Notes under the pieces: model-generated
What the model was told of the DNA's origin: nothing
The model's database searches: none
Seen by the model: the letters and a program-made list of their open reading frames with translations, nothing else
Made by a program: the position numbers and the translations under genes
In this document: positions 1 through 64,000 of the stretch, in pieces
Layout: each line of letters starts with the position of its first letter
How positions within the stretch are numbered: the stretch's first letter is position 1
Assembly (NCBI GenBank): GCA_963769425.1
Contig: CAVYLP010000006.1
Location: 160,001 to 224,000, forward strand
Direction: 5' to 3'
Length of the DNA: 64,000 nt
From: Candidatus Bathyarchaeota archaeon
GTDB lineage: Archaea; Thermoproteota; Bathyarchaeia; TCS64

Positions 1-1988
1 TCTCTAGGTCGGTGAGGATCTGGGTCCCCGCGTGCTCGACAGGGGAGGAGGCCTACACCATCGCGATGTCCCTCTTCGAGTACCTGGGCGACCAGAGGAA
101 GGATGTCGCCATCCAGATCTTCGCCACGGACGTTAACGATCAGACCATCGCGAAGGCGAGGATCGGCGTCTACGGCGTGAACGCCGTCGAGGAACTCCCC
201 GCCGATGTTCTGAGCCGCTACTTCACGCAGACGCAGCCGGGGCAGTACCAGGTCAAGAAGAGCATAAGGGACGTCTGCATATTCGCTAAGCACGACCTCC
301 TCACTAACCCGCCCTTCGCCAACATGGACCTGATAAGCTGCAGGAACCTCCTCATCTACCTTGACGACACGCTGCAGGAGAGGGTGTTCACCCTCTTCCA
401 CTATTCGCTGAAGAGCCACGGCTACCTGATGCTGGGGAAGTCGGAGTCCGCGGCACGCTTCAGGGACCTCTTCGAGGACGTGGATAAGTCGAACAAGATC
501 TACGCCAAGAAGGCCTCGACGAGGGGGAGGAACGCCATACCGTATCTCCAGCCCTCGGACTTCAGGCCCGAGTGGGTGACAGCCCCTGTCGGGGTGGTAG
601 AGAGGAAGGACTTCGCCTCGACACTCCAAAGGGAGACGGACCGCCTGATACTAAGCGAGCTTACGCCCCCCGGCGTGGTCGTCAATAGTGAGTTCGACAT
701 ACTCCAGTTCCGAGGAAAGACCGGCCTCTTCCTCGAGCCCGCCTCGGGCTCGCCGAGCTTCAACCTGATGAAGATGGCCAGGGGCTCCCTCGGCGTGAAG
801 CTTAGACTCGGCGTTGAGCGAGCAAAGAAGGAGGGGGTCCTCGTCGCCATTGAGGACGTTGAGGTTAGGCGGAACGGGGGCACGGCCCGTGTCGATGTCG
901 AGGTCCGCCCGTTCAGGTTGGCCGACGACGAGGAGAGGTTCTACCTCATCGCCTTCAGGGAGAGGGGCGCGGCGAAGGAGGGAAACCAGGAGGTGGAGGA
1001 GGCCACTCTAACCGAGGAGCACAGGGACGCCGAGATAACCCGGCTCAAGAAGGAGCTCGAGGAGACGCGGGCGTACCTCCAGACCTACGTCGAGGAGAAG
1101 GACGCGAACACAGAGGAGTTGCGGTCGGCGAACGAGGAGCTACAGGCGAACTACGAGGAGCTTCAGAGCATAAACGAGGAGCTCCAGACCGCCCGCGAGG
1201 AGTTGCAGGCGTCGAACGAGGAGCTGAGGACCGTCAACGAGGAGCTCGCCGCCAGGAACGCGGAGATCAGCGACGTCTACAACGTGCTGGAGAACATGAT
1301 CAACAGCTCGAACCTACCTATCATCATGGTGGATGGCAACCTAAGGATCAGGAGGGTGACCCCCACGGCTCGCAGGGTCTTCAAAATGATACCCAGCGAC
1401 GTCGGGCGCCCCCTCGGCGACCTCAAGCTCAATCTCAGGCTCCCCAACCTCCTCGAGCTGGTGGGCAACACCCTCACCACCTTCACCTCTAAAACTATGG
1501 AGGTGCAGGACAACGACGGCCGCTGGTACAGCATGAGTATACAGCTCTACAGGACGACGGAGAACAGGATAGACGGTGCCGTCATCACATTCGTCGACAT
1601 CGATAATCTGAAGAGGGCGGAAGCATCGGCTCAGCGACTTGCAGCTGTACTGGCTCAGTCTGACGACGCCATAACGACTCTGGACGATGAGGGTAAGATA
1701 ACGGCGTGGAACAGGGGGGCGGAGGAGATGTACGGCTACGCCACCTACGAGGCGATGGGCATGAACATCTCAGCCCTCACCCCGCCGGGGGACCTGCCCG
1801 AGATGATCGGGGCCCTCGGAAAGGTGAAGAGGGGTGAGTTCGTCCCGCAGTTCAGGTCGAGGCGCCTCACGAGGACCGGCAAGACAATCGAAGTCATGCT
1901 TACCCTGACGAAGCTCGTGGACGACTCGGGGAAGACGATCGCGATAGCCAGCCTCGAGAGTCGCGTCCACGACGGCTCACACAAGTGA
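1..1988 (+). CDS. CheR-type methyltransferase with coiled coil and PAS domains (CheB/CheR-fusion type), 5' end outside window
   Basis: RIWVPACSTGEEAY, FATD, DLISCRNLLIY, LGKSES CheR motifs; ELQSxNEEL coiled coil; D.GRPL PAS; C-terminal PAS (WNRGAEEMYGY); frame open to window edge. Confidence 0.9.
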   Translation, partial: SRSVRIWVPACSTGEEAYTIAMSLFEYLGDQRKDVAIQIFATDVNDQTIAKARIGVYGVNAVEELPADVLSRYFTQTQPGQYQVKKSIRDVCIFAKHDLLTNPPFANMDLISCRNLLIYLDDTLQERVFTLFHYSLKSHGYLMLGKSESAARFRDLFEDVDKSNKIYAKKASTRGRNAIPYLQPSDFRPEWVTAPVGVVERKDFASTLQRETDRLILSELTPPGVVVNSEFDILQFRGKTGLFLEPASGSPSFNLMKMARGSLGVKLRLGVERAKKEGVLVAIEDVEVRRNGGTARVDVEVRPFRLADDEERFYLIAFRERGAAKEGNQEVEEATLTEEHRDAEITRLKKELEETRAYLQTYVEEKDANTEELRSANEELQANYEELQSINEELQTAREELQASNEELRTVNEELAARNAEISDVYNVLENMINSSNLPIIMVDGNLRIRRVTPTARRVFKMIPSDVGRPLGDLKLNLRLPNLLELVGNTLTTFTSKTMEVQDNDGRWYSMSIQLYRTTENRIDGAVITFVDIDNLKRAEASAQRLAAVLAQSDDAITTLDDEGKITAWNRGAEEMYGYATYEAMGMNISALTPPGDLPEMIGALGKVKRGEFVPQFRSRRLTRTGKTIEVMLTLTKLVDDSGKTIAIASLESRVHDGSHK

Positions 1989-2014
1989 GCCGGATTGGGG
2001 GCCTAGTTGGTCCG

Positions 2015-3295
2015 TCAGAACTTAATGTGGGGCGCCCAGTCGTAGGGCTTGGCCTTCGGGTGCTCGTCCTCGACCCGCGTGAGGAAGTTGATGCCGTAGA
2101 CGCGTTCCCCGTTCTTGGGCGGCCCCTGCTTCGTGGCGGGGCAGCCGTAGGCGACGGCGAAGTCGAAGATGGGGTCGTCGGTGCAGCCGCCGGCTCGGAC
2201 GCTGGGGATGGCGACTATGCCGTGTGACTTGGCGTACTCGATGGCCTCGCGGCTCTCCGTCATCGTCCCCACTTGGTTGGGCTTGAAGATGAAGGCCTCG
2301 CAGACCTTCATCCTCGCCGCCTTCTTGAGCATCTCGATGTTCGTAACCGTTAGGTCGTCGCCGACGAGCATGGTCCTGTTGAGCATCTTGGCGGCCTTCT
2401 TCCAGCCGTCCCAGTCGTTCTCCTCGAGTGGGTCCTCGACGTAGAGGAAGGGGTACTTCGTCGTCAGCTCCTTGAGGTAGTCGAGGAGGGCGTCGGCGTC
2501 GACATTCTCCCCTATGAAGTCGTATGTGCCCTTCTCCCTGTCGTAAAACTCGCTGGCGGCGACGTCGGTGGCGAAGGCGACCTTCTCCTCAGCGCCGAGG
2601 CGGCGAGCGGCCTCGTACATGAGGTCGAAGGCGACCGTCGGGTCCTGGCTGGGTGACTGCCACCCGGTGAGGCTTCCCGCCTTCGGGGCCTCGCCGTGCA
2701 TGTAGTCCTTGATGACGGCGGGGGTGATCGCGAATAGCTGGTACATGATGTGAACCGCCTCCTTGATGGACTCGGCCTTGTAGGGGACGACTGTGATCTC
2801 CTGGAAGGGCATAGAGCCCTTCTGGTAGCTGCCGCCGCTAATGCAGTTGACTGTAGGGAAGGGGATGGTTTTGATGGGAGCAGGGTTGAGGTGCTGGTAG
2901 AGGGGCACGTTCTCAGTCGCCGCTGCGGCGCGTATGCAGGCGAGGGAGACGCTGCAGAGGGTGTTGCCACCGAGCTTGGACTTGTTCGGCGTGCCGTCGA
3001 GGTCGATCATCATCCTGTCGATGGCCTCCTGATCCATCACGTCCATGCCCCTGAGCTTCGGGGCGATGGTCCTGTGGACGAGATCGCAGGCCTTGTAGAC
3101 ACTGAGCCCGTCGTACCACATGGGGTCATTGTCGCGGAGGACGTAAGCCTCGTGTTCCCCAGCGGATACGCCTGAGGGTGCGGAGCCGCGTCCGAGGACA
3201 CCAGCCTCGGTCACCACGTCTACCTCTACCATCGGCTTGCCCTTGGCGTCGAGAATCTGTCTCGCCTTTATGGATTTGATGCTCGTGTTACCCAT
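2015..3295 (-). CDS. enolase-family protein with altered active site
   Basis: Full-length enolase fold motifs (DVAASEF, EDPL, VGDDL, KPNQVG), but GDEGG, NGGxH and SHRSGET are replaced. Confidence 0.85.
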   Translation of the reverse strand: MGNTSIKSIKARQILDAKGKPMVEVDVVTEAGVLGRGSAPSGVSAGEHEAYVLRDNDPMWYDGLSVYKACDLVHRTIAPKLRGMDVMDQEAIDRMMIDLDGTPNKSKLGGNTLCSVSLACIRAAAATENVPLYQHLNPAPIKTIPFPTVNCISGGSYQKGSMPFQEITVVPYKAESIKEAVHIMYQLFAITPAVIKDYMHGEAPKAGSLTGWQSPSQDPTVAFDLMYEAARRLGAEEKVAFATDVAASEFYDREKGTYDFIGENVDADALLDYLKELTTKYPFLYVEDPLEENDWDGWKKAAKMLNRTMLVGDDLTVTNIEMLKKAARMKVCEAFIFKPNQVGTMTESREAIEYAKSHGIVAIPSVRAGGCTDDPIFDFAVAYGCPATKQGPPKNGERVYGINFLTRVEDEHPKAKPYDWAPHIKF

Positions 3296-3316
3296 AGTTC
3301 GCGCCCCTTTCGCGAA

Positions 3317-4717
3317 CTATTCCTTATCGGGGATATATAAGACGTTGAAGTCGCAGAGGTTCGTCCCTGTGTTGCCAGTGAAGACGGTACACCCGAGTTT
3401 AGATAGGGCTTCGTAGGTGGCGTGTCCACGGAGGGACCCCTGCAGGTCGATGCTTGCGGTTGCCGCTTGGCGGTAGGTCTCTGAGTCGGTGATGCCGCCC
3501 GCCATATTCGTTGTGCCGTCCGTCCCCTCCGTGTCGATGGAGAGCACACAGGCCCCAGGTACCTCCCTCGCGACTATCGCGAACCCGGTCACCAACTCCT
3601 GCGAGGGCCCGCCGTGCCCCTTGATCTCACGGTTGTTGAGGATGCGGGTCGAGGTCTCCCCCGCAGTGAAGATGAGGCAGGGCGGTGCAATGGGCTGGTG
3701 GAAGCGCTGTACCTCCTTGGCGATGCCTGCGAGGAATATTCCCGCGTCCTTACTTTCCCCTTCGAGGCTGGTGGTAAGGGTCATGTGGTTGATCCCCATA
3801 TACGAGGCGATCTCGGCGGCGTAACGGCAGGAGTCGGATAAGATGTTGAGTATGAAGTAGGTGGCGCGGGCGATTGACTTCGGTGTCTCCTGCGCCTCCG
3901 TACCGTTGAAGATGTACGACTCCACGCTTTTCGGCAATCGCCCGACTAAGTCATGCTCTCTGATGATCCTCTGCGCGTCGGCGAACGTGGAGTAGTCGGG
4001 GCCGATGGGCGTGCCACGCATCGTCACGGGCTCCCCGTAATCCTCGATGGGTGGCCAATCGAGGGCGTCCCAGATGTTTATGCCGATCATCTCGGCTCCC
4101 CGCCTCTCGATGCGCTGCCCCAGCCGCCCGCGGTTCATCTGTGATATGTGGCCCCTTATGGTGTTGATGTCCATGACCCGGATGTTCGACTTGAGCATGG
4201 TGTCGGTGGCCGCCATCTTCTCCTCAAGGGTGATCCCGTCCACCGGGTACGCCATCAGCGCCGTGCTGCCGCCGCTCATGCAGAAGATGAACAGATCGTC
4301 CCTTTCCGCGTTGTCGACGATCTCAAGCATCCTCCGGCTGCCCCGTATCCCCTCGTGGTTTGGCAGCGGGTGGCCGCCGACGAACACTTCCGTGTTGGCG
4401 TAGTGGTCAGTCTCCTCCACGATCTTCACAATAGCGACGCCCTTGGTCAGCCGGTTGCCCAGGATCTCATCCATCGCCATGGCCATGTGGTTCGCCGCCT
4501 TCCCCGCGGAGAAGACGTAAACGTAACGTTTCCGAGATAAGTCCCAATAGCGGTTGCCGATGTGGAGAATACCCCCCTCAACGCTGACGAAGGCCCTGAG
4601 TCGCTCATAGGCGTCCAGCCTCTGCAGGACCCGTTCCGTGACCTCCAGGACGACGCGGCGTGAGTCGGCCACCCCGTGGGCGAGGAGTTCATCACTGTTG
4701 CGAATCTTCACCGGCAA
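3317..4717 (-). CDS. glycerate 2-kinase-like protein (DUF4147 + MOFRL)
   Basis: GKAA, GHPLP, SGGSTAL, GET, TEGTDG, TGTN motifs of the type II glycerate kinase/MOFRL family; TTG start. Confidence 0.85.
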   Translation of the reverse strand: MPVKIRNSDELLAHGVADSRRVVLEVTERVLQRLDAYERLRAFVSVEGGILHIGNRYWDLSRKRYVYVFSAGKAANHMAMAMDEILGNRLTKGVAIVKIVEETDHYANTEVFVGGHPLPNHEGIRGSRRMLEIVDNAERDDLFIFCMSGGSTALMAYPVDGITLEEKMAATDTMLKSNIRVMDINTIRGHISQMNRGRLGQRIERRGAEMIGINIWDALDWPPIEDYGEPVTMRGTPIGPDYSTFADAQRIIREHDLVGRLPKSVESYIFNGTEAQETPKSIARATYFILNILSDSCRYAAEIASYMGINHMTLTTSLEGESKDAGIFLAGIAKEVQRFHQPIAPPCLIFTAGETSTRILNNREIKGHGGPSQELVTGFAIVAREVPGACVLSIDTEGTDGTTNMAGGITDSETYRQAATASIDLQGSLRGHATYEALSKLGCTVFTGNTGTNLCDFNVLYIPDKE

Positions 4718-4758
4718 TGGCCTTTCCCCCTTTTCTCTTCTCTTTGGGAGATAAGGTT

Positions 4759-4834
4759 TGGTGGACTGGGCGAGATTTGAACTCGCGACTTCCTGATTGC
4801 AAGTCAGGCGATCATACCACTGATCTACCAGCCC
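4759..4834 (-). tRNA. tRNA-Ala(UGC), CCA encoded, no intron
   Basis: Reverse complement GGGCTGG...CCAGTCC-A-CCA acceptor stem with G3:U70; anticodon arm CCTGA-CT-TGC-AA-TCAGG; GTTCAAATC T-loop; TTAAAA box about 30 nt upstream. Confidence 0.97.
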
Positions 4835-4875
4835 GCCGAAGATACTGCATGGAGTCCAGATTTTAACCTATTGGG

Positions 4876-6015
4876 TTACACCGGGTAGACCTCGGGCATG
4901 AGCCCAGTCGCCCTAGCATACCAAGCCGGCACCTCATCCACGAACTCCGCTACGTAGCTCTTCGGCAGAAGGTTAATGGTACACCCACCCCAACCCGCCC
5001 CCGTAAGGCGGGCACCCAATACGTACCCAGTCTTAAACGCCCTATCCACGAGGGCATCCAGCTCTGGACAACTCACCTCATAGTCCTCCCTTAGGCTCTT
5101 ATGCGACTCAAACATCAGTGCCCCAACCTTCGCAGGGAAGTTGATCTCCATCGCAGCTGTCGCCGAGAGAACCCTTTCGTTTTCCAGCACCACGTGCCGG
5201 CAACGCTTGTAGACGATCTCCGACATCCCCACAGACGCCTTGACGAGGTCCGTGAGCGACGCATCCCTTAGAGACTGTATCTTTGGGTTCACCCTCTGTA
5301 GGGCGAGGACCCCAGCCCTGCACTGCTGAACCCTCTCGTTGTACGCGGAGGAGTCCAACTTCCTTCTGATTCCTGTGTGAATCGCGACGAGGGCGTAGCC
5401 CTCCGGTATCTTGACGTTCCTGTGCTTGTTCGTCTTGCAGTCGATCAGCAACGCGTAGCCGAGCCTCCCCAGAGAGGCGCAGAATTGGTCCATCACCCCG
5501 CTCTGGAGCCCTATGAAGTCGTTCTCGGCGGACTTCCCCAAGTAGGCCAGCTGGACGGGCGTCACCCTCAGATCGAAAAGCTCAACTAGAGCCCGGGCTG
5601 TCGCAACCTCGAGCGCTGCACTCGAACTTAATCCAGCAGCCTGGGGCACATCCCCCTTGATCACCAAGTCGACACCACCGATGCGCAAACCCTTACGCTG
5701 CATCGCGTCCACGACGCCCATAACGTAATTCGCCCAGCGTTTCTCCTCGTTGAACACCTGCTTACCCAGGGTGAAGGCATGGCTCTCCCCATAATCCTTG
5801 GCGTAGAGCCTGAACTCCCTGTCTCCCCTCTTCCGGCAGGCGACGAAGACTTGTTGACTAATCGGGGTTGGGAGGACGAATCCCTCATTATAATCCGTGT
5901 GCTCACCAATTATGTTGACCCTGCCCGGGGCGCTTGCCACAGTGACCCCCTCCTTCGTGCCGTAAATCTTCTCGAAGATGCCTAGCATCTCACCCTCGTC
6001 TGTCAAAGCATTCAC
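4876..6015 (-). CDS. galK: galactokinase
   Basis: APGRVNIIGEHTDYN, GLSSSAA, GARLTGAGWGG GHMP motifs. Confidence 0.95.
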   Translation of the reverse strand: MNALTDEGEMLGIFEKIYGTKEGVTVASAPGRVNIIGEHTDYNEGFVLPTPISQQVFVACRKRGDREFRLYAKDYGESHAFTLGKQVFNEEKRWANYVMGVVDAMQRKGLRIGGVDLVIKGDVPQAAGLSSSAALEVATARALVELFDLRVTPVQLAYLGKSAENDFIGLQSGVMDQFCASLGRLGYALLIDCKTNKHRNVKIPEGYALVAIHTGIRRKLDSSAYNERVQQCRAGVLALQRVNPKIQSLRDASLTDLVKASVGMSEIVYKRCRHVVLENERVLSATAAMEINFPAKVGALMFESHKSLREDYEVSCPELDALVDRAFKTGYVLGARLTGAGWGGCTINLLPKSYVAEFVDEVPAWYARATGLMPEVYPV

Positions 6016-7043
6016 CCAGCGTGGAACCGGAAAACAGTCATCTCATGGTACCTCTCCCCCGGCCTCAGCACGGTTGAAGGGAAGTCCGGCTTGTTCGGGG
6101 AATCTGGGTAGTGCTGCGTCTCGAGGCAGAGGCCGCTGCGCCTCGTGTAGACCCTCTCCTTCCCCTGTAGCTTTCCGTCGAGGAAGTTCCCCGTGTAGAA
6201 CTGGACACCTGGCTGGGTCGTTAGAACAACCATTGCCCTCCCACTCCCAAGCTCCCTCACCATAGCCGCCCTCCTGAGACTACCTGCTTCCCCCTTCACA
6301 ACCCAGTTGCAATCGTAGCCCCCGCCAACGATGAGCTGCTCGTCTCTGGTGTCGATTCTTTCACCGATCCTTTGGGGTGTCCTGAAGTCCATCGGGGTTC
6401 CAGCAACGCTCCTCACCTCACCAGTAGGGATCAAGCCCCTACCAGCGGGGGTGAAGTGGTCGGCGTCCAATGTCAACTCGTGGCTCAATATGTCGCCAGA
6501 GCACGCCAGATTGAAGTAAGTGTGGTTAGTGAGGTTAACCACCGTGGGCGCATCGGTCGTAGCGTGATAATCGATTGTAAGCTCCGACTCCCCAAGAGAG
6601 TAGTCGACATCAGCCTCGAGCTCACCAGGGTACCCCTCCTCACCATCCATGCTCAAATAGCGGAGACTTAACGAGTCGCCGCTCGCTTCGGCTCGCCACA
6701 GCACCTTGTCGAATCCCTTGAAGCCGCCGTGTAAGCTGTTCGCACCATCATTCTTGGAAAGTTGATACTCGTGGCCGTCGAGGGCAAACCTCGCACCGCT
6801 TACCCTGTTCGCGTAGCGGCCAACAACCGCCCCGAAATAGGGGTGGGGACCCAGGTAACCTTCAAGAGACTCGAAGCCATGGACGATGTCGCCCATGACC
6901 CCGTGGGCATCAGGCACCTTGATCGATGTGATGGTGGCGCCGTAGTTCATCACCTGGATCTCAATCCCACTCGCGGAGATCGTGTATCGGTCCACTCCGC
7001 GCCCGTCGGGTAGAACCCCGAAGGAGCCCCTCACTATTCCCAT
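6012..7043 (-). CDS. galM: aldose 1-epimerase (galactose mutarotase)
   Basis: GRYANR, LHGG, NLTNHTYFNL, CLETQHYPDSPN; start placed at ATG 7043; overlaps the galK start. Confidence 0.95.
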   Translation of the reverse strand: MGIVRGSFGVLPDGRGVDRYTISASGIEIQVMNYGATITSIKVPDAHGVMGDIVHGFESLEGYLGPHPYFGAVVGRYANRVSGARFALDGHEYQLSKNDGANSLHGGFKGFDKVLWRAEASGDSLSLRYLSMDGEEGYPGELEADVDYSLGESELTIDYHATTDAPTVVNLTNHTYFNLACSGDILSHELTLDADHFTPAGRGLIPTGEVRSVAGTPMDFRTPQRIGERIDTRDEQLIVGGGYDCNWVVKGEAGSLRRAAMVRELGSGRAMVVLTTQPGVQFYTGNFLDGKLQGKERVYTRRSGLCLETQHYPDSPNKPDFPSTVLRPGERYHEMTVFRFHAG

Positions 7044-7122
7044 GGGAACCAAAGGACAACCATATTTAAAAGAGGTTAGGGTCAGCACATCGTTCATAAG
7101 TGGTGGCGGCGCAGGTCTCTGC

Positions 7123-7794
7123 GTGCGGCTCAAGGCTGTGGTCTTCGACCTCGACGGGACGCTTGTCGACTCTAAGATCGACTACGAGCGGATGGCGGGC
7201 TTGATCAGGGGTGTCCTATCCGCCGGAGGCGTCCCAGAGGAGCATCTAACTGATAGGCGCAAGATCTACCAGATCATCCGGGGTGGAGACAGGGTCCTAA
7301 CCGAGATGGGGGTCGAAGTTGGTAGGCGACCCCGTATAACCGCTGAGATGGAGAGGATAATGAACCAAGTCGAGTTGGAGGGTGCCCATCTCGCTAAGCC
7401 GATGAGGAACTCGGCTGAGACCCTGCGTATGCTCAAGGGACGCGGACTAGGCATAGGCATAGCGACGAGAGGATGCAGGGAGTACGCCATCGAGAGCATG
7501 AGGCTAACGGGTATCCAGGTCTACGTGGACAAGTGCCTCGCCCGCGATGAGGTGCCCTACCCGAAGCCGGATCCCCGTCACCTCCTCGAAGTCATGACTC
7601 GCATCGGAGCCAGGCCCGAGGAGGTATTCTACGTCGGCGACACTTCAACGGACCTTGAGACTGCCAACGCCGCTAAGGTCAAGTTCATTGGTTACAAGAG
7701 GGATGAGGAGTGGGGGAAGAGGCTCACCGACGCCGGCTGCAAGAGGATGGTCGACGACCTCATCGACCTAGTGGAGATCGCCGATAACTTCTAG
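7123..7794 (+). CDS. HAD-superfamily hydrolase (phosphoglycolate phosphatase-like)
   Basis: FDLDGTLVDS, KPDP, VGD motifs; GTG start inferred. Confidence 0.85.
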   Translation: MRLKAVVFDLDGTLVDSKIDYERMAGLIRGVLSAGGVPEEHLTDRRKIYQIIRGGDRVLTEMGVEVGRRPRITAEMERIMNQVELEGAHLAKPMRNSAETLRMLKGRGLGIGIATRGCREYAIESMRLTGIQVYVDKCLARDEVPYPKPDPRHLLEVMTRIGARPEEVFYVGDTSTDLETANAAKVKFIGYKRDEEWGKRLTDAGCKRMVDDLIDLVEIADNF

Positions 7795-7913
7795 CTGAGC
7801 CGTGAAGCTGACCAGCGCTGCGTCGTCTCTGATGTGGATTATTATCTTTCGAAGTCTTCTAAGTCAAGTTTGACTTAAGGCCAATACAAAGAATTGAAGT
7901 CTCCTAGGCGGGA

Positions 7914-8633
7914 TTAGGGGAGCTTCTTGAGGGCTTCGGGTAGTTCGCCGATGCTCTTAATGACGGCGTCCGAGTGCTCTAGTTGCTCGGCGGGTGCCCC
8001 GTATAGATCTATGAGGACTCCCCGCATACAGGCCCTATGGGCTCCGACGACATCGGCAACATATGTGTCCCCGACCATCAAGGTGTTTTCCGGTTGGGAC
8101 CCCAACTCTTTGAGAGCCCTCTGGAAGAGTATTGGCGCGGGCTTCATGTACCCCACCTCAGCTGAGACTACGAGGCTGCCGAATATTGACTCGTACCCAA
8201 GGTCGTCAAAGACTCGTCTGGCGGTGGGACCATCCATGAAGTTCGTAACGACGCCGAGCCTGTACTTGCCACTTAACTTCTTCAAGAGGGCTGGTGTCTC
8301 AGGGAAGTATCTAGTCTGTTTTGGCCACTCGGCGAGGTAGTCTTTCCAAGCATTTACAGCTAGGTGGTTCCGCCGGGGTTCCTCGATACCGAGTCCCTCC
8401 AGGGTGAGCATGAGGCGCTTGAGGTAGTTCATCTCAGTCCACCCATTAGCTTCGGCTTCCGCTACCTGCTGCCGAGCTATGCCCCGGTATACTTCGATGA
8501 AGCGGTCACAGTCGTAATCAAAGCCTTGAATCTGGAGGCTGCGCTGGAAAATCTCCACCGATGCACCGCCCCTCATGAGCCCGGGCGCCTGCACCAGAGT
8601 GTTCCAGTTGTCGAAAAGGATCGTGTCGATCAA
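7914..8633 (-). CDS. HAD-superfamily hydrolase
   Basis: FDNWNTL, VVTN, KP, VGDT..DV.GA motifs. Confidence 0.85.
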   Translation of the reverse strand: MIDTILFDNWNTLVQAPGLMRGGASVEIFQRSLQIQGFDYDCDRFIEVYRGIARQQVAEAEANGWTEMNYLKRLMLTLEGLGIEEPRRNHLAVNAWKDYLAEWPKQTRYFPETPALLKKLSGKYRLGVVTNFMDGPTARRVFDDLGYESIFGSLVVSAEVGYMKPAPILFQRALKELGSQPENTLMVGDTYVADVVGAHRACMRGVLIDLYGAPAEQLEHSDAVIKSIGELPEALKKLP

Positions 8634-8689
8634 GGCTTCGCCCTACGTAGTTTGAAAAGGCGAATATGTACCCTTGTATCTGAGCCGAG

Positions 8690-9154
8690 ATGGTTAACGA
8701 GGAGACTACTAGAAACCGTGTGATCCGCATCATCGCAGCGACGAGATTCCCATTCGTCGACCAAGAGGACTGGGGAGATGGCTACGTCACCATCGTCAAC
8801 GACGAGGTGAAGAGGAGGGGCATAGACACAGAGGAGGAGGTCGTCTACCCGAGCATCGTCATCGCGAAGCCAGATGGGCGTATACAGGAGATCGCTGACG
8901 TTGCCCTAGCCAGGGAGGTCGCCCCTTCGTCTGTTGCTAGGTGGAAGCTGCTCTCCGAGAAGGCGGGGGTCGGCGAGAAGGAGAAGAAGTTCTTCCTATA
9001 CGTGCCCCCGAAGAGCGAGGAGAAGGCGCAGAAGCTCCTAGAGAGCAACAGGATATCCTACGCGGGGTTGAGGGTCTACAAGATCAACGACAGGATACTC
9101 TCCGTGACGCCGATAACTACACCGGACGCCGAGTACGACCACCACAGGACATAG
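8690..9154 (+). CDS. hypothetical protein
   Basis: 154-aa ORF with host-like codon usage, 10 nt before the next gene. Confidence 0.7.
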   Translation: MVNEETTRNRVIRIIAATRFPFVDQEDWGDGYVTIVNDEVKRRGIDTEEEVVYPSIVIAKPDGRIQEIADVALAREVAPSSVARWKLLSEKAGVGEKEKKFFLYVPPKSEEKAQKLLESNRISYAGLRVYKINDRILSVTPITTPDAEYDHHRT

Positions 9155-9164
9155 AGGCTCAACT

Positions 9165-10367
9165 ATGTTCAAACTGATTGTCGGCGGGGACGTCTACGCC
9201 CCCGAGAAGCTGGGTAAGGTCAACATCCTGATAGCTGGAGATAAGATCGCAGCCGTGGGGCAGGACCTCAAGGCTCCCGGTGGGTACAAGTGCGAGGTAA
9301 TAGACGCCTCGGGGAAGGTCGTCTACCCCGGCTGGGTAGACCCACATATACACATCACGGGGGCTGACGACAGCCAGGGCCCCTTCGGGCACACATATGA
9401 TGTCTCGTTCCAGGACATCGTGGAGAGCGGCGTGACGACCGCCGTGGGCACGCTCGGCGGCGAATACGCGGTGCGCACCCTCGAGCAGCTCTACTGGAAG
9501 ACCATCGAGCTGGAGATGCTGGGAATCACCACCTACATGTATACTGGCTGCTTCCACATCCCGCCCCCCACGATCACGGGCACGGTCAGGGGGGACGTGG
9601 TGCTCATCGACAAGGTGAGGGGCTGCAAGACGGCAATCTCGGACGCGACGACTAGCCACCACACGTGGCGGGAGATGGCGGAGCTGGTGAGCGAGGTCGA
9701 GCTCGGCGCCGAGACGGTGAAGAAGACGGCGATCACACACGTCCACGTGGGGAGGCGCCCGCAGAGGATGGATATGCTCTTCGAGGTGATAGAGAACACT
9801 GGGCTGCCGGCGAAGCTGATCCAGCCGACGCACGTGAACCGCGCCACTCCAGACGTGATGGCTCAGGGCGTCGAGTGGGCGAAGAGGGGCGGCTACGTCG
9901 ACCTCACGACGCAGATGAGGAAGGAGGAGGGCACACTTACGGGTCTTAAGACGGACCTCGCCGTGAAGAGGATGCTCGCGGAGGGTTGCCCAATCGAGTA
10001 CATCACTATAAGCAGCGACGCCAACTGCCCCATGGCGATAAGGGACGCCAAGGGCAAGCAGGTCCAGGTTTACATCGCCCCCGTCGACTTCACCCGCCGC
10101 GAGGTCAGGGACATCGTATACAACCGCATCCTCCCCTTCGAGGAGGCGTTAAAGATGGTGACAATCAACCCTGCGAAGTGCCTTGGAATCGACGACAGGA
10201 AGGGCAGGATAGCGGAGGGCTACGACGCGGACATCGTCGTCGCCGACAAACCCGATGAGCTGCACGTTAAGAAGGTCTACGCCAGGGGCAAGCAGCTCGT
10301 CGAGGCCGGGAAGACCATCTGGCAGGGCTACTATGTCAAGGATCCCTACTACGACCAGTACCACTGA
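9165..10367 (+). CDS. iadA: isoaspartyl dipeptidase-like amidohydrolase
   Basis: DPHIHITG, YTG, K.AISD, HVHVG, PTHVNR, SSDAN, GRI..G.DAD motifs. Confidence 0.8.
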   Translation: MFKLIVGGDVYAPEKLGKVNILIAGDKIAAVGQDLKAPGGYKCEVIDASGKVVYPGWVDPHIHITGADDSQGPFGHTYDVSFQDIVESGVTTAVGTLGGEYAVRTLEQLYWKTIELEMLGITTYMYTGCFHIPPPTITGTVRGDVVLIDKVRGCKTAISDATTSHHTWREMAELVSEVELGAETVKKTAITHVHVGRRPQRMDMLFEVIENTGLPAKLIQPTHVNRATPDVMAQGVEWAKRGGYVDLTTQMRKEEGTLTGLKTDLAVKRMLAEGCPIEYITISSDANCPMAIRDAKGKQVQVYIAPVDFTRREVRDIVYNRILPFEEALKMVTINPAKCLGIDDRKGRIAEGYDADIVVADKPDELHVKKVYARGKQLVEAGKTIWQGYYVKDPYYDQYH

Positions 10368-10408
10368 TCGACTCAAGTTTTATTCACGCCCCCGACGATT
10401 GATCCATC

Positions 10409-11185
10409 ATGCCGATGGCCAAAGTCGGGGACATCGATATCAACTATAGGGTCGAGGGCGAGGGTGAGCCACTCGTAATGATCATGGGCTTCGGCTCGGG
10501 CATGGAGGGCTGGACTTTTCAGGCTCCCTTCTTCGCGAAGCGCTTCAAGGTGGTCACCTTCGATAACCGCGGCGTCGGGAAGTCGGACAAACCGAAGGGT
10601 CCCTACACGACGGCGATGATGGCGGAGGACGCCGTCGGCCTAATGGACAATCTCGGCATTGAGAGGGCGCACGTTATGGGCGCCTCCATGGGCGGCATGA
10701 TCGCGCAGGAGCTCGCCATCAACCACCCGGAGAGGGTCAACAAGCTCGTCCTCGCCTGCACTTACGCGAGGCCGCTTCTGAGGGACACTGATGGGGCTAA
10801 GCTGACTGGCACGCCCGCCGAGAGGATGAACGGCATAATCGGCCTCGCATTTAACAAGCCCCTCTACCGGCTCGTCTTCGGCACACTAGCCAAGTTCAGG
10901 TCGATCCCGCTGGATTCGCCGGAGGCGGCGGGGATAGAGGGGCAGAGCGCCGCGGTTGCGACGCACGATACTCTCGACAGGCTCGGGTCGATAACCGCCG
11001 AGACACTCATCATAGTCGGCACCGGAGACAGGCTCATCGACCCCTCCGCCTCGGAGATCATCGCCGGCAGGATACCAAAAGCTAAGCTCGTCAAGATAGA
11101 GGGCGGCTCCCACACGTTCATGGTGGAGAACAGGGGCGAGTACAACCGCGAGGTCCTCAATTTCCTGACAGAAGCGAAGCAATGA
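10409..11185 (+). CDS. alpha/beta-fold hydrolase
   Basis: DNRGVG, GASMGG nucleophile elbow, C-terminal GSH. Confidence 0.9.
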   Translation: MPMAKVGDIDINYRVEGEGEPLVMIMGFGSGMEGWTFQAPFFAKRFKVVTFDNRGVGKSDKPKGPYTTAMMAEDAVGLMDNLGIERAHVMGASMGGMIAQELAINHPERVNKLVLACTYARPLLRDTDGAKLTGTPAERMNGIIGLAFNKPLYRLVFGTLAKFRSIPLDSPEAAGIEGQSAAVATHDTLDRLGSITAETLIIVGTGDRLIDPSASEIIAGRIPKAKLVKIEGGSHTFMVENRGEYNREVLNFLTEAKQ

Positions 11186-11253
11186 TAAAGAAACACGATA
11201 GCGTGGTTGTTCTAAACTGTAGATTTAATACGTTATAAAACATAAATGCAGGT

Positions 11254-11775
11254 ATGTCTTCGTCGGCTCCAACCTTATTCAAGTTCACCGCATTAGTTCT
11301 TATATTGATCTCGGTATCAGCAGTTTTCGCGGGGAACCAATATCCGAACTTTTCAAATGACGGCACTCAAATTATTTTTCGTTACGGTGTTGGAGCTAAG
11401 AACGTTCTGGACACCTACGCAGGTACATTCACCAAAGATCTGATTGGTGATCCAGCGGTAACAATCAAGATGATGTTAACGGAGGAGGATCTTCTAAAGA
11501 TCGAGGCTAAGCTCGAAGAGGTTGACTTCCTGAGTCAATCCGATTGGGATCTTATACCTCACGGATCCGTGTTAGGTTTGCGCACGCCATTCTCCACTTA
11601 CTATCTGAAGGTGAGCTTCAATGGGGTCACTAGAGAGATCCGTTGGAATGATTCGAATCTCTTATCTGACGACTTCAAGGGTCCTGCGGCTGAGGTTGCC
11701 AAGCTACTGTGGTCGATCATCGAGGCTAAGCCGGAGTACAAGAGCCTCCCTCAGCCCCGAGATGCCTACGCGTAA
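11254..11775 (+). CDS. secreted or membrane-anchored hypothetical protein
   Basis: N-terminal hydrophobic signal; TTATAAAA box upstream; lower GC than flanks. Confidence 0.7.
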   Translation: MSSSAPTLFKFTALVLILISVSAVFAGNQYPNFSNDGTQIIFRYGVGAKNVLDTYAGTFTKDLIGDPAVTIKMMLTEEDLLKIEAKLEEVDFLSQSDWDLIPHGSVLGLRTPFSTYYLKVSFNGVTREIRWNDSNLLSDDFKGPAAEVAKLLWSIIEAKPEYKSLPQPRDAYA

Positions 11776-11844
11776 AAGCACCTATGTTTTGAACGTGTTA
11801 GTGTGGGGGGCAACTGTTTTACCCGGTTCGGCTACCCCTTACCC

Positions 11845-12921
11845 ATGTCTCAGGCAAACAGCGAGGAGAACATAAAGCAGCTAACCGACATGTACACCCG
11901 CCTCCACCCGCAGGTGCACTCAGAGTTCGAGGAGGAGATGCCGAAGCTCTGGGGGAGCAAGTGGAAGGCCAACACGACGATCGGCAAGCTGAGGACCGTT
12001 CTCGTCCACCGACCGGGGAAGGAGTTCCTTAGCATCGGGAAGAAGACGCCGTGGCCGCCCTACGAGTCGAGCCTCGCCGCGTGGCGCATGACCTTCAAGC
12101 CAGACCTTAAGGAGATGGTCGAGCACCACGAGAACCTCGTCAAGACGTATCACGACGAGGGCATCAGGGTCATCGTGAGGAAGCCCGACCCATACGACCC
12201 GCCGTATCAAGTCAAAGCCATATTCACAGACGACGTCTGCCACCCCGCCGTCTACGGCCAGGTCATACTCCGCATGTACGACTGGATCAGGAAGGGGGAG
12301 GAGGTGCCCACATACCAGACCCTCGCCGAGGCGGGTTGCCCAGTCGTCGGCATGATCATGGGAGATGGCATGGCAGAGGGAGGCAGCATCGGCTGGCTCG
12401 ACGAGAAGCACCTCCTCATGGAGGTCCACTTCGCCCGCGGCAACACACAGGACGAGACGGTCTCCAAGGCGAACGACTGGGGGCACGAGCAGCTCGCACA
12501 GATCATAAAGACTCAGGACCCCGAGGTCGACATAAAGACCGAGCCCGGCTACGGCTCCAGCAAGGGCACCATCGACTACGCGATGATCGACCGCCACACA
12601 AGCATAGGCGACCCCAAGTGGTTCGAGCCCCACCTCGTAGAGTGGATGAGGAGGACGATGAACTGGAAGTTCATCACGCCGCCGGAGGAGCTCGTCTACA
12701 CGGACACCCACGGCGCAAAGATCGGGCCAAACACCGGCGTCGTCCTCGAACCCATGAAGGTCATGGTCCCCATCGGCAACCCGAAGAACACGAAGTGGCT
12801 CGAGTCGATAGGCGTCGAGGTCGTCGAGGTCGAGTGTTCGAGCCTCGTCCGCCCGAGGAACAGCGGGAGCATCCACTGCACCTGCGGCAGCCTCGAGAGG
12901 GACCACGAGCCCTCCGATTAA
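11845..12921 (+). CDS. arginine deiminase/amidinotransferase (pentein) family protein
   Basis: GKLRTVLVHRPG, RKGE, AEGG, GSIHC motifs; ATG 11845 chosen as start. Confidence 0.8.
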   Translation: MSQANSEENIKQLTDMYTRLHPQVHSEFEEEMPKLWGSKWKANTTIGKLRTVLVHRPGKEFLSIGKKTPWPPYESSLAAWRMTFKPDLKEMVEHHENLVKTYHDEGIRVIVRKPDPYDPPYQVKAIFTDDVCHPAVYGQVILRMYDWIRKGEEVPTYQTLAEAGCPVVGMIMGDGMAEGGSIGWLDEKHLLMEVHFARGNTQDETVSKANDWGHEQLAQIIKTQDPEVDIKTEPGYGSSKGTIDYAMIDRHTSIGDPKWFEPHLVEWMRRTMNWKFITPPEELVYTDTHGAKIGPNTGVVLEPMKVMVPIGNPKNTKWLESIGVEVVEVECSSLVRPRNSGSIHCTCGSLERDHEPSD

Positions 12922-12937
12922 AAGTCTAGAGGTTGGC

Positions 12938-13633
12938 TTAGCGGGCCTTCGTCTGGACGCGCGGCTCTATCAGCGTCCATATCCAGCTGGCGAACTCCAT
13001 CAGGTTCTTCGTCTGTATGTAGACCTCTCCCGGCCCCGTGATCCGGGTGACGAGGCCCTCGCCGCTGAAGATGGTCTCCTTCCATCTCCCGATCTTCTCG
13101 ACGTGGTAGCTGCAGGAGTCGGAGAACCCGACGAGGTGGAAGTTGTCGACGACCATCTGCTGCCCGGGGGCGAGCTCGTGCCTGTCGATGGCGCCGAAGG
13201 TGTTTATGAAGAGGTCTCCCTGGCCTGTGGTCTTGATCATGAAGAGTCCCTGCCCGAAGAGGCCCTTCGTGAAGCCCTCCCAGCGGACGTCGAGGTCAAC
13301 GGATTGGCTGGAGGCGAGGTAGCTCGCCTTCTGGATTATGAAGCCCTTCCCGGGTTGAACGTCTAGCTTGGCGATGTCCCCGACAGGTGCGGCGACGAGA
13401 CCGATTTCGCCCGCTCCCCCCGTGGCGACGTAGTCGTTGACGAAGAAGCTCTGGCCGCCTATAATGGCCGTGGCGAGCGTCCCGAGGATGCTCTTCTCCC
13501 TCTTCCGCGTCTGGACCTCCATCGTCGGCGTCATGTACGTCATGGCTCCGGCCTCGCCGGTGATCTGCTCACCCTTCTCGAGGTTGACGACTAGCATCGA
13601 GTAGCTCGGACTGTACTTGATCTCGTACTTCAT
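12938..13633 (-). CDS. TIGR00266/AIM24 family protein
   Basis: E.GAM, GQSFF.N, GQGLF, VDNFH.V, SGEGLV...GPG.V..QT motifs. Confidence 0.9.
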   Translation of the reverse strand: MKYEIKYSPSYSMLVVNLEKGEQITGEAGAMTYMTPTMEVQTRKREKSILGTLATAIIGGQSFFVNDYVATGGAGEIGLVAAPVGDIAKLDVQPGKGFIIQKASYLASSQSVDLDVRWEGFTKGLFGQGLFMIKTTGQGDLFINTFGAIDRHELAPGQQMVVDNFHLVGFSDSCSYHVEKIGRWKETIFSGEGLVTRITGPGEVYIQTKNLMEFASWIWTLIEPRVQTKAR

Positions 13634-13703
13634 GGCCCCTCGCAACGACTATGATTGAACCATCTTTTAAGGTTCTCAGACGTAGAAATCAGAGTCTATA
13701 TAG

Positions 13704-13838
13704 TCAGAGGTCGTCGTCCCTGTTCCGCCTCAGGCTGAGGATTAGGCCCCTGAAGAGGAGCCAGGTAAAATAGGCCCCGGGTAACATGCTAACTATAGCC
13801 GCGATTAATACCAGCGAGTTTGAACCCTGCTCCGCCAA
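13704..13838 (-). CDS. small single-pass membrane protein (44 aa, MAEQGSNSLVLIAAIVSMLPGAYFTWLLFRGLILSLRRNRDDDL), not in ORF track
   Basis: TTG start about 30 nt after a TTTTATA box; hydrophobic core then basic/acidic tail; fills the intergenic gap. Confidence 0.55.
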   Translation of the reverse strand: MAEQGSNSLVLIAAIVSMLPGAYFTWLLFRGLILSLRRNRDDDL

Positions 13839-13893
13839 CGCAATCTCTTGGAGCCGCGTGGCGGCTGCTATAAAAGATTATGATTCGACGAGC

Positions 13894-14976
13894 CTAGGAG
13901 AGGATATATTTCTCGTACTCGCTGAGGCAGGGTGGGCCGCGGGTTATGTGGAGGCTCCGCTCATCGAGGTCCATAATCACCGAGGCAATAGTCTCGCCCT
14001 GCATGTCTGGCACAACATTTGGATCGGGGTGTGTGCAGACGCTGTAGGGTTTGCCGAAGTGGTCCCTGAGTATCTCCTTGATCCCGTCGACGCTTATTCG
14101 GCTGTCCCACCTCCTCAGTGTAGCATTCGTCCTGCTCAGCCTGTAAACTGTGTTGGGTATCTGTGAGACAAAGGTGTCCCGGACGGACAGGCTCCTTGGC
14201 CCGATGAAGTGGTTCGTATGGGCTATGTATCCGTTCTCGGGGACCATGATGGAGGTGTCGAGGGGGCTCATCTCAAGGTCGACGGCGACCCCACCCGCCT
14301 GCGCGAGGATGAGGTTAGATGAGACGCTCCTCTTCGCGTTGAGGACGCTGAACATCGCCTCGTTGAGGCCTTTACTGTTCAGAGCCTTCCTACATTGCAC
14401 GAGGAGCGGCGGGTATGGGGTGAAAGAGTCCTTGTCACTCACTAGCGCGTTAACGACTATCCCGAGGCCATGGGAGTTGACTCCCTTGTGCCCGACGGTG
14501 CCAGCCTCGGCGTGCAGGAGGATCGAGGGCTTCCCCTCCTGCTTGACCTCAAGGGTAACGCACCCGTCCTTGATTCCGGGGCGGTAATCCCAGTTCTGGG
14601 CGAGGAGCGTGTGCCCGACAGTGGTCGCGTCGGGTAGAGCGGCGAGAGCCGTACACTCACCGGGGGCAAGCTTCACCTGACTGAAGAGCAACTCGTACCG
14701 GGTGTTGAGGGCGAGGATCTCCTCGAGCTTCGAGCCGGAGCCCTCCGCTATCCCTTCGATCTCCTCATAGATACCGGCGTCGTACTTCCTGATCGGCTCA
14801 GCGGTGGAGGATGCTTTCTTTAGGGCCTCCTTCTCCGTCATGCCGCATATCCGGCCCCAAAGGCCGATGTAGTAGTCCACGTTGTAGCGGATCTGCTTCT
14901 TCGCTGCTTTACCGTACTTCACGCCGCATTCATGGGCGGAGCCGGAGACCTTGATGAAGGGAAATGGGTCGGGCAA
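13894..14976 (-). CDS. C45 family autoproteolytic peptidase/acyltransferase (Ntn hydrolase)
   Basis: GECT nucleophile, AQNWD, G.NS.GL, HTNHF, ETIAS motifs. Confidence 0.9.
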   Translation of the reverse strand: MPDPFPFIKVSGSAHECGVKYGKAAKKQIRYNVDYYIGLWGRICGMTEKEALKKASSTAEPIRKYDAGIYEEIEGIAEGSGSKLEEILALNTRYELLFSQVKLAPGECTALAALPDATTVGHTLLAQNWDYRPGIKDGCVTLEVKQEGKPSILLHAEAGTVGHKGVNSHGLGIVVNALVSDKDSFTPYPPLLVQCRKALNSKGLNEAMFSVLNAKRSVSSNLILAQAGGVAVDLEMSPLDTSIMVPENGYIAHTNHFIGPRSLSVRDTFVSQIPNTVYRLSRTNATLRRWDSRISVDGIKEILRDHFGKPYSVCTHPDPNVVPDMQGETIASVIMDLDERSLHITRGPPCLSEYEKYILS

Positions 14977-15018
14977 AGCTTCACCGAAGGGATTTCCGTT
15001 GAATGAGAATAAAGCATT

Positions 15019-15582
15019 TTACTGCTCTTTTTGCTTATCCTGCTTCTGGATATCCTCGGTCTCCAGCTTGTGGAAGAGGCTTCGGAGCTGGCGCTTCATG
15101 TTTGATCGTTCCCTGCTGAGACCGAGGGAGTCAGCGAAGTCGTCCGTCGTCTTCAGCATCTTCGCCCTTCCGCTCCCCTTCTCCTTCTGGACGAGGCCCA
15201 TCTGGACGAGCTGTTTTATATGCTGGTATGACTGGCTCCCGCGGGCGAGGGCGACTTCCCTCTGTTCGATGGGCTGGTTGTAGGCTATGTAACTGAGGGT
15301 GCGGAGCGGGCCGGCTGTGAGGAGGGGGCGTATACTAAACTTGCGCGCCTCCTTCGTGTAGTCAGTCTTGAGCTGGATGACGACGCGGTCCTCGGGGAGG
15401 TGCCTGACTTCAAGGGGGCTTCCGTCCTGCTCGTATATCTCGCCGAGGCGGATGGTGAGCTGCTTCGCCTCCTGCTCGTTCTCGAGTTTCAGGTAGGCGA
15501 CTATGGTGGCGAGGCTAAGCGGCCTGCCTGAGGCGTATAGTATCGCCTCGAGGCGTGCCATCAAGTCGTCCCTGTTGCTCAT
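15019..15582 (-). CDS. scpB: SMC-Scp complex subunit ScpB
   Basis: LEAILYASG.P, LRTLSYIAYNQPI, RG, TTDDF..LGL. Confidence 0.9.
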   Translation of the reverse strand: MSNRDDLMARLEAILYASGRPLSLATIVAYLKLENEQEAKQLTIRLGEIYEQDGSPLEVRHLPEDRVVIQLKTDYTKEARKFSIRPLLTAGPLRTLSYIAYNQPIEQREVALARGSQSYQHIKQLVQMGLVQKEKGSGRAKMLKTTDDFADSLGLSRERSNMKRQLRSLFHKLETEDIQKQDKQKEQ

Positions 15583-15634
15583 TCACCCACCTAGTTACCT
15601 ATCCCTCTTGGCGTTTCCTATTAACTTGTGTGGA

Positions 15635-16873
15635 TTAGACCCCGACGGCTATGTCGCGCCGGTAGAATAGGGTCCCCTTGACCGCTGAGGCATCAGAGTA
15701 AACCTTCTCCCGTGCCTCGGCCACGGACTTGCCCCTGGCCAGGAGGGCTACGGCCCTGCTGCCAGTCGTCCTGATGATGCCGCCCTCCTCGTAGACTGAA
15801 GCGTAGTAGGGCTCAGAGTTCCTCAGGGTCCCGACGGTGAGGGGTTTGTCCCTCTGTGGTGCCTCCGGGTAGCCCTCGGGGACGAGGTACACGCATACGG
15901 TGGCCTCCTTCCTGAACGTCGGCTTGCTGAGTTTCCCCTCGATTATCTTGAATCCCATCTCGAGGAGTGAGTCATCGAGTAGGGCGAGGACGTTTATCGC
16001 CTCTGGGTCGCCTAGGCGGGCGTTGTACTCGATCAGGTAGACGCCCTTCTCCGTATTCATGAATCCCCCGTAGAGGAAGCCGCGGTACTCGCCCACGGTC
16101 TCCGAGAGGGAGGAGATGGTCGCCCTCATGATCTCCGCACCCTTCTCCACCGTAGAGGCTGGGAGGTCGGGGAGGCCTTGGTCGGGGCAGCTGTAGCTCC
16201 CCATGCTCCCCGTGTTGGGGCCCTTGTCTCCGTCGTAGGCCCTCTTGAAGTCCCTGACTAGGGGCATCACCTCGACGTGCTTTCCATCGACGAAAGCCTG
16301 TAATGTGAACTCCTTACCCCTGAGCTTCTCCTCGAGGACGACTAATCCGTCGTTCTTGATGCACTCGAAGGCGTACTCCTCTACCTCCCGTGGGCTTCTC
16401 AGGTGCTCCCCCGTCAACTTTACGCCCTTCCCACCCGTGAGCACGTCCGGCTTAACAGCCACATTCGGGTGGTCGATGAGGAATGTTCTCACTTCGAAGA
16501 GGTCCCGACAGATTCTGAACTCGGGATTCCCCGGAATACCACTCTCCTGTAGGAGGACCCGGGCGTAGCTCTTGCTCCACTCAAGGCGGGCGAGGCTTTT
16601 CTTCGGCCCGACGACAGGGACGCCGAGTTCGCTAAGGCGATCCGCGACCCCAGCGGCGAGTGGGGCCTCCGGGCCCACGAAAGCGATGTTTACCCCCTTG
16701 AAGCGGTCGTAGTTGTCGGCCTTGTCGATATCCATGATCTCGACCCTCTTGGAGAGGGCGGCGATGCCAGGGTTCCTTTTCGACATTGCACTAACGAGCT
16801 CCGCTCCGTCTGCGTGCAACTTCTTCGCTAGTGCATGCTCCCTGGCGCCGTTGCCAACAACAAGGACCTTCAA
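15635..16873 (-). CDS. purD: phosphoribosylamine-glycine ligase
   Basis: GNGAREHA, GPEAPL, GGKGV, GPNTGSMG, EYNARLGDPE. Confidence 0.95.
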   Translation of the reverse strand: MKVLVVGNGAREHALAKKLHADGAELVSAMSKRNPGIAALSKRVEIMDIDKADNYDRFKGVNIAFVGPEAPLAAGVADRLSELGVPVVGPKKSLARLEWSKSYARVLLQESGIPGNPEFRICRDLFEVRTFLIDHPNVAVKPDVLTGGKGVKLTGEHLRSPREVEEYAFECIKNDGLVVLEEKLRGKEFTLQAFVDGKHVEVMPLVRDFKRAYDGDKGPNTGSMGSYSCPDQGLPDLPASTVEKGAEIMRATISSLSETVGEYRGFLYGGFMNTEKGVYLIEYNARLGDPEAINVLALLDDSLLEMGFKIIEGKLSKPTFRKEATVCVYLVPEGYPEAPQRDKPLTVGTLRNSEPYYASVYEEGGIIRTTGSRAVALLARGKSVAEAREKVYSDASAVKGTLFYRRDIAVGV

Positions 16874-16921
16874 AGGACCACCTGAACTCGATGAAGATAC
16901 CCGCGTCAGGAAGAAAAGCGT

Positions 16922-18097
16922 TTACCGGGGCTTCGTGACCTCGCGGAGGGCCTTCACGAGGGCGACGGCCTCCTCCTCCGTGTTATAGAAGTGAGGGCTC
17001 ATGCGTAGACCTCCGATCCTTGGGGCGACGTGTATGTTCCTCGCGAGCAGCTTCTCTCCAACCGCCTTGAAGTCGGGGACCTGGACGTTAACGTATATCC
17101 TCCTCTCCTCCTCTTTCGGGGTCTGGAGCCTGAAGTGCTTCTTCGTCAGCTCCTCGATTAGGGCGTTGTCGACGTCGCGGACTTGCCTATCCACCGCCTT
17201 CTTGCCGTGTGAGAGTAGGACCTTCATCGAGTTTTCAACGGCTACGTAGCTGATCTCCTGGCGGGGGAAGACCTCGATGCGTTCCAGGCCCTTGCGTGGC
17301 TTGAAATCGTAGAGGGTGAACTCGTCGATGGTGTTCCTCTCACCCACTTCGGGCTCCAGGGTCTTCTCGCCGACGTAGACGGGCTGTGTAGCGTCGATGT
17401 TTGGCTTGGAGACGAATAGAAATCCCGCGGACTGGCCATAGTGGCCGCCCATGAGCCACTTGTAGGTGCTTGTGGCGGCGAAGTCGACTCCCCAGCGGTC
17501 CGCCTCCCAGGCGAGGCTGCCGACGCTCTGGGTGCCGTCGACTACGAGCTTCGCCCCATGGGTGTGACAGACCTCCGCTAATCCCTTGAGGTCATGTAGG
17601 TAACCGTTGAACCAGCTCGGCTGGTCAACTACAACGGCGGCTGTCTTGTCGTTGACCGCCTTCTCGAACTGCTCTAGGGTGACAGTGCTCTTCTTGTTCT
17701 TTATGAACTTGGGCTTTGCGCCTCGGTCCCTCTGCTTGTTGACGACCGTGGCGGTCATGGGGTAGCTGAGGTTGGTGCATACTATGTTGCTGCCGCGTTT
17801 GACGGGGACCATGTTTAGGGCGGTGTTTATGCCGGCTGTTGCGTTGGGGATGAAGGCGACCTCCTCCTCCCTGCCGCCGATGACCTCGGCGAAGAGCTTC
17901 TTCGAGTTGAGGCGGCGCTTCGCCCAGTCGGCGGTGCCGCTCTGCCATGGACGCTCACCCCTGAACATGGCGGTCACATCGGCTACGTACTCCTCCATGA
18001 CTTTCAGCGTTGAGGCGGGCGCGGCGCCCGTCGTTGCCGTGTCGAAGTGTATCTTCCCCCTGAGGAGGGGGAACTCATCCTTCAGCTTGAGAACCAT
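16922..18097 (-). CDS. class V PLP-dependent aminotransferase-fold enzyme
   Basis: VDGTQSVG, STYKWL (PLP lysine), RMSPHFYN; start at ATG 18097. Confidence 0.85.
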   Translation of the reverse strand: MVLKLKDEFPLLRGKIHFDTATTGAAPASTLKVMEEYVADVTAMFRGERPWQSGTADWAKRRLNSKKLFAEVIGGREEEVAFIPNATAGINTALNMVPVKRGSNIVCTNLSYPMTATVVNKQRDRGAKPKFIKNKKSTVTLEQFEKAVNDKTAAVVVDQPSWFNGYLHDLKGLAEVCHTHGAKLVVDGTQSVGSLAWEADRWGVDFAATSTYKWLMGGHYGQSAGFLFVSKPNIDATQPVYVGEKTLEPEVGERNTIDEFTLYDFKPRKGLERIEVFPRQEISYVAVENSMKVLLSHGKKAVDRQVRDVDNALIEELTKKHFRLQTPKEEERRIYVNVQVPDFKAVGEKLLARNIHVAPRIGGLRMSPHFYNTEEEAVALVKALREVTKPR

Positions 18098-18193
18098 GGT
18101 ACAGGTATCGCTAATCAGGCGAAAAAACTTTGCAGGCAGACGCGCCTGCCCAATCTTAAATCCGATGCCGCGGCACATAGATCAGTGATTCAC

Positions 18194-20107
18194 ATGCCGA
18201 GAAGGCTCGAGATCGAGGACCTTGACAGGTTCGTGATGGCGTCCCACCCGCAGCTGTCGCCTGATGGGGGGAGTCTGGCTTACGTAGTCACGAGGGTGGA
18301 GGGCGAAGTCTACGTACCCACGCTCTACCTCGTCGACCCCAGTGACGGGTCGCCTAAGAAGTACTGGGAGAGGGCTAGGAACCCGGTTTGGAGCCCCGAC
18401 GGCTCTCAGCTCGCCTTCGTCTCAAACAGGGGCCTGAAGGAGGGGGAGAAGGGTACCGAGATCTGGGTGACGACGCTCTGCGGCGAGCCGCGCTTCGTCT
18501 GTAAGGTGTCGGGGGGTGTCGAGCAGCCCGCGTGGAGCGGGGACGGCGGCAGCATTTACTTCCTCAGCTACGTGGGGAGGGAGCCGAAGGACGCCCGGGT
18601 GATCGACCACATCCCGTTCTGGTACGATGGCGTCGGCTGGACCCACTACAGGAGGAAGCACCTGCACGTCGTGGATGTCGCCTCAGGGATGGTAAAGCAG
18701 CTCACCGAGGGGGAGTCGGATGTGGTCTGCCACGCCCCCTCGAACAAGGAGGAGCAGGTCGCATACGCCATCTCCGAGACCGAACTGGCCCCGCGCGAGA
18801 CCTCCCTATACGTTCTGGATCGTGAGAAGGGCGAGTGCAGGAGGATACTCGAGAAGTACGCGGTGGCGAGCCTCGGTTGGTCACCCGGCGACGGACTACT
18901 CTACTTCTCAGGTAGCGACCTGAGTCGTGGCTACCAGACGCACACGACTGTGTGGGTCATCCCGCCGATCGGGGGTGAGCCCACGGACCTCACTGGGAGG
19001 CTCGACCGTGGTAGCGGGCGCGTCGTCTACAACGACCTGCGCAGCCAATACGCGGGACCGCCCAACCCGGTCTGGGACGTCGATAGGATCTACTTCCCCG
19101 TCAGCGACGGTGGCGGTTACGCTATACAAAGCGTCAGGCCCGAGGATGGGGAGATCGCGCAGGTGGTCTTCGGCGACTTCTGTGTCGAGGAGTTCTCCGT
19201 CAGGGGAGGCGTCGTCGCGTACACCCGGACGGGTGTCGCGGATCCGATGGAGGTCTACGTCAGTAAGGGTAAGAGGGAGACGAGGCTCACCCACCTCTGC
19301 GACGCCCCGCTCGCCGAGGCGCCGATGATCGACGCCGAGCACTTCACGTTCGAGGCGAGCGACGGCGCTAACATCGAGGGGTGGCTCATAAAGCCATACG
19401 GGTGGAGGGAGGGGAAGAGCTACCCAACCATCTTCGACATACACGGCGGACCGCGGAGCAAGTACGGGTACGCACCCATGTTCGAGCACCAGATATACGC
19501 CTCGGAGGGTTACGCCGTCGTCTACGCCAACATCAGGGGCAGCGACGGCTATGACCAGGAGTTCGCCGACATCAGGACACGCTACGGGACCCGGGACTAC
19601 CAAGACTTCATGGAGATGGTTGATCACGCCCTCGGCGCCTACGACTGGATCGACCAGACCCGAATCGCCGTCACTGGGCTAAGCTACGGCGGATTCATGA
19701 CAAACTGGGTCATCGGCCACACCGACCGCTTCAGGTGCGCCCTGAGCCAGAACAGCATCTGCAACTGGGTCAGCTTCTTCGGAACCACCGACATCGGGTT
19801 CCACTTCGGCCCCGACCAGATCGGGGGAGACCCCTGGAGCAACCCCGAAGCATACGCGGAGAAGTCGCCCCTCAACTACGCGAAGAATGTCAAGACCCCA
19901 ACGATGTTCATCCACAGCATCAACGATAACAGGTGCTGGATAGACCAGAGCATACAGATGTACACGGCCCTCAAGTACCTCGGAGTAGAGACGAAGCTGA
20001 TTCTATACACAGAGGGAAGCCACACCTTCAGGAACCTGGCGAGGCCAACGATCCGGAAGCGCCGTCTACACGACATGGTCGACTGGTTCAACTGCCACCT
20101 GAAGTGA
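18194..20107 (+). CDS. S9 family (acylaminoacyl/dipeptidyl) peptidase
   Basis: SPDG/WSPDG propeller repeats, IHGGP, GLSYGG, D.RC, EGSH catalytic motifs. Confidence 0.92.
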   Translation: MPRRLEIEDLDRFVMASHPQLSPDGGSLAYVVTRVEGEVYVPTLYLVDPSDGSPKKYWERARNPVWSPDGSQLAFVSNRGLKEGEKGTEIWVTTLCGEPRFVCKVSGGVEQPAWSGDGGSIYFLSYVGREPKDARVIDHIPFWYDGVGWTHYRRKHLHVVDVASGMVKQLTEGESDVVCHAPSNKEEQVAYAISETELAPRETSLYVLDREKGECRRILEKYAVASLGWSPGDGLLYFSGSDLSRGYQTHTTVWVIPPIGGEPTDLTGRLDRGSGRVVYNDLRSQYAGPPNPVWDVDRIYFPVSDGGGYAIQSVRPEDGEIAQVVFGDFCVEEFSVRGGVVAYTRTGVADPMEVYVSKGKRETRLTHLCDAPLAEAPMIDAEHFTFEASDGANIEGWLIKPYGWREGKSYPTIFDIHGGPRSKYGYAPMFEHQIYASEGYAVVYANIRGSDGYDQEFADIRTRYGTRDYQDFMEMVDHALGAYDWIDQTRIAVTGLSYGGFMTNWVIGHTDRFRCALSQNSICNWVSFFGTTDIGFHFGPDQIGGDPWSNPEAYAEKSPLNYAKNVKTPTMFIHSINDNRCWIDQSIQMYTALKYLGVETKLILYTEGSHTFRNLARPTIRKRRLHDMVDWFNCHLK

Positions 20108-20337
20108 CCCATTTTGCAAGGTTGAGGTCCCAAGGAAAAATGCCAACTATGTGCGACTCAAGGTAAGAAGAGAATCGTTAGGACGTGAAATAGATAAGCA
20201 GATTGAGTTTTTTATTGTAAACAACGCTGTTTACAAAGAAAAGAAATATAATGTTATGAAGAAATACTCCACAAACGTTAATTCTCATTTTGTCATAAAT
20301 CTATTCTAAATGCCATTCAGCTTCAAGGAGAGAAAAA

Positions 20338-21879
20338 ATGGCGGCCAATAAAAAAATCGACGTTCATAAATTTATTACAACAATCTATAATCCTAATTTA
20401 AACGAATTTATGAATTCCGTTTCGGATAACGGATTGGGATCATCTATCTCTGAAGGACGAATAATATATGGAAAAAATAAGCTTAATTTGTCTTCTGACG
20501 GTTTTTCCTTATTTCAAATTAGAAATAACGTCTTCCATTTAGGCGCATCACAGTCATCGGATTTTAGTGTGGATTATGATTCCTTCCTTTTATCCCTTGA
20601 ACCCCTGTACAAGTTCTATCTAAAAAACAGGGGAAATCATTTATCGAAGAAAATTGAGGATGTTTTAAGATCGACTGATTTAATGCTAGAGACTGATTAT
20701 TTTTCAACTAAACTATCTAAAAATGAATCCTACCAAGAAAATTTCAGTAGAGGTATTATAGACAGAAATTCTATAGGTGTTAAAAAATTTGAACAAAGCT
20801 ACAATGACTATCAGGGTAAGAAATTATTGGATACAGAATTGCATCTGAAAGAAAATGAGTCAAAAAAGGTCTCTGAAGGAACCTATGAAAAAATTGGCCC
20901 AGAGGAAGCATATGAATTTGATTCTTCATCAGGATTCGTGAGAAAGAAGGAAGAAGTGGATAAATGGTCAGAAGAGAAATTCTATAGTGAAGTCGGTCTT
21001 GGTGGACCTCAGAAATGGGGGGAAGGTCTACGAAGCATGGGTCCTAAAAACAAGAAAAACAGGGGACACATCAAAGTAGCTATTATCCTATCGATAATAT
21101 TAATAGGAACATATTATGTCACCACAACTTCTCTTCTTTCAGAATTCAGTGGTTTTCTTCAAACCCAAATGGCGGTAATTTCTTCTACACTAAGCTCTGT
21201 GGGCAAAGTAGAAAATGGCGATAGCTCTCAACTCCCAATCATTACCTTCTTTTCAAATAATACTGCTACAACTGGCAGGTATAAAAATTATCAACTTGGG
21301 CTTATCAAAGCTCCTGGGGGAGTCGAAGTAAATAGTTATGGAGATTTTATAGTCTTAATAAATAATAAGAATGCTAAGAATCCAACATACACTCAACTTA
21401 CTAGCTTTCTAAAATCAGATAAAACTGATCAGTATTCATATCAATTTGTTACCACCACCCTTGGCAGTTATTCTGGAAGTGCGGAAAGTTACGTGGATTT
21501 GAATACAATAGAAGAAATAATCGATGGCACGAAACAGCCGAATCCTCCTCGGATATGCGCTGACTTCGCTGAATTACTTCATAATAATGCCGAAAGAGCT
21601 GGCATTCGATGTGCCTTTGTATCTATCGAAGTTGGTGGTTCGGGACATACTTTAAATGCATTTGAAACGATTGATAGAGGATTAGTTTACATTGATGATA
21701 CTGGTTATCTGAGCGGTTTCAGCCCATCAAGTTGTGATAAGATAATTAATGTTCTAAAAGTGGGTAGTCAATACAGCCCAAATAGTCTATTCCCCGAATC
21801 TGGTTGGAGTTCAACTTGGGAAAATGCTGGAACCGTCACAAGCATTTACATGACCTGGGATGGCAACTGGAATAATTAG
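20338..21879 (+). CDS. AT-rich membrane protein with a C-terminal transglutaminase/papain-like Cys-His-Asp domain
   Basis: Central TM (IKVAIILSIILIGTYYV); CADFA..LHNNAE.AGIRC, GHTLNAFET.DRGLVYID. Confidence 0.65.
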   Translation: MAANKKIDVHKFITTIYNPNLNEFMNSVSDNGLGSSISEGRIIYGKNKLNLSSDGFSLFQIRNNVFHLGASQSSDFSVDYDSFLLSLEPLYKFYLKNRGNHLSKKIEDVLRSTDLMLETDYFSTKLSKNESYQENFSRGIIDRNSIGVKKFEQSYNDYQGKKLLDTELHLKENESKKVSEGTYEKIGPEEAYEFDSSSGFVRKKEEVDKWSEEKFYSEVGLGGPQKWGEGLRSMGPKNKKNRGHIKVAIILSIILIGTYYVTTTSLLSEFSGFLQTQMAVISSTLSSVGKVENGDSSQLPIITFFSNNTATTGRYKNYQLGLIKAPGGVEVNSYGDFIVLINNKNAKNPTYTQLTSFLKSDKTDQYSYQFVTTTLGSYSGSAESYVDLNTIEEIIDGTKQPNPPRICADFAELLHNNAERAGIRCAFVSIEVGGSGHTLNAFETIDRGLVYIDDTGYLSGFSPSSCDKIINVLKVGSQYSPNSLFPESGWSSTWENAGTVTSIYMTWDGNWNN

Positions 21880-21892
21880 GATATGTATTAAA

Positions 21893-22246
21893 ATGGCTAA
21901 AAGAAGACGAGGAACAGCTATAGTTGATACTCTCGATGGTATTTTGGTAGTCAGTCAAGATGGGAAAACATTTCTTCTTCCTGGTGGAGGTGCCAAAAGC
22001 AACGAGAGTAGGATGAATGCTGCGTTGAGAGAACTCACTGAGGAGACTGGTTTAGTTCCTACGGGATGTATTTTTCTTTTTGAATACGAATCTCATACCA
22101 CGTTCCACAAAGTATTTTTAATAAAATGTTCAGGTATCGCAAAACCAAGTCATGAAATAAGATACGTTACTTATTTTACTGGTAACAATGTAAGATTATC
22201 ATCTGGGACTAAGGCTATCTTAGAAAAATATTATGCCATGAATTGA
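21893..22246 (+). CDS. NUDIX hydrolase
   Basis: Nudix box GGGAKSNESRMNAALRELTEETG. Confidence 0.9.
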   Translation: MAKRRRGTAIVDTLDGILVVSQDGKTFLLPGGGAKSNESRMNAALRELTEETGLVPTGCIFLFEYESHTTFHKVFLIKCSGIAKPSHEIRYVTYFTGNNVRLSSGTKAILEKYYAMN

Positions 22247-22335
22247 GGTATAAACTGGAAAAAGGCTAATCTGCGCAAAATTTTGGTTAATGGAATTTAT
22301 AAAATACAATATTAATCATTTGCTGGTGAGCGTTC

Positions 22336-22782
22336 ATGGGTATTATAAAAGGGAGCTACTGCCTCTGTATAAGGGTCGACAGGGATTCGGAGATCAAAGT
22401 AGGCTCCTTCGGACTCATCCAATTTCCAAAAGGTCGATATGTCTACGTCGGCTCCGCCCTGAACAGTCTGATTCCCCGTCTCGGGAGACACCTGAGGACG
22501 AGCAAGGGGGAGGGGAGGGTCGCGCACTGGCACATCGACTATCTCCTCCGCGAGCCGGGCGTCGAGATAGAGGCCATCTACGCCACCGACTGGGCAGTGC
22601 GAATGGAGTGCGAGATAGCAGCCCACGTCGCAGAGAAGGGTGAACCCGTCCCCCGGTTCGGCTGCAGCGACTGCGCCTGCGTGAGCCACCTCTACAGGGT
22701 GAAGTCCTTCGGGTTCATCAGAGAAACCGGGTTAAAAAGGGTGGACCTGTCTACGCTTGCTTCTTCGCCATCTCCTCAATGA
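22336..22782 (+). CDS. GIY-YIG/Uri superfamily endonuclease (DUF123)
   Basis: KGSY, YVYVGSA, HWHIDYL, FGCSDC.C.SHL. Confidence 0.9.
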   Translation: MGIIKGSYCLCIRVDRDSEIKVGSFGLIQFPKGRYVYVGSALNSLIPRLGRHLRTSKGEGRVAHWHIDYLLREPGVEIEAIYATDWAVRMECEIAAHVAEKGEPVPRFGCSDCACVSHLYRVKSFGFIRETGLKRVDLSTLASSPSPQ

Positions 22783-23062
22783 TCGGGATGGCCAGCTCGG
22801 CGTTCGTGACCCCCGTGTTAAAGGCAAGGAGGGCTGCGGACTCTATCTGTTTCTTGGGTATCCCCGCTTTGAGGGCGAGGCCGACGAAGTGGCGTAGCGC
22901 GACGGGGTCGCGTGTCGTCGAGTAGATCCCTATGAGGATGAGGAGCCTGGTCTTCTCGTCTAGGCCGCCGTGGGTCGTCACGGCTTGGCTGAGCTTCATG
23001 TAGGCGTCGCTTACGCTGGGGCATTCCCCGGCGAATATCTCCCAAACGCTCTTCTCCGGCAT
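22751..23062 (-). CDS. carboxymuconolactone decarboxylase (CMD/AhpD) family protein
   Basis: LDEKTRLLI.I, A..AG....I motifs; 103 aa. Confidence 0.8.
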   Translation of the reverse strand: MPEKSVWEIFAGECPSVSDAYMKLSQAVTTHGGLDEKTRLLILIGIYSTTRDPVALRHFVGLALKAGIPKKQIESAALLAFNTGVTNAELAIPIIEEMAKKQA

Positions 23063-23172
23063 CTTTGGTCGCGTACTCCGTGTCTACTCGTTGTATTTAT
23101 TGCCTTGGAGTGGTCACCGGTTCACTTTAATAGTTAGTTTCACTGAGTGAGGGTAAGGGCTTCGGTGCGTAA

Positions 23173-23823
23173 ATGGGGGCTAAAGGGTCTACCGAGGAGT
23201 TCATGCGAGACGTAGACGCGGTAGTCTCCAAGATTCTAGAGAAACTCGACCCAGTATACCATCCGAAGATACACGTTCTCCGCGACGACCTCGAGAGGAT
23301 GCACAAGCAGAACAGGGTCAAGATCAACCACTCCGTCATGGAGTTGGTGTGCGCTGCCCACCTCGTCCACGCAGGGTTCGACGTCCAGCTTGAGACGGCT
23401 GTCAACGGGATAAGCACCGACGTCTACGCCGAGAAGGGGCTGGGGAGCCTCATGGTCGAGGCGGAGACGGGATTCGTTCCACCGGAGAACGCCATCGACC
23501 CGTTAGTATATCTGCGGGCGAGAGCCGCGAGCAAGATTACGAGGTACAGCGGATACGCCAGCAAGTTCGTCCTAGCGACTCCACCCTATTATGTTCTCCA
23601 GATCCCGCCGAGCCTCACGAAGCCGCCCAGGTTCCGCACCGAAGATGAAATCGCCTCGATAAAGCGACTCTGCGACCTATACTACAGCAACCCCCCAGTG
23701 AGCATCGAGGAGATCAGGAACGCCCGTCTCCACGCCATATACATCGTTGACGTAGACAACGTCTCCATCAGGGAGTGGGAAGTCAACGAGTACATGGGAA
23801 AAGCCAGCCTCTGGAACACATAA
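23173..23823 (+). CDS. conserved archaeal hypothetical protein, possible PD-(D/E)XK-like fold
   Basis: NHSVMEL, DVYAEK, VEAETGFVPP, SKITRYS; host-like codon usage. Confidence 0.7.
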   Translation: MGAKGSTEEFMRDVDAVVSKILEKLDPVYHPKIHVLRDDLERMHKQNRVKINHSVMELVCAAHLVHAGFDVQLETAVNGISTDVYAEKGLGSLMVEAETGFVPPENAIDPLVYLRARAASKITRYSGYASKFVLATPPYYVLQIPPSLTKPPRFRTEDEIASIKRLCDLYYSNPPVSIEEIRNARLHAIYIVDVDNVSIREWEVNEYMGKASLWNT

Positions 23824-23926
23824 AATGAGGACCGAACTCCTCGCTTGGCAAAAGGGAAAAAGTTATAAAAAAAAAGTGGCTAGAAAGGTTTAAGATAACC
23901 GGGTTATCCCTGAGAGGGAGGTTTAC

Positions 23927-24169
23927 GTGAACTCCTCAATCGCGACGATCGGCGTGGGATTCCTCATCGCGTGGCTAGGCGTGATTATGGTCTACCTCAG
24001 CCTGCGCGCCGAACCGATCGATCTCGATAGGAGACACCTCGGATTCCTAAACGGGCCGATCGCCAAGGTGAGCGAGAGCAGGAGGGCGATAAAGTTCCTA
24101 ATAGTGGTTGGAATCCTGGTGACAGCTGTACTGTACGCCGCCTCTTGGGTAGGGTTGATAGCCTGGTGA
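23927..24169 (+). CDS. small two-TM membrane protein
   Basis: Two hydrophobic helices; GGAGG upstream; GTGA overlap with the next gene. Confidence 0.65.
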   Translation: MNSSIATIGVGFLIAWLGVIMVYLSLRAEPIDLDRRHLGFLNGPIAKVSESRRAIKFLIVVGILVTAVLYAASWVGLIAW

Positions 24170-24834
24170 CAGAGAAGAGAGACGATATTTGCTGGGTCTG
24201 CGGTAGCGAGGGGGCGGACACTATGTGCCCCCGCTGCGGTCACCGCGTCTGCAGAGACTGCTTCGACGAGGATACCCAAATGTGCCTCGACTGCGTCGAG
24301 GATAAGGTCAACTCGAGGGCGCGGACGAAGAAGGTCTTGCTCGTGGGCGGCCTCCTCATGATGGTCGTGGGGCTATCCGCCGCGGCCGCGGGGATAGTCG
24401 CGGGGATTCCTACCCAGGGCGTGACAGTTATCTTTCCATTCATCATGGGGGACGTGAGCCCGGTGATAGCCGGTGCATACAGCTTCGTATTCTTCCTCAC
24501 CTTCGCCTCCGTCTCGCTGCTTCCTTGGTACATACACACCCACGTGAAGCCGACCCACGAGGACAGCGAGGACGTCACCATAGTCGAGGGAAACCTACTC
24601 GGGGGGGAGCACTTCGAACGCGTCGAGTACGTCATAACCGCGGAGATGCCGAGGAGGCTAGAGAAAACGATCCTCGTCGAGACGAACGGGGACTCGATCC
24701 ACCTCCACAGCTCAGCGGACAAGGATTTCGGTAGGAGCTACCCGATCCCCGAGGGACACGAACTGGAGGGACTCGACTACGACTACGAGGAGGGCTACCT
24801 TGTCCTCCGCCTCCACCTAATCAGAATCCCGTAG
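24166..24834 (+). CDS. Zn-finger + two TM + Hsp20-like domain protein
   Basis: Four CxxC pairs at the N-terminus, two TMs, C-terminal ITAEMP...RSYPIP...YEEGYLVLRL. Confidence 0.65.
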   Translation: MTEKRDDICWVCGSEGADTMCPRCGHRVCRDCFDEDTQMCLDCVEDKVNSRARTKKVLLVGGLLMMVVGLSAAAAGIVAGIPTQGVTVIFPFIMGDVSPVIAGAYSFVFFLTFASVSLLPWYIHTHVKPTHEDSEDVTIVEGNLLGGEHFERVEYVITAEMPRRLEKTILVETNGDSIHLHSSADKDFGRSYPIPEGHELEGLDYDYEEGYLVLRLHLIRIP

Positions 24835-24875
24835 AAGCCTTTTAACAGAGACTCTACCAGACCTACCCGATAGAG

Positions 24876-25526
24876 TTGCCTCAGATCATCAACCTCGCCA
24901 ACGACACCCCGACCCTACGCGGCGTCAACATGATTGTGGGGGATGGGTTATGCAGCAACATATACGTCGTCGGCAGGGAGAGAGCGACCATAATCGACAC
25001 GGGTGTTGGGAACCGCCAGAACCCAGTCTGGCCCCAGCTCAGGGAACTTGGTGTGGAGCCGGGAAACGTAGAGAAGATCATAATCACACACGCACACCAC
25101 GACCATGCAATGGGAACCTTCCTAATCCTCGAGAAGGCGAAGCCCAAGGTCTACGTCCACGAGGCCGACGCTGGCTTCATAGCGTCCAGCCTCGGCGACT
25201 CCCTCGTGAAGGTGAGGGAGGGGGACGTCATCGAGACGGAGCTGTGGCCCCTTGAGGTTATCTGGACCCCCGGCCATACTGGGGGCGGGATGTGCCTCTA
25301 CGCGAGGGATCGGAGGATACTCTTCTCCGGGGACACGGCCTTCCCCGACGGCTACTTCGGCAGGTTCGACGGCGAGTCGGGGAGCCTCGACAATCTCGTC
25401 GAGTCGCTGAGGAAGCTGACGAAGCTCAGGGTGGATGTCATGTTGGCGGGCCACGGCGTCCCCGTGCTGAGGGGGGCGGAGGAGAACCTGAAGCTGGCGC
25501 TCAGAAACGCGGAACTTTACGCTTAA
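24876..25526 (+). CDS. metallo-beta-lactamase fold hydrolase
   Basis: IDTG, THAHHDH, PGHT, SGD, GHG. Confidence 0.92.
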   Translation: MPQIINLANDTPTLRGVNMIVGDGLCSNIYVVGRERATIIDTGVGNRQNPVWPQLRELGVEPGNVEKIIITHAHHDHAMGTFLILEKAKPKVYVHEADAGFIASSLGDSLVKVREGDVIETELWPLEVIWTPGHTGGGMCLYARDRRILFSGDTAFPDGYFGRFDGESGSLDNLVESLRKLTKLRVDVMLAGHGVPVLRGAEENLKLALRNAELYA

Positions 25527-26416
25527 CCGAGCGGCCTTGTCTTGACTAGATGGGTGTACTGGTAGCTTATCGCTGAGTCGGCCCTGAAGAACATGCCGTC
25601 TGAGTCAGTGATCTTCGCGTCCGCCACGATCCTCAGCGCCGTGGAGTACCGGACCTCGACCCACGTCCTCAGGAGAGGGCTCCCGCTCTGCGGTATGGTG
25701 GGTATCTTAACCGTGTACTTCACGCTGTGTGTGGTGTAGGTGTAGTTTTTAGGGTAGAGTTCTTGCCAGATGGCCTGATATTGGGGTGGGTCGCAGACGG
25801 CCGTCGGAGATGTTGAGACGTCGCTGATGTCAGATACTGTGATCAACCACGTGTAGATGCCGATCTGGGTGACGTTGCCGTTACGGCTCACGCTAAAGGG
25901 GGATATGGTGACGTTGACGTCGGTGTTGTCTCCCCAGTAGATGTTCGAGGGGGTCACTGTCGTCTCCGGCGACTGACCCGGGTAGAAGACGCCCTCGACT
26001 GGGTCCATCTTGAAAGCCGCCTGCCCCGCCACCTTGTCGCTCGTCTTCAGGCCCGTGGCCACGACCGTGATGTTGCCTGTGTCGGGGTCGTAGGTCACCT
26101 GTATGTTGGTGGTGTCCTGCTGGACGGGTATCTCGGTTAGGTGTGGCTGAGCCTTGTCGTGCACGGTCACCTTGGGCGTGTCCTCCACGGCGTATATACC
26201 GTAGTCGATGAGGTACCTTGTCTCGGTCACGTTGCCAGTCTTGTTCGTCCAGTAGGATTCGCTACGGCTGACGTTCACGTAGCCCACGGGCGTGTTTGTG
26301 ACGGGGGAGGGGGAGGGGCGGAAGAGCACGGCTGCGACGCTGACCGTGAAGAGTGCTATGAAGACGATGGCTATGATGACCTTTTTGTTGATCTTTTTCC
26401 TCGACTTCTCCGGCAA
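25523..26416 (-). CDS. membrane-anchored extracellular hypothetical protein
   Basis: Basic N-terminus, TM, Thr/Val-rich beta-type ectodomain with N-x-S/T sequons. Confidence 0.7.
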   Translation of the reverse strand: MPEKSRKKINKKVIIAIVFIALFTVSVAAVLFRPSPSPVTNTPVGYVNVSRSESYWTNKTGNVTETRYLIDYGIYAVEDTPKVTVHDKAQPHLTEIPVQQDTTNIQVTYDPDTGNITVVATGLKTSDKVAGQAAFKMDPVEGVFYPGQSPETTVTPSNIYWGDNTDVNVTISPFSVSRNGNVTQIGIYTWLITVSDISDVSTSPTAVCDPPQYQAIWQELYPKNYTYTTHSVKYTVKIPTIPQSGSPLLRTWVEVRYSTALRIVADAKITDSDGMFFRADSAISYQYTHLVKTRPLG

Positions 26417-26516
26417 GGCTATCAGAGCAGCTTCGGGTTGGTCGCTGATAAGGCTTATTCAGGATCAGTCCCAAATCCCTTAAGCGCGCTCAGCCCTCCT
26501 ACGTATTCGACAATTC

Positions 26517-27545
26517 ATGGTCGAGAAGAATCTGGATTTTAGAAGCGACACGGTGACGTGGCCGACGCCCGAGATGAGGGAGGCGGCGTTCAAGGCGAAG
26601 GTCGGGGACGACGTCATGGGAGACGACCCGACGGTGAACGAGCTGGAGAGGATCGCGGCCGAGATCACGGGTAAGGAGGCAGCGCTCTTCGTCACCAGCG
26701 GCACTATGGGGAACGCGGTCAGCGTCCTCGCCCACACGCAGCGCGGCGACGAGATAATCCTCGAGAAGACTAGCCACATATTCGTGAACGAGGTTGGAGG
26801 CCTCGCCGTCATGGGGCAACTCATGGCGCGCACCGTCCCCGGCGAACTCGGCTGGATGAAGCCCGAGGACATCGAGAAGGCGATCAGGCCGGAGAACATC
26901 CACTACCCGCCGACGCGACTCGTCTGCATCGAGAACACACATAACTCGGCGGGAGGCATCGCGCTCACCCCGAAGCAGATGAAGGCAGACTGGGATGTGG
27001 CTAAGAAGCATGGCCTCGCCGTCCACATGGACGGGGCGAGGGTCTTCAACGCATCAGTCGCCCTAGGCGTCGACGTCAAGGAGCTGACGAGGTACGCGGA
27101 CACTGTCCAGATATGCCTGAGCAAAGGCTTGAGTGCCCCGGTGGGCAGCGTAGTCGTCGGCCCAGCCGAGGTCGTGAAGAGGGCTAGGAAGTACAGGAAG
27201 ATGCTCGGTGGAGGCATGAGGCAAGCGGGCATAATCGCGGCTCCCGGCATCATAGCCATCACCAAGATGGTCGATAGGCTCAAGGACGACCATGACAATG
27301 CCAAGCTCCTCTCTGAGGGGCTCGGGAAGCTGGGCATCAAGGTCGTGAACCAGGTCCAGACGAACATGGTCTACATCGACTACACGCCCATTGGGTGGAA
27401 GGACGCCGACTGGAACAAGGCGACGAAGAAGATCGGCTGGAAGAGCGAAGGGCACGGCGGCGGTACGCGCCTCTGCACCCACTACGGCATCGAAAGCGAG
27501 GACATAAAGGCATTCGTCGACGGCCTCGCAAAGCAGATCAAGTAG
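26517..27545 (+). CDS. ltaE: low-specificity L-threonine aldolase
   Basis: [43 protein letters not shown]. Confidence 0.93.
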
Positions 27546-27583
27546 CCAACCCTTTTTTACAACCTCCGCCCGCTTCCTTCTCT

Positions 27584-28627
27584 ATGATTATAACCGAGGC
27601 CCAGGGGCTCAGGGAGCTCGGGACCCAGATATTCGTCGCCCTCGGGGCTCCGAAGGCGAAGGCGGAGTTCGTCGTCGAGACGCTCGTTGAGGCTAACCTC
27701 TGCGGGCACGACAGCCACGGCGTCTACTACTTCCCCGTCTACGGGGAGAGGATCAAGGTCGGACACATCCACCCGAAGGAGAACCCGAGGATAGTGAAGG
27801 AGACGCCTTCCTCCGCTTACCTAGATGGGCGGTGGGGCTTCGGCCAGATCGCGGCAAAGAAGATGATAGAGGTAGCCGTCGAGAAGGCGAAGACGAGCAT
27901 GGTCGCCGCAGTCGGAGGCTATAACATCAACCACATCGGCCGCCTCGGCTACTACACGACTTGGGCGACTGAGCAGGACATGGTGGGGATGATGTTCGCG
28001 AACGTCGGCAACCCGCTAGTGTCGCCGTTCCACGGGACGGGGAGGACATTCGGCACAAACCCGGCCAGTATAAGCACCCCCACCGCCACGGGGGAGAACT
28101 TCCTCATGGATTACGCCACGAGCCTAGCCGCGGCGGGGAAGCTCAGCGTGGCAAGGGCCAAGCACGTCAAGGTTCCCAGCCACTGGATCAGGGACAAGAA
28201 CGGCAACCCAACCGACGACCCCAACGCCTTCTACGACGGTGGCTACCTCGTCGGCTTCGGCGAGCACAAGGGCTACGGCGTCCAGATGGCGTCGGAGCTA
28301 CTCGGCGCCGCCCTCACGGGTAGCAGGACGAGCATGGACGACAGCCAGAACCCCCCGAGCCCCAACGGCGTCTTCTGCATAGCCATAAACCCCGAGGCGT
28401 TCGTCGGCCTACAGGCATTCAAGGAGAAGTCCACCGAGGTCATCAAGATAGTGAAGTCCCGGAAGCCGGAGAAGGGGCAGCAGGTGCTCGTCCCCGGGGA
28501 CCCGGAGAGGATAAGCAAGGCACAGAAGCTGCGCGACGGCATACAGCTCCCTGAGGACACCTGGGATCAGATCACGAAGATCAGCAATGAGCTCGGTATC
28601 GACGCGAAGATCGCCCTCAAGGCGTAG
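27584..28627 (+). CDS. Ldh2 family (type 2 malate/L-lactate) oxidoreductase
   Basis: GHDSHG, HIGRLG, GTNP, DYATS, HKGYG, PGDPE. Confidence 0.9.
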   Translation: MIITEAQGLRELGTQIFVALGAPKAKAEFVVETLVEANLCGHDSHGVYYFPVYGERIKVGHIHPKENPRIVKETPSSAYLDGRWGFGQIAAKKMIEVAVEKAKTSMVAAVGGYNINHIGRLGYYTTWATEQDMVGMMFANVGNPLVSPFHGTGRTFGTNPASISTPTATGENFLMDYATSLAAAGKLSVARAKHVKVPSHWIRDKNGNPTDDPNAFYDGGYLVGFGEHKGYGVQMASELLGAALTGSRTSMDDSQNPPSPNGVFCIAINPEAFVGLQAFKEKSTEVIKIVKSRKPEKGQQVLVPGDPERISKAQKLRDGIQLPEDTWDQITKISNELGIDAKIALKA

Positions 28628-29627
28628 AATATATCCACTCTTCCCACGCTGGAGAGACTGTCACGTTTTTACTCAGGAGCCCCATCGAGGTGAAGGGCTC
28701 AGCTACGTCTTGGTCATATAGGAAACTCCAGATTAGGAGCTCCGGTTTCAGAGGCGCCGTCGCTTCCTCGTAGAGCTTGATGAATCTCGCTTCTTCTTCG
28801 CTACTGCTCTTCCACCCACTCGGTCCGGCTCTGAACCACCCCGCCTCCGTGAAGGCGACGGGTTTGGTGGTATGCTGGGTGATCTCCGAGTAGTAGTCGG
28901 CTGGGATGTCAGATGGGTCGCTGTAGACTATGCAGGGATAGGTCGTGAAGGCGAGGAGGTCGGCGTCTGGGAAGTCGCCGAGGAGCGCCCAGTCGTTCAC
29001 CGTTGGATCGTTGACGCCCCCGTAGAGGCCGCCCCTGAGCCCACGCAGCCGCTCAAGCTGGAAGACGGTGAAGACTCTCGTATCGGGGGACGTCTGCTTG
29101 ACTACCTTGGCGATCTCGGCGAAGAACGTCTTGAATGTGGCGTAGTCGGCGGGGCTGGTCTCGTGTAGGGCGTTGACCTCGATGCCGAAGCCGATGTACT
29201 CGGGCTTGTACGCCTTGACGAAGCTGACTGCCCCCGCCTTGTAGGCCTGTTTTACCGAGTCGTTCAGTGGCCTGAGTAGTTTGCCCGTGGACTGGGTGAA
29301 GAACTGGGCGATGATGACGGGTTTGAGGCCGTTGGCGGAGGCTAGTTGCGCGACGACGTTGGGTGTCCCCTTCGGGTCGGATAGCTCAGCCCAGTCTCCG
29401 GACCACGTGACGACGTCCCCAGCCTGCTTCGCCGTGGTGAAGAAGTCGGTGAAGTTGCTGCCAACGTAGCTCCGGGGGGAGAGGCTCACGCCCCTGAGTG
29501 TCTTCGGTGGGGGCGTTGTCGTCGCGTTCGTGGTTTGCGGGGGCGCGGCGGGTCGATTCAGAAGTATTATGGCTGCGGCTCCGATGACGAGGACGGTGAG
29601 GGCTGCGGCGAGGATGCTCCTCTTCAT
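28617..29627 (-). CDS. membrane-anchored clan GH-A glycoside hydrolase-like protein
   Basis: Signal anchor, P/T linker, GIEVN and AFTEAGW putative catalytic glutamates. Confidence 0.65.
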   Translation of the reverse strand: MKRSILAAALTVLVIGAAAIILLNRPAAPPQTTNATTTPPPKTLRGVSLSPRSYVGSNFTDFFTTAKQAGDVVTWSGDWAELSDPKGTPNVVAQLASANGLKPVIIAQFFTQSTGKLLRPLNDSVKQAYKAGAVSFVKAYKPEYIGFGIEVNALHETSPADYATFKTFFAEIAKVVKQTSPDTRVFTVFQLERLRGLRGGLYGGVNDPTVNDWALLGDFPDADLLAFTTYPCIVYSDPSDIPADYYSEITQHTTKPVAFTEAGWFRAGPSGWKSSSEEEARFIKLYEEATAPLKPELLIWSFLYDQDVAEPFTSMGLLSKNVTVSPAWEEWIYSTP

Positions 29628-29707
29628 CCAGAAAGCTTCACGGTCCGGCAGTTTATGGTTTCGCATAGGGGGACACGGTTAAAAGGGGTCCCGCGCCCTC
29701 ATCCGCC

Positions 29708-30892
29708 ATGGGCTTCTGGTTCCCCGTCGAGGAGGTGGAGGAGGGCGCGGCGAAGCTGCTCGTCCCCACCATCAAGAGGAGGGAGGGGGAGCCGCTCGAC
29801 CACGCCAGAAGCAGGGCCGCCGTCTTCTACAACCCGCTGATGAGGCTCAACCGGGACACGGCGGTCCTCGCCGTCTCCGTTCTGGGGGATAGGCTTGGGA
29901 GGCCTTTGGATGTCTGTGAGCCCATGTGTGGAGTCGGTGTCCGGGGGATACGCCTCGCACTCGAGGCGGGGGCGGGGAGGGTCACCATGGGGGACCTCAA
30001 CCCGAGTGGGGTCCAGATATCCGAGGAGAACACCCGCCGCAACGGGGTCTCGGACAGGGTGACCGTCCGGTTTATGGACGCGAACCTCATGCTCAACCTC
30101 CACAGCAGCCCGATGAATAGGCTCGACTACGTTGACATAGACCCCTTCGGCTCTCCCTCGGAGTTTCTCGACTCGACCGTGCGGGCGACGAGGGATGGTG
30201 GGATAATAGCTCTCACCGCGACGGATATGGCCCCCCTCTGCGGTGTGAGCCCAACGGCTTGCCTTCGAAAATACGGGGGGAAGCCGCTGAGGACGGTCTA
30301 CACACATGAGGTTGCTCTCCGCCTCCTAGTCGGGGCCGCCGTCAAGGCTGCCGCGATCCATGAGATGGGCGTCAGACCCCTTTTCGGCTACTACGCAGAC
30401 CACTACGTCCGCGTCTACCTCAGTCTCGAACACAGTGCGAAGCCCGCGGACGCTGCCCTCGCCGAGATGGGCTACATTGTCCACTGCCCCCGTTGCTTCC
30501 ACAGGGAGGCGGTGAAGGGCCCCTACCTCAAGGCGTCTAGGAACTGCCCCGTCTGCGGGGGCCAGATGCTCGTTGGTGGCCCCATGTGGCTCGGGGACTT
30601 CGCCGACGAGTCATTCACGGGGGAGATGCTTGGGAGGGCGGTGAGGATCGGTGGCTGGGAGCCCCGACTCATCCACCTCGTCGAGACGATCCGAGGCGAG
30701 ATAGGGTTCCCCCCGACCTACTTCCACCTCGATGAGTTCAGCAAGCGCGCCGGGGTGTCCAGTCTTAACCTTGAGGATATCATAGGGAAGCTCGTTGCCG
30801 CCGGCTTCAGGGTGGTGCGCACCCACTTCGACCCCAGGGGCATCAGGACCACCGCAAGCGCCCAGGATTTGGCAAACGTTATTAAAGGATAA
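29708..30892 (+). CDS. trm1: tRNA (guanine-26-N2)-dimethyltransferase
   Basis: VFYNP.M..NRD, G.RGIR, DIDPFGSP, TATD, Zn finger, GPMWLG, RTHF. Confidence 0.95.
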   Translation: MGFWFPVEEVEEGAAKLLVPTIKRREGEPLDHARSRAAVFYNPLMRLNRDTAVLAVSVLGDRLGRPLDVCEPMCGVGVRGIRLALEAGAGRVTMGDLNPSGVQISEENTRRNGVSDRVTVRFMDANLMLNLHSSPMNRLDYVDIDPFGSPSEFLDSTVRATRDGGIIALTATDMAPLCGVSPTACLRKYGGKPLRTVYTHEVALRLLVGAAVKAAAIHEMGVRPLFGYYADHYVRVYLSLEHSAKPADAALAEMGYIVHCPRCFHREAVKGPYLKASRNCPVCGGQMLVGGPMWLGDFADESFTGEMLGRAVRIGGWEPRLIHLVETIRGEIGFPPTYFHLDEFSKRAGVSSLNLEDIIGKLVAAGFRVVRTHFDPRGIRTTASAQDLANVIKG

Positions 30893-30916
30893 CCCCGCGA
30901 AGGGATCGGAAAACCC

Positions 30917-31663
30917 ATGCCCAGCAGATGGCTCCACGAGCGCAAGACCGAACACTACTACAACAAGGCCAAGGTAGAGGGCTATAGGAGCAGGGCGAGC
31001 TACAAGCTCAAGCAGCTCAACGATGAGTACAAGTTCTTCGAGGGGGCGAAGCGTGTCCTCGACCTCGGCGCCGCCCCAGGGGGCTGGCTGCAGGTCGCGG
31101 GCGAATCCATCGAGGGCGGCCTGGTCCTCGGCGTCGACCTGAAGGAGATAGACGACCTCTACATGGAGAACGTCGAGACGATCGTCGGCGACGTTAGGGA
31201 CCCGGCGGTGCAGGAGGGCATCCTAGCCAGGTTCCAGGGCGAGAAGGCGGACGTCGTCATGAGTGACATGGCGCAGAATGTCATGGGTGTCTGGGAGGTC
31301 GACGACCTACGCCAGATACACCTTGCACGCATGGCGCTTAGCATCGCTGATAGGCTCCTCAAGGACGACGGCTGGATGATAGTCAAGGTCTTCCAGGGGA
31401 AGGAGCACGAGGCATTCATCAGGGAGATGAGGGCGATGTTTGAGCAGGTCTTCATCGTTAAGCCGCTGGCCTCCCGGAAGGGGAGCGCCGAGGTCTACGT
31501 CGTCGCCAAGAATCTTCGCAAGGATAGGGTCCTCCCCGAGAGCCTCAATGCGGAGGGGAAACCTCAGCCGATCGTCGAAGAGGAGCAGGAGGAGGGACCT
31601 CTCCCCGGTGAGAACCTCCCCGACTACGGGGAACCCGAAGAATACGGGAAGAAGAAGCCCTAG
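30917..31663 (+). CDS. rlmE: 23S rRNA Um2552 methyltransferase (RlmE/FtsJ)
   Basis: YRSRASYKL, DLGAAPGGW, SDMA, KVF.G, SRK.S.E.Y. Confidence 0.95.
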   Translation: MPSRWLHERKTEHYYNKAKVEGYRSRASYKLKQLNDEYKFFEGAKRVLDLGAAPGGWLQVAGESIEGGLVLGVDLKEIDDLYMENVETIVGDVRDPAVQEGILARFQGEKADVVMSDMAQNVMGVWEVDDLRQIHLARMALSIADRLLKDDGWMIVKVFQGKEHEAFIREMRAMFEQVFIVKPLASRKGSAEVYVVAKNLRKDRVLPESLNAEGKPQPIVEEEQEEGPLPGENLPDYGEPEEYGKKKP

Positions 31664-32325
31664 CTGAGCAGCTCGGCTAGGACATGGGCTACCATCGTGT
31701 TCGCCTGAACAACCGGCTTCCCCGTCTTCGCCGCGACCTTCTTACGGATATCTGTCGGGAACCCGAAGCAGTTCAGGAGGATGAGGTCTAGGTTCTGGGC
31801 GGCTAAGCGGTTGCAGAGCCCCTCGACGTCCTTGGGTTCGTAGGGGCTTACGGTGTCGCTGTAGACCTTTACTCCGGGGCGGCTCCAGTCCTTCTCACCC
31901 ATTGGTATCTGCTCCGCCGTCGGGTAGACGACGCCGAGCTTACCCTCCTTGAGGCAGCCCTCGAGGACGCCCTTCAGTATCTCCATCGGGGTGACGACGA
32001 GTCCCTTCGACTTGAACTGGGGGAACTTGCCCGTGCACATGACGACTGTGAGCCTGATTCCCTGAGACTCCAGTAGGTCGAGCTTCTCCTGCATCAGGGG
32101 GAGGATGTACTTCTTTGTGATCTTGATCTCGGTGCCATCCCTCATCCTGCTGACGAGGATGTAGTCCTCGACCCTGAGTGGGATCTTCTTCACGTCCTCC
32201 ATCGTCATCCTGTCGAGGGCGCCGGCCTCGACTATCTCGACGTTCTTCCCGAGGATCTCCTTTAGCCCGGGGAGGATGTCGTCGCGGGGCGACTGCCCGA
32301 TCGTGAGCATCCCGATCTTCTTCAT
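31660..32325 (-). CDS. AroM family protein
   Basis: TIGQSPR.D, GALD, LVSRMRDG, CTG.F, SPY, LNCFG. Confidence 0.85.
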   Translation of the reverse strand: MKKIGMLTIGQSPRDDILPGLKEILGKNVEIVEAGALDRMTMEDVKKIPLRVEDYILVSRMRDGTEIKITKKYILPLMQEKLDLLESQGIRLTVVMCTGKFPQFKSKGLVVTPMEILKGVLEGCLKEGKLGVVYPTAEQIPMGEKDWSRPGVKVYSDTVSPYEPKDVEGLCNRLAAQNLDLILLNCFGFPTDIRKKVAAKTGKPVVQANTMVAHVLAELLS

Positions 32326-32365
32326 GTCGAGATGAGAGACGCGTCTCCCCCGTTAAAATCTTCGG

Positions 32366-35234
32366 CTAGACGAAGCGCTTCTTTAGTGCGTCGCGCTCGG
32401 CTTCCACGATCTTGTTGAAGAACTCGTCCGACTCGCCCTCCGTCTGGGCGAGGATGTCCCAGGCGGCGGTGAGGTCGACGCGCTTCGCAGACCCAATGAT
32501 TGCGGCCCTGCGCCCGTACATGGAGACGAGTTTGCTGACATCCTTCCCCCTCTCCCACCACTTAGGCTTCTCCTTCGAGGTACGGCTCCTCTCCTGTCCT
32601 AGTAGCTCCTGTACCTCTTCCATTGAGCGGTCGTAGACGGCGATCTCGGTTGAGCCGCAGTTGGGGCAGACGAGCTTCTCGGGGAGTTCACGTACCTGCT
32701 CTGCCTCGGCCCAGTCGTGCTTCCCGTTACAGGCAAGTATCCGGGTCTCACCGTAGAGTCGGGCCTTCGCGGACTCGAGTATGATCCGGTCCATCTTCTC
32801 GGGGGGGACGATGTCGGTCTTCATGCTGATGCCCTCGACCGCCATCTTGCCCAGCGGGGTAAGTTGCCCCTCCGTGTCGAGGACTACGATCTCGATCTCC
32901 CCCTCCGCCATCTTCTTCAGGAGGTTGATGGTGCCCTCGACGTCTAGGTCGAGCCTGTAGGTGTCCTTTAGCGCCTCCTCGTAGACGGCGGAGTTCTCGA
33001 AGCTCTTCAAGAGGCGGCCGAGTGTGATGTTGCTGAAGTCGGCGAACTTGCTCAGGGCGCCTGCCTTGCGGGCGACGTTGATGAGGCGTCTCTTGAATAG
33101 CCCCGTCTTGGTGACGGCGTCCTCTATGATCTTCTCTACGTCCTTGTTTGCGAGGGTCTTGAGCATCCGGGCGACGTACTTGGAGTCTATCTCGCCCACG
33201 GTCTGGGTCGCCATCATGTAGGTCTCCTGCTGGACGCCTACGGGGTAGCCCGTCTCCTCGCTGATGATGTGGCCGATGACTCTGGCGAGCGTCCTGTTGA
33301 CGAGTGTGCCGAAGTTGGCGTGTATGAGGACGTTGTCTTCCCACTCCTCGAGCAGGACGCGCTTGTCCGTGGGGGCGGGGTGGCCTGCTTTGTGGTGGTC
33401 GACTTGCTCCCTTATGGCACGCTCCATCGTCGACTGTGAGGCGGGGTAGACCTCCGCCAGCTTCGCGGCTATCGTCCTCGTCGAGTCGCCCGTTGGTGAG
33501 CCCGTCCTCGATCTGCGCCTTGATCCTCCCAACCTCAAGTGCGACCTCAAGCGGTACGGGGATCTCTTCTCCGATCCAGCTCGGGATTGCCCCCGTCGGG
33601 TCGTCCTCCGCCTTGACGTAGATCTTGTCGTTGTGGACGTTCAGGATCTTCCAAGCCCGGCCGCGGAGGGTGAACTTGACACCCGGCTTCGCGTACTCCG
33701 CCACGAAGGCCTCCTGAAGCACGCCGACGGGGGACTCGTCCTTCGCCTCGAGGACGAGGTAGTCCTTCTCGTCGGGTATCATGCTCAGGTTGTTGAAGAA
33801 GTAGGTGTAGATGGTCTTCCGGCTGCCCCTTGGGCGGATGATGACCTCGTCCTCCGCCGAGACCCACGCGAGGCGCGGGAACCTGTTGTGCATGTAGCTG
33901 GCGACGAACTTCACGTCCTCGGTGGTGAGGTCGCGGAACGGGTAGGCGTTCTTGAAGAGGTTGGCGACCTGGAGGAAGTAGAGGCGTCCTCGGGCCATCA
34001 GCTCCGCCGTAATCTGGTTGACCATAACGTCGTAGGGTTTCTCGGGGACCCTGAGAGGCTCCATGACCTCGCCGAGGGCGCGGCGGCAGATCACCATCGA
34101 CTCGAATGCGTCGTCGCTGTTCAGGCTGATGATCACGCCCTTGCTGACCCTTCCGAGGCGGTGCCCGCTGCGGCCCACACGCTGGAGGAGCCGGGTGACC
34201 TGCCTCGGGCTGTTATACTGGATGACTAGGTCGATGCTGCCGATGTCGATGCCCAGCTCTAGGCTGCTCGTGCAGATGACGGTGCGGAGGTTCCCCTCTT
34301 TAAGCCCCTGCTCCGCAGCTATCCTGCTCGTCTTCGCGAGAGAACCGTGGTGGATACTTACCGGGAACTCGGTGTCCCATAGATTGAATCTACTAGCCAG
34401 CATCTCGCTCGTGCTGCGCGTGTTCGTGAACACGAGGGTCGTCTGGTGCTCCTCGATTAGGCGGCGTATGGCGCGCAGCCTCGCAGAGACCTCTGGGTGG
34501 GTGAAGAGGGTAGTCGCCGTCTCGAAGTCTTCCGCCTCCGGCTCGGGGAACATTATCTCGAACCGGGTCTCCCTGAGGGCCGAGACCTGAATGATCTCCA
34601 CCGGCCTGTTCGTCCCCGCCAGGAACTGGGCCACCTTATCGGGGCTACCGATCGTGGCGCTTAGCCCAATCATCTGGGGCGGCTCCGGTGTCAACTCCCT
34701 CAGCCTCTCAAGCGCGAGGGAGAGCTGGCTCCCCCTCTTGTTATCCGCCAACTCGTGGATCTCGTCGATGATTATCCAGCGTACGCTCTTCAGGTACTGC
34801 TTGAGCGTCCTACCGAGGAGGATGGCCTGTAGGGTCTCAGGCGTCGTGATGAGCATGTCGGGGGGGCTCGTCCTCTGCCTGTTCCGCTCCTGGTCACCCG
34901 TGTCCCCGTGGCGTATCCCGAGCTTGATGTCGAGCCGGTTGCACCAATAGGTCATCCTATCGAGGATGTCCCTGTTCAGGGCGCGTAGGGGGGTGATGTA
35001 GAGGATGCTTATCCCCGGCCTCCTCTGCCCCGACATGAGGAAGCGATCCATGACTGGAAGCATCGCCGCCTCCGTCTTCCCCGTCGCCGTCGCCGAAATG
35101 AGGAGGACGTTCTTCCCCTCGAGGATGAGTGGTATCATCCTCCTCTGCGGCTCCGTCGGCTCCGTGAACCCACGCTCCTCTAGGAGACGCCGAACCGGCC
35201 TGCAGAGCTGCTGGAAGACATTCCCCTCGGCCAA
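32366..35234 (-). pseudogene. lhr: Lhr-like SF2 helicase split by a frameshift near 33470-33500 (pseudogene or sequencing error)
   Basis: TATGKTE, DEIHE, GLSAT, HHGSL, QRVGRSGH in ORF 32748-35234; C-terminal domain (HANFG..VN.TL, CxxC) continues in ORF 32366-33550. Confidence 0.85.
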
Positions 35235-35354
35235 AGCGTAGAGACCTTCAGTCAGCCTAGATAAAAACCATATCCAAAGGACTTGAGGAGGTAGATGTAA
35301 CTCTTTTTACTACGTTTTTATACTACTGAATCGTATTACTTTTAGGTAGTAAAT

Positions 35355-35585
35355 ATGACGGAGATGGCGACGGTATCAGCAAAGATAGAGAAGAAGAAAA
35401 AGGAGGAGATGGAACAGCTCGGCATCAGCCCCTCCGACGTCATAAAAAAGGCCGTCGACGATGCAATCAGAGAGAAGAAGAGGACGATACTCATCAACGA
35501 CATGAATGAGGCGGGGAAGCTCATCAAGAACATACCCAAGGAGAGATGGGTACAGGCCATACGGGAGTCCCGTGACGAGCGTTGA
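35355..35585 (+). CDS. putative VapB-type antitoxin
   Basis: 76 aa, TVSAKI..., C-terminal IRESRDER; 4-nt overlap with the PIN gene. Confidence 0.8.
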   Translation: MTEMATVSAKIEKKKKEEMEQLGISPSDVIKKAVDDAIREKKRTILINDMNEAGKLIKNIPKERWVQAIRESRDER

Positions 35586-35977
35586 GCCTACTCTTCGACT
35601 CCTCAGCGATCATCAACCTCAGCCACGAGGGAAAGACGGAGCTGTACATCGACCACTTCACCACACCCCTCGCCCAGTACGAGATAGGAAACGCCGTATG
35701 GAAGATGGTGAACCTCACCCACGAAATGACCGAGGACGCCGGTAAACAATACCTTGCAAAGACCCTGGAAACCCTCCAATTCATGACCGAGATAAAAATA
35801 GACGACGCTGAAACGGTGCTAGAGATCGCGTCCAGAGAGCATCTCAGCTACTACGATGCATCCTTCATCCACGCAGCCATCGTATCGGCATCCATCCTCG
35901 TCACAGACGACCTCAAACTAAGAAGAGCAGCGACCAAGTACCTCAAAACCACAGACAGCCAACACGTTCAACAGTAA
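35582..35977 (+). CDS. vapC: VapC PIN-domain toxin
   Basis: FDSSA, YEIGNA.WK, YYDAS, LVTDD.KL. Confidence 0.9.
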   Translation: MSLLFDSSAIINLSHEGKTELYIDHFTTPLAQYEIGNAVWKMVNLTHEMTEDAGKQYLAKTLETLQFMTEIKIDDAETVLEIASREHLSYYDASFIHAAIVSASILVTDDLKLRRAATKYLKTTDSQHVQQ

Positions 35978-36226
35978 TAGTTCTAACCACTCAAGATCAA
36001 AACATTCTCGCACCTCACCGCCTAAGGAGCCAGGAAAAGCCCTAAACTACCAAACAAGCGAGAATAACCGGAAACGTAACGGCGGCGAAGGCACCCCATC
36101 CTCATACACTGCACGCACGACGCCGAGACAAGACCCAACAACGACTAAAAACCAACGAAAATGCAGCATTAACGACGCCCTAAAACATACATAGATTTAA
36201 AGGCAAGTAAGACGACCCATCACTCC

Positions 36227-36260
36227 GTATATTCGGGCTCCGTAAGGTGGCCGACTATAC
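36227..36260 (+). promoter_or_regulatory. 5'-leader hairpin with GUAA (GNRA) loop upstream of the CxxC-x17-CxxC gene
   Basis: GTATATTCGGGCTCC-GTAA-GGTGGCCGACTATAC, 12 of 15 pairs; lies between a TTTAAA box and a GGAGTGA SD. Confidence 0.5.
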
Positions 36261-36279
36261 AAAGAAAGGAGTGAATAGA

Positions 36280-36447
36280 ATGGATTACCGCGAAAGGCGC
36301 AGCTTCGACCGTGGACCACGGGAGATGCACAAGGCGACTTGCTCAGACTGTGGAAAGGAATGTGAAGTTCCCTTCAAGCCAACAGAGGGCAGGCCCGTCT
36401 ACTGCAACGAATGCTTCGCTAAGCACAGGCCACCGAGAAGGTACTAA
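36280..36447 (+). CDS. CxxC-x17-CxxC zinc-ribbon protein
   Basis: PREMHKATCSDCGKECEVPFKP..GRPVYCNECF. Confidence 0.9.
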   Translation: MDYRERRSFDRGPREMHKATCSDCGKECEVPFKPTEGRPVYCNECFAKHRPPRRY

Positions 36448-36465
36448 GCCCGAAAGTGAGCCGCA

Positions 36466-36508
36466 TGCGGGACACGCCCGCGCGAGGATCATTTTTTTAA
36501 ATTTTTTA
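36466..36508 (+). terminator. putative terminator (GC hairpin then T tracts)
   Basis: GCGGG-ACACG-CCCGC followed by T7 and T6 tracts. Confidence 0.5.
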
Positions 36509-36577
36509 TGAATAAAAAAAGGCAAAGCCACAACACCTTTTTAATCACCACCCAACTCACCGAAGGGTTGAGGAACC

Positions 36578-38032
36578 ATGACCGGGAACCAATCCTCAGA
36601 GAAGAAGGAACTCATCAAGAAGGAGAACTTTAGCGAGTGGTATGATAACCTACTACTCGAGGCGAAGATAGCCGACGACCGCTACCCCGTCAAGGGTTTC
36701 ACGGTCTACACTGGCTGGGGCTTCGCTACTGCAAAGCGCATCATCGCGATGCTGGAGGATAAGCTGGACGCCTCGGGGCATGAGCCCATGCAGTTCCCGG
36801 TTGTCATACCTGAGGACAGCTTCCAGAAGGAGGAGGAGCACATCAAGGGCTTCAGCGGCGAGGTCTTCTGGATCACACACGCCGGTGAGAACGAGCTCGA
36901 GAGGAGACTCGTCCTCCGCCCTACGAGTGAGACTGCCATCTACCCGATGTTCAAGCTCTGGACGAGGAGCCACGCCGACTTACCGATACGGATGAACCAG
37001 ACCTGCAACGTCTACCGCTACGAGACCAGGGCCACGCGCCCACTCTACAGGGGGCGTGAGTTCCTCTGGAACGAAGGCCACACTGCTCATGCAACATACG
37101 ATGAGGCTGAAGCCAACGTCAAGATGGCCATCGATATCTACAGCCAGGTCTACGATACCCTCGGCCTTAGCTACATCCGCCTCAAGCGCCCCGACTTTGA
37201 CAAGTTCGCTGGGGCAGACTACAGTGTCGCATTCGACGCCTGGAACCCAGACGGTAAAGCCAACCAGATCGGTACCGTCCACCAGCTTGGCTACAACTTC
37301 GGGAAAGCATTCGAGATCACCTACGAGAACGAGAAAGGTGAGCAGGTAAATGCGACTAACACCTGCTACGGGATGGGCTTCGGCAGAACCCTCGCCGCGG
37401 TCATAAGTCAACATGGTGACGACCACGGCCTCATACTTCCGCCGGTGATTGCCCCGAAGCAGGTAGTTATCATCCCGATACCTGTCAAGGGGAAGGAAGA
37501 TATCGCCAAAGGCTACGCACACGAGGTCCAGAAGGTCCTAATAGACGCTGGAATCAGGGCTGTGACCGACGACGATGACAGACTCCGCCCCGGAGAGAAG
37601 TATTACAAGTGGGAGATGTTCGGCGTCCCACTCAGGATAGAGGTCGGCCCACGCGAAGCGGACTCTAAAACAGTTACCTTCGTCAGAAGGGACACCTTCG
37701 AGAAGAGCAAAGCCGAGCTCAAAGACCTGCCAAACGCAACGAAGATCCTCTTCGGTTTGATCCAGGAAAGCCTCGTGTTGAGGAGCAGGAAGGTGTTCGA
37801 GGAGCGCCTCACCACGGCGTCCACGACGGAGCAGCTCCGCGACTACATGGAGCAGAAGAAGCTCGTCCGAATAAACTGGTGCGGCGACGTAAGCTGCGCT
37901 GAGAGGCTGAAGGAGAAGGTGAGCGGCGAGATCAGGGGAACCCTCTGGGATAGACATGAGGAGCCCACAGGACCGTGCATAGTCTGCGGGGACAAGGCCA
38001 AGAGCGTGGCCTACGTCTCCAGAACCTATTAG
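36578..38032 (+). CDS. proS: prolyl-tRNA synthetase (archaeal/eukaryotic type)
   Basis: FSEWY, LRPTSET, RYE, REFLW.EGHT, GDD.GL.LPP, C-terminal C..CG...SRTY. Confidence 0.97.
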   Translation: MTGNQSSEKKELIKKENFSEWYDNLLLEAKIADDRYPVKGFTVYTGWGFATAKRIIAMLEDKLDASGHEPMQFPVVIPEDSFQKEEEHIKGFSGEVFWITHAGENELERRLVLRPTSETAIYPMFKLWTRSHADLPIRMNQTCNVYRYETRATRPLYRGREFLWNEGHTAHATYDEAEANVKMAIDIYSQVYDTLGLSYIRLKRPDFDKFAGADYSVAFDAWNPDGKANQIGTVHQLGYNFGKAFEITYENEKGEQVNATNTCYGMGFGRTLAAVISQHGDDHGLILPPVIAPKQVVIIPIPVKGKEDIAKGYAHEVQKVLIDAGIRAVTDDDDRLRPGEKYYKWEMFGVPLRIEVGPREADSKTVTFVRRDTFEKSKAELKDLPNATKILFGLIQESLVLRSRKVFEERLTTASTTEQLRDYMEQKKLVRINWCGDVSCAERLKEKVSGEIRGTLWDRHEEPTGPCIVCGDKAKSVAYVSRTY

Positions 38033-38098
38033 TAACGAAGGACTTCAACGCTTCCACTTATAGCAAGACCAATCTGGAACAACCGACAAGAGTGAGAT

Positions 38099-38635
38099 GT
38101 GGAGCCCGTCTACCAACCCTCGGATGACTCATACCTTCTGAGCAAGTACGTTGAGCGTCTTGTGGAGGGGCGTGTCCTCGACATGGGGACAGGCAGCGGT
38201 ATTCAGGCGGTGACCGCCGCCATGAAGCCAGTAGTGAGCCACGTTTTAGCCGCAGACATCAACCCGCTGGCGATAGAGGCAGCGAGGGCAAGAGCGAGGG
38301 ACGCTGGTGTACTCGGTAAGATGGAGTTCGTCGTATCGAATCTCTTCGATAACGTGAAGGGCTTCTTTAACTGGATTGTGTTCAACCCTCCATACCTTCC
38401 GTCAGAGGATGATTTGCTTGATCGCACCTGGGATGGGGGTCAGAGTGGTGCAGAGATAATAGAGCGTTTCCTCAAGGATGCGCGTGGTCACCTGAATCCT
38501 AACGGCTCCATCTTGTTAGTGTTTTCCTCTGAGACCGGAATCACTCCAGAGGGTCACGGTTACAAATGGGAGGTACTCGAAGAGGCCCCCCTCTTCTTCG
38601 AGACTCTATACTGCGTGAGACTCAGCCCATTTTGA
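38099..38635 (+). CDS. HemK2/Mtq2-type protein methyltransferase
   Basis: VYQPSDDSYLL, DMGTGSG, FNPPY, FFETL. Confidence 0.9.
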   Translation: MEPVYQPSDDSYLLSKYVERLVEGRVLDMGTGSGIQAVTAAMKPVVSHVLAADINPLAIEAARARARDAGVLGKMEFVVSNLFDNVKGFFNWIVFNPPYLPSEDDLLDRTWDGGQSGAEIIERFLKDARGHLNPNGSILLVFSSETGITPEGHGYKWEVLEEAPLFFETLYCVRLSPF

Positions 38636-38930
38636 GGCCGATGGCGAAGCCTACCAAGAAGCTGGCTGCGAAGGGGAGGTTACCGATTATAACACTAAAT
38701 ACACCTTCCAGCTGACCTACCTGGCCTATAACGCCATTAGCCCAGTCCTGAAGGGCAGAGTAGTTGATGTTAATTATCCCCTTGTATGCGAGAATCTCTA
38801 CGACGAGGAAGGCAATACCGAGGACAATAGCGATGAGCTTCCCAATCTTCTTCAACGCGTACCCAGTGCAGAGCCCAGCGATTCCACCGACTCCAAGTTG
38901 TGTTAGTAATGGAGTGAGAATTTCCACCAT
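38622..38930 (-). CDS. FUN14 family membrane protein
   Basis: G.CTGYALKKIGK, LAYKG.I.INY, F..GF.IG. Confidence 0.85.
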   Translation of the reverse strand: MVEILTPLLTQLGVGGIAGLCTGYALKKIGKLIAIVLGIAFLVVEILAYKGIININYSALQDWANGVIGQVGQLEGVFSVIIGNLPFAASFLVGFAIGLKMG

Positions 38931-38975
38931 GGCTGGTCGATCATGAATATTGCTTACGAGATTTAAGCTGGAGCC

Positions 38976-39923
38976 TTAGGCGGAGACTATATGCGTCCCC
39001 GTCTTATCCTCGAGTGCGTCAACTGCCTTCGCGAGGCTCGTGATTATGGCACGTTCACCACCCCTCTCGACGAAGCCGAGGGCAGCCTCCACTTTGGGGC
39101 CCATGCTACCAGCCCCGAAGTGCCCCTCAGAGAGGCGCTTCTTAGCCTCGGGGACGGTCATCCTACGGATTGGGGCCTGCGTCGGTTTACCGTAGTTCAT
39201 CATTGCGTACTCGACGTCTGTGAGTATGAGGAGGATGTCTGATCCCACTTCCTCAGCGAGCTTTGCACCCGCCCTATCCTTGTCGATTACGGCATCTACG
39301 CCCTCGAGCTTGCCTAACTTGTTTCTGTAGACAGGTATGCCGCCACCCCCTGAAGCTATTACGATCATCCCTGCCTCCACCATCGTCCTGATGGCTTTAG
39401 CCTCGGCGATTCCAAGGGGGGTTGGTGACGGGACGACTCGCCTCCAGGTCTTGTCTCCTGTTGGTCTCACCTTCTTGACTACCCATCCACGCTCCGTAGA
39501 TAGTTTCTTAGCGATCTCTTCTGTGTAGAAGGGGCCGACAGGCTTTGTAGGGTCCTTAAAGTCTGGATCCTCGGGACTTACAAGCACCTGCGTGACTATG
39601 GTTGCTACCTGCTTGCCGTCACCGTCTAGTATGTTGTGGAGGGTCTGCTGCATCATGTAGCCTATCTGACCCTGCGTCATGGCGCCTAGGACGACTAATG
39701 GTTGGGATGGCACCTGATCAGAGGCCGCTTCCTGCTGGATGGCGAGGTTCCCCACCTGTGGTCCGTTGCCGTGTGTAATGACGAGGTCGTAGCCATGCCT
39801 CACAAGCTGCGCGATCTGTCTACAGGCGGTCTCGACGTTCTTCATCTGTTCCTCGAAGGTTCCCTTCTCGTCGGGTTGCTTGATTGCGTTCCCGCCGAGG
39901 GCGACTAAGACACGCTTTCCCAT
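38976..39923 (-). CDS. arcC: carbamate kinase
   Basis: ALGGNA, THGNGPQVG, PTKPVGPFY, RRVVPSP, GGGGIPV, VIDKD, GSMGPK. Confidence 0.95.
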   Translation of the reverse strand: MGKRVLVALGGNAIKQPDEKGTFEEQMKNVETACRQIAQLVRHGYDLVITHGNGPQVGNLAIQQEAASDQVPSQPLVVLGAMTQGQIGYMMQQTLHNILDGDGKQVATIVTQVLVSPEDPDFKDPTKPVGPFYTEEIAKKLSTERGWVVKKVRPTGDKTWRRVVPSPTPLGIAEAKAIRTMVEAGMIVIASGGGGIPVYRNKLGKLEGVDAVIDKDRAGAKLAEEVGSDILLILTDVEYAMMNYGKPTQAPIRRMTVPEAKKRLSEGHFGAGSMGPKVEAALGFVERGGERAIITSLAKAVDALEDKTGTHIVSA

Positions 39924-40068
39924 AGTTACGCTTCCTTGGAAGGAATAAGCGTTAAACGAAGGTCGTTAAAAACAGTTGCCCTAAATGGGACAGAAAATGG
40001 TTCTATGAGATGTGGATGGAGCTACTTTATCCCCACTCTCAATCGGACTTCGTTTGGTACTTGACCGA

Positions 40069-40740
40069 TTACACCAGTTGAATTAAGGATATTGCTTTCG
40101 TCGGGCAGGTGCTTACGCAGAGTCCGCATCCAAAGCATAGATCCTTGTCGTACTCAAGTTTCCCGTTGACCACTTTTCGGGCCCCGAAGTGGCAACGGTC
40201 TTCACATTTTCCACAGGATATGCACTTCGATTCATCAGTGATTGTCGTAGCTATTGACTTGAGGATGTGGGGTGCCATGCCGAATCGTAGTGTCGCGCCG
40301 AGGATGCTGCAGCAACAGGAGCAGCAGTTACAAATATAGTTCACGCCCTCAGGCTTCGGGGTATCTGTGCGAATGTACGCCATAGGGACGAGCCCAGCCT
40401 CATGTGCTCTCGTGACCGCGTCGAGTGCCTCCTCGATGGTTACCTCCCTCGATGTTCCGCGGGCGATTCCCTTCTCCGCCGCGTCGTTCAGCTGCACACA
40501 GACATCCAGGGGCGCGTCACAGTGGTGTTTTGCTGAACGGCATGGGCAGTTCTGAATGGCAATCTTATGAGCTTTCTCCAGGTATCGCTTGACGCTTTCG
40601 AGGTTCAGCACCGTGTTGTTTAGCTTGATCTCCTCGTAGACTGGCAATGCAATGCCTGCTGCAGTTGCCTTCACGTTGTTGTTCGCCCATCCGGGCTCCC
40701 AGTCGTCCTCGAACCTGTATCCTGGTTGTTTATGCGCCAT
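40069..40740 (-). CDS. 4Fe-4S dicluster-binding protein
   Basis: CPCR, ICNCCSCCC, two CxxCxxCxxxC motifs. Confidence 0.9.
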   Translation of the reverse strand: MAHKQPGYRFEDDWEPGWANNNVKATAAGIALPVYEEIKLNNTVLNLESVKRYLEKAHKIAIQNCPCRSAKHHCDAPLDVCVQLNDAAEKGIARGTSREVTIEEALDAVTRAHEAGLVPMAYIRTDTPKPEGVNYICNCCSCCCSILGATLRFGMAPHILKSIATTITDESKCISCGKCEDRCHFGARKVVNGKLEYDKDLCFGCGLCVSTCPTKAISLIQLV

Positions 40741-40753
40741 TTTTCGTTTTCCC

Positions 40754-40779
40754 TTTATTTGATACGTGTGTCACATAAA
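40754..40779. promoter_or_regulatory. imperfect 12-2-12 inverted repeat in the divergent promoter
   Basis: TTTATTTGATAC-GT-GTGTCACATAAA, arms match at 10 of 12 positions. Confidence 0.45.
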
Positions 40780-40823
40780 TAATCTCATAAAGGAATATAA
40801 CCAAGAGGGTTATTTTCATAACT

Positions 40824-41591
40824 ATGAGATTGGACGGGGAGATCGATGAACTTCGTAAGGAGCTGGGTAAGTTCCGGACAGAGACGAGGCAACATCTCGA
40901 AGCCATCGAGGGAGAAGTGACCAAACAGGTCAGCCTAAACTACAACCACACAATAACAGACTACCTTGTAGACGTATCCTCGGATGCGGTACGTAATCTC
41001 AAGTGCGACAGAGGGTTGGAGGAGTCGGAGTGCAAGGCAATGCTCACGCAGCATCAGCAACGCTTCACTACTCTACTAAAGACGGGTAGATTCGACGACT
41101 CTTACACAGAGCTCAAACAGGTGCAGGAGAAGATGCGCCAATTTAAGGCGATGATGAAGGAGCAGGGCAGAGAAGGCTGCATTAATTGTATCCAGAACGA
41201 ACTCGATGTGCTCGCCTCAAGCGAGAGGCTTCTAACCCAGCTTCGCTCGATAGACTCACCCGCCGTAACTCTAGAGCAGGGAAGGACCACGGTGGATAGT
41301 TTAGACCCTGTTAGAGCTGCAGAGCAGCTTCTCGATCCATTGAGTAACAAGACACGGCTCATGATCTTGAAGAGTGTATTCAAGGGTGAGAATCGATTCA
41401 CTGACTTCATAAATGTAACTGGTTTAGATGGGGGGCAACTTCTATACCATATTCGAAAGCTGGTGAATTCGGGGCATCTCAAACAGTTTGAGTCCAAGGA
41501 CTATGTTTTGACGAGGATGGGGATGCGCTCTATGATGCTCGTAGCACAACTCAATCAGGAGCTTTCAGACTCGGACCAATACATAAGCTAG
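40824..41591 (+). CDS. ArsR-like winged-helix regulator with Cys-containing N-terminal domain
   Basis: C-terminal PLSNKTRL.IL, GGQLLYH...L, Y.LT..G; CxxC in the N-domain. Confidence 0.8.
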   Translation: MRLDGEIDELRKELGKFRTETRQHLEAIEGEVTKQVSLNYNHTITDYLVDVSSDAVRNLKCDRGLEESECKAMLTQHQQRFTTLLKTGRFDDSYTELKQVQEKMRQFKAMMKEQGREGCINCIQNELDVLASSERLLTQLRSIDSPAVTLEQGRTTVDSLDPVRAAEQLLDPLSNKTRLMILKSVFKGENRFTDFINVTGLDGGQLLYHIRKLVNSGHLKQFESKDYVLTRMGMRSMMLVAQLNQELSDSDQYIS

Positions 41592-41719
41592 ATAGAGCAA
41601 GCTAAGCGAGACCAAGGGTTATATCAGGGGATACTTTTAATATAAAATACCCCAAAATGGGGCTGAAAATGGTTTTTATAAAACGTAGAGGAGTTATTTT
41701 ATCTCCGCGCGCGCTGTGC

Positions 41720-43564
41720 TTACTTGTTGTCGGTTGTTGCCTCGACACCTTTCTCTTCTTTGAATTGCATCTTGTAGAATGAGCTGTAAAGTCCATTAAG
41801 CTTCATCAGTTCGAAGTGTGATCCCTTCTCGACGATTCTCCCCTGATCTATGACCAGGATCTCGTCACAGAGCCTAATCGTTGAAAGTCTATGAGCTATT
41901 ATTATCGCCATTCTGTTTTCAAGGAGTTTCTTCAACGCGTTTTGTAGCACGAGTTCGGTGTAGGGGTCTATGCTTGAGGTGGCCTCGTCTAGGATCAGTA
42001 GCTTTGGGTTCAGCAGAAGTGTTCTTGCGAAGCTTATCAGTTGTCTCTGTCCTATCGAAATGTTTGATGAGCCTTCCTCTATGATGTAGTCGTATCCTCC
42101 GGGTAGTTTCATTATGAAATCATGTGCACCGACGGTTTTGGCTGCCTCGATAACTGCCTCGTCGGATGCGTCGGGTTTTCCGAATCTAATGTTATCTCTT
42201 ACGCTGATGGCAAATAGGAAGGAGTCCTGGAGAACAGTGCTCATGTTTCCTCGAAGAGATGCGATCGTAATATCCTTGATGTCGTGTCCGTTTACTAGTA
42301 TTCTCCCGCTTATGGGGTCGTAGAACCTCTCAAGGAGATTTATTATTGTGCTCTTACCAGCGCCTGTAGGCCCGACTATGGCGAGCTTCTTTGAACCTTC
42401 TAGATCCAGGTTTACGTCGTGTATGACTGGATTTTGTGGGTCGTAACCGAATGTGATGTCCTCAAATTTCACTTCATTTATTGTATCAATCTTTATGGCT
42501 TTGTCTGGCGAGGGATCATCTACATCAACTTTAGTGTCTACTAAGTCGAAGATTCTTTCTAATGCGGACATGCATGATTGGTATTGGTCATAAGCGGTTA
42601 GGAACGTGGTGAGTGGTCCAAAATAGTTGAACTGATACTCTAGGAACGCTGCGAGTATTCCTAGGTTGATCTGGCCGTTTATAACGAGAATTGTGCCATA
42701 CCATAGTATTAGTACTGTTCCAACAATCCTCATAGTCAGTATGAGTGGTGTGTATATTGTTGATAGGAGGATGGTGCGTTTGTATGATTGAACAGTTTTT
42801 TCATTAACAACATCAAATTCTTGTTCAGCCTTATCTTCTTTTACGAATGCTTTTACGATCTTCATTCCTGCGAAGTTCTCTTGCATCTTGGCTATCAGGC
42901 CTGCAAGATTTGTGAGAGTCTTTCTATACTGTTTTCTTGATAGTCCTCCCATGACCCATGTCATGATTACTGCTATTGGAAGGATCGAGACTGCTAGTAA
43001 TGCAAGTTGCCAGTTTAGGAAGAATATTATTACCAATGCGCCTGCAATTGAGGCCGCATCGAGAATCATCGCTGTTAATCCCATTCTTAAGAATATTCTG
43101 ACCTGGTTTGCGTCTGTTGTCGGCCTCGACATTATACGCCCTATCTCTCCTTCTGAGAAGTACTTGAGCGATATTTTCTGTAATTTAACGGTACACTGGT
43201 TTCTAAGATTCATTACGACGTGTTCGCCGACGATTCTCATCTGATATGTCTGAATGTACTGGAAGACGTAGGTGGCTATTGTTACCCCGATGAATAGGGG
43301 GACCCACCAGATGAACGCTGAGATATATGAGCTATCGCGATTCTGTATTGTTGGAGTTATTATATTGTTTATAGCGATTAGGTGGAGGTATGGTGTGACA
43401 AGCCCCGTAAATGCACCTCCGGCGATGGCGATTGTGCCGAGAATCAAGTTCTTCTTGTAAACTACTATGTAATCCCAGAGTCTACCGATTAGTACTCCGT
43501 CAGCGACTTTTCTCTTCCCTCTCTCCTCCACTTTTGTTGAGAAGGTATTATGTTCATCAGACAA
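41720..43564 (-). CDS. ABC exporter half-transporter (TMD+NBD), subunit B
   Basis: GPTGAGKS, ISIGQRQ, ILDEATS, AHRLST; TTG start right after the partner's stop. Confidence 0.92.
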   Translation of the reverse strand: MSDEHNTFSTKVEERGKRKVADGVLIGRLWDYIVVYKKNLILGTIAIAGGAFTGLVTPYLHLIAINNIITPTIQNRDSSYISAFIWWVPLFIGVTIATYVFQYIQTYQMRIVGEHVVMNLRNQCTVKLQKISLKYFSEGEIGRIMSRPTTDANQVRIFLRMGLTAMILDAASIAGALVIIFFLNWQLALLAVSILPIAVIMTWVMGGLSRKQYRKTLTNLAGLIAKMQENFAGMKIVKAFVKEDKAEQEFDVVNEKTVQSYKRTILLSTIYTPLILTMRIVGTVLILWYGTILVINGQINLGILAAFLEYQFNYFGPLTTFLTAYDQYQSCMSALERIFDLVDTKVDVDDPSPDKAIKIDTINEVKFEDITFGYDPQNPVIHDVNLDLEGSKKLAIVGPTGAGKSTIINLLERFYDPISGRILVNGHDIKDITIASLRGNMSTVLQDSFLFAISVRDNIRFGKPDASDEAVIEAAKTVGAHDFIMKLPGGYDYIIEEGSSNISIGQRQLISFARTLLLNPKLLILDEATSSIDPYTELVLQNALKKLLENRMAIIIAHRLSTIRLCDEILVIDQGRIVEKGSHFELMKLNGLYSSFYKMQFKEEKGVEATTDNK

Positions 43565-43565
43565 T

Positions 43566-45410
43566 TTATTGATCGACCTCCAGTATCTCTTCGGGGGTCT
43601 TCTCAAGGAACTGTGTCTCGTATATTTTCTTGTATACCCTTCCCTTAGCCATTAGTTCATTGTGTGTTCCGAACTCGATGATTTCGCCATCATCAAGAAC
43701 CATTATTCTATCGGCATTCTTTATTGTTGAGAGCCTCTGGGCGATTATGAAGCATGTTCTACCCTTCAAAGCTTCATCAATTGCATCTTGTATTGCCTGT
43801 TCAGTCTTTGCGTCCACGAATGAGAGAGAGTCGTCTAGGATCAGGATCTTGGGGTTCGTTAACAGAGCCCTTGCGATGGTAAGCCTTTGTTTCTGGCCTC
43901 CTGAAAGGGTGACACCTCTCTCACCAACAAGTGTATCGTATCCCTCTGGGAGTGTCTCAATGAAGTCATCTATCTTGGCCATTTTTGCAACGGCTTTGAT
44001 CTCATCAATAGATGCGTCGTCTCTTCCAAATGCGATATTACTTTTTATTGTGCCCGAGAACAGGAATACGTCTTGAAGGACTAGCCCTACCTGTTTTCTG
44101 AGGAATGAGACCTTAAAATCCCTGATGTCTGTTCCATCTATTGATATGTTCCCTGAGTTGATGTCATAGAATCGGGGGATTAGATATACCAGAGATGTTT
44201 TTCCTGTTCCAGTTGCTCCGAGAATGGCTATTTTTTCCCCAGGATTAGCTATGAAACTGATGTTTTTTAGTATAGGTCTGTCCTTGACATATCCAAAAGT
44301 CACATCTTTGAATTCAACTTCTCCCTTTTCTATTTTGACATCTCTTGCATCTGGTCTGTTTATTACATCTCCGGGCAGATCGATTATATCGAAGAGTCTT
44401 TCGGATGCAGCTGTTGCGTTACTGAGACCTCCTATGAAGAAATGACTAAAATCACGAATGGGCCCAGTCGATCTCAAGACATACCTCGCATAGATCAGTA
44501 TCAACCCAAGTGACAATCCTAATGATAATATCATGTCTGTCCCGTAGACGTAGACTAATGTGATGCTCAGCGTTAGTATGGCAGTTGCAGAAGGCATGTA
44601 TATTGCTTGGATCTTCCCTGCTCTGATTGCGATGTCAACGTATTTTTCGTTAATATCTCTATCACCCACCTGCATTTCGTCTTCTCGTTGAAATATTCGG
44701 ATATTTTTCATTCCCACGATGTTCTGTTGCACATAAGAGCCGATTCGTCCTAAGATTAGCTGCATCTTCCTGAAGAGTGGCATCGTCAGCATGAAGTTCT
44801 TGGACTGGAAATAGAAAATGAAGGGAAGGGGTAACATCGCTATTACCGCCATGACCGGGTTTAACGTATAACATACCCAAAATATGAAAATCAATGTGAA
44901 AACAAGATTAGTTAATGTGCTAACCCATATTCTGAGGAAGCCGTCTACAAACATCAGTTCCTGTGTTGGCCTTGAGGTAAGGTCTCCTACAGGATTTGTG
45001 TCAAAAAAAGTAAAGGATTTTTCTTGACATGATTTGTAGTATTCCTTTCTTATATTTCCCATAACCATCTGCGAGACTATACCATTTAGGTATATTATTA
45101 CCCAATTGACTACAGCGAAACCTACTACCGCCACAAATATGTAAAGGAGTAAAGTTGAAAGAAGAGCAATATTACTAGTTGTCGGAGGGTTGCTTCCAAT
45201 AACGTAATCTATGAGTTGAGAGGTATACAGAGGCTCAAGAAGAAATAAGAATGATCTTAAGATAGCTAGCGTAGAAATGAAGACAATAATTGGGGTATAG
45301 GGTTTATGATATACCATAAGTCTCCTAAAAGCCTTTATTTGAGTAGAGAGGGCTTTTCGATTCTCCTCAATGGAATCGATATATCCAAGAATTGGTTTGG
45401 CAACAGCCAT
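43566..45410 (-). CDS. ABC exporter half-transporter (TMD+NBD), subunit A with degenerate Walker B
   Basis: GATGTGKT, LSGGQKQ, ILDDS, AQRLS (TM287/288-like heterodimer). Confidence 0.92.
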   Translation of the reverse strand: MAVAKPILGYIDSIEENRKALSTQIKAFRRLMVYHKPYTPIIVFISTLAILRSFLFLLEPLYTSQLIDYVIGSNPPTTSNIALLSTLLLYIFVAVVGFAVVNWVIIYLNGIVSQMVMGNIRKEYYKSCQEKSFTFFDTNPVGDLTSRPTQELMFVDGFLRIWVSTLTNLVFTLIFIFWVCYTLNPVMAVIAMLPLPFIFYFQSKNFMLTMPLFRKMQLILGRIGSYVQQNIVGMKNIRIFQREDEMQVGDRDINEKYVDIAIRAGKIQAIYMPSATAILTLSITLVYVYGTDMILSLGLSLGLILIYARYVLRSTGPIRDFSHFFIGGLSNATAASERLFDIIDLPGDVINRPDARDVKIEKGEVEFKDVTFGYVKDRPILKNISFIANPGEKIAILGATGTGKTSLVYLIPRFYDINSGNISIDGTDIRDFKVSFLRKQVGLVLQDVFLFSGTIKSNIAFGRDDASIDEIKAVAKMAKIDDFIETLPEGYDTLVGERGVTLSGGQKQRLTIARALLTNPKILILDDSLSFVDAKTEQAIQDAIDEALKGRTCFIIAQRLSTIKNADRIMVLDDGEIIEFGTHNELMAKGRVYKKIYETQFLEKTPEEILEVDQ

Positions 45411-45767
45411 TTTCAGGACTTCGTTAAACAATAATCGATTAGTAAATACTTATACGCTTATCGCTGGGTTAAACTGTCTGGATAAAAATTGGACAAATGT
45501 TTGCCTGTATTTTTTAATTTGACAGGTAATACGCACGTAAACTTGAAATATGATGGGTTGAATAACAGGTTGAATCAACTGGTGGTTTACCTGTCAAAAA
45601 GAATTGAGGCCTTTCTATATTATGGTCTAAGCGCGGTTGTAGTGATCGTCATCGTTATCCTCATACGCTCCATCAATATTGCAGCATAAATACATTCAAC
45701 GATTGCAAGTTTTTTAACTCAAATTGTAAGCATAAGTTTATTAAAATTGAAAAATAATTAAAAAGTA

Positions 45768-46352
45768 ATGGAGTCTTCTTCTAGATTTTCGATTTTTGTC
45801 ATCATATTGTCCCTCAGCTCTATCTTAGGATTCGCTGAAGGTTTTTTTATATGTTACGTCTTCACATTAAATGCATATTATTTGTCGGCCACACTTGGAT
45901 TCAGCCTTCTATTAATTGGTAGCTTGTTTTGGTTTTACTTTTATTTCATGAAGGTCGAACCATATTCCTCGAATACTAGTGCACCCCTTACCCAGATGCC
46001 TGTTACACGAGACTTTGTTAATCCTACCTACCGTAGAGTTCCGATTGATATCCTGGAGGCTCAGGAGGGTAGAGAACACCTCGTAGACATCGTAGAAAAT
46101 AATAAAACTATTCATATTATCGCTGAGCTTCCAATCGTTGGCATGAGTTATGTTAACTTCAACTGTTTAGGTAGGATGCTCATCCTCTCTTTCGACGTTG
46201 GAAACAATAGGTACTATAAAGATATCGAACTTCCATCTATGGTCAATTCCAATAGTGGTAAAGTTAAATTAAATAACTGGATCGTTGAATTAGATTTAAC
46301 AAAGATTAAAATGGAGAATTTGGAAGAAGATCAGTTAAAGCAAGAGTTTTGA
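45768..46352 (+). CDS. two-TM protein with C-terminal Hsp20/alpha-crystallin-like domain
   Basis: VDIVE...IIAELP, YYKDIELP, NNWIVELDL. Confidence 0.65.
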   Translation: MESSSRFSIFVIILSLSSILGFAEGFFICYVFTLNAYYLSATLGFSLLLIGSLFWFYFYFMKVEPYSSNTSAPLTQMPVTRDFVNPTYRRVPIDILEAQEGREHLVDIVENNKTIHIIAELPIVGMSYVNFNCLGRMLILSFDVGNNRYYKDIELPSMVNSNSGKVKLNNWIVELDLTKIKMENLEEDQLKQEF

Positions 46353-46556
46353 CTAATTAAGTAATCACCTACTCGAAGAAATCCAAGGTTTGGTCAACCA
46401 TTTTTTTTGAGCAAGTTTAATAGAAAACTGTGAATTATCTAGGCTTCCTTAAGTTTCCTTATCAAATCACTCATGGAGTATTAATCGTATTGTAAGGGAT
46501 GAGGTTAAAGCTAGACGAAAATGACTGAGAAGGGTATAAGTGAAGTAACCTAATAC

Positions 46557-46865
46557 TCACTTAATTTCCATTTCTATATAGACTTCGTTAGGTACCCTAA
46601 TTCTCATGATGCTGCGCATCACGCGATCGCGCGCATCGATTTCTATGAGTCTCTTGTGTACCCGCATCTCGTACTTGTCCCACGTCTTGCTGCCGTCGCC
46701 GCACGGCGTCCTCCGGGTGGGGACCACGAGCTTCTTCGTTGGCAGTGGTATGGGTCCTACAAGTTTGACGCCTATCTTCTGGGCGATGTCCCTGATCTCG
46801 TCGCAGACACCCTCAAGCTTCTCGGTGTCGGTGCTTGTGAGCTTAATACGTGCGCGCCGCGCCAT
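46557..46865 (-). CDS. rps10: 30S ribosomal protein uS10
   Basis: ARIKL.S, GPIPLPTK, RRTPCGDGS.TWD.YEMRVHKR. Confidence 0.98.
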   Translation of the reverse strand: MARRARIKLTSTDTEKLEGVCDEIRDIAQKIGVKLVGPIPLPTKKLVVPTRRTPCGDGSKTWDKYEMRVHKRLIEIDARDRVMRSIMRIRVPNEVYIEMEIK

Positions 46866-46931
46866 ACCTGTTCCCCGTCTTGTCAGATTACTGAGAACTT
46901 AAATGTATCGAAAAAGGGTGGGTGAGGGCGT

Positions 46932-48227
46932 TTATTCCTCGACTTCGAGGACGATGCCCGCGCCGATGGTCGTGCCCATGTCTCGCAGGGCGAACCTGCC
47001 GAGCTGTGGGAAGTCCTTGAATGCCTCGATGGCGATGGGCTGGAGGGGTACGAACTTTACGATTGCGGCCTCTCCTGTCCTGAGGTATGTGGGGTTCTGC
47101 TCCACGACCTGTCCCGTCCTGGGGTCGAGCTTGGCCTCGATGGCCTCGAACTTGACCGCGATCTGGGCGGTGTGTATGTGCAGCACCGGGGTGTAGCCTG
47201 GGCCGACTGCTGTGGGGTGGTGGATTATGAAGATCCTGCCCTTGAAGGCCTTCGCGACCTTGCAGGGGGTGTTCAGGTGGCTGGCGACCTCGCCGCGTTT
47301 TATCTTTTCGCGGTCGACGCCTTTGACGTTGAAGCCGATGTTGTCACCGGGGACTGCCTGCTCTAGGCGTGTGTAGTGGGTCTCGATGCTGTTGACTTTG
47401 CCCTTCTCGCCGCTCGGCATGAAGACGATGTCGTCGTTCACCTTGAGTACGCCAGTCTCGACTTTGCCAACTGGGGTAGTGCCCACACCACGGATGGTGT
47501 AGATCTCCTGAACAGGGATCCTTAGGGGCTTGTCAGTAGGCTTGGGGGGCATCGTGAAGGTGTCGAGTGCCTCGAGGAGCGTTGGGCCCTTGTACCAGGG
47601 CATGTTCGCGCTCTTCTTGACGAGGTTGTCGCCTCCCCAGCCGCTTGTGGGGACGAAGTTGACCTTGCTCGTATCGTAGCCGACTAGTTTGAGGAGGGTT
47701 GTGATGCCATCCTTGACTTCCTGGTAGCGCTGCTCGCTCCAAGCGACGGTCGGGTCGTCCATCTTGTTTATTGCGACGACGATCTGCCTAACTCCTAGGG
47801 TATAGGCGAGGAAGGCGTGCTCACGAGTCTGGCCTCCGGGGTTTGTCCCTGACTCATACTCGCCTTTCTTGGCGGAGATGAGGAGGATCGCGCCGTCTGC
47901 CTGGCTTGCACCGGTGACCATGTTCTTGACGAAGTCGCGGTGGCCGGGGCTGTCGATGACGGTGAAGAAGTTCTTCGCCGTCTCTAGCTTGTAGAAGGCG
48001 AGGTCGATGGTGATACCACGTTCGCGCTCCTCCTTGAGCCTGTCGAGGAGCCATGCGTACTTGAAGGACTCCTTGCCCATGGCTTTGGACTCTGCTTCCA
48101 TATCCTTCGCATATTTTTCGTCAATGGCGCCGGCGTCATAGAATAGGTGGCCAATGCTCGTGCTCTTACCGTGATCAACGTGTCCGATGATGATCAGGTT
48201 AATGTGTGGCTTCTCTTTACCGCTCAT
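46932..48227 (-). CDS. tuf: elongation factor 1-alpha
   Basis: GHVDHGKST, ERERGITID, PGHRDF, NKMD, LGRFALRDMG. Confidence 0.99.
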   Translation of the reverse strand: MSGKEKPHINLIIIGHVDHGKSTSIGHLFYDAGAIDEKYAKDMEAESKAMGKESFKYAWLLDRLKEERERGITIDLAFYKLETAKNFFTVIDSPGHRDFVKNMVTGASQADGAILLISAKKGEYESGTNPGGQTREHAFLAYTLGVRQIVVAINKMDDPTVAWSEQRYQEVKDGITTLLKLVGYDTSKVNFVPTSGWGGDNLVKKSANMPWYKGPTLLEALDTFTMPPKPTDKPLRIPVQEIYTIRGVGTTPVGKVETGVLKVNDDIVFMPSGEKGKVNSIETHYTRLEQAVPGDNIGFNVKGVDREKIKRGEVASHLNTPCKVAKAFKGRIFIIHHPTAVGPGYTPVLHIHTAQIAVKFEAIEAKLDPRTGQVVEQNPTYLRTGEAAIVKFVPLQPIAIEAFKDFPQLGRFALRDMGTTIGAGIVLEVEE

Positions 48228-48674
48228 TTCTCTAATCTCCTACTCAATCCGAACTGGATGGTGGATAAAAAGGTTCGGTTCACATCTATAAACCATACTA
48301 ATTAGTCCTCGTGGCAACCTCTAATTCTGGGTAAACATCGGCAACAAGAAAATTACATAGATATAACCCTCGAAAAAAGAGCACCTTTCTTAGACGTCAT
48401 AAGAACATATCCAAAGTATCTGAGATCCCCAAAACTAGTTAATCTGCGAATTTTTTTTTCAAATATGACCTGCTACGGTCATAAGGGAGACTTGAAAACA
48501 GCTCCTTTTCACATGACTACTTTGACTAGCTAATTCATTTATCTTGGAATGTTTAATTTAGAATTATTTTAATCAGATTAATCATTGAACCAACTTCTTG
48601 CAACCTGTTTTACACCTAACCAATGAAAATTTCTAATATGCGTAAAGTTTAAACATGTCAGCCGACACCGGAAG

Positions 48675-49115
48675 GTGGAGAATCGCTTGACTAACGGTAT
48701 GTTCTCTGCCCGCAGGCTCAAAAATAACAGGAGGGCTATGCGGTACAAGAGCAAGGACTTCGTCCTCCGAATGAAGCGCCGAACTACGAAGAAGGATCTC
48801 CTCATGGGCGCTCCAATGGGCAGGGGCATCGTACTCCAGAAGGTGGGCGTCGAGTCCAAGCAGCCAAACTCCGCCATCCGCAAGTGCGTTCGCATCCAGA
48901 TCATCAAGAACGGCCGACTCGCCACGGCTTTCCTCCCCGGCGACGGCGCCCTCAACTTCGTCGACGAACACGACGAGGTCACCATCGAGGGCATCCACGG
49001 CCCCCGCAGCCGCAGCATGGGGGACATTCCCGGCGTCCGCTACAAGGTGAGCGCCGTGAACGGTGTCCCACTTAATCTCCTGGTCGTCGGAAAGATCCAG
49101 AAGCCCACCAGGTAA
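48675..49115 (+). CDS. rps12: 30S ribosomal protein uS12
   Basis: [24 protein letters not shown]; true start may be TTG 48687. Confidence 0.98.
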
Positions 49116-49142
49116 AGCGGGTAAAGGTTTTCAGCGTCTCAA

Positions 49143-50333
49143 TTAGACGAGCTTCTTGTTTATTGGCTTGGTTTCCTTCGCTATTAGGCTTGGTACGAAG
49201 GCTACCGCGAAGAGAATGGATGATAGGTAGAAGGTCCATGAGGCGCCCTGGGCGGCGAGCACCCAAGTCATTATAATCGGGCCGGTTATTGAGCCCAGGT
49301 CGAAGAAGGTGCGGTACGTCCCGACGGCGGCCCCCCGGCTCTCCGCCTCAACCGACTCCGCGGCGAAGACTGGGCCGATTATCCAAATCGCCCCCGTCGT
49401 AATCCCGAGTAGGAAGAAGATAGCCGATGTCATGACGAGCCCGGAGACCAAAGTCAACGGCAGGACCATTACGGCGGTCGCCGCGATCCCGAACATCAGG
49501 ACCGGTTTTCTGCCGATCCTATCGGATATCATCCCCATAGTGAATATGGCGAGGACGTAGCCGATGGACATGGCGCCCATTATGATGCCTATGTCAGTCA
49601 GGCTCATCTTCAGGGTCCCGTTGGCGTACAGCGGGTAGGTTGTGTAGAGTACACCCTGGCTCACCACGAAGGAGACGAATGTCGCTAAACATACGGTGAG
49701 GAGCGTCCTGTTGCGGAACATCTTCGGGATGTCGGAGAGGTTCATCGGCCGGGACTTCGGGATGGTTAAGGCTTCTTTCTTGATTCTCGGTATTAGTATG
49801 AGGGCTACGGCGATGACGCAGAGTATGGCGGCGAGTATGAAGCCGCCAAAGAAGCCGAGCTCGGTGATGAGAAACCCGCTGACGGTTGAGCCTAGGATGG
49901 TCCCGCTGAATTCGATCCCCTGGAATATCCCCATCGCGCTCCCTCGGGTCTCGATGGGAAACATGTTCAGGATGAGGGTCATCGAGACGGCGAAGAAGAG
50001 GGGCGCGCCGAATCCCTGCAGCCCCCTCGCTATGATCAGCTGAACGGGGTCCGTGACGAAGGCGTTATAGAATGTGCCTATCGTGGTGAGGATGAGGCCG
50101 AGGAACATGGGCCAGTAGTAGCCCCAGCGGGAGGAGATGAAGCCGCTCGGTATCTCGAGCAGCACCCTCGCCACCCAGTAGGCGGCGACGCTGAAGCCTA
50201 TCATCACACCCGTGGCGCCTAGCGACTTCGCGAATATCGAGAGGAGGGGGTTGATCAGACTCGTGGAGAACATTGCGAGGAGGGCGACGACGCATAGGAT
50301 TACGTAGGAAACGCTGTAGCCTTTTCGCGACAT
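49143..50333 (-). CDS. MFS transporter
   Basis: About 12 hydrophobic segments, G.ISDRIGRK motif A. Confidence 0.92.
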   Translation of the reverse strand: MSRKGYSVSYVILCVVALLAMFSTSLINPLLSIFAKSLGATGVMIGFSVAAYWVARVLLEIPSGFISSRWGYYWPMFLGLILTTIGTFYNAFVTDPVQLIIARGLQGFGAPLFFAVSMTLILNMFPIETRGSAMGIFQGIEFSGTILGSTVSGFLITELGFFGGFILAAILCVIAVALILIPRIKKEALTIPKSRPMNLSDIPKMFRNRTLLTVCLATFVSFVVSQGVLYTTYPLYANGTLKMSLTDIGIIMGAMSIGYVLAIFTMGMISDRIGRKPVLMFGIAATAVMVLPLTLVSGLVMTSAIFFLLGITTGAIWIIGPVFAAESVEAESRGAAVGTYRTFFDLGSITGPIIMTWVLAAQGASWTFYLSSILFAVAFVPSLIAKETKPINKKLV

Positions 50334-50374
50334 TGTACCCTTAGCGCTCTATATCTCGTTATTATAAGTCTGGT

Positions 50375-50383
50375 GATCTTCGG
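50375..50383 (+). repeat. target-site duplication, left copy (GATCTTCGG)
   Basis: Identical 9-mer directly outside both terminal inverted repeats. Confidence 0.93.
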
Positions 50384-50407
50384 GATACTGTTCAGTCTTT
50401 TGTCATA
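50384..50407 (+). repeat. left terminal inverted repeat GATACTGTTCAGTCTTTTGTCATA
   Basis: Exact reverse complement of 56288-56311. Confidence 0.95.
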
Positions 50408-50422
50408 GTAGGATTTAACTGA

Positions 50423-51571
50423 CTATGTGATGGACGGGATTGGTTGAAGATCTCTCTCTAACTCAAGATTAGTTGTGTTGGATATTTTCTTTACCGGGTA
50501 AACGCTGAATGCCTCTTCAAAACTATCGGCTTTTCTAAACTTCTTGACTAATCCTTCGTAAGGAGGAAATGCCCCCCCATAACCAAGTATTCTCCTTGCG
50601 TTACCAACCATTTTTAATTGTTGATCCGTCCATAATGGTGATTTAAACTGGTTTTTTTCCAATGAGGTTAATGGTTCATATCTCATTGGATAAGATACAC
50701 ACCCTAGATCTGCAACTAATCGCGTTCGTTCAAAAAATGAATACGGATTATCACCACCGTAACTTTCATCGTAAAAATTGTAAATTGTGTAAAAGAAGAT
50801 CTTCCGTTTTCTTATACCACTTTGCGAAAGACGTTCTATGGCTTTTGTAACCTGTATTTTTTCATTATTATCATCAAACGCAGTCCTGATTATAGGAGTT
50901 GTTAGATCCGCTATCATACGGGCTTTCTCATCATCGATGAGACGACAATCAATTCCTTGGTTAAAATCAACAGGCAATCCTATGTCCCGTAGAGCAACAA
51001 GCATTTTTCTCCAATTTGGAGATGCAAGGATATTATTATCCCATAGAATAATTCTCTTATGACCCGGATAGACATAACGCTCTAACTCTTCTATTACAGA
51101 ATGAATCTTCCCTTCTAGTTTTGGAACAATGCAAAAAGGGCAGCTTCTGATACATCCTCTTGAAGTGAAAAGGATTGTACTATCCCATTTTTTCCATCGT
51201 TCGACATCATCTAAAATATCATATGCTGGAATGTAACTATCCGCTTTCTCAAAAAGTCCTGTGTGAACCTCTGTAAATGGAAAAAATGATTTAACTCTCT
51301 CAGACATTAATGATGCATAAATTCCTCCAACCCGTATCCTTGCATCAAGATATTTAGCATGGTAAAATTCGATTGCCTCATGCACCGGTTTCCATGCATA
51401 GGTGAATAAGGAGGTTATTTCTACAATATCAGGTTTAAAACTCCCATCCTCCTCCATACCATGGACGAGTTTAACTTGGTTACCTCTGGAACGATGGTAC
51501 GAAGCTAACTTGAGTAATCCGAGGGGAGGGAAACCGCTATAATATGCGGGCTCAACGAGCAGAACTTTCAT
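50423..51571 (-). CDS. radical SAM protein with N-terminal B12-binding-like domain
   Basis: SRGCIRSCPFC (CxxxCxxC), PPLGLLKLASY, VGGIYASL, DNN, DFNQGID.RL. Confidence 0.88.
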   Translation of the reverse strand: MKVLLVEPAYYSGFPPLGLLKLASYHRSRGNQVKLVHGMEEDGSFKPDIVEITSLFTYAWKPVHEAIEFYHAKYLDARIRVGGIYASLMSERVKSFFPFTEVHTGLFEKADSYIPAYDILDDVERWKKWDSTILFTSRGCIRSCPFCIVPKLEGKIHSVIEELERYVYPGHKRIILWDNNILASPNWRKMLVALRDIGLPVDFNQGIDCRLIDDEKARMIADLTTPIIRTAFDDNNEKIQVTKAIERLSQSGIRKRKIFFYTIYNFYDESYGGDNPYSFFERTRLVADLGCVSYPMRYEPLTSLEKNQFKSPLWTDQQLKMVGNARRILGYGGAFPPYEGLVKKFRKADSFEEAFSVYPVKKISNTTNLELERDLQPIPSIT

Positions 51572-51619
51572 AGGGAATGAAGCAATTTTAGGGGATAAAA
51601 ATGTTTCTGATAAAAATGG

Positions 51620-51660
51620 AAAAAAGGATCCAATAATGTATTTTATTATGGATTCCCTTT
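51620..51660 (-). terminator. putative terminator after the GHKL ATPase gene
   Basis: Minus-strand GGAATCCATAAT...ATTATTGGATCC hairpin followed by T6. Confidence 0.4.
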
Positions 51661-53436
51661 TTAAAGGTCTTTGACATTCTTGGATTTCTCTATCAATCGA
51701 AGTATGAGGTCTTGTGTCATGAGAAATTCTGTCATCGTATCAATTTTCTCTTCATCACTCATGGTTTCATAATATGAAAAAGAAATCTTCCCTCTTTCAT
51801 GCTTGTATGGATCAACGAATAAGTAATGGAGTGCAGAAATCATGGCTCCGAAGAGACGGTCACGGTATCTATCCTCGTTATTTGGTTTTTTATTAGCTAG
51901 AGTAAGAATAGGACCATTATCTCCTCTCTCAACGTTTTTCCAGTCAAAAGATCTTTGAGATAATTCCGCTATCTCACTGATTGTTAACCCTGTTTTTTGT
52001 CTTAGTAGATTTGCCACTGGGTCCATAGCATCAATGTTCAATTCCAATTTACCCCTCTTTGTTGTTAGTCTTAGATGTTCCTTAAGTTCAGGATGGCATG
52101 CTTTCGTCAATTCTGAAAGTCTCTCCATTTTTTCTTTGATGAGATCAGAAGGTTCTTCTTTTGTTTTTTCAAGGATTTCTTTTTCTAATTCTTCAATAGA
52201 TTTGGTTTCTTCCGCAGATTTCAAGTCAATTGCTTCTTTCATTTTCAATAAAGCAGGGTCTTTAGGAAAGCTTCGTTTTTGTTTTAACTTTTTCTTTAGT
52301 TTTACAATGGTGTTATTAGCATATTTTAGTTCACCAGAATTTACATCTTGTTTTATATGTTCTATGGTTTTTGTATTAATGTTATGTGATTGATAACGGT
52401 TCTGCTCTTGTACACTTCCTATAAAAACTCCTACTTGTTCATTTAATGGTTCGAGAATGTCATTATTTGCTTCAAAATTATTACGTGGAGCATTTTCCTT
52501 TAAATCATCAGTTATTATATGAATTTCTCCATATTGCCATTGATTAAACATACCATCGTGTTGTTTTATTACTAGATTTTCATCCCCGATTGTGATGCCT
52601 TTTTTCTTAAAATAAATGCCTCTGTTTGGAGGCTTTAATACACTATTGTTTTTGCCTGTAATGAGCCAACAATATGCTACTGGTTTTCCATTTATAACTA
52701 ACTTCTTATCGATGATAGTCTCAAAGAAAAGGTCATTGTTGTATGGAGGACGGAATATTTTTTGGTTTTCAAAGAAAATCTCTGCCATTTCGGTCTTGAT
52801 GCCATTTTCTGAAAGCCTCTTGTTAATCTCCTTTCCTAATGTAAATTTATCGGTATCGAATGGTGCAGGAAGATTCTGTGATAGATAATCCGTAATAAGA
52901 TTATCAGTGAATATCGTGTGTTGATTCGGTAGCATTTCCTCAAGTCTAACGGTCGTAAAATGCGATTCTTCAAGTGTTTCATCTTTTCCTAATTCAATAT
53001 TTTCAATGTTTCCCGTGATGTTATTTAATACTTCAATGGCTGGTTTGTTTAAGGTATATTGATCTCTTAACATATCTGCGTTTATTTCTACTCTGAACTT
53101 TGGATGACCCTGTTTTTTAGTTATTATAACAATTCTTCGACAAACAGGAATACCACTCCATATTCCAATTCCTCTCCAACCAATTAGTTCCCCAGATTTT
53201 TCGCTTACACCAAGATATAATGATTTTTCTAATTCTTTCTCATCCATACCACACCCATCATCTTTTATTATTAGATCAATATGTTTATTCTCAAAATACA
53301 CATCGACACGTTTTGCTCCTGCATCAAAGCTATTTTGGATGTATTCACGAAGGCTGTTTCTATTTCCATCATACAATCCTGCCGTAACTGCCTCAAGAAG
53401 TCTGGCACCAAAAGCTTCATTGGTAAATAATACTAA
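51661..53436 (-). CDS. GHKL (HATPase_c/MORC-like) ATPase; true start uncertain (ORF track starts at 53376)
   Basis: REYIQNSFDA (motif I), DDGCGM (II), GWRGIG (III), FTTV.L (IV), GEIHI and NAPRNNFE in the S5-like domain. Confidence 0.85.
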   Translation of the reverse strand, partial: LVLFTNEAFGARLLEAVTAGLYDGNRNSLREYIQNSFDAGAKRVDVYFENKHIDLIIKDDGCGMDEKELEKSLYLGVSEKSGELIGWRGIGIWSGIPVCRRIVIITKKQGHPKFRVEINADMLRDQYTLNKPAIEVLNNITGNIENIELGKDETLEESHFTTVRLEEMLPNQHTIFTDNLITDYLSQNLPAPFDTDKFTLGKEINKRLSENGIKTEMAEIFFENQKIFRPPYNNDLFFETIIDKKLVINGKPVAYCWLITGKNNSVLKPPNRGIYFKKKGITIGDENLVIKQHDGMFNQWQYGEIHIITDDLKENAPRNNFEANNDILEPLNEQVGVFIGSVQEQNRYQSHNINTKTIEHIKQDVNSGELKYANNTIVKLKKKLKQKRSFPKDPALLKMKEAIDLKSAEETKSIEELEKEILEKTKEEPSDLIKEKMERLSELTKACHPELKEHLRLTTKRGKLELNIDAMDPVANLLRQKTGLTISEIAELSQRSFDWKNVERGDNGPILTLANKKPNNEDRYRDRLFGAMISALHYLFVDPYKHERGKISFSYYETMSDEEKIDTMTEFLMTQDLILRLIEKSKNVKDL

Positions 53437-53666
53437 GGTAGATCCCTCTGTGTTTCATCATAGTATCAACCGCTTATATCTTATATGTCTCTATAACTCT
53501 TAAGGTTCTTTCCATTCTCGATTTTAATTTTAATCTTATTCATTGCTTTCTGAATCAATACTATTTTCTCTAACCCCCGTCAAAGAGGTGTCAGTGATTT
53601 AGGTATCCTAGGGGTATACCACAAGAGATATATAATTAGGGTATCCTGTAGGATATCTGTAGGAGT

Positions 53667-54590
53667 TTGGGAAAGATGAGTTGCAAGTACTGTGGGTCCG
53701 AAAAAATCGTCAAGAACGGAAAAGTCAAGGGAACACAGGTTTACAAGTGCAAGGAATGTGGACACAGGTTCTTCCAGAACGGCAACTTCTCAAAGATGCA
53801 GAGCGAGAAGCGGATCATAGCCGCAGCCTTAAACTTCTACTATGATGGACTATCGCTGAGAAAGGAGCAGCGCAACCTAGAGCAGATCTTCGGGGAACAC
53901 ATCAGCCAAGTTACAATCCTCAATTGGATTAAGAAGTACTCTAAGCTAGTCAAGGAGTATGTCGAGAAGCAGGCACCCCAGCTTTCAGGTCTCTGGCATG
54001 AGGATGAGACGATGCTAGGCTGTGAGGGGCGGAACATCTGGTTCTGGGAGATGATCGATGAGGACACCAAGTTCATGGTTGCAAGTCATATCTCAAACAC
54101 ACGAACATTTGAGGACACGATAGCCATATTTGATAAAGGGTTACAACAGAGCAAGGAGCGGCCTAAAGCCGTGTTCGTTGACGGGTGCAACGCATACAAA
54201 TCAGCGTTCAACAAGGTCTTCTATAGCAGGTACAAGACAGAGAAGGTAGAACTAGTACAACGAGTAGGGATAAGGGCTAGAGAGACAAACAACTCAATCG
54301 AGCGTCTACATGGAACCCTTAAGGACAGAACGAGGTGCATGAAAGGGCTACACAGCTACGAATCAACGAAACTGCTACTTGAGGGCTGGTCGGTTTACTA
54401 TAACTGCGTTAGGCCACATCAGAGCCTAGGCAACAGGACGCCGGCACAAGCAGCAGGGATGAATGTTCCAAACATTTGGCTGGGGCTCATAGAAGCGGCA
54501 ACCAAAGAAGAGGCGGTTGAATCAGTAGAAAAAATAAAGGGAGTAGAACCATTTTTGGATATGATGCAACTTGAGGTGAAAACGCGATGA
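53667..54590 (+). CDS. IS6/IS1-like DDE transposase with N-terminal Zn ribbon
   Basis: CKYC/CKEC Zn ribbon, HTH (GLSLR...SQVTILNWI), WHEDET, FVDG, NNSIERLH, YN..RPH.SL..TPA. Confidence 0.92.
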   Translation: MGKMSCKYCGSEKIVKNGKVKGTQVYKCKECGHRFFQNGNFSKMQSEKRIIAAALNFYYDGLSLRKEQRNLEQIFGEHISQVTILNWIKKYSKLVKEYVEKQAPQLSGLWHEDETMLGCEGRNIWFWEMIDEDTKFMVASHISNTRTFEDTIAIFDKGLQQSKERPKAVFVDGCNAYKSAFNKVFYSRYKTEKVELVQRVGIRARETNNSIERLHGTLKDRTRCMKGLHSYESTKLLLEGWSVYYNCVRPHQSLGNRTPAQAAGMNVPNIWLGLIEAATKEEAVESVEKIKGVEPFLDMMQLEVKTR

Positions 54591-54751
54591 AGAAGGTGCT
54601 AGTGGCTTTACCGGATGAAGTAGTTAACATGGTAGACACCGAACTGAGTGGAAAACTTGGCGATGGTAGGAGTGACACGCTGAGAACCATAATCATGAAT
54701 TGGCTAGGTGAAAAGGGATATCTGACAAAGGAGGGCAAGTCAAGTGAATAA
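54587..54751 (+). CDS. ribbon-helix-helix (CopG-like) protein, 54 aa, not in ORF track
   Basis: MKKVLVALPDEVVNMVDTELSGKLGDGRSDTLRTIIMNWL; ATGA overlap with the transposase stop; GAGGTGA SD. Confidence 0.75.
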   Translation: MKKVLVALPDEVVNMVDTELSGKLGDGRSDTLRTIIMNWLGEKGYLTKEGKSSE

Positions 54752-54887
54752 AACCAAAAAAGAACTCGAAGAAGAGGTTGAACTACTGAGCACAATGCTT
54801 GAGAGTTTAGTACAACTACTTGAGGAAAAAGGGGTACTAACGCAAGTCGAGTGGGAAAGAACAATTAAAAATAACATAGTCTTATAG
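54744..54887 (+). CDS. small helical protein, 47 aa, not in ORF track
   Basis: GTG start with GGAGG SD, overlapping the RHH stop; LESLVQLLEEKGVLTQVEWE. Confidence 0.65.
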   Translation: MNKTKKELEEEVELLSTMLESLVQLLEEKGVLTQVEWERTIKNNIVL

Positions 54888-54990
54888 GGTTCTGGTAACT
54901 TAACGGACCTAAGCAATTTGAAAAACGAGTGATAACTAGCGGAACATATTCTAAAAAACGAACTCATGGAATTTGGGAATGCAAATAAAG

Positions 54991-55374
54991 TTAAATTAAG
55001 TCATCTGTCTTCCACTGTGGAAGTCGCTCAGCTTCAGCAAATGCATTCCGATAACGAAGACCTCGTTCAATGGCTTCTCTAGTGTGATATGCCGATACAT
55101 GCAACTCGCCTCCCATGTGAGGAACCTGACTGATTATACCCTCAGAAACTAGTTGTTTTAAAGCCCTACTCCAATGCTTCAATTTGCCTTTTTCGTATCC
55201 ACTTTTCAGATTTGTTTCAGTGTGATGTTTTATTTGATTTCCATCACGGCCTACCCAACAACCATGGTAATACAACTTATTGACTATAAACCCCTTGATA
55301 TGGGCGAGATCACCTTTGTTTAACCCCGTATTGATTCCCCATGGGTAATAATAGGATCTACCTATGACATACAT
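54991..55374 (-). CDS. hypothetical protein, possible winged-helix
   Basis: IKGFIVNKLY...KHHTETNL..G...ALKQLVSEGII; start uncertain. Confidence 0.6.
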   Translation of the reverse strand: MYVIGRSYYYPWGINTGLNKGDLAHIKGFIVNKLYYHGCWVGRDGNQIKHHTETNLKSGYEKGKLKHWSRALKQLVSEGIISQVPHMGGELHVSAYHTREAIERGLRYRNAFAEAERLPQWKTDDLI

Positions 55375-55485
55375 ATAAACTCTTGGTAAAATAAAACAAT
55401 CTCTTAAGACAATCTTAATATGTCCGTATATTGTTATACAATAACAATACACACAAGTATAAATAAATGAGACAAAACAGATAGA

Positions 55486-55872
55486 ATGAGACAGAAAGAA
55501 AAGGAAGATGCTAGTATGGCCCCAGCAGGTAGCCGGAGATGGGGCGAAGACGCTTCAGATACGGAGGAGTATGCAGTTAGCGGCCCGTTGACGAGGCTCT
55601 TTGATTGCCCCACAGCCAGAGTGCTCGATCAGGCTTCATTAGTAGGTAAGATGGAACAAACGATCTCGATGCTAAAAGAGAGCACCAACCTAAGTTACAA
55701 GACTGTGGAAAAAGCTGTGAAGAAGTTGTTAGATCAGAAATTGATGGAGAAAGGCCGACGGATTGGGAATGCAAATACATACATCTTTCTCACAGAAAAT
55801 CACCTAAGTCAATTGATTGCTTGTGCCAACAAAATACAATTGGAGCATGTGAAAGAGCAATCTGAAAAATGA
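55486..55872 (+). CDS. winged-helix DNA-binding protein
   Basis: LF..PTARVLD, TISML.ESTNLSYKTVEKAVKKL, RRIGNA.TY. Confidence 0.75.
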   Translation: MRQKEKEDASMAPAGSRRWGEDASDTEEYAVSGPLTRLFDCPTARVLDQASLVGKMEQTISMLKESTNLSYKTVEKAVKKLLDQKLMEKGRRIGNANTYIFLTENHLSQLIACANKIQLEHVKEQSEK

Positions 55873-55901
55873 TTTTTGATTCTTTTTAAAAAATAGATTT
55901 G

Positions 55902-56201
55902 TTAAAGTTTCTTTTGAACCATCTCTTTTTCATGTTTTATTTCTGGGGCCTCCTTAAACATACTTGAAGTCGGAGGTCTACTTTGCTTCACTCCCTTTAG
56001 AAGCTGTTCGATTGTTAGAATCTGAATCTGGGCTGTAGATCCCTCTCCTGAAGTCTCTTTGAATAGAACGTTATAATCGGCTTTGCTGTTGAATGCGGGA
56101 TCTAAGTAAATCAGGTCAACGGATTCGTCTTTGATGAATTTCCTCATGACCGTTAGATTATCGCCGTAATAGAGGGTATTCACGAAATCCGGATTAGACA
56201 T
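55902..56201 (-). pseudogene. internally deleted N4/N6 DNA methyltransferase (R-M type) remnant
   Basis: N-terminal LYYGDNL..DESVDLIYLDPAFNS joined directly to C-terminal IQILTIEQLL; only about 100 codons. Confidence 0.8.
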
Positions 56202-56287
56202 CAAGGATACACTGTCTTTGAACATTTAAAAGAAATTGGATTAAGCGGTTATCGGTTTCTAATAGGTATCCACGCTTTACAGTACCA

Positions 56288-56311
56288 TATGACAAAAGAC
56301 TGAACAGTATC
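56288..56311 (-). repeat. right terminal inverted repeat
   Basis: TATGACAAAAGACTGAACAGTATC, reverse complement of the left TIR. Confidence 0.95.
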
Positions 56312-56320
56312 GATCTTCGG
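56312..56320 (+). repeat. target-site duplication, right copy (GATCTTCGG)
   Basis: Identical to 50375-50383. Confidence 0.93.
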
Positions 56321-56377
56321 TAAGCCTTTTATTCACGTTCCTACTCTTCCCCTCTGCAATCCGAGGCGATCGGCCAA

Positions 56378-56989
56378 GTGAGCGAAGAACCAGAAGTTAC
56401 AATCGAGGCCACTACAGCGGGAACCGGCGGCATAAAGCTATTCGGCGAGTGGAGCTTCGAGAACATAGAGGTCCGGGACCCCGGCCTCAAGAGGTACCTA
56501 AAGATCTCTCCCGTCTTCATGCCCCACTCCGGTGGTCGCCACGAGGCCAGGAAGTTCCAGAAGAGCGAGATGAGCATCGTTGAGCGCTTCACCAACGACC
56601 TCCTGAAGCCAGGAAGCAGCGGCGGCGACAAGCCACGCGTCATGAACGCGGTTAGGACGGCCTTCAAGATCGTCTACGTAAAGACGGGTAGGAACCCCAT
56701 AGAGGTGCTCGTCCGCGCGGTCGAGAACTGCTCGCCCAACGAGGACACGACTCGCATCGGCTACGGTGGTGTCGTCTACAGACTCGCAGTCGACATCTCA
56801 CCCCAGCGCAGGATCGACCTCGCCCTGAGATTCATCGCGAAGGGAATCAAGGAGCAGACCTTCGGCAACAGGAAGACCTTCGAGGAGATCATCGCGGACC
56901 AGCTCGTCGGCGCCGCCCAGAACGACGGCAACAGCTTCGGCGTCCGAAGGAAGCGCGAGATGGAGCGCGTAGCGCAAGCCTCTAGGTAA
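56378..56989 (+). CDS. rps7: 30S ribosomal protein uS7
   Basis: KLFGEW, PHSGGRH, SIVER, NPIEVLVRAVEN, AVDISPQRR.D, ERVAQASR. Confidence 0.98.
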   Translation: MSEEPEVTIEATTAGTGGIKLFGEWSFENIEVRDPGLKRYLKISPVFMPHSGGRHEARKFQKSEMSIVERFTNDLLKPGSSGGDKPRVMNAVRTAFKIVYVKTGRNPIEVLVRAVENCSPNEDTTRIGYGGVVYRLAVDISPQRRIDLALRFIAKGIKEQTFGNRKTFEEIIADQLVGAAQNDGNSFGVRRKREMERVAQASR

Positions 56990-57010
56990 GCCTAGTCTTT
57001 ATTTTCCTCT

Positions 57011-57856
57011 TTATATCAGGGTCCCCGCCGCGAAGGCGAGGAGCCCGAAGAGCATCCAATAGAGGACTTGGTTCTTGACTTTTCTGCTAGATTCACGACC
57101 GTGGTCGTGTATCAGGGTTATAGTTCCGTAGACGAGGCCCGCATCGGTAACAATCACGAATGGTATGTACCAACTTGAGACGAGCCCGAGCATTAACGGG
57201 AGGATGGACGCAGCGGCCGCGACGAGGTAAAAGGCAGAGGCGAGGTAGGCCGCCTTGTCGACGCCATATAGGACGGCTATTGTCTTTACTCCCCTGGACG
57301 CGTCCCCTTCAGTATCTACTATGCCCTTAGTGATCTCCCTGCCAGTGTTTGAGAGGAAGGCTAATGCACTGAATAATAGGGAGGTGGAGACGTTACCAGC
57401 GATGACTCCACCGTAAATAAATGGGAGACCGATGCAGGTGCTTACCATAAGATTGCCAAGGAAACCTGTTCTTTTCCCCCAAGCCGAGTAACCCATCATC
57501 ACAAACCAAGCGAAGACCGCGATAGCGAGGTTAGGGAGGCTTGTGAGGAAGGCCGCGGCTAACCCAACGCCGCTAAGCAGTAGAGAGTAGGCGACTGCCT
57601 CCTTGGGCTTCACCTCGCCGCTCGGGATGGGTCGGCCCGGCTCATTGAGCGCATCTATCTCCCTGTCGAAGTAGTCGTTGATGACCATAGCGCTTCCGGC
57701 GAGTGCGAAACCTGTGATGAAGGCGAGAATCAGTATCTCGAGGGGGATGATTGATCGTAGACCCCCCGTGATCACGACTCCAACGAGTACACCGACCCCA
57801 AGCATTACCGAGTTGACTGGCCTGAGGATCCTGAGGAAGCCACTCGCTCTGCTCAT
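57011..57856 (-). CDS. digeranylgeranylglyceryl phosphate synthase (UbiA family)
   Basis: RPVN, NDYFDREID..N.P.RPIPSG, REITK...D.EGD. Confidence 0.9.
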   Translation of the reverse strand: MSRASGFLRILRPVNSVMLGVGVLVGVVITGGLRSIIPLEILILAFITGFALAGSAMVINDYFDREIDALNEPGRPIPSGEVKPKEAVAYSLLLSGVGLAAAFLTSLPNLAIAVFAWFVMMGYSAWGKRTGFLGNLMVSTCIGLPFIYGGVIAGNVSTSLLFSALAFLSNTGREITKGIVDTEGDASRGVKTIAVLYGVDKAAYLASAFYLVAAAASILPLMLGLVSSWYIPFVIVTDAGLVYGTITLIHDHGRESSRKVKNQVLYWMLFGLLAFAAGTLI

Positions 57857-57981
57857 TGCATACGCAGATGACTGCTTTATTATTAAAATGCCGTGGGACC
57901 ATTCTTTACATGATGCTAAAAATCATATCATCGGTTAACGTGTTCAGAGAACCTCGCCAAGGGGGTTAAAATAGCCGTCGG

Positions 57982-58350
57982 CTAAGCACGCTCTATCCTG
58001 ATCTTTTCACCGGGCTTCACGAGTTTAAGTAGCCTCGCGTTGTCCGCGATTCTAGCGAAGACGTTGACGGGACTCGCGGCGCGTATCTCCTTGTCCCAGC
58101 TGGCGGGGGTGGGGCCGAAGAAGAAGCAGATCGCTTTTCCGGGCATCCAGTAGGCTACGTCGCCGAGGTCGACTATCTGCTTGGGGGACTCCGTCTCTGC
58201 GGTGACGGGTATGGTGTAGTATATCTCGTCGCCCCAAGTGTTAGCCTTCCCGTCAATGGGGAGCTTCTCCCAGACTGCGTCAGCTGTGATGGGGTTCTCA
58301 CCGGTCAACTCAGCGTAGAATGTGCCGGCAGATGTCGTTGTGATCTTCAT
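57982..58350 (-). CDS. cyclophilin-like fold protein (DUF369)
   Basis: WGDEIY, GDVAYW..G.AIC.FFGPTP, ASPVNV. Confidence 0.88.
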   Translation of the reverse strand: MKITTTSAGTFYAELTGENPITADAVWEKLPIDGKANTWGDEIYYTIPVTAETESPKQIVDLGDVAYWMPGKAICFFFGPTPASWDKEIRAASPVNVFARIADNARLLKLVKPGEKIRIERA

Positions 58351-58454
58351 TCTCCTCGGCGAATCATGTGCCCCCTTCCAATCTACGTCAATCGTGCCCC
58401 GCTTAAGCTTTTTACCCAATATGGTGTTGGTATGGTGAGCTGGCTGCTGGGGGC

Positions 58455-61247
58455 ATGTTGGGTAGAAGACTATTAGCCGTGGCTCTCGTTGTGCTATTTT
58501 GCGTCTCCATCGCCATGCCCATCTGGCCCGCGAAGGCTGTCGATAGCGCCTCGGGAGTCATCACCAATACCGCTGGGCAACCATTGGTGGCCACAGTCAA
58601 AACACTCATCAACAACAAGATTGTAAAAACGACGAGGACCGGCATTGACGGATCATTTTCGATCCAATTGGACTCCGGGGTCACCTCAATCCTCGTCTAC
58701 TCGGATGACCCCTCAACGCCTGGGTTCGACTACCTCCCCGCCGTCATAGGTGTGAGCCCGGGACAGGTGGTCTCGGTGTTACTGGAGCCAGCGGCTTCCC
58801 TTAGCCTCAAGGGAGACATATTATTCGTCGACACCGATACGATCCCATCCTCCTATAGTTACCAAGTTCTGGACAGTGGGGGCTCACTATTCTCATCAAC
58901 CGGGTTCCCTCTCAGCTTCGGCTCAAAATCCACATCCACACTAACCATCCCCGAACTGCCAGCTAACACCCTAATCGTGCCCGCGGCGACGCCATATCGC
59001 CTCTGGTTTAGCGTCTCAATACTCGTGGGAAACAAAGTAACGACAAGGACTATCTCCTCTGACACCCAGCAACCCCTTGCCCAAGGTACCCTCACCGACT
59101 TCAACGTCGTCGGCTCGACGCTCCCTTACAACCTCGGTATCGTTGAGTCGGCCATCACGGAGGTCTCCCCTAGGATAGAAGCAATGGAGGTACAGGGCTT
59201 CTACTTGGTTAGGGAGAAGGGACTCATCGCCTCGGCAGAGGTGGGCTACGCCCAGGCGCTGCAGGATTATAACTCCGGCAACTATGATACGTCGTTCTAC
59301 GAAGCTAAGAGCAGCTTCATCGGAGCGAAGAGCACACTCGCCGACCTTAACAACCTCGCGACCGACGCGGCGTCGAGCGTCTATATCATCATCGGGTTCC
59401 TCGCCGTCGCCTCGGTGTCGGCTGGGTTCCTGATCGTCGATTCGAGGGGGATGCAGGCCGCCCTGGGGAGTGGGTTCTACGCTGGTTCACTCATCGTCTT
59501 GAATAGGGTGTACCCGGGGACGGCGGCTACGCCGCTCCAAGGGTTCCTCATAACTGCCGCGGTCTCATACGTGGTTGTCGTAGTCGTTGCCATATTTCTC
59601 CCCAAACTGCTTGGAGGGGGAAGCGGTGACGGTAGGGTTAAGCTAAGCGCCATCCTCGTCCCAGTCTTCAGCATAGCTAAACGGAGTCTGAAGAGGAGGC
59701 GGCTGAGGTTTATCCTGACCCTGATCTCCCTCATGGTTCTCGTTATGAGCTTCGTCTCCCTCACCTCGCTCTCGGAGGGCTATGGGTTGATCACAGCGAG
59801 GGCTGGATCGGCCTCCTCGAATCAGGGTGTGCTTCTGCGCGCCTCGACATGGACAGCCGCTCAGCCTTCCTTCATCCCTTTACCGAGCTCAGAGGCCGCT
59901 TGGCTACTGAAGCAACCGGAGGTTAACGTGATTTCAATGAAGGTGGAGAACGCACCCCAGCAGAGCCCCATCACATCAATCGCGAGAAACAGAATCTACT
60001 CGATCATGGGCGTTGACGCGAGTAACGAGACGCAGATCCTCCCTATCGCTTCGACCCTAGCGTCAGGGAAGCTCCCCGGCCCAGGGGAGGTGGCGCTGAG
60101 CGTCACCCTTGCAGGTCAGCTGGGCCTCAAACTCGGTGATAGCGTGAAGCTGAGGGACCAGACGCTGACCCTGGTTGGACTCCTCGATGATGCGTCCCTC
60201 GCTACCCTCACAGACCTCGACGGAAGCAGTTACATACCCGATAAATGGGTGAACCTGAGTCAGCCGGGGGATCCCCCATACTGGGAGAGACAGTCGACAC
60301 TACCCTCCGAGGCGGTCCTCCTCGACGCCTCGACGGCTAGCCTCTTCCAGATCCTTGGGGTGACGAGGATCGCCATGAAAGTTGACCCGGCGGGGCAGGA
60401 TGCCTTCGCCGAGAAGCTGGCGGTAGAGAGGGGATACGAGACATGGTCGGCCACATCCACAGGGGTCACCTACGCTGCCCTTAGCAACTACTTGGAGGGG
60501 AAAGGGTTACCGCTGATAATTCCCTGGGCGATAGTTGTGCTCAACGTGGTGGTGACGATGTTGAACTCCCTCTTCGAGAGGAGGCGCGAGATCAGTATAT
60601 TATCCTCGGTGGGGCTGAATCCTGCGGAGATTTCCTCGATATTCGTCGCAGAGGCGTCGATCACGGGCTTCATAGCGGGTGGCTTAGGCTACCTCGCTGG
60701 CCTCGCCTTCTACAGGGTCATGCCCCTTCTAGGCCTCGCCCTAGAGGTTCAGCAGAAGGTCTCATCAGTCTGGACCCTCGCAGCCATCGGGATATCCATT
60801 TCAGCCGTCCTAGTCGGCGCCTTTGCCGCGCTGAGGAGCAGCATCGTAATAACCCCGAGTCTGACCAGAAAGTGGAAGCTCGAAGAGGGGGAGGGCGGAC
60901 TCGACAAGCCCTGGGTCGTCACCGTTCCCTTGAAGCTAGAGACTGCGGAGGTGGATGGCTTCGTTGGTTACCTCGAGGGAAGGCTCCACGCCCTCGAAAA
61001 TGATCAGGTCAGGCTCACCGCGAGGGTTAGGGTGGAGGCCAGGGGCGACACCAAGGTCGTCTCATTCATCTACAAGTCCTACCAATCGACGACTGGGAAC
61101 TTCTACACTAAGAACTCAGTGTTCGTCGAGCCAGGTGAGGAGGGCTACAAGGTGAGGCTTGAATCAGCTGGCGGGCAGGATTGGGCGCACGAGACAGGGT
61201 CGCTCATCCGCCAGATCGCGATGGAGTGGAGCAACAGACCCCGCTAG
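58455..61247 (+). CDS. large FtsX/MacB-like ABC permease with extracellular N-terminal domains
   Basis: Signal peptide, RRRLRF.LT, ERRREI.ILSSVGL.P, multiple TMs. Confidence 0.85.
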   Translation: MLGRRLLAVALVVLFCVSIAMPIWPAKAVDSASGVITNTAGQPLVATVKTLINNKIVKTTRTGIDGSFSIQLDSGVTSILVYSDDPSTPGFDYLPAVIGVSPGQVVSVLLEPAASLSLKGDILFVDTDTIPSSYSYQVLDSGGSLFSSTGFPLSFGSKSTSTLTIPELPANTLIVPAATPYRLWFSVSILVGNKVTTRTISSDTQQPLAQGTLTDFNVVGSTLPYNLGIVESAITEVSPRIEAMEVQGFYLVREKGLIASAEVGYAQALQDYNSGNYDTSFYEAKSSFIGAKSTLADLNNLATDAASSVYIIIGFLAVASVSAGFLIVDSRGMQAALGSGFYAGSLIVLNRVYPGTAATPLQGFLITAAVSYVVVVVVAIFLPKLLGGGSGDGRVKLSAILVPVFSIAKRSLKRRRLRFILTLISLMVLVMSFVSLTSLSEGYGLITARAGSASSNQGVLLRASTWTAAQPSFIPLPSSEAAWLLKQPEVNVISMKVENAPQQSPITSIARNRIYSIMGVDASNETQILPIASTLASGKLPGPGEVALSVTLAGQLGLKLGDSVKLRDQTLTLVGLLDDASLATLTDLDGSSYIPDKWVNLSQPGDPPYWERQSTLPSEAVLLDASTASLFQILGVTRIAMKVDPAGQDAFAEKLAVERGYETWSATSTGVTYAALSNYLEGKGLPLIIPWAIVVLNVVVTMLNSLFERRREISILSSVGLNPAEISSIFVAEASITGFIAGGLGYLAGLAFYRVMPLLGLALEVQQKVSSVWTLAAIGISISAVLVGAFAALRSSIVITPSLTRKWKLEEGEGGLDKPWVVTVPLKLETAEVDGFVGYLEGRLHALENDQVRLTARVRVEARGDTKVVSFIYKSYQSTTGNFYTKNSVFVEPGEEGYKVRLESAGGQDWAHETGSLIRQIAMEWSNRPR

Positions 61248-61936
61248 CCCCTCTCTATCCTCTCGATTCTGCCGTCCCTCATCCAGACCACGCGGTCTGA
61301 TGCCTTGATCATCTTGAGGTCGTGGGTGGCGGCGACGAGTGTGAGGCCGCGTGTCTTGTTGAGGCCGTGGAGGAGGTCGATTATCTCTGTCCCGGTGTTT
61401 AGGTCGAGGTTTCCAGTTGGCTCGTCTGCGAGGATTATCGCGGGGTCATTGGCGAGTGCGCGCGCTAAGGCGACGCGCTGCTGCTGCCCCGCGCTTAGCT
61501 GCATCGGCTTGTGGTTGAGTCTCTCCCCGAGGCCGACGCTCTCAAGGAGCTTCTGCGCCTTCTTCATCCCCTCGTCGTGGGGCGTCCCCGCGAAGACAGT
61601 AGGGAGGGCAACATTCTCCAGCGCCGTGAGGACCGAGATGAGGTTGAAGCTCTGGAAGATGTACCCGATCCTGCGGCACCTAAGCCACGCGAGCTCATAG
61701 GCGTCAAGCTTGCTTATGTCGACCCCATCGATGAGGACATTTCCCTCAGTTGGGCGGTCGAGTCCACCTATCATATTGAATAGGGTGGTCTTCCCCGAGC
61801 CACTCGGCCCAACGAGGCTCACATACTCCCCTCTGCCGATGCTGAGGTTGACGCCATCGAGGGCCTTCACAGTCTCGCCCCCCACCTCGTAGTGCCTCTT
61901 CAGCCCCTTGAGTTCAATCACCGTGTCAAAGCTCAT
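61244..61936 (-). CDS. ABC ATP-binding protein (LolD/MacB-like)
   Basis: GPSGSGKT, IFQSFNL, LSAGQQQR, DEPTGNLD, THD. Confidence 0.95.
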   Translation of the reverse strand: MSFDTVIELKGLKRHYEVGGETVKALDGVNLSIGRGEYVSLVGPSGSGKTTLFNMIGGLDRPTEGNVLIDGVDISKLDAYELAWLRCRRIGYIFQSFNLISVLTALENVALPTVFAGTPHDEGMKKAQKLLESVGLGERLNHKPMQLSAGQQQRVALARALANDPAIILADEPTGNLDLNTGTEIIDLLHGLNKTRGLTLVAATHDLKMIKASDRVVWMRDGRIERIERG

Positions 61937-62531
61937 ATCTTAGCGCCTCCACGGGGTCAAGCCTCGAGGCCCTATATGCAGGGTAGATCGTCGCTACCGT
62001 GCTCAAAGCCACGGCGATGGCGAGGGACGAGGTAAACATGATAACATTCTGAGTAAAGGGTACCTTGAGTACTATATCGAAGCCCGTCGAGAAGCCTGTG
62101 GTGAGGAGCGCAGCTACGAGACCAACTCCGTACCCAATCACACCACCGACGAGACCCTGCAGCAACGCCTCGATGAGGAAGAGAAGCGTTATGTGCCTAT
62201 CCAAAGCGCCTAAGCATTTCATCGTCCCGATCTCCTTCACCCTCTCCTGGACGCTGATTAGCATCGCGTTAGTTATCCCCACAACGCTTACAACCAGGGC
62301 AATAGAGACGAGCCAGTAGTAAGTGGCCTCAACGTTGAGGCTACCCCCGCCGAGGCTAGAGTATGTCCTATAGAATGTGTCGGCGAGTAGGAGGCTAGTG
62401 TAAAAGCTAAGTCCGAGGGCGATTGAGGCGACGTTAAGGGCGCTACGGTCTAGGCGTCGGAGTAATTGACTATAGCCTAGCCTGAACGCCTCGGCGTATC
62501 CGAGGTGGACGCGCCTCTCCCCCGTGTTCAT
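61926..62531 (-). CDS. small FtsX-like permease
   Basis: GITNAML.SV.ER.KEIGTMKCLGA, YPA.RASRLDPVEALR. Confidence 0.9.
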   Translation of the reverse strand: MNTGERRVHLGYAEAFRLGYSQLLRRLDRSALNVASIALGLSFYTSLLLADTFYRTYSSLGGGSLNVEATYYWLVSIALVVSVVGITNAMLISVQERVKEIGTMKCLGALDRHITLLFLIEALLQGLVGGVIGYGVGLVAALLTTGFSTGFDIVLKVPFTQNVIMFTSSLAIAVALSTVATIYPAYRASRLDPVEALRYEL

Positions 62532-62573
62532 CCCCCTTTGATCGCCCCGCCGGGGGTATAAATTGTGCGTGGG

Positions 62574-62762
62574 CTAGTTGAGGTCGTCCTGCTCCCACTC
62601 TTCCTCGCTATACTCCTCCTCTATCTCCTCGTCGTTCCAGCCGAGGCAGTCGTAGCAGAGGCCCTTCTTGGTGTCCCCGCACTCGGAGCAGTACTTGGCG
62701 CCGCACTCCTTGCAGTCCTGAAGCTCCTGCACATCCATGCCGCAGATCTCGCAGAGTGGCAT
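62574..62762 (-). CDS. small Zn-finger protein with acidic tail
   Basis: Four CxxC pairs, D/E-rich C-terminus. Confidence 0.7.
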   Translation of the reverse strand: MPLCEICGMDVQELQDCKECGAKYCSECGDTKKGLCYDCLGWNDEEIEEEYSEEEWEQDDLN

Positions 62763-62811
62763 CAGCGATCCCATTTGGAGCCGGAGGCGCGGAGGCTATA
62801 AACCTATTGAG

Positions 62812-63765
62812 CTATTTGGAGGCAACTCGACGGAGGAGCTCCTCGTCTATGTTGCCCCCACTGATGACAACGCCGACGCGTCTGCCCTTGAAGCGGTTAG
62901 GGTCTTCCATGAGTGCGGCGACGCCAACGGCTCCGGAGCCCTCGATTACCTCGTGTTGGCGGAGGAGCATCAGTCGGAGGGCGTCGACAATGGTGGTCTC
63001 CTTGACGTCTATCCAGTCGTCGACGAGGCTCTGGCAGATTGGGAAAGTGACGCTGCCCTGCTCGATGCCGCCGTGGAGTCCCTCGGCGACGGTGTCGTAC
63101 ATGGGTATGTCGATTATCTTGCCCGCCTTGATGCTCTCGTGCATCACTGGGCTGGCGATGGTCTGGATGCCAATTACTTCCGCTTTAGACGCTGCCTTCA
63201 CGACGGTTGCGATACCGGAGATTAGACCGCCACCACTGACGGGGACGAGGACGACGTCGAGCGAGGGGCCGTCCTCCACCATCTCGAGCCCCACGGTGCC
63301 CTGCCCCGCGATTAGGTCTGCGTCGTTGTAGGGGCTGAGGAAGGGCATGCCTCCTTCTCGGCTCATCTTCTGCGCGAGGCGCTCCGCCTCCATATACTCG
63401 TCGCCGTGGACTGTGAGGTCCGCGCCGAGGGCCCTGATTGCGTCCCTCTTCACCTTCGGTGTGTTACCGGGTACTACTATAGCGGCCTTGACGCCTAGCT
63501 GCCTCGCCGCGTAGGCGACGCCCTGAGCGTGGTTCCCCGAGGAGGCGGCGACGACACCCCTCCGCCTCTCGTCTGGGGTGAGGAGGGCTATCCTGTTCGA
63601 GGCGCCGCGTATCTTGAATGAGCCGGTGAGTTGCCGGTTCTCGAGCTTGAGATAGACCTCCCCGCCCGTCAGCTCGCTGAGGAGGGGTGAGTGCTCGAAT
63701 GGGGTTCTCCTGACCCAGGGGCCCATGCGCTTTCGGGCCTCGTAGACGTCACCGAGGGTTACCAT
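62812..63765 (-). CDS. threonine/serine dehydratase
   Basis: KLEN.Q.TGSFKIRGA, SSGNHAQG, GQGT, GGGL, SGGN. Confidence 0.93.
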   Translation of the reverse strand: MVTLGDVYEARKRMGPWVRRTPFEHSPLLSELTGGEVYLKLENRQLTGSFKIRGASNRIALLTPDERRRGVVAASSGNHAQGVAYAARQLGVKAAIVVPGNTPKVKRDAIRALGADLTVHGDEYMEAERLAQKMSREGGMPFLSPYNDADLIAGQGTVGLEMVEDGPSLDVVLVPVSGGGLISGIATVVKAASKAEVIGIQTIASPVMHESIKAGKIIDIPMYDTVAEGLHGGIEQGSVTFPICQSLVDDWIDVKETTIVDALRLMLLRQHEVIEGSGAVGVAALMEDPNRFKGRRVGVVISGGNIDEELLRRVASK

Positions 63766-63797
63766 GGCTGGATAATGCGTAGAGACCGTATTATAAT

Positions 63798-64000
63798 CTA
63801 GGCACACGCCGCGGCTCGGTACGCCCTCTGTCTGCGGGCGTCGGCCTCTCCATAGGAGGGGTCTCGTGACAGGGCTTCCACGATCTCCGAGTGGAGGGCC
63901 GTGAATCCTCGCTCGTCCTTTGACGCCTCCATCACCTCCTCGATGGAATCGCTGAAGGCCCTTAGGAGTGGTTCAAGTGATGTGTTCCCGCTGAGAAGGT
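63798..64000 (-). CDS. 3' end of a gene extending beyond the window
   Basis: Open frame ...LLSGNTSLEPLLRAF...RAYRAAACA* with host-like codons. Confidence 0.6.
   Translation of the reverse strand, partial: LLSGNTSLEPLLRAFSDSIEEVMEASKDERGFTALHSEIVEALSRDPSYGEADARRQRAYRAAACA

What the first reader, a model, noticed from the sequence alone, without database searches (positions are those of the whole stretch)
50375..56320. Complete cargo transposon with perfect 24-bp TIRs and 9-bp TSD built around one IS6-like transposase
Seen: GATACTGTTCAGTCTTTTGTCATA (50384-50407) and its exact reverse complement (56288-56311) bound a 5,928-bp AT-rich segment. GATCTTCGG is duplicated immediately outside both ends. 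A single transposase with intact D-D-E sits in the middle, with passengers on both sides. Established: IS6 ends resemble GGCACTGTT (IS26), and IS6 elements are typically short, make 8-bp duplications and move via cointegrates. Inference: this is a recent simple insertion of a passenger-carrying archaeal IS6/IS1-like unit transposon that ferries DNA-modification/defence cargo.
Basis: partly seen in the sequence, partly recalled or inferred. Interest (0 to 1): 0.88.

Follow-up and report, generated by a model that had tools for sequence, protein, structure and literature searches.

The report
Cargo-carrying IS6-like archaeal transposon
This is a real, recently inserted 5.9-kb jumping gene in an archaeal chromosome, one member of a so far undescribed group of transposons that keep a single IS6-like transposase in the middle and carry swappable, mostly defence-type genes on both sides.

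Summary
A perfect 24-bp inverted repeat (50384-50407 / 56288-56311) bounds 5,928 bp of low-GC DNA, with GATCTTCGG duplicated outside both ends. Two same-genus genomes and one metagenome contig carry the uninterrupted site with a single copy of the 9-mer.

The transposase (zinc finger, then D113/D172/E212/K219) just passes NCBI's IS6 model. It is the only copy in the genome.

The element is not an oddity. Of 48 related loci, mostly Bathyarchaeia MAGs, 38 hold bounded elements of 0.8-8 kb (median 4.1 kb). All 38 have similar TIRs and 32 have exact 9-bp duplications.

All share a 1.28-kb core: a promoter with two palindromes, the transposase, and two small overlapping ORFs. The flanking arms differ in every element and are rich in methyltransferase, restriction and toxin-antitoxin genes. 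A 325-bp MITE with the same ends also exists.

Cargo in this copy:
- a MORC-like GHKL ATPase plus a radical SAM enzyme, a pair that recurs in three distant archaeal genomes
- two small ORFs, one HTH-like
- a methyltransferase stump

This is a new variant of the IS6 kind (9-bp duplication, three-gene core, cargo on both sides). My literature searches found no description of it. ISfinder could not be queried.

The parts
50375..50383 (.). Left copy of the 9-bp target-site duplication, GATCTTCGG
   Evidence: Present once at the empty site in G008 and G012 and in the X4 contig joint.
50384..50407 (+). Left terminal inverted repeat, 24 bp, tip GATACTGTT (IS6-like cTGTt motif)
   Evidence: The same tip occurs in 38 related elements and in a 325-bp MITE.
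50423..51571 (-). Cargo: radical SAM enzyme of 382 aa (CxxxCxxC; the N-terminus looks B12-binding-like, a recalled resemblance). Its stop codon lies 15 nt from the TIR.
   Evidence: Pfam Radical_SAM, weak. Homologs in 15 of 300 Bathyarchaeia genomes, paired there with DndB-like genes. 55% identical to the G939 homolog, which sits next to a MORC-like ATPase.
51661..53376 (-). Cargo: MORC-like GHKL ATPase (571-aa ORF). The homologous frame stays open upstream to about 53436 but has no ATG/GTG/TTG there.
   Evidence: HATPase_c_3 2.7e-15. AF2 model pLDDT 88. Best PDB folds are MORC2/3/4 ATPase modules at E about 1e-12. Family of 56 representative clusters at E<=1e-30. N-terminal issue.
53596..54874 (+). 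Conserved core module (promoter, transposase, two small ORFs). Apart from the methyltransferase stump, this is the only DNA shared with the other elements.
   Evidence: blastn against 37 other elements. Many hits begin at 53596-53602 and end at 54856-54874.
53602..53657 (+). Putative autoregulated promoter: palindrome GGTATCCTAGGGGTATACC, the TATA-like box ATATATAA, then palindrome GGTATCCTGTAGGATATC
   Evidence: The architecture is kept across the family while the palindrome sequence diverges. Its function is inferred.
53667..54590 (+). Transposase: CxxC...CxxC zinc finger, then DDE domain (D113, D172, E212, K219 in ORF numbering). The real start is probably the ATG at 53676.
   Evidence: NCBIfam IS6 129.7 bits against a cut-off of 125, and IS1 71 bits against a cut-off of 100. 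Pfam DDE_Tnp_IS240 1e-19. Residues invariant in 32 homologs. 714 homologs, the best 88% identical.
54587..54751 (+). Small ORF1 (54 aa), overlaps the transposase stop. CopG/ribbon-helix-helix-like, a lead only.
   Evidence: Conserved family-wide. AF2 gives two helices after an unstructured N-terminus, pLDDT 63. Atlas top cluster is 'CopG family transcriptional regulator', 0.96. Pfam RHH_1 matches only 2 of 20 members, weakly.
54744..54887 (+). Small ORF2 (47 aa, GTG start, 8-nt overlap with ORF1), helical, acidic
   Evidence: Naturally fused to ORF1 in L059.
54991..55452 (-). Cargo ORF of 153 aa, no confident family
   Evidence: No homolog in the other 38 elements.
55486..55872 (+). Cargo ORF of 128 aa, winged-HTH-like (weak)
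   Evidence: Weak MarR, Csa3 and PDC-M05A matches.
55902..56225 (-). 5' stump (107 aa) of an N6/N4 DNA methyltransferase gene. Intact relatives are 450-590 aa, often fused to an Mrr nuclease.
   Evidence: Cluster C3, seen in 7 related elements (6 full-length genes and an 84-aa piece in L036) plus this stump. Pfam N6_N4_Mtase plus Mrr_cat in the representative. Weak MTase matches for the stump itself. DNA homology at 56026-56128.
56288..56311 (-). Right terminal inverted repeat, 24 bp, exact complement of the left one
56312..56320 (.). Right copy of the 9-bp target-site duplication

Best explanation
Window 50384-56311 is one intact copy of a DNA transposon. Its single DDE transposase is a distant, zinc-finger-bearing member of the IS6 family. 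The enzyme is expected to bind the two 24-bp ends and join them to a target cut with a 9-bp stagger, and repair of that stagger gives the GATCTTCGG duplication. The whole 5,928 bp moved as one unit into the intergenic space between an MFS transporter gene and the ribosomal protein S7 gene, after this lineage split from its sampled congeners.

The element belongs to a clade found mostly in Bathyarchaeia MAGs. That clade has a fixed 1.28-kb core: a promoter flanked by two palindromes, the transposase, and two small overlapping ORFs that I take to be its regulators. Around the core sit two freely variable cargo arms that end in the TIRs.

I infer that arms are exchanged between elements by recombination in the shared core. 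In this copy the cargo is a MORC-like ATPase plus a radical SAM enzyme, which form a conserved pair that is probably a DNA-modification or restriction-type defence module. It also carries two small ORFs (one HTH-like) and a decayed methyltransferase gene.

Shown here: the structure, the empty site, the family-wide architecture, the intact catalytic residues and the conservation of the cargo pair. Inferred: the chemistry (by analogy with IS6, replicative cointegrate followed by resolution, or direct insertion), the regulator role of the small ORFs, arm swapping, and the defence function.
For: Structure and insertion:
- TIR 24/24 and TSD 9/9, with 0 matches expected by chance.
- Empty site in G008 and G012 and in the X4 contig joint, skip 5,937 with 9 ambiguous letters. 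An X2 contig bridges the occupied left junction.

Transposase:
- IS6 HMM above its cut-off.
- All listed best plasmid hits that carry an annotation under the match (14 of the 15 rows) are 'IS6 family'. The ISCpe7 type is 27% identical over 85% of the length.
- C6/C9/C28/C31, D113, D172, E212 and K219 are invariant in 32 homologs.

Family:
- 38 of 48 related loci hold bounded elements with the transposase internal.
- Of those 38, 32 have exact 9-bp TSDs, 1 has 8/9, 2 have exact 8-bp TSDs, 1 has 7/8 and 2 have none. Lengths run 833-7,988 bp, median 4,066.
- TIR sequence diverges in step with transposase divergence.
- A 325-bp MITE has the same ends and an 8/9 TSD.
- The shared core is limited to 53596-54874. 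The small ORFs are found in 28 of 38 related elements and, by hand, in the window, and they are fused in L059.
- L022 has different TIR subtypes at its two ends yet a perfect TSD.

Cargo:
- Census of 89 ORFs: N6_N4_Mtase 7, Mrr 4, N6_Mtase 3, GmrSD 3, and others. 16 of 38 elements carry at least one such cluster.
- MORC-like fold.
- ATPase and rSAM lie together in 3 of 3 Halobacteriota loci.
Against: - No movement was observed. The genome holds one copy, and no second copy with the same cargo was found in 8 metagenome loci sharing this TIR.
- Parts of the cargo look decayed. The methyltransferase is a 107-aa stump, and the ATPase lacks a canonical start where its homologs begin.
- The IS6 score is only just over the cut-off (129.7 against 125).
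- The 9-bp TSD, 24-bp TIR, extra ORFs and cargo all depart from the IS6 description in PMC7986276 (passages read).
- The ribbon-helix-helix assignment of ORF1 is weak.
- The promoter palindromes do not co-vary with the TIR tips, so which protein binds them is unknown.
- No relative was found on viral contigs, so the vehicle between cells is unknown.
- 10 of 48 related loci gave no bounded element by my criteria. Several of those are contig ends or partial genes.
- My end-finding rule rewarded a matching TSD, which slightly favours finding them.
Confidence: 0.85

Rival explanations
1. It is not a member of the IS6 family. It belongs to a separate family that sits between IS1 and IS6 (IS1-type zinc finger and 9-bp duplication, IS6-type catalytic core), and ISfinder might class or already list it differently.
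For: The NCBIfam IS1/IS1595 zinc-finger domain scores 42 bits against a cut-off of 28, and the IS1 model matches residues 6-195 at 71 bits. Some sources name homologs 'IS1/IS6 family transposase'. The 9-bp TSD is the IS1 norm (recalled), not the 8 bp given for IS6. Identity to annotated IS6 transposases is only about 27%.
Against: The IS6 model is the only full-family model above its cut-off, and IS1 is below. The TIR tip carries the IS6 cTGTt motif described in PMC7986276. E+7 K is present. Three more distant members give 8-bp duplications, two exact and one 7/8. A zinc finger also occurs in IS6 clade h.
Confidence: 0.25
2. The outer repeats belong to a different, non-autonomous or composite structure: an IS6-type pseudo-compound transposon, or a small IS nested inside another element. 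On this reading the central transposase does not move the 5.9-kb unit.
For: IS6 elements classically mobilise cargo as pseudo-compound transposons with two IS copies. GC differs between the core (about 0.48) and the arms (0.31-0.40).
Against: There is only one transposase and only two TIR copies in the genome, and the ends are inverted rather than direct. No TIR-like sequence abuts the core, and the homology edges there are a promoter and a stop codon. The same TIR-core association recurs in 38 elements, with TIRs diverging in step with the transposase.
Confidence: 0.04
3. The element is an immobile fossil. It inserted once and is now decaying, so the present copy cannot move.
For: Single copy. 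Truncated methyltransferase and an ATPase without a canonical start. L029, L037 and L094 lack TSDs.
Against: The TIRs are identical at 24/24 and the TSD is perfect. The transposase frame is open with all catalytic and zinc-binding residues. Both small ORFs and the promoter palindromes are intact. The decay is confined to cargo.
Confidence: 0.12
4. Assembly chimera: low-GC foreign DNA was wrongly joined into a high-GC contig.
For: Sharp GC change at both ends. The genome is a MAG-like assembly with 4.9% contamination.
Against: A chimera would not create a perfect TIR plus a 9-bp duplication of a sequence that is single-copy in relatives. An X2 contig spans the left junction (though possibly from the same sample).
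Confidence: 0.02

Closest known systems
IS6 family insertion sequences (IS26, IS257, and the ISCpe7-type 'clade h' with a zinc finger)
   Same: DDE transposase recognised by the IS6 HMM, with K at E+7. The TIR tip has a G followed by the cTGTt motif. Clade h also has an N-terminal zinc finger.
   Different: The review gives mostly 0.7-0.9 kb (up to about 1.76 kb), one ORF, 15-20-bp IRs and 8-bp DRs, with cargo moved only between two IS copies (PMC7986276, passages). Here the unit is 5.9 kb (family median 4.1 kb) with 24-bp TIRs, a 9-bp TSD, two extra conserved ORFs, and cargo inside the ends on both sides of the transposase. Identity to ISCpe7-type proteins is about 27%.
ISDsp3, the only passenger-carrying (tIS) IS6 member listed in the 2021 review
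   Same: A single IS6-type transposase with a passenger inside the ends.
   Different: ISDsp3 has one hypothetical passenger in one bacterial genome. Here a whole archaeal clade carries variable cargo, with mechanical ORFs of 100 aa or more on both sides in 28 of the 38 elements that have a transposase ORF (window included) and on one side in the other 10. I could not see the ISDsp3 sequence.
IS1 family
   Same: N-terminal zinc finger of the IS1/IS1595 type. A 9-bp target duplication and TIRs of about 23 bp are IS1 features (recalled, not tested).
   Different: The IS1 HMM scores below its cut-off (71 against 100 bits). There is no insA/insB frameshift arrangement, and the TIR sequence is IS6-like.
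Cargo-rich unit transposons that ferry defence genes (Tn7-like elements, Tn3 family)
   Same: A single bounded unit that carries variable defence systems. Tn7-family elements have also been reported in archaea (bioRxiv 10.1101/2025.07.27.667033, search listing and start of abstract only). The defence-cargo literature for Tn7 is recalled.
   Different: No TnsABC-type or Tn3-type machinery and no resolvase. A one-protein IS6-like transposase with two tiny accessory ORFs, and cargo on both sides of the transposition genes.
Prokaryotic MORC/paraMORC GHKL ATPases of restriction-modification systems (Iyer, Abhiman and Aravind 2008, PMC2292703, abstract read)
   Same: The cargo ATPase has the GHKL plus S5 module and best matches MORC2/3/4 structures. 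It is patchily distributed and lies in defence-type neighbourhoods.
   Different: Its conserved partner here is a radical SAM enzyme, with or without a DndB-like protein, rather than the helicases and nucleases named in that abstract. No PADLOC system matches the pair.

Membership tests
IS6 family | DDE transposase matching the family profile, with K/R seven residues after the E | tested here: met
   NF033587 scores 129.7 bits (cut-off 125) on the protein and 130.8 bits on the genome. D113, D172, E212 and K219 are invariant in 32 homologs. The margin over the cut-off is small.
IS6 family | Short related terminal IRs with a G dinucleotide at the tip and an internal cTGTt (and caaa) motif (PMC7986276) | tested here: inconclusive
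   CTGTT is present at positions 5-9. The tip is GA here and GG in only 3 of the 38 relatives (L023, L035, L049). The IR is 24 bp rather than 15-20 bp, and there is no clear caaa motif.
IS6 family | 8-bp target duplication | tested here: not met
   9 bp here and exactly 9 bp in 32 of 38 relatives. Exactly 8 bp in 2 and 7/8 in 1, all more distant members.
IS6 family | Compact IS (about 0.7-1.8 kb) with a single transposase ORF and no passengers | tested here: not met
   5,928 bp here. Family median 4,066 bp, and 32 of 38 are 3 kb or longer. Two further conserved ORFs and cargo arms.
IS6 family | Transposition through cointegrates resolved by host recombination | not testable with these tools
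   A single TSD-flanked copy is compatible with either a resolved cointegrate or direct insertion. L029, L037 and L094 lack TSDs, as intramolecular events or recombination between copies could produce.
IS1 family | Transposase matching the IS1 profile | tested here: not met
   NF033558 scores 71 bits against a cut-off of 100. Only the zinc-finger domain model NF050000 passes, 42 against 28 bits.
IS1 family | Target duplication of about 9 bp (recalled) | tested here: met
   9 bp. That this is the IS1 norm comes from recall and was not checked in a paper.
IS6 pseudo-compound transposon | [quoted passage not shown] | tested here: not met
   One transposase gene and two inverted ends in the whole genome.
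Transporter IS (tIS) / unit transposon | Passenger genes lie inside the ends recognised by the element's own transposase, and the whole unit is flanked by one TSD | tested here: met
   The empty site lacks exactly 50384-56320, the element plus one copy of the 9-mer. 33 of 39 elements (38 relatives plus the window's own) have an exact 9-bp TSD around core plus cargo.
MORC/paraMORC GHKL ATPases (cargo gene 51661-53376) | GHKL ATP-binding domain followed by an S5-fold transducer domain | tested here: met
   HATPase_c_3. AF2 model pLDDT 88. The top PDB matches are MORC2/3/4 ATPase modules, E 3e-12 to 5e-11 over 369-466 aligned columns. TM-scores are modest (0.36-0.54), and Hsp90 and GyrB follow closely.
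Ribbon-helix-helix (CopG/Arc/MetJ) regulators (ORF1) | N-terminal beta-strand plus two helices forming a dimer; match to RHH profiles | tested here: inconclusive
   The monomer model gives two helices after a disordered N-terminus, pLDDT 63. RHH_1 matches 2 of 20 members at E about 0.06. The PDB profile search finds nothing meaningful. Atlas nearest clusters are auto-named CopG family, 0.96 and 0.91.

The most novel reading that the evidence does not exclude
This copy is a member of an undescribed clade (possibly a new family or sub-family) of archaeal 'defence-shuttle' transposons. They have a three-gene core: a zinc-finger IS6-like transposase plus a CopG-like and a helical mini-protein, driven by a two-operator promoter. 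The two TIR-tipped arms are interchangeable cassettes that are re-assorted by recombination in the core, which spreads restriction, modification and toxin-antitoxin genes among Bathyarchaeia and other sediment and peat archaea. The cargo of this copy is itself an undescribed system: a MORC-like ATPase with a B12-type radical SAM enzyme, with or without a DndB-like protein, that modifies or polices DNA.
Probability: 0.4. Interest if true: 0.8.

Novelty: new variant of a known kind. Interest (0 to 1): 0.7.

Why it matters
IS6 elements are known as compact sequences that move other genes only by bracketing them in pairs. The 2021 family review lists a single member with a passenger gene.

This window gives a clean, empty-site-verified example of a different design, and comparison shows the design is the rule for a whole archaeal clade: one transposase in the middle, cargo on both sides inside the ends, a 9-bp duplication and two conserved mini-proteins. 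That bears on three questions:
- where the line between insertion sequences and transposons lies
- how IS6-type chemistry copes with long units
- how defence genes travel among uncultured archaea, for which few vehicles are known

It also supplies a ready list of about 60 uncharacterised cargo genes as candidate defence functions. The first of these is a MORC-like ATPase / radical SAM pair that is conserved across phyla.

Tried and rejected
**Host lineage: not resolved**
- The Atlas on S7 gave mixed archaeal phyla.
- S7 identity is 50-53% to three Bathyarchaeia genomes and one Nitrososphaeria genome, 49-60% to the window's own class (outside its order), and 40% to Methanolobus.
- Named homologs of the neighbouring MFS gene (52-61% identity) are all labelled Bathyarchaeota/Bathyarchaeia.
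- I considered a Methanomassiliicoccales-type methanogen. No MCR alpha subunit was found in the 91%-complete genome, so I dropped the idea.

**ORF1-ORF2 binding**
- Complex prediction gave no verdict (score 0.02). It is not used as evidence either way.

**Do the transposase's end-binding and the promoter palindromes share a site?**
- The half-site resembles the TIR tip in the close clade, but palindromes and tips do not co-vary in divergent members. Rejected as shown.

**Is the DndB-like partner of the rSAM homologous to the window's ATPase?**
- No (BLASTP E 0.12).

**Vehicles**
- Viral contigs held no relative of the transposase.
- The PDB sequence search with the transposase found only zinc-finger noise.

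**Expression**
- No RNA holder was listed.

**Near-identical full-length elements at different sites**
- None. The best mutual coverage was 0.67, as expected for one genome per species.

**Literature searches that found no description**
- 'ISMhu11': 0 papers.
- Bathyarchaeia + transposon + IS6: 0.
- Six-term defence/cargo/DDE search: 2 papers on other topics, judged from title and abstract start only.
- Bathyarchaeia + mobile genetic elements + transposase + defense: 5 papers, none with this clade in title or abstract start.
- passenger genes + insertion sequence + tIS + restriction-modification: 0.
- radical SAM + DndB + GHKL: 0.
- radical SAM + MORC + defense system + phage: 3 papers, none showing this pair in title or abstract start.

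**What I could not see**
- ISfinder itself could not be queried.
- Supplements were not requested.

**Other low-GC islands in the window**
- No bounding repeats were found.

Full report
**1. The observation**

The left end reads ...TAAGTCTGGT GATCTTCGG | GATACTGTTCAGTCTTTTGTCATA..., and the right end reads ...TATGACAAAAGACTGAACAGTATC | GATCTTCGG TAAGCC....
- The repeat finder reports the arms 50384-50407 and 56288-56311 as 24 nt and 100% complementary.
- With up to three mismatches the 24-mer occurs only at these two places in the window, against 0 expected in 100 shuffles. The same holds for the whole 2,551,316-bp genome.
- GC falls from 0.53-0.61 in the flanks to 0.31-0.49 inside.

**2. It is an insertion, and a recent one**

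I searched 40 relatives with the left flank and then aligned both flanks to the returned loci.
- In G008 and G012, both in the same genus, the left-flank and right-flank alignments overlap by exactly 9 bp. Flank identities are 83% and 95% for G008, and 75% and 88% for G012.
- A contig of run X4 (peat metagenome, flanking contigs about 90-93% identical) joins 50374 to 56312, skipping 5,937 bases with 9 letters that fit either side.
- A 227-nt contig of run X2 spans the occupied left junction with one mismatch. X2 may be the source sample, so it only argues against an assembler artefact.
- The site lies in the short divergent intergenic region between an MFS transporter gene (49143-50333, minus strand) and the ribosomal protein S7 gene (56378-56989). 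S12 lies just upstream.

**3. The transposase**

ORF 53667-54590 (307 aa, probably starting at the ATG at 53676) has these matches:
- Pfam DDE_Tnp_IS240 at 1e-19.
- NCBIfam transpos_IS6 at 129.7 bits against a cut-off of 125. IS1 scores 71 bits against 100, and an IS1/IS1595-type zinc-finger domain model passes. The genome-level search gives 130.8 bits.

It is the only copy in the genome. Among 40 relatives of the host, only one has a full-length homolog, at 31% identity.

In an alignment of 32 full-length homologs, C6, C9, C28, C31, D113, D172, E212 and K219 (E+7) are invariant or nearly so.

In plasmid records, every listed best hit that carries an annotation (14 of 15 rows) is annotated as an IS6 family transposase. 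The fullest matches are ISCpe7-type Clostridial proteins at about 27% identity and 85% coverage, including the zinc-finger region. The IS6 review describes exactly such a zinc-finger clade h (PMC7986276, passages).

**4. The element is typical of a clade**

The protein database holds 714 homologs at E<=1e-3. The best is 88% identical, and many are named as IS6 transposases of Bathyarchaeota.

The search for related loci returned 48 loci from named MAGs. Most are Bathyarchaeia. A few are Nitrososphaeria or Thaumarchaeota, one is Methanolobus vulcani and one is Methanomethylicus.

I scanned for the TIR, ran a de novo inverted-repeat search around each transposase, and then applied an anchored rule: a tip regex plus at least 17 of 24 matching arm positions. 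That rule gave a bounded element in 38 of 48 loci. The 10 failures (L040, L041, L046, L047, L048, L051, L058, L064, L066, L067) include contig ends and partial genes.

Among the 38 bounded elements:
- TSDs: 32 exact 9-bp, 1 at 8/9, 2 exact 8-bp, 1 at 7/8, and 2 none.
- TIR arms: 24/24 in 16, 23/24 in 13, 22/24 in 6, 21/24 in 2, and 17/24 in 1.
- Lengths: 833-7,988 bp, median 4,066, with 32 of 38 at 3 kb or more.

The transposase is always internal (left arm 106-4,671 bp, right arm 143-3,435 bp). The closest relatives (69% identity or more) are all 3.4-8 kb. The smallest intact forms, about 1.9-2.2 kb, belong to more distant members.

TIR sequences diverge together with the transposases: GATACTGTTAAG... 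in the close clade, and GATTCTGTAAAC..., GATACTCTTGCG... and others further out. This ties the ends to the enzyme.

A scan of metagenome contigs for this exact TIR subtype found 8 loci:
- a complete 5,379-bp element, with a transposase 83% identical and no TSD
- a 325-bp TIR-to-TIR MITE with an 8/9 TSD
- several lone ends with different inner sequence

**5. Core and arms**

Mechanical ORFs of the 39 elements gave 289 ORFs in 143 clusters.
- The transposase is present in 38 of 39 elements.
- Directly behind it come one or two ORFs of about 54 aa, in 28 of the 38 related elements. The window's pair was hidden by an antisense ORF in my filter, and I found it by hand at 54587-54751 and 54744-54887.
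- Both mini-proteins are conserved even where transposases are about 50% identical. In L059 they are fused into one 104-aa protein.

blastn of the window's element against the 37 others finds homology only in 53596-54874 and in 56026-56128. Many hits start at 53596-53602 and end at 54856-54874.

The left edge of the core is a promoter-like block: palindrome GGTATCCTAGGGGTATACC, then ATATATAA, then palindrome GGTATCCTGTAGGATATC, just before the start codon. The palindrome / TATA-like box / palindrome layout persists in divergent members, with a different palindrome (ATATCC...GGATAT). It does not co-vary with the TIR tips.

I therefore favour the mini-proteins as autoregulators, which is an inference. 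The evidence on ORF1:
- The model has two helices after a disordered N-terminus, pLDDT 63.
- Atlas neighbours are auto-named CopG family regulators, 0.96 and 0.91.
- Pfam RHH_1 matches only 2 of 20 members, weakly.

No two elements share more than 67% of their length, so each has its own cargo combination. L022 carries different TIR subtypes at its two ends yet has a perfect TSD, and L044 has two abutting right ends. With 1.28 kb of shared core and only about 24 bp shared at the tips, recombination within the core is the simplest way to re-assort whole arms. This too is an inference.

**6. Cargo of the family**

Representatives of the recurrent clusters:

| Cluster | Identity | Elements |
|---|---|---|
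| C3 | N6/N4 methyltransferase fused to Mrr | 7 related elements (one a fragment) plus the window's stump |
| C12 | HsdR_N + N6 methyltransferase | 3 |
| C13 | GmrSD type IV restriction | 3 |
| C8-C9 | UPF0175 / DUF3368 PIN-like pair (PDC-S70) | 5 |
| C14 | NYN nuclease (HEC-09) | 2 |
| C4, C7, C11 | no family | |
| C10 | weak winged-HTH (MarR/ArsR-type) matches only | 4 |

A batch scan of all 89 cargo ORFs of 150 aa or more, from 35 elements, gave these Pfam counts, with matching PADLOC hits:

| Pfam family | ORFs |
|---|---|
| N6_N4_Mtase | 7 |
| Mrr_cat | 4 |
| N6_Mtase | 3 |
| GmrSD_N/C | 3 |
| Eco57I | 3 |
| UPF0175 | 3 |
| Methylase_S | 2 |
| NYN | 2 |
| NA-iREase1 | 2 |
| RE_SacI | 1 |
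| D12 methyltransferase | 1 |
| ParB_N | 1 |
| ParA-like | 1 |
| PIN | 1 |

Most of the other ORFs have no family. By cluster membership, 16 of 38 elements carry at least one such gene.

**7. Cargo of this copy**

*ATPase (51661-53376).*
- It has a HATPase_c_3 domain.
- With a 40-sequence alignment it folds confidently, pLDDT 88.
- Its best PDB matches are MORC2/3/4 ATPase modules (E 3e-12 to 5e-11), ahead of Hsp90 and GyrB. Prokaryotic MORC and paraMORC proteins were proposed to act in restriction-modification systems (PMC2292703, abstract).
- The family is modest in size, with 56 representative clusters at E<=1e-30.
- It is patchy. Named members occur in Bathyarchaeia, ANME-2, Methanomassiliicoccales, an Asgard archaeon, Methanoregula and a Lachnospiraceae bacterium.
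- It was found in 0 of 300 sampled Bathyarchaeia genomes, in 1 of 400 other genomes of the host's phylum, and in 3 of 401 Halobacteriota genomes.

*The ATPase-rSAM pair.* All three Halobacteriota loci also hold a homolog of the window's radical SAM protein.
- G939: same order and strand as the window (ATPase, 64-nt gap, rSAM; the window's gap is 89 nt). The rSAM is 55% identical. The pair sits next to a TIR-NB-ARC-TPR gene.
- G1139: ATPase, then a convergent rSAM (44% identical) followed by a DndB-like gene, next to an HD-domain gene.
- G958: a closer ATPase homolog, plus an adjacent divergent ATPase-rSAM pair.

*The rSAM in Bathyarchaeia.* Homologs occur in 15 of 300 genomes. They are followed by a DndB-like gene in 3 of the 4 loci I inspected, and in two of those they lie beside ResIII/PLD helicase, SMC-like ATPase and Schlafen/AlbA_2 genes.

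*Mobility of the pair.* No related transposase or TIR accompanies these modules elsewhere. They are low in GC everywhere (0.34-0.37), and in G939 the flanks are at 0.54. So the pair is a mobile module in its own right. I read it as a DNA-modification or restriction-type defence system of unknown chemistry, which is an inference. PADLOC has no model for it, and my searches found no paper on it.

*Signs of decay in the window's cargo.*
- The ATPase frame is open and homologous for about 20 more codons upstream but has no ATG, GTG or TTG there.
- The methyltransferase is a 107-aa stump.

**8. Comparison with what is known**

According to the passages of the IS6 review that I read:
- IS6 members are mostly 0.7-0.9 kb, and a few reach about 1.7 kb.
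- They encode one transposase of 220-250 aa (340-350 aa in zinc-finger clade h).
- They have 15-20-bp IRs with a GG tip and a cTGTt motif, and make 8-bp repeats.
- They form cointegrates.
- Only one member, ISDsp3, carries a passenger gene.

The present clade meets the transposase criterion and most of the TIR criterion. It fails on TSD length, size, ORF count and cargo. I therefore file it as a new variant of the IS6 kind rather than a plain member, and I give 0.25 to the view that curators would make it a family of its own between IS1 and IS6.

**9. Limits**
- No transposition was observed.
- The vehicle between cells is unknown, with no viral contig hits.
- The host lineage is unresolved.
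- ISfinder could not be queried.
- ORFs in related loci are mechanical calls.
- The 48 loci come from a species-dereplicated collection and were found with peptide patterns from this one protein, so they are a biased sample of the clade.

Noticed in passing
window 50423-53376; L103 (G939) 5778-8802; L105 (G1139) 7663-11982; L104 (G958) 2925-8908: The MORC-like GHKL ATPase and the radical SAM enzyme form a gene pair conserved across phyla, found in 3 of 3 Halobacteriota loci. In G1139 a DndB-like protein is also present. The pair is always low in GC and lies in defence-type surroundings (TIR-NB-ARC-TPR, HD). No PADLOC model and no paper was found for it, so it is a candidate new DNA-modification/defence system.
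   Followed up: partly
window 53377-53436 (minus strand): The ATPase reading frame continues upstream with clear homology to the N-termini of its relatives (...LVLFTNEAFGARLLEAVTAG...), but that stretch contains no ATG, GTG or TTG. The gene has either lost its canonical start or uses an unusual one.
   Followed up: partly
L090 5404-5728: A 325-bp non-coding element with the same 23-nt TIRs and an 8/9 9-bp duplication. It is a MITE derived from this transposon subtype.
   Followed up: partly
L022 5590-11425; L044 about 11649-11698: L022 has different TIR subtypes at its two ends (17/24 match) yet a perfect 9-bp TSD. L044 carries two abutting right ends of different subtypes. Both hint at arm exchange or end replacement between sub-lineages.
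   Followed up: no
L059 2493-2804: The two small core ORFs are fused into one 104-aa protein in a Nitrososphaerales MAG element. That element also makes an 8-bp rather than a 9-bp duplication.
   Followed up: partly
Bathyarchaeia genomes G129, G134, G135, G158, G286, G298, G322 and others: A second, more distant transposase group (30-39% identical, open frames about 370-460 aa) is present in many Bathyarchaeia genomes, often in several copies and some with internal stops. Its element structure was not examined.
   Followed up: no
window about 20300-22250 and 41700-46400: Two further low-GC islands (0.35-0.47 against about 0.60). One holds a 513-aa ORF with no family plus a NUDIX gene. The other holds two ABC exporter genes plus a 194-aa ORF with no family, next to EF-1alpha. 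No bounding repeats were found.
   Followed up: partly
L087 3412-11315; L088 7583-15244: In two Bathyarchaeia genomes the rSAM and DndB-like pair sits beside a conserved trio: ResIII/PLD helicase, SMC-like ATPase and a Schlafen/AlbA_2 protein. This may be a larger multi-gene defence island.
   Followed up: no
window 50334-50383 and 56321-56377: The insertion splits a divergent intergenic region of about 107 bp between the MFS gene and the S7 gene. AT-rich TATA-like motifs remain on each side (TTATTATAA at 50359-50367, CTTTTATT at 56326-56333), and the S7-side block is strongly conserved in the genus. Both promoters may therefore have survived. This was not tested.
   Followed up: no

What the first reader, a model, noticed from the sequence alone, without database searches (positions are those of the whole stretch)
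50423..53436. GHKL/MORC-like ATPase plus B12-type radical SAM gene pair: candidate undescribed DNA-modification or anti-viral system
Seen: two co-oriented AT-rich genes fill the left arm of the transposon. One is a GHKL ATPase (REYIQNS, DDGCGM, GWRGIG) with an S5-like domain, a coiled coil and an unrecognised C-terminal domain. The other is a radical SAM enzyme (CIRSCPFC) with an N-terminal cobalamin-binding-like region. The same element carries a DNA methyltransferase remnant. Established: prokaryotic MORC-like ATPases are commonly linked to restriction-modification loci, and cobalamin-dependent radical SAM enzymes methylate unactivated atoms. Inference: the radical SAM modifies DNA or a nucleotide and the ATPase senses or acts on it. 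I know of no named two-gene system with this composition. Caveat: a terminator-like hairpin and a TATA-like TTTTTAT between them suggest separate transcription.
Basis: partly seen in the sequence, partly recalled or inferred. Interest (0 to 1): 0.85.

Follow-up and report, generated by a model that had tools for sequence, protein, structure and literature searches.

The report
ATPase–radical SAM pair on transposon
A small jumping DNA element in an archaeon carries two genes, a MORC/Hsp90-like ATPase and a radical SAM enzyme, that travel together in many microbes and probably form an undescribed DNA-directed defence or DNA-modification system.

Summary
Window 50423-51571 (-) encodes a 382-aa radical SAM enzyme (CIRSCPFC) with an N-terminal B12-domain-like Rossmann fold. 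Window 51661-53376 (-) encodes a GHKL ATPase with a MORC/Hsp90-type middle domain and a helical tail. Both are cargo of a 5,928-bp AT-rich transposon (50384-56311) with perfect 24-nt inverted ends and a 9-bp target duplication. The pairing is not chance. It recurs in archaea, bacteria, plasmids and viral contigs, in both gene orders and at least four architectures. The two proteins co-diverge (r = 0.85, 22 pairs). A complex prediction passed its controls (0.77 against 0.00). The rSAM family (576 clusters at E <= 1e-30) also pairs with DpdB/DndB-like, SNF2, HerA-NurA and type IIG R-M genes. It sits beside DNA methylases in phages and is fused to C5-cytosine DNA methylases, so a DNA substrate is likely. 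PADLOC, Pfam, NCBIfam and six literature searches gave no named system. Function, cobalamin use and antiviral activity remain untested. This copy of the ATPase lacks a canonical start codon at the family's start position. Verdict: a credible, undescribed, mobile DNA-directed conflict module.

The parts
50375..50383 (.). Left copy of the 9-bp target-site duplication, GATCTTCGG
   Evidence: Read directly. It is identical to 56312-56320.
50384..50407 (.). Left terminal inverted repeat (24 nt) of the 5,928-bp transposon
   Evidence: pair I1, 100% complementary. These are the only two copies in the genome at up to 3 mismatches. Contigs of runs X1 and X2 start matching at 50383 with unlike DNA before it.
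50423..51571 (-). Radical SAM enzyme, 382 aa (P0001). N-terminal Rossmann (B12-domain-like) part at about residues 1-125; rSAM barrel with C140/C144/C147; family-specific C-terminal part.
   Evidence: Matches phrog_9298 at E 1.5e-59.
51620..51662 (-). Hairpin plus U-run directly after the GHKL stop codon (terminator-like), within the 89-nt spacer
   Evidence: dG -15.1 kcal/mol, z -2.16. Sequence.
51661..53376 (-). GHKL ATPase ORF from the first canonical start (TTG), 571 aa (P0002). Bergerat ATPase domain, MORC/Hsp90-type middle domain, long helices at 308-426, helical C-terminal domain.
53377..53436 (-). In-frame, conserved N-terminal 20 codons of the GHKL family (LVLFTNEAFGARLLEAVTAG). They have no canonical start codon: there is a TTA where homologues start.
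53667..54590 (+). DDE transposase, IS240/IS6 type, 307 aa
   Evidence: Pfam DDE_Tnp_IS240 at E 1e-19. Single copy in the genome.
54991..55452 (-). ORF of 153 aa, unknown function. It belongs to the transposon but is absent from a 93%-identical copy in run X1.
   Evidence: only a sub-threshold winged-helix-like hit. (X1 contig skips 54943-55903).
55486..55872 (+). ORF of 128 aa, unknown function
   Evidence: weak phrog_678 hit at E 2.7e-4.
55902..56225 (-). N-terminal remnant of a DNA methyltransferase (107-aa ORF)
   Evidence: phrog_67, DNA methyltransferase, E 5.3e-8, residues 14-54 only. No Pfam hit at E <= 0.01.
56288..56311 (.). Right terminal inverted repeat (24 nt)
56312..56320 (.). Right copy of the 9-bp target-site duplication, GATCTTCGG

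Best explanation
The two genes encode a mobile, two-protein, DNA-directed conflict (defence-type) module.

Proposed mechanism. The MORC/Hsp90-like GHKL ATPase binds the Rossmann-like N-terminal domain of the radical SAM enzyme. It serves as the ATP-driven part that engages or senses DNA. The rSAM is the catalytic part. It uses 5'-deoxyadenosyl-radical chemistry on DNA, most likely on a base such as cytosine or 5-methylcytosine. The result would be either a mark on DNA or damage to invading DNA.

In this archaeon the pair arrived as cargo of a 5.9-kb IS240/IS6-type transposon.

Shown by computation: the two domain architectures, the transposon, the recurrent pairing, the co-divergence, a predicted interface, and the DNA-centred company that the rSAM family keeps.

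Inferred: complex formation in the cell, DNA as the substrate, and a defence role.
For: 1. The pairing recurs.
- Starting from the rSAM, a GHKL-family ORF (my HMM, E <= 1e-3) lay in the fetched DNA around the rSAM (flanks of up to 6-8 kb) in 2 of 9 genome loci, 11 of 80 metagenome loci and 10 of 80 viral-contig loci.
- On the rSAM tree, all 8 members of the window's clade have it.
- Starting from the GHKL, 5 of 5 assessable genomes with a hit carry a family rSAM within 2 kb. In 3 of these it is directly downstream. A sixth hit sits at a contig end.

2. There are four architectures and both gene orders:
- a GHKL-rSAM cassette;
- GHKL plus a 305-aa protein plus rSAM;
- DpdB-like x2 plus SNF2 plus rSAM plus GHKL, also on Rhizobium plasmid pR132505, where the depositors name the genes DGQHR, ParB-N, helicase, radical SAM and ATP-binding;
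- NurA-like plus HerA plus GHKL plus rSAM.

3. The two proteins co-diverge. Pairwise distances correlate at r = 0.85 over 22 pairs and r = 0.955 over 9 type I pairs; 0 of 2000 permutations reached either value.

4. Complex prediction. The score was 0.77 and the best of 3 controls 0.00. That mark was reached by 58 of 80 solved complexes and by 2 of 110 mismatched pairs. The runs agree in at least 97% of contacts, and the partner's pLDDT is at least 83. My own alignments were used, so the calibration counts hold only roughly. The interface joins GHKL 29-34, 83-97 and 127-150 to rSAM 24-30, 46-48, 114-118 and 164-170.

5. Evidence for a DNA link of the rSAM family.
- 5 of 10 long family members tested carry a C5-cytosine DNA methylase domain. 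P0279 is one example: its rSAM part is 33% identical to P0001 over residues 2-376.
- Neighbours in viral contigs include C5 and N6/N4 DNA methylases and DUF5131.
- Cellular partners are DpdB/DndB-like proteins, SNF2 (ZorD/DpdE-like), type IIG R-M enzymes, HerA-NurA, ResIII-PLD and SMC-like ATPases.

6. Mobile and patchy distribution.
- The element has TIRs and a target-site duplication.
- Near-identical copies sit in other flanks, and there is an empty-site-like contig.
- A relative lies in the accessory region of prophage MCV1.
- GHKL was found in 1 of 400 other genomes of the own phylum and 4 of 400 of another.
- The close rSAM was found in 0 of 17 genomes of the same genus.

7. Six of 10 hand-picked flanking proteins of type I cassettes hit PADLOC models: methyl-directed REase 3.7e-79, MTase 1.4e-158, PDC-S36 2.1e-23, TIR/PDC-S66 3.8e-13, and two weak hits.
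Against: - No experiment bears on function.
- No recognised nuclease or methylase is part of the two-gene cassette.
- Most rSAM family members lack a GHKL neighbour: 69 of 80 metagenome loci, many on short contigs. The rSAM therefore does not need this ATPase.
- The flank sample was chosen by me and has no background control.
- In this window the GHKL gene has no canonical start at the family's start position.
- A terminator-like hairpin separates the two genes, so this copy may be impaired or uncoupled.
- Phage homologues sit in replication/recombination modules. That fits DNA metabolism in general, not defence specifically.
- The Dcm fusions are about 30-33% identical to P0001, so they are distant relatives whose substrate may differ.
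- The complex score is the model's own confidence, not a measurement.
Confidence: 0.55

Rival explanations
1. Nucleotide-level effector. The ATPase senses infection and the rSAM converts a free nucleotide or sugar into a toxic or chain-terminating analogue. This would be viperin-like in logic and AprD4-like in diol-dehydratase chemistry. DNA itself would not be the substrate.
For: The best whole-length structural match is the 1,2-diol dehydratase AprD4 (Z 25.2, rmsd 3.0, 332 residues aligned). rSAM enzymes that make antiviral nucleotides are known (viperins, and Ophion's OpnA; passages read). The two-gene cassette has no nuclease.
Against: The family is fused to DNA C5 methylases and neighbours DNA methylases, ParB/DpdB-like proteins, helicases and HerA-NurA. 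These are DNA-bound partners. There was no PADLOC hit, viperin models included, at E <= 0.1. Viperin aligns only with the barrel (Z 10.6).
Confidence: 0.15
2. Not immunity. The pair is a DNA repair, recombination or element-maintenance accessory. In this reading a MutL-like ATPase recruits a radical enzyme to lesions or to particular DNA structures, and the pair is carried by mobile elements for their own benefit.
For: The GHKL N-terminus resembles MutL/PMS2. Partners such as HerA-NurA, SNF2 and SSB are repair/recombination proteins. Phage homologues lie between RusA, DnaD and exonuclease genes and the terminase. From recall, spore photoproduct lyase shows that rSAM enzymes can repair DNA.
Against: The pair is very rare and patchy: GHKL in 1 of 400 and 4 of 400 genomes. 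The flanks of the cassettes change from locus to locus and include R-M, TIR-NLR and PD-T4-1-like genes. The DpdB-like, type IIG and mad8-like partners are classed with defence systems in PADLOC.
Confidence: 0.15
3. In this genome the pair is inert cargo. The ATPase has lost its start codon and the copy is decaying, like the neighbouring methylase remnant.
For: There is a TTA at the family's start position and no ATG, GTG or TTG until 20 codons later. That removes a conserved N-terminal segment. A terminator-like hairpin lies between the genes. A methylase remnant sits in the same element.
Against: Both reading frames are otherwise intact and full length. The 20 upstream codons are still in frame and conserved. 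The TIRs are perfect and the target duplication is intact, which points to a recent insertion. The catalytic GHKL motifs lie downstream of the TTG.
Confidence: 0.25
4. Chance adjacency of two unrelated cargo genes.
For: In the window there is an 89-nt spacer with a hairpin and TATA-like motifs.
Against: The pairing recurs at 30-90% identity in both orders, and the proteins co-diverge. The complex prediction passed its controls.
Confidence: 0.02

Closest known systems
Prokaryotic MORC/paraMORC GHKL ATPases of restriction-modification neighbourhoods (Iyer et al. 2008, PMC2292703, search listing only; passage in PMC3710099 read)
   Same: A GHKL (HATPase_c_3) domain plus a MORC/Hsp90-type middle domain. 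Mobile, defence-island context. R-M genes nearby in relatives.
   Different: The partner is a radical SAM enzyme rather than a methylase, nuclease or helicase. The C-terminal helical domain is unassigned. No HEPN (Ymh) domain was detected.
Tiamat, a single-gene GHL ATPase/DNase defence protein (bioRxiv 10.64898/2026.09.30.754977; start of the abstract in the listing, and one passage of the reference list)
   Same: A MORC-like ATPase used in antiviral defence.
   Different: Tiamat acts alone and is said to be a DNase. Here there is no nuclease domain and the ATPase is tied to an rSAM partner. Homology to Tiamat was not tested.
MzaB of the Mza system, and BbrUII/HgiDII-type GHKL restriction enzymes
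   Same: Weak N-terminal GHKL similarity: PADLOC MzaB at E 1.8e-9, NCBIfam BbrUII at E 1.1e-10.
   Different: Scores are far below the family cut-offs (29.6 against 850; 40.7 against 550). Only residues 8-111 align. None of the other Mza genes is present.
Prokaryotic viperins and Ophion (OpnA rSAM + PHP + PRTase; bioRxiv 10.1101/2025.09.30.679545, passages read)
   Same: Radical SAM enzymes as catalytic parts of defence systems.
   Different: Those enzymes are viperin-type barrels without the N-terminal Rossmann domain, and their partners differ. P0001 hit no PADLOC model.
rSAM enzymes with a B12-binding-like N-terminal domain: AprD4, MgmA, TsrM, TokK, OxsB, and the methylthiotransferases MiaB/RimO
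   Same: The same two-domain fold over about 300-340 residues (Z 15-25. Foldseek E 1e-9 to 1e-7).
   Different: 13-19% identity. No auxiliary-cluster cysteines and no TRAM domain. A distinct set of conserved motifs (WDNN, DFNQG.D.R, YPMR.EP, RR..G.GG..PPY). Cofactor and substrate are unknown.
Dpd (7-deazaguanine) and Dnd DNA-modification/restriction systems
   Same: Other members of the rSAM family sit with DpdB/DndB-like DGQHR proteins and DpdE/ZorD-like SNF2 helicases.
   Different: No DpdA/TGT and no DndACDE. The window's cassette itself has none of these partners.

Membership tests
Radical SAM superfamily | CX3CX2C cluster motif in a partial TIM barrel | tested here: met
   C140-X3-C144-X2-C147 is invariant in 26 sequences. 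The barrel aligns with many rSAM structures. Pfam PF04055 scores only 20.6 bits against a cut-off of 29.5 for this protein, but relatives pass it.
Cobalamin-dependent (class B) radical SAM enzymes | N-terminal cobalamin-binding Rossmann domain that actually binds cobalamin | tested here: inconclusive
   The fold of residues 1-111 matches corrinoid-binding domains (Z about 10-11), and the whole length matches MgmA, TsrM and TokK. But the best match is AprD4, recalled as B12-independent. Pfam B12-binding gives E 0.034, below its cut-off. Cofactor binding cannot be tested with these tools.
MiaB/RimO methylthiotransferases | Three N-terminal cysteines for an auxiliary cluster, and a C-terminal TRAM domain (features recalled) | tested here: not met
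   The only invariant cysteines are the three of the rSAM motif. NCBIfam scores are 21 bits against cut-offs of 251-357. No TRAM hit.
Viperin-type defence rSAM | Match to the viperin family models | tested here: inconclusive
   No PADLOC model hit at E <= 0.1. Viperin aligns with the barrel only (Z 10.6). No direct profile comparison was made.
GHKL ATPases | Bergerat-fold motifs: E..N, D.G.G, G..G.G | tested here: met
   E11/N15, D39-G41-G43 and G66-R68-G69-G71 are invariant or nearly so. HATPase_c_3 scores 57 bits against a cut-off of 25.
MORC/paraMORC | GHKL domain followed by an S5-fold domain | tested here: inconclusive
   The model aligns equally well with the MORC2/3/4 ATPase modules and with the Hsp90 N-terminal plus middle domains (E about 1e-13 to 1e-12). 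The two were not told apart.
MzaB (Mza system) | Full-length match to NF041932 | tested here: not met
   29.6 bits against a cut-off of 850; only residues 8-91 align.
IS6/IS240-family transposable element | DDE_Tnp_IS240 transposase, terminal inverted repeats, target-site duplication | tested here: met
   Transposase at E 1e-19. 24-nt perfect TIRs. 9-bp direct repeat. The 8-bp duplication usual for IS6 is recalled from memory, and here it is 9 bp. That this transposase acts on these particular ends was not tested.

The most novel reading that the evidence does not exclude
A MORC-like ATPase guides a radical SAM enzyme that writes a so far unknown carbon-radical modification on DNA. One possibility is further alkylation or rearrangement of cytosine or 5-methylcytosine, as the Dcm-rSAM fusions suggest. 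The mark would serve self/non-self discrimination, making this a radical-SAM-based analogue of restriction-modification. Phage homologues (phrog_9298) would use the same chemistry to escape restriction.
Probability: 0.3. Interest if true: 0.9.

Novelty: new variant of a known kind. Interest (0 to 1): 0.75.

Why it matters
Radical SAM chemistry on DNA is almost unexplored in immunity. Viperin-type enzymes act on free nucleotides.

The family here has 576 clusters at 50% identity with E <= 1e-30. It is fused to DNA cytosine methylases. It is wired to MORC-like, HerA-NurA, SNF2, DpdB-like and type IIG R-M partners. It is spread by transposons, plasmids and prophages.

That makes it a concrete, testable entry point to a possible new DNA modification and to a new family of defence systems. 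Cultured hosts are available, for example rhizobial plasmids, Marinitoga virus MCV1 and Bacteroides and Clostridium phages.

It also gives a prokaryotic case in which a MORC-type ATPase is coupled to a DNA-modifying enzyme.

Tried and rejected
Leads that went nowhere
- Pfam, NCBIfam and PADLOC gave no specific family for the rSAM. They gave none for the 305-aa, c6 or NurA-like partners either.
- The Atlas look-up of the GHKL C-terminal domain (residues 425-571) gave only hits at 0.90 or below without a common Pfam family. One cluster name mentions an AbiGii toxin domain. I treated this as no evidence.
- A profile-profile comparison of the 305-aa partner with the GHKL alignment found nothing (probability 0.3). 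That partner's profile hit no PDB sequence.
- P0327 had no PDB sequence match.
- My GHKL HMM found no rSAM-GHKL fusion among the 150 listed rSAM representatives.
- The TIR has no further copy in the genome at up to 3 mismatches. The transposase has no second copy.
- No RNA holder was listed among the sequencing runs, so nothing can be said about expression.
- Parts of the stretch without contig cover are not interpreted.

Literature
- Six full-text searches, plus passages read, found no description of a GHKL-rSAM pair or of this rSAM family in defence.
- Supplementary files were not opened. The Ophion preprint's list of over 500 candidate systems could bear on novelty.
- Current DefenseFinder and PADLOC releases were not on hand.

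Counts that are only proxies
- 33 of the 120 listed GHKL hits share their 'longest contig' length with one of the 120 listed rSAM hits. This is my hand count and is a proxy only.
- Cluster 2 joined two kinds of protein: HerA-like ones of about 550 aa and type IIG enzymes of about 1,090 aa. Its count of 24 loci should not be read as one family.
- Dropped before the tree: rSAM fragments under 250 aa, and loci L001, L011, L012, L014, L015 and L017 (own genome or weak matches).

Considered and rejected
- Methylthiotransferase: no auxiliary cysteines.
- Housekeeping modification enzyme: too rare and patchy.
- Chance adjacency.


Full report
WHAT IS THERE

The window is archaeal chromosome, with genes for EF-1alpha, S10, S12 and S7. 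Its GC content is about 60%. It drops to 0.33-0.45 between about 50.4 and 56.3 kb.

That block is a discrete element. It has perfect 24-nt inverted repeats at 50384-50407 and 56288-56311. These are flanked by the 9-bp direct repeat GATCTTCGG at 50375-50383 and 56312-56320. The repeat occurs nowhere else in the genome at up to 3 mismatches.

The 5,928-bp element carries, in order:
- the radical SAM gene (50423-51571, minus strand);
- the GHKL ATPase gene (51661-53376, minus strand);
- an IS240/IS6-type DDE transposase (53667-54590, plus strand; Pfam E 1e-19), which is single-copy in the genome;
- two small unknown ORFs;
- a remnant of a DNA methyltransferase (55902-56225; phrog_67 at E 5.3e-8 over residues 14-54).

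It sits between an MFS transporter gene and the S7 gene.

Public contigs support its ends and its mobility:
- In run X1 a 4,765-nt contig, about 93% identical, begins to match exactly at 50383, with 161 unlike letters before it.
- Run X2 shows the same break at 50383.
- One X1 contig joins 50309 to 56316 without the element.
- The X1 copy lacks 54943-55903, which holds the two small ORFs.

THE TWO PROTEINS

Radical SAM enzyme (P0001, 382 aa). It has C140-X3-C144-X2-C147. These are the only invariant cysteines among 26 aligned relatives. Other family motifs are WDNN, DFNQG.D.R, YPMR.EP and RR..G.GG..PPY. Pfam and NCBIfam see only sub-threshold general rSAM and B12-binding signals.

Its AlphaFold2 model (pLDDT 90.8) aligns over the whole length with enzymes that combine a B12-domain-like Rossmann domain with the rSAM barrel (Foldseek agrees):
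- AprD4: Z 25.2, rmsd 3.0, 332 residues aligned
- MgmA: Z 22.9
- MiaB: Z 20.4
- TsrM: Z 19.8
- RimO: Z 19.3
- OxsB: Z 17.6
- TokK: Z 15.2

Cobalamin use therefore stays open.

GHKL ATPase (P0002). It has the Bergerat motifs, and HATPase_c_3 scores 57 bits. Its model (pLDDT 89.1) aligns over about 370-440 columns with both the MORC2/3/4 modules and the Hsp90 N-terminal plus middle domains. Residues 308-426 are long helices. The C-terminal helical domain matched nothing that I could trust.

One flaw in this copy: homologues start 20 codons upstream (M/L-VKFTDEAFGAKLLEAITAG...). The window keeps that stretch in frame and conserved. But the codon at the homologues' start is TTA, and no ATG, GTG or TTG occurs before 53376.

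The 89-nt spacer holds a hairpin plus U-run right after the ATPase stop (dG -15.1 kcal/mol, z -2.16) and two TTTTTAT motifs.

IS THE PAIR REAL?

Yes.

Close homologues. Close homologues of both proteins exist (rSAM up to 90% identity, GHKL up to 68%). Nearly all are unnamed, and most come from archaea and some from bacteria.

Starting from the rSAM. A GHKL-family ORF lay in the fetched DNA around the rSAM (flanks of up to 6-8 kb) in 2 of 9 genome loci, 11 of 80 metagenome loci and 10 of 80 viral-contig loci. Many of these contigs are short. On a tree of 139 rSAMs, the window's clade (WINDOW, L018, L019, L085, L002, L080, L020 and L021) has the ATPase in 8 of 8. GHKL-linked rSAMs also appear at four other places on the tree.

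Starting from the ATPase. It was found in 1 of 400 other genomes of the window's phylum, at a contig end and so not assessable. It was found in 4 of 400 genomes of the phylum of G449, plus G449 itself. All 5 assessable genomes have a family rSAM within 2 kb, and in 3 it lies directly downstream.

The pair occurs in four architectures:
- Type I: a self-contained cassette, GHKL of about 590 aa followed by rSAM of about 380 aa. Its flanks differ in every locus.
- Type II: GHKL, an unknown 305-aa protein and rSAM, with a divergent DndB-like gene.
- Type III: two DpdB/DndB-like genes, an SNF2 helicase, a longer rSAM and GHKL. This type is also on rhizobial, Novosphingobium and other plasmids. On Rhizobium plasmid pR132505 the depositors call the genes DGQHR, ParB-N, DEAD/DEAH helicase, radical SAM and ATP-binding. 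My HMMs confirm the last two.
- Type IV: NurA-like, HerA, GHKL and a long rSAM.

Spacing. The gaps between the two stop-to-stop reading frames run from -110 to +87 nt in 19 of 21 pairs.

Co-divergence. Pairwise distances of the two proteins correlate at r = 0.85 (22 pairs) and r = 0.955 (9 type I pairs). None of 2000 permutations reached either value. This shows co-inheritance as a unit.

Complex prediction. It gave a score of 0.77 against a best control of 0.00. That mark was reached by 58 of 80 solved complexes and by 2 of 110 mismatched pairs. The runs agree in at least 97% of contacts, and the partner's pLDDT is at least 83. My own alignments were used, so these counts hold only roughly. 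The predicted interface joins the sheet face of the ATPase domain to the Rossmann-like domain of the rSAM. I know of no solved GHKL-rSAM complex, so the pass is unlikely to come from memory. This statement rests on recall, not on a search.

WHAT THE rSAM FAMILY DOES ELSEWHERE

The family is large. It has 5,845 clusters at 50% identity with E <= 1e-3, 2,358 with E <= 1e-10 and 576 with E <= 1e-30. It is the same family as phage phrog_9298 (E 1.5e-59).

Without a GHKL partner, it sits next to:
- HerA plus a NurA-like gene. One example is the accessory region of the temperate Marinitoga virus MCV1, where the depositors use those names. Homology to my clusters was shown.
- A type IIG restriction-methylase plus an unknown 470-aa protein.
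- ResIII-PLD helicase plus an SMC-like ATPase plus DndB-like proteins.

In viral contigs, distant members (about 30% identity) neighbour C5 and N6/N4 DNA methylases, DUF5131, SSB and the terminase. In cultured temperate phages they lie in the replication/modification module.

Most telling, 5 of 10 long family members tested are fused to a C5-cytosine DNA methylase domain. In P0279 the rSAM part is 33% identical to P0001 over residues 2-376 and keeps all the family motifs.

All of this company is DNA-bound, so DNA is the most likely substrate. No rSAM-GHKL fusion was seen among the 150 best representatives.

DEFENCE CONTEXT

Of 10 flanking proteins that I picked next to type I cassettes in 5 loci, 6 hit PADLOC models:
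- methyl-directed type II REase, E 3.7e-79
- type II MTase, E 1.4e-158
- PDC-S36/PD-T4-1, E 2.1e-23
- TIR-NLR/PDC-S66, E 3.8e-13
- two weak hits

This sample was not random and has no background control.

The pair itself hit no PADLOC model beyond a weak N-terminal MzaB-like signal.

HOW IT MOST LIKELY WORKS

My reading (0.55) is a two-protein complex that acts on DNA. The ATPase dimerises on DNA or senses it, as MORC- and MutL-type GHKL proteins do. The bound rSAM carries out radical chemistry on DNA. I favour a base modification of the cytosine or 5-methylcytosine type, because of the methylase fusions.

Whether the mark protects the host's own DNA, as in restriction-modification, or disables invading DNA cannot be decided here.

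Rival readings:
- a viperin- or AprD4-like nucleotide effector (0.15);
- a repair or recombination accessory of mobile elements (0.15);
- for this particular copy, inert cargo, given the missing start codon (0.25, not exclusive of the others);
- chance adjacency, which is excluded.

NOVELTY

I found no named system with this composition:
- PADLOC v2;
- NCBIfam and PGAP give only generic names;
- six full-text searches and the passages read.

Supplementary files and newer defence databases could not be consulted.

I rate the finding as a new variant of a known kind: a mobile ATPase-plus-enzyme conflict module. There is a realistic chance (0.3) that it hides a new DNA modification.

Noticed in passing
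window 53377-53436 (-): The GHKL family's conserved first 20 codons are intact and in frame. But the start position holds TTA, and there is no canonical start before TTG at 53376. This could be a recent start-codon loss, a sequencing error or an unusual initiation.
   Followed up: partly
window 48675-56989: The ribosomal protein genes S12 (48675-49115, +) and S7 (56378-56989, +) are separated by an MFS transporter gene on the opposite strand and by the transposon. EF-1alpha and S10 lie upstream on the minus strand. From recall, this is an unusual layout for the archaeal S12-S7 cluster.
   Followed up: no
window 20001-22000: A second AT-rich island (GC 0.36-0.39). It holds a 513-aa ORF (20338-21879, +) with a low-complexity N-terminal half and one predicted membrane helix, followed by a small Nudix-like-looking ORF. 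Neither was annotated here.
   Followed up: no
window 41720-46352: A region of lower GC (0.35-0.47). It holds two overlapping ABC-transporter-type genes (41720-43606 and 43566-45431, minus strand) and a 194-aa membrane ORF. It is possibly another acquired block.
   Followed up: no
L080:1788-10215; L187:196-7926: Two rSAM-containing systems lie side by side. In L080, a type I GHKL-rSAM cassette is convergent with a second rSAM plus DndB-like, SNF2 and DndB-like genes. In L187, a HerA-GHKL-rSAM operon is convergent with a second, type I-like GHKL that has no rSAM of its own.
   Followed up: partly
L134:6737-7771, L147:4633-5391 and 10 other loci (cluster 5): DUF5131 (phrog_2045) recurs within a few kb of the phage-type rSAMs and DNA methylases: 12 of 171 loci. 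Its role is unknown.
   Followed up: partly
L063:3436-4350, L066:7648-8568, L069:8680-9744, L005:5014-5931: A conserved 305-aa protein accompanies the shorter type II GHKL. It has no Pfam, PADLOC or PDB match, and it is unrelated to the type I GHKL C-terminal domain by hhalign.
   Followed up: partly
window 54943-55903; run X1: A copy of the transposon about 93% identical, in another metagenome, lacks the two small ORFs; 9 other letters stand in their place. Those ORFs are therefore dispensable cargo.
   Followed up: no
L192:12206-15722 (Rhizobium plasmid pR132505): Directly after the seven-gene rSAM operon lies a second GHKL-family 'ATP-binding protein' (my HMM, E 1.7e-31), paired with a PIN-like domain protein. 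This looks like another GHKL-plus-effector pair.
   Followed up: no
P0327, P0326: In two fusion proteins, only the C-terminal part of the C5-methylase profile follows the rSAM domain. In P0327, 230 unassigned residues precede it. The rSAM may be inserted inside a methylase.
   Followed up: no
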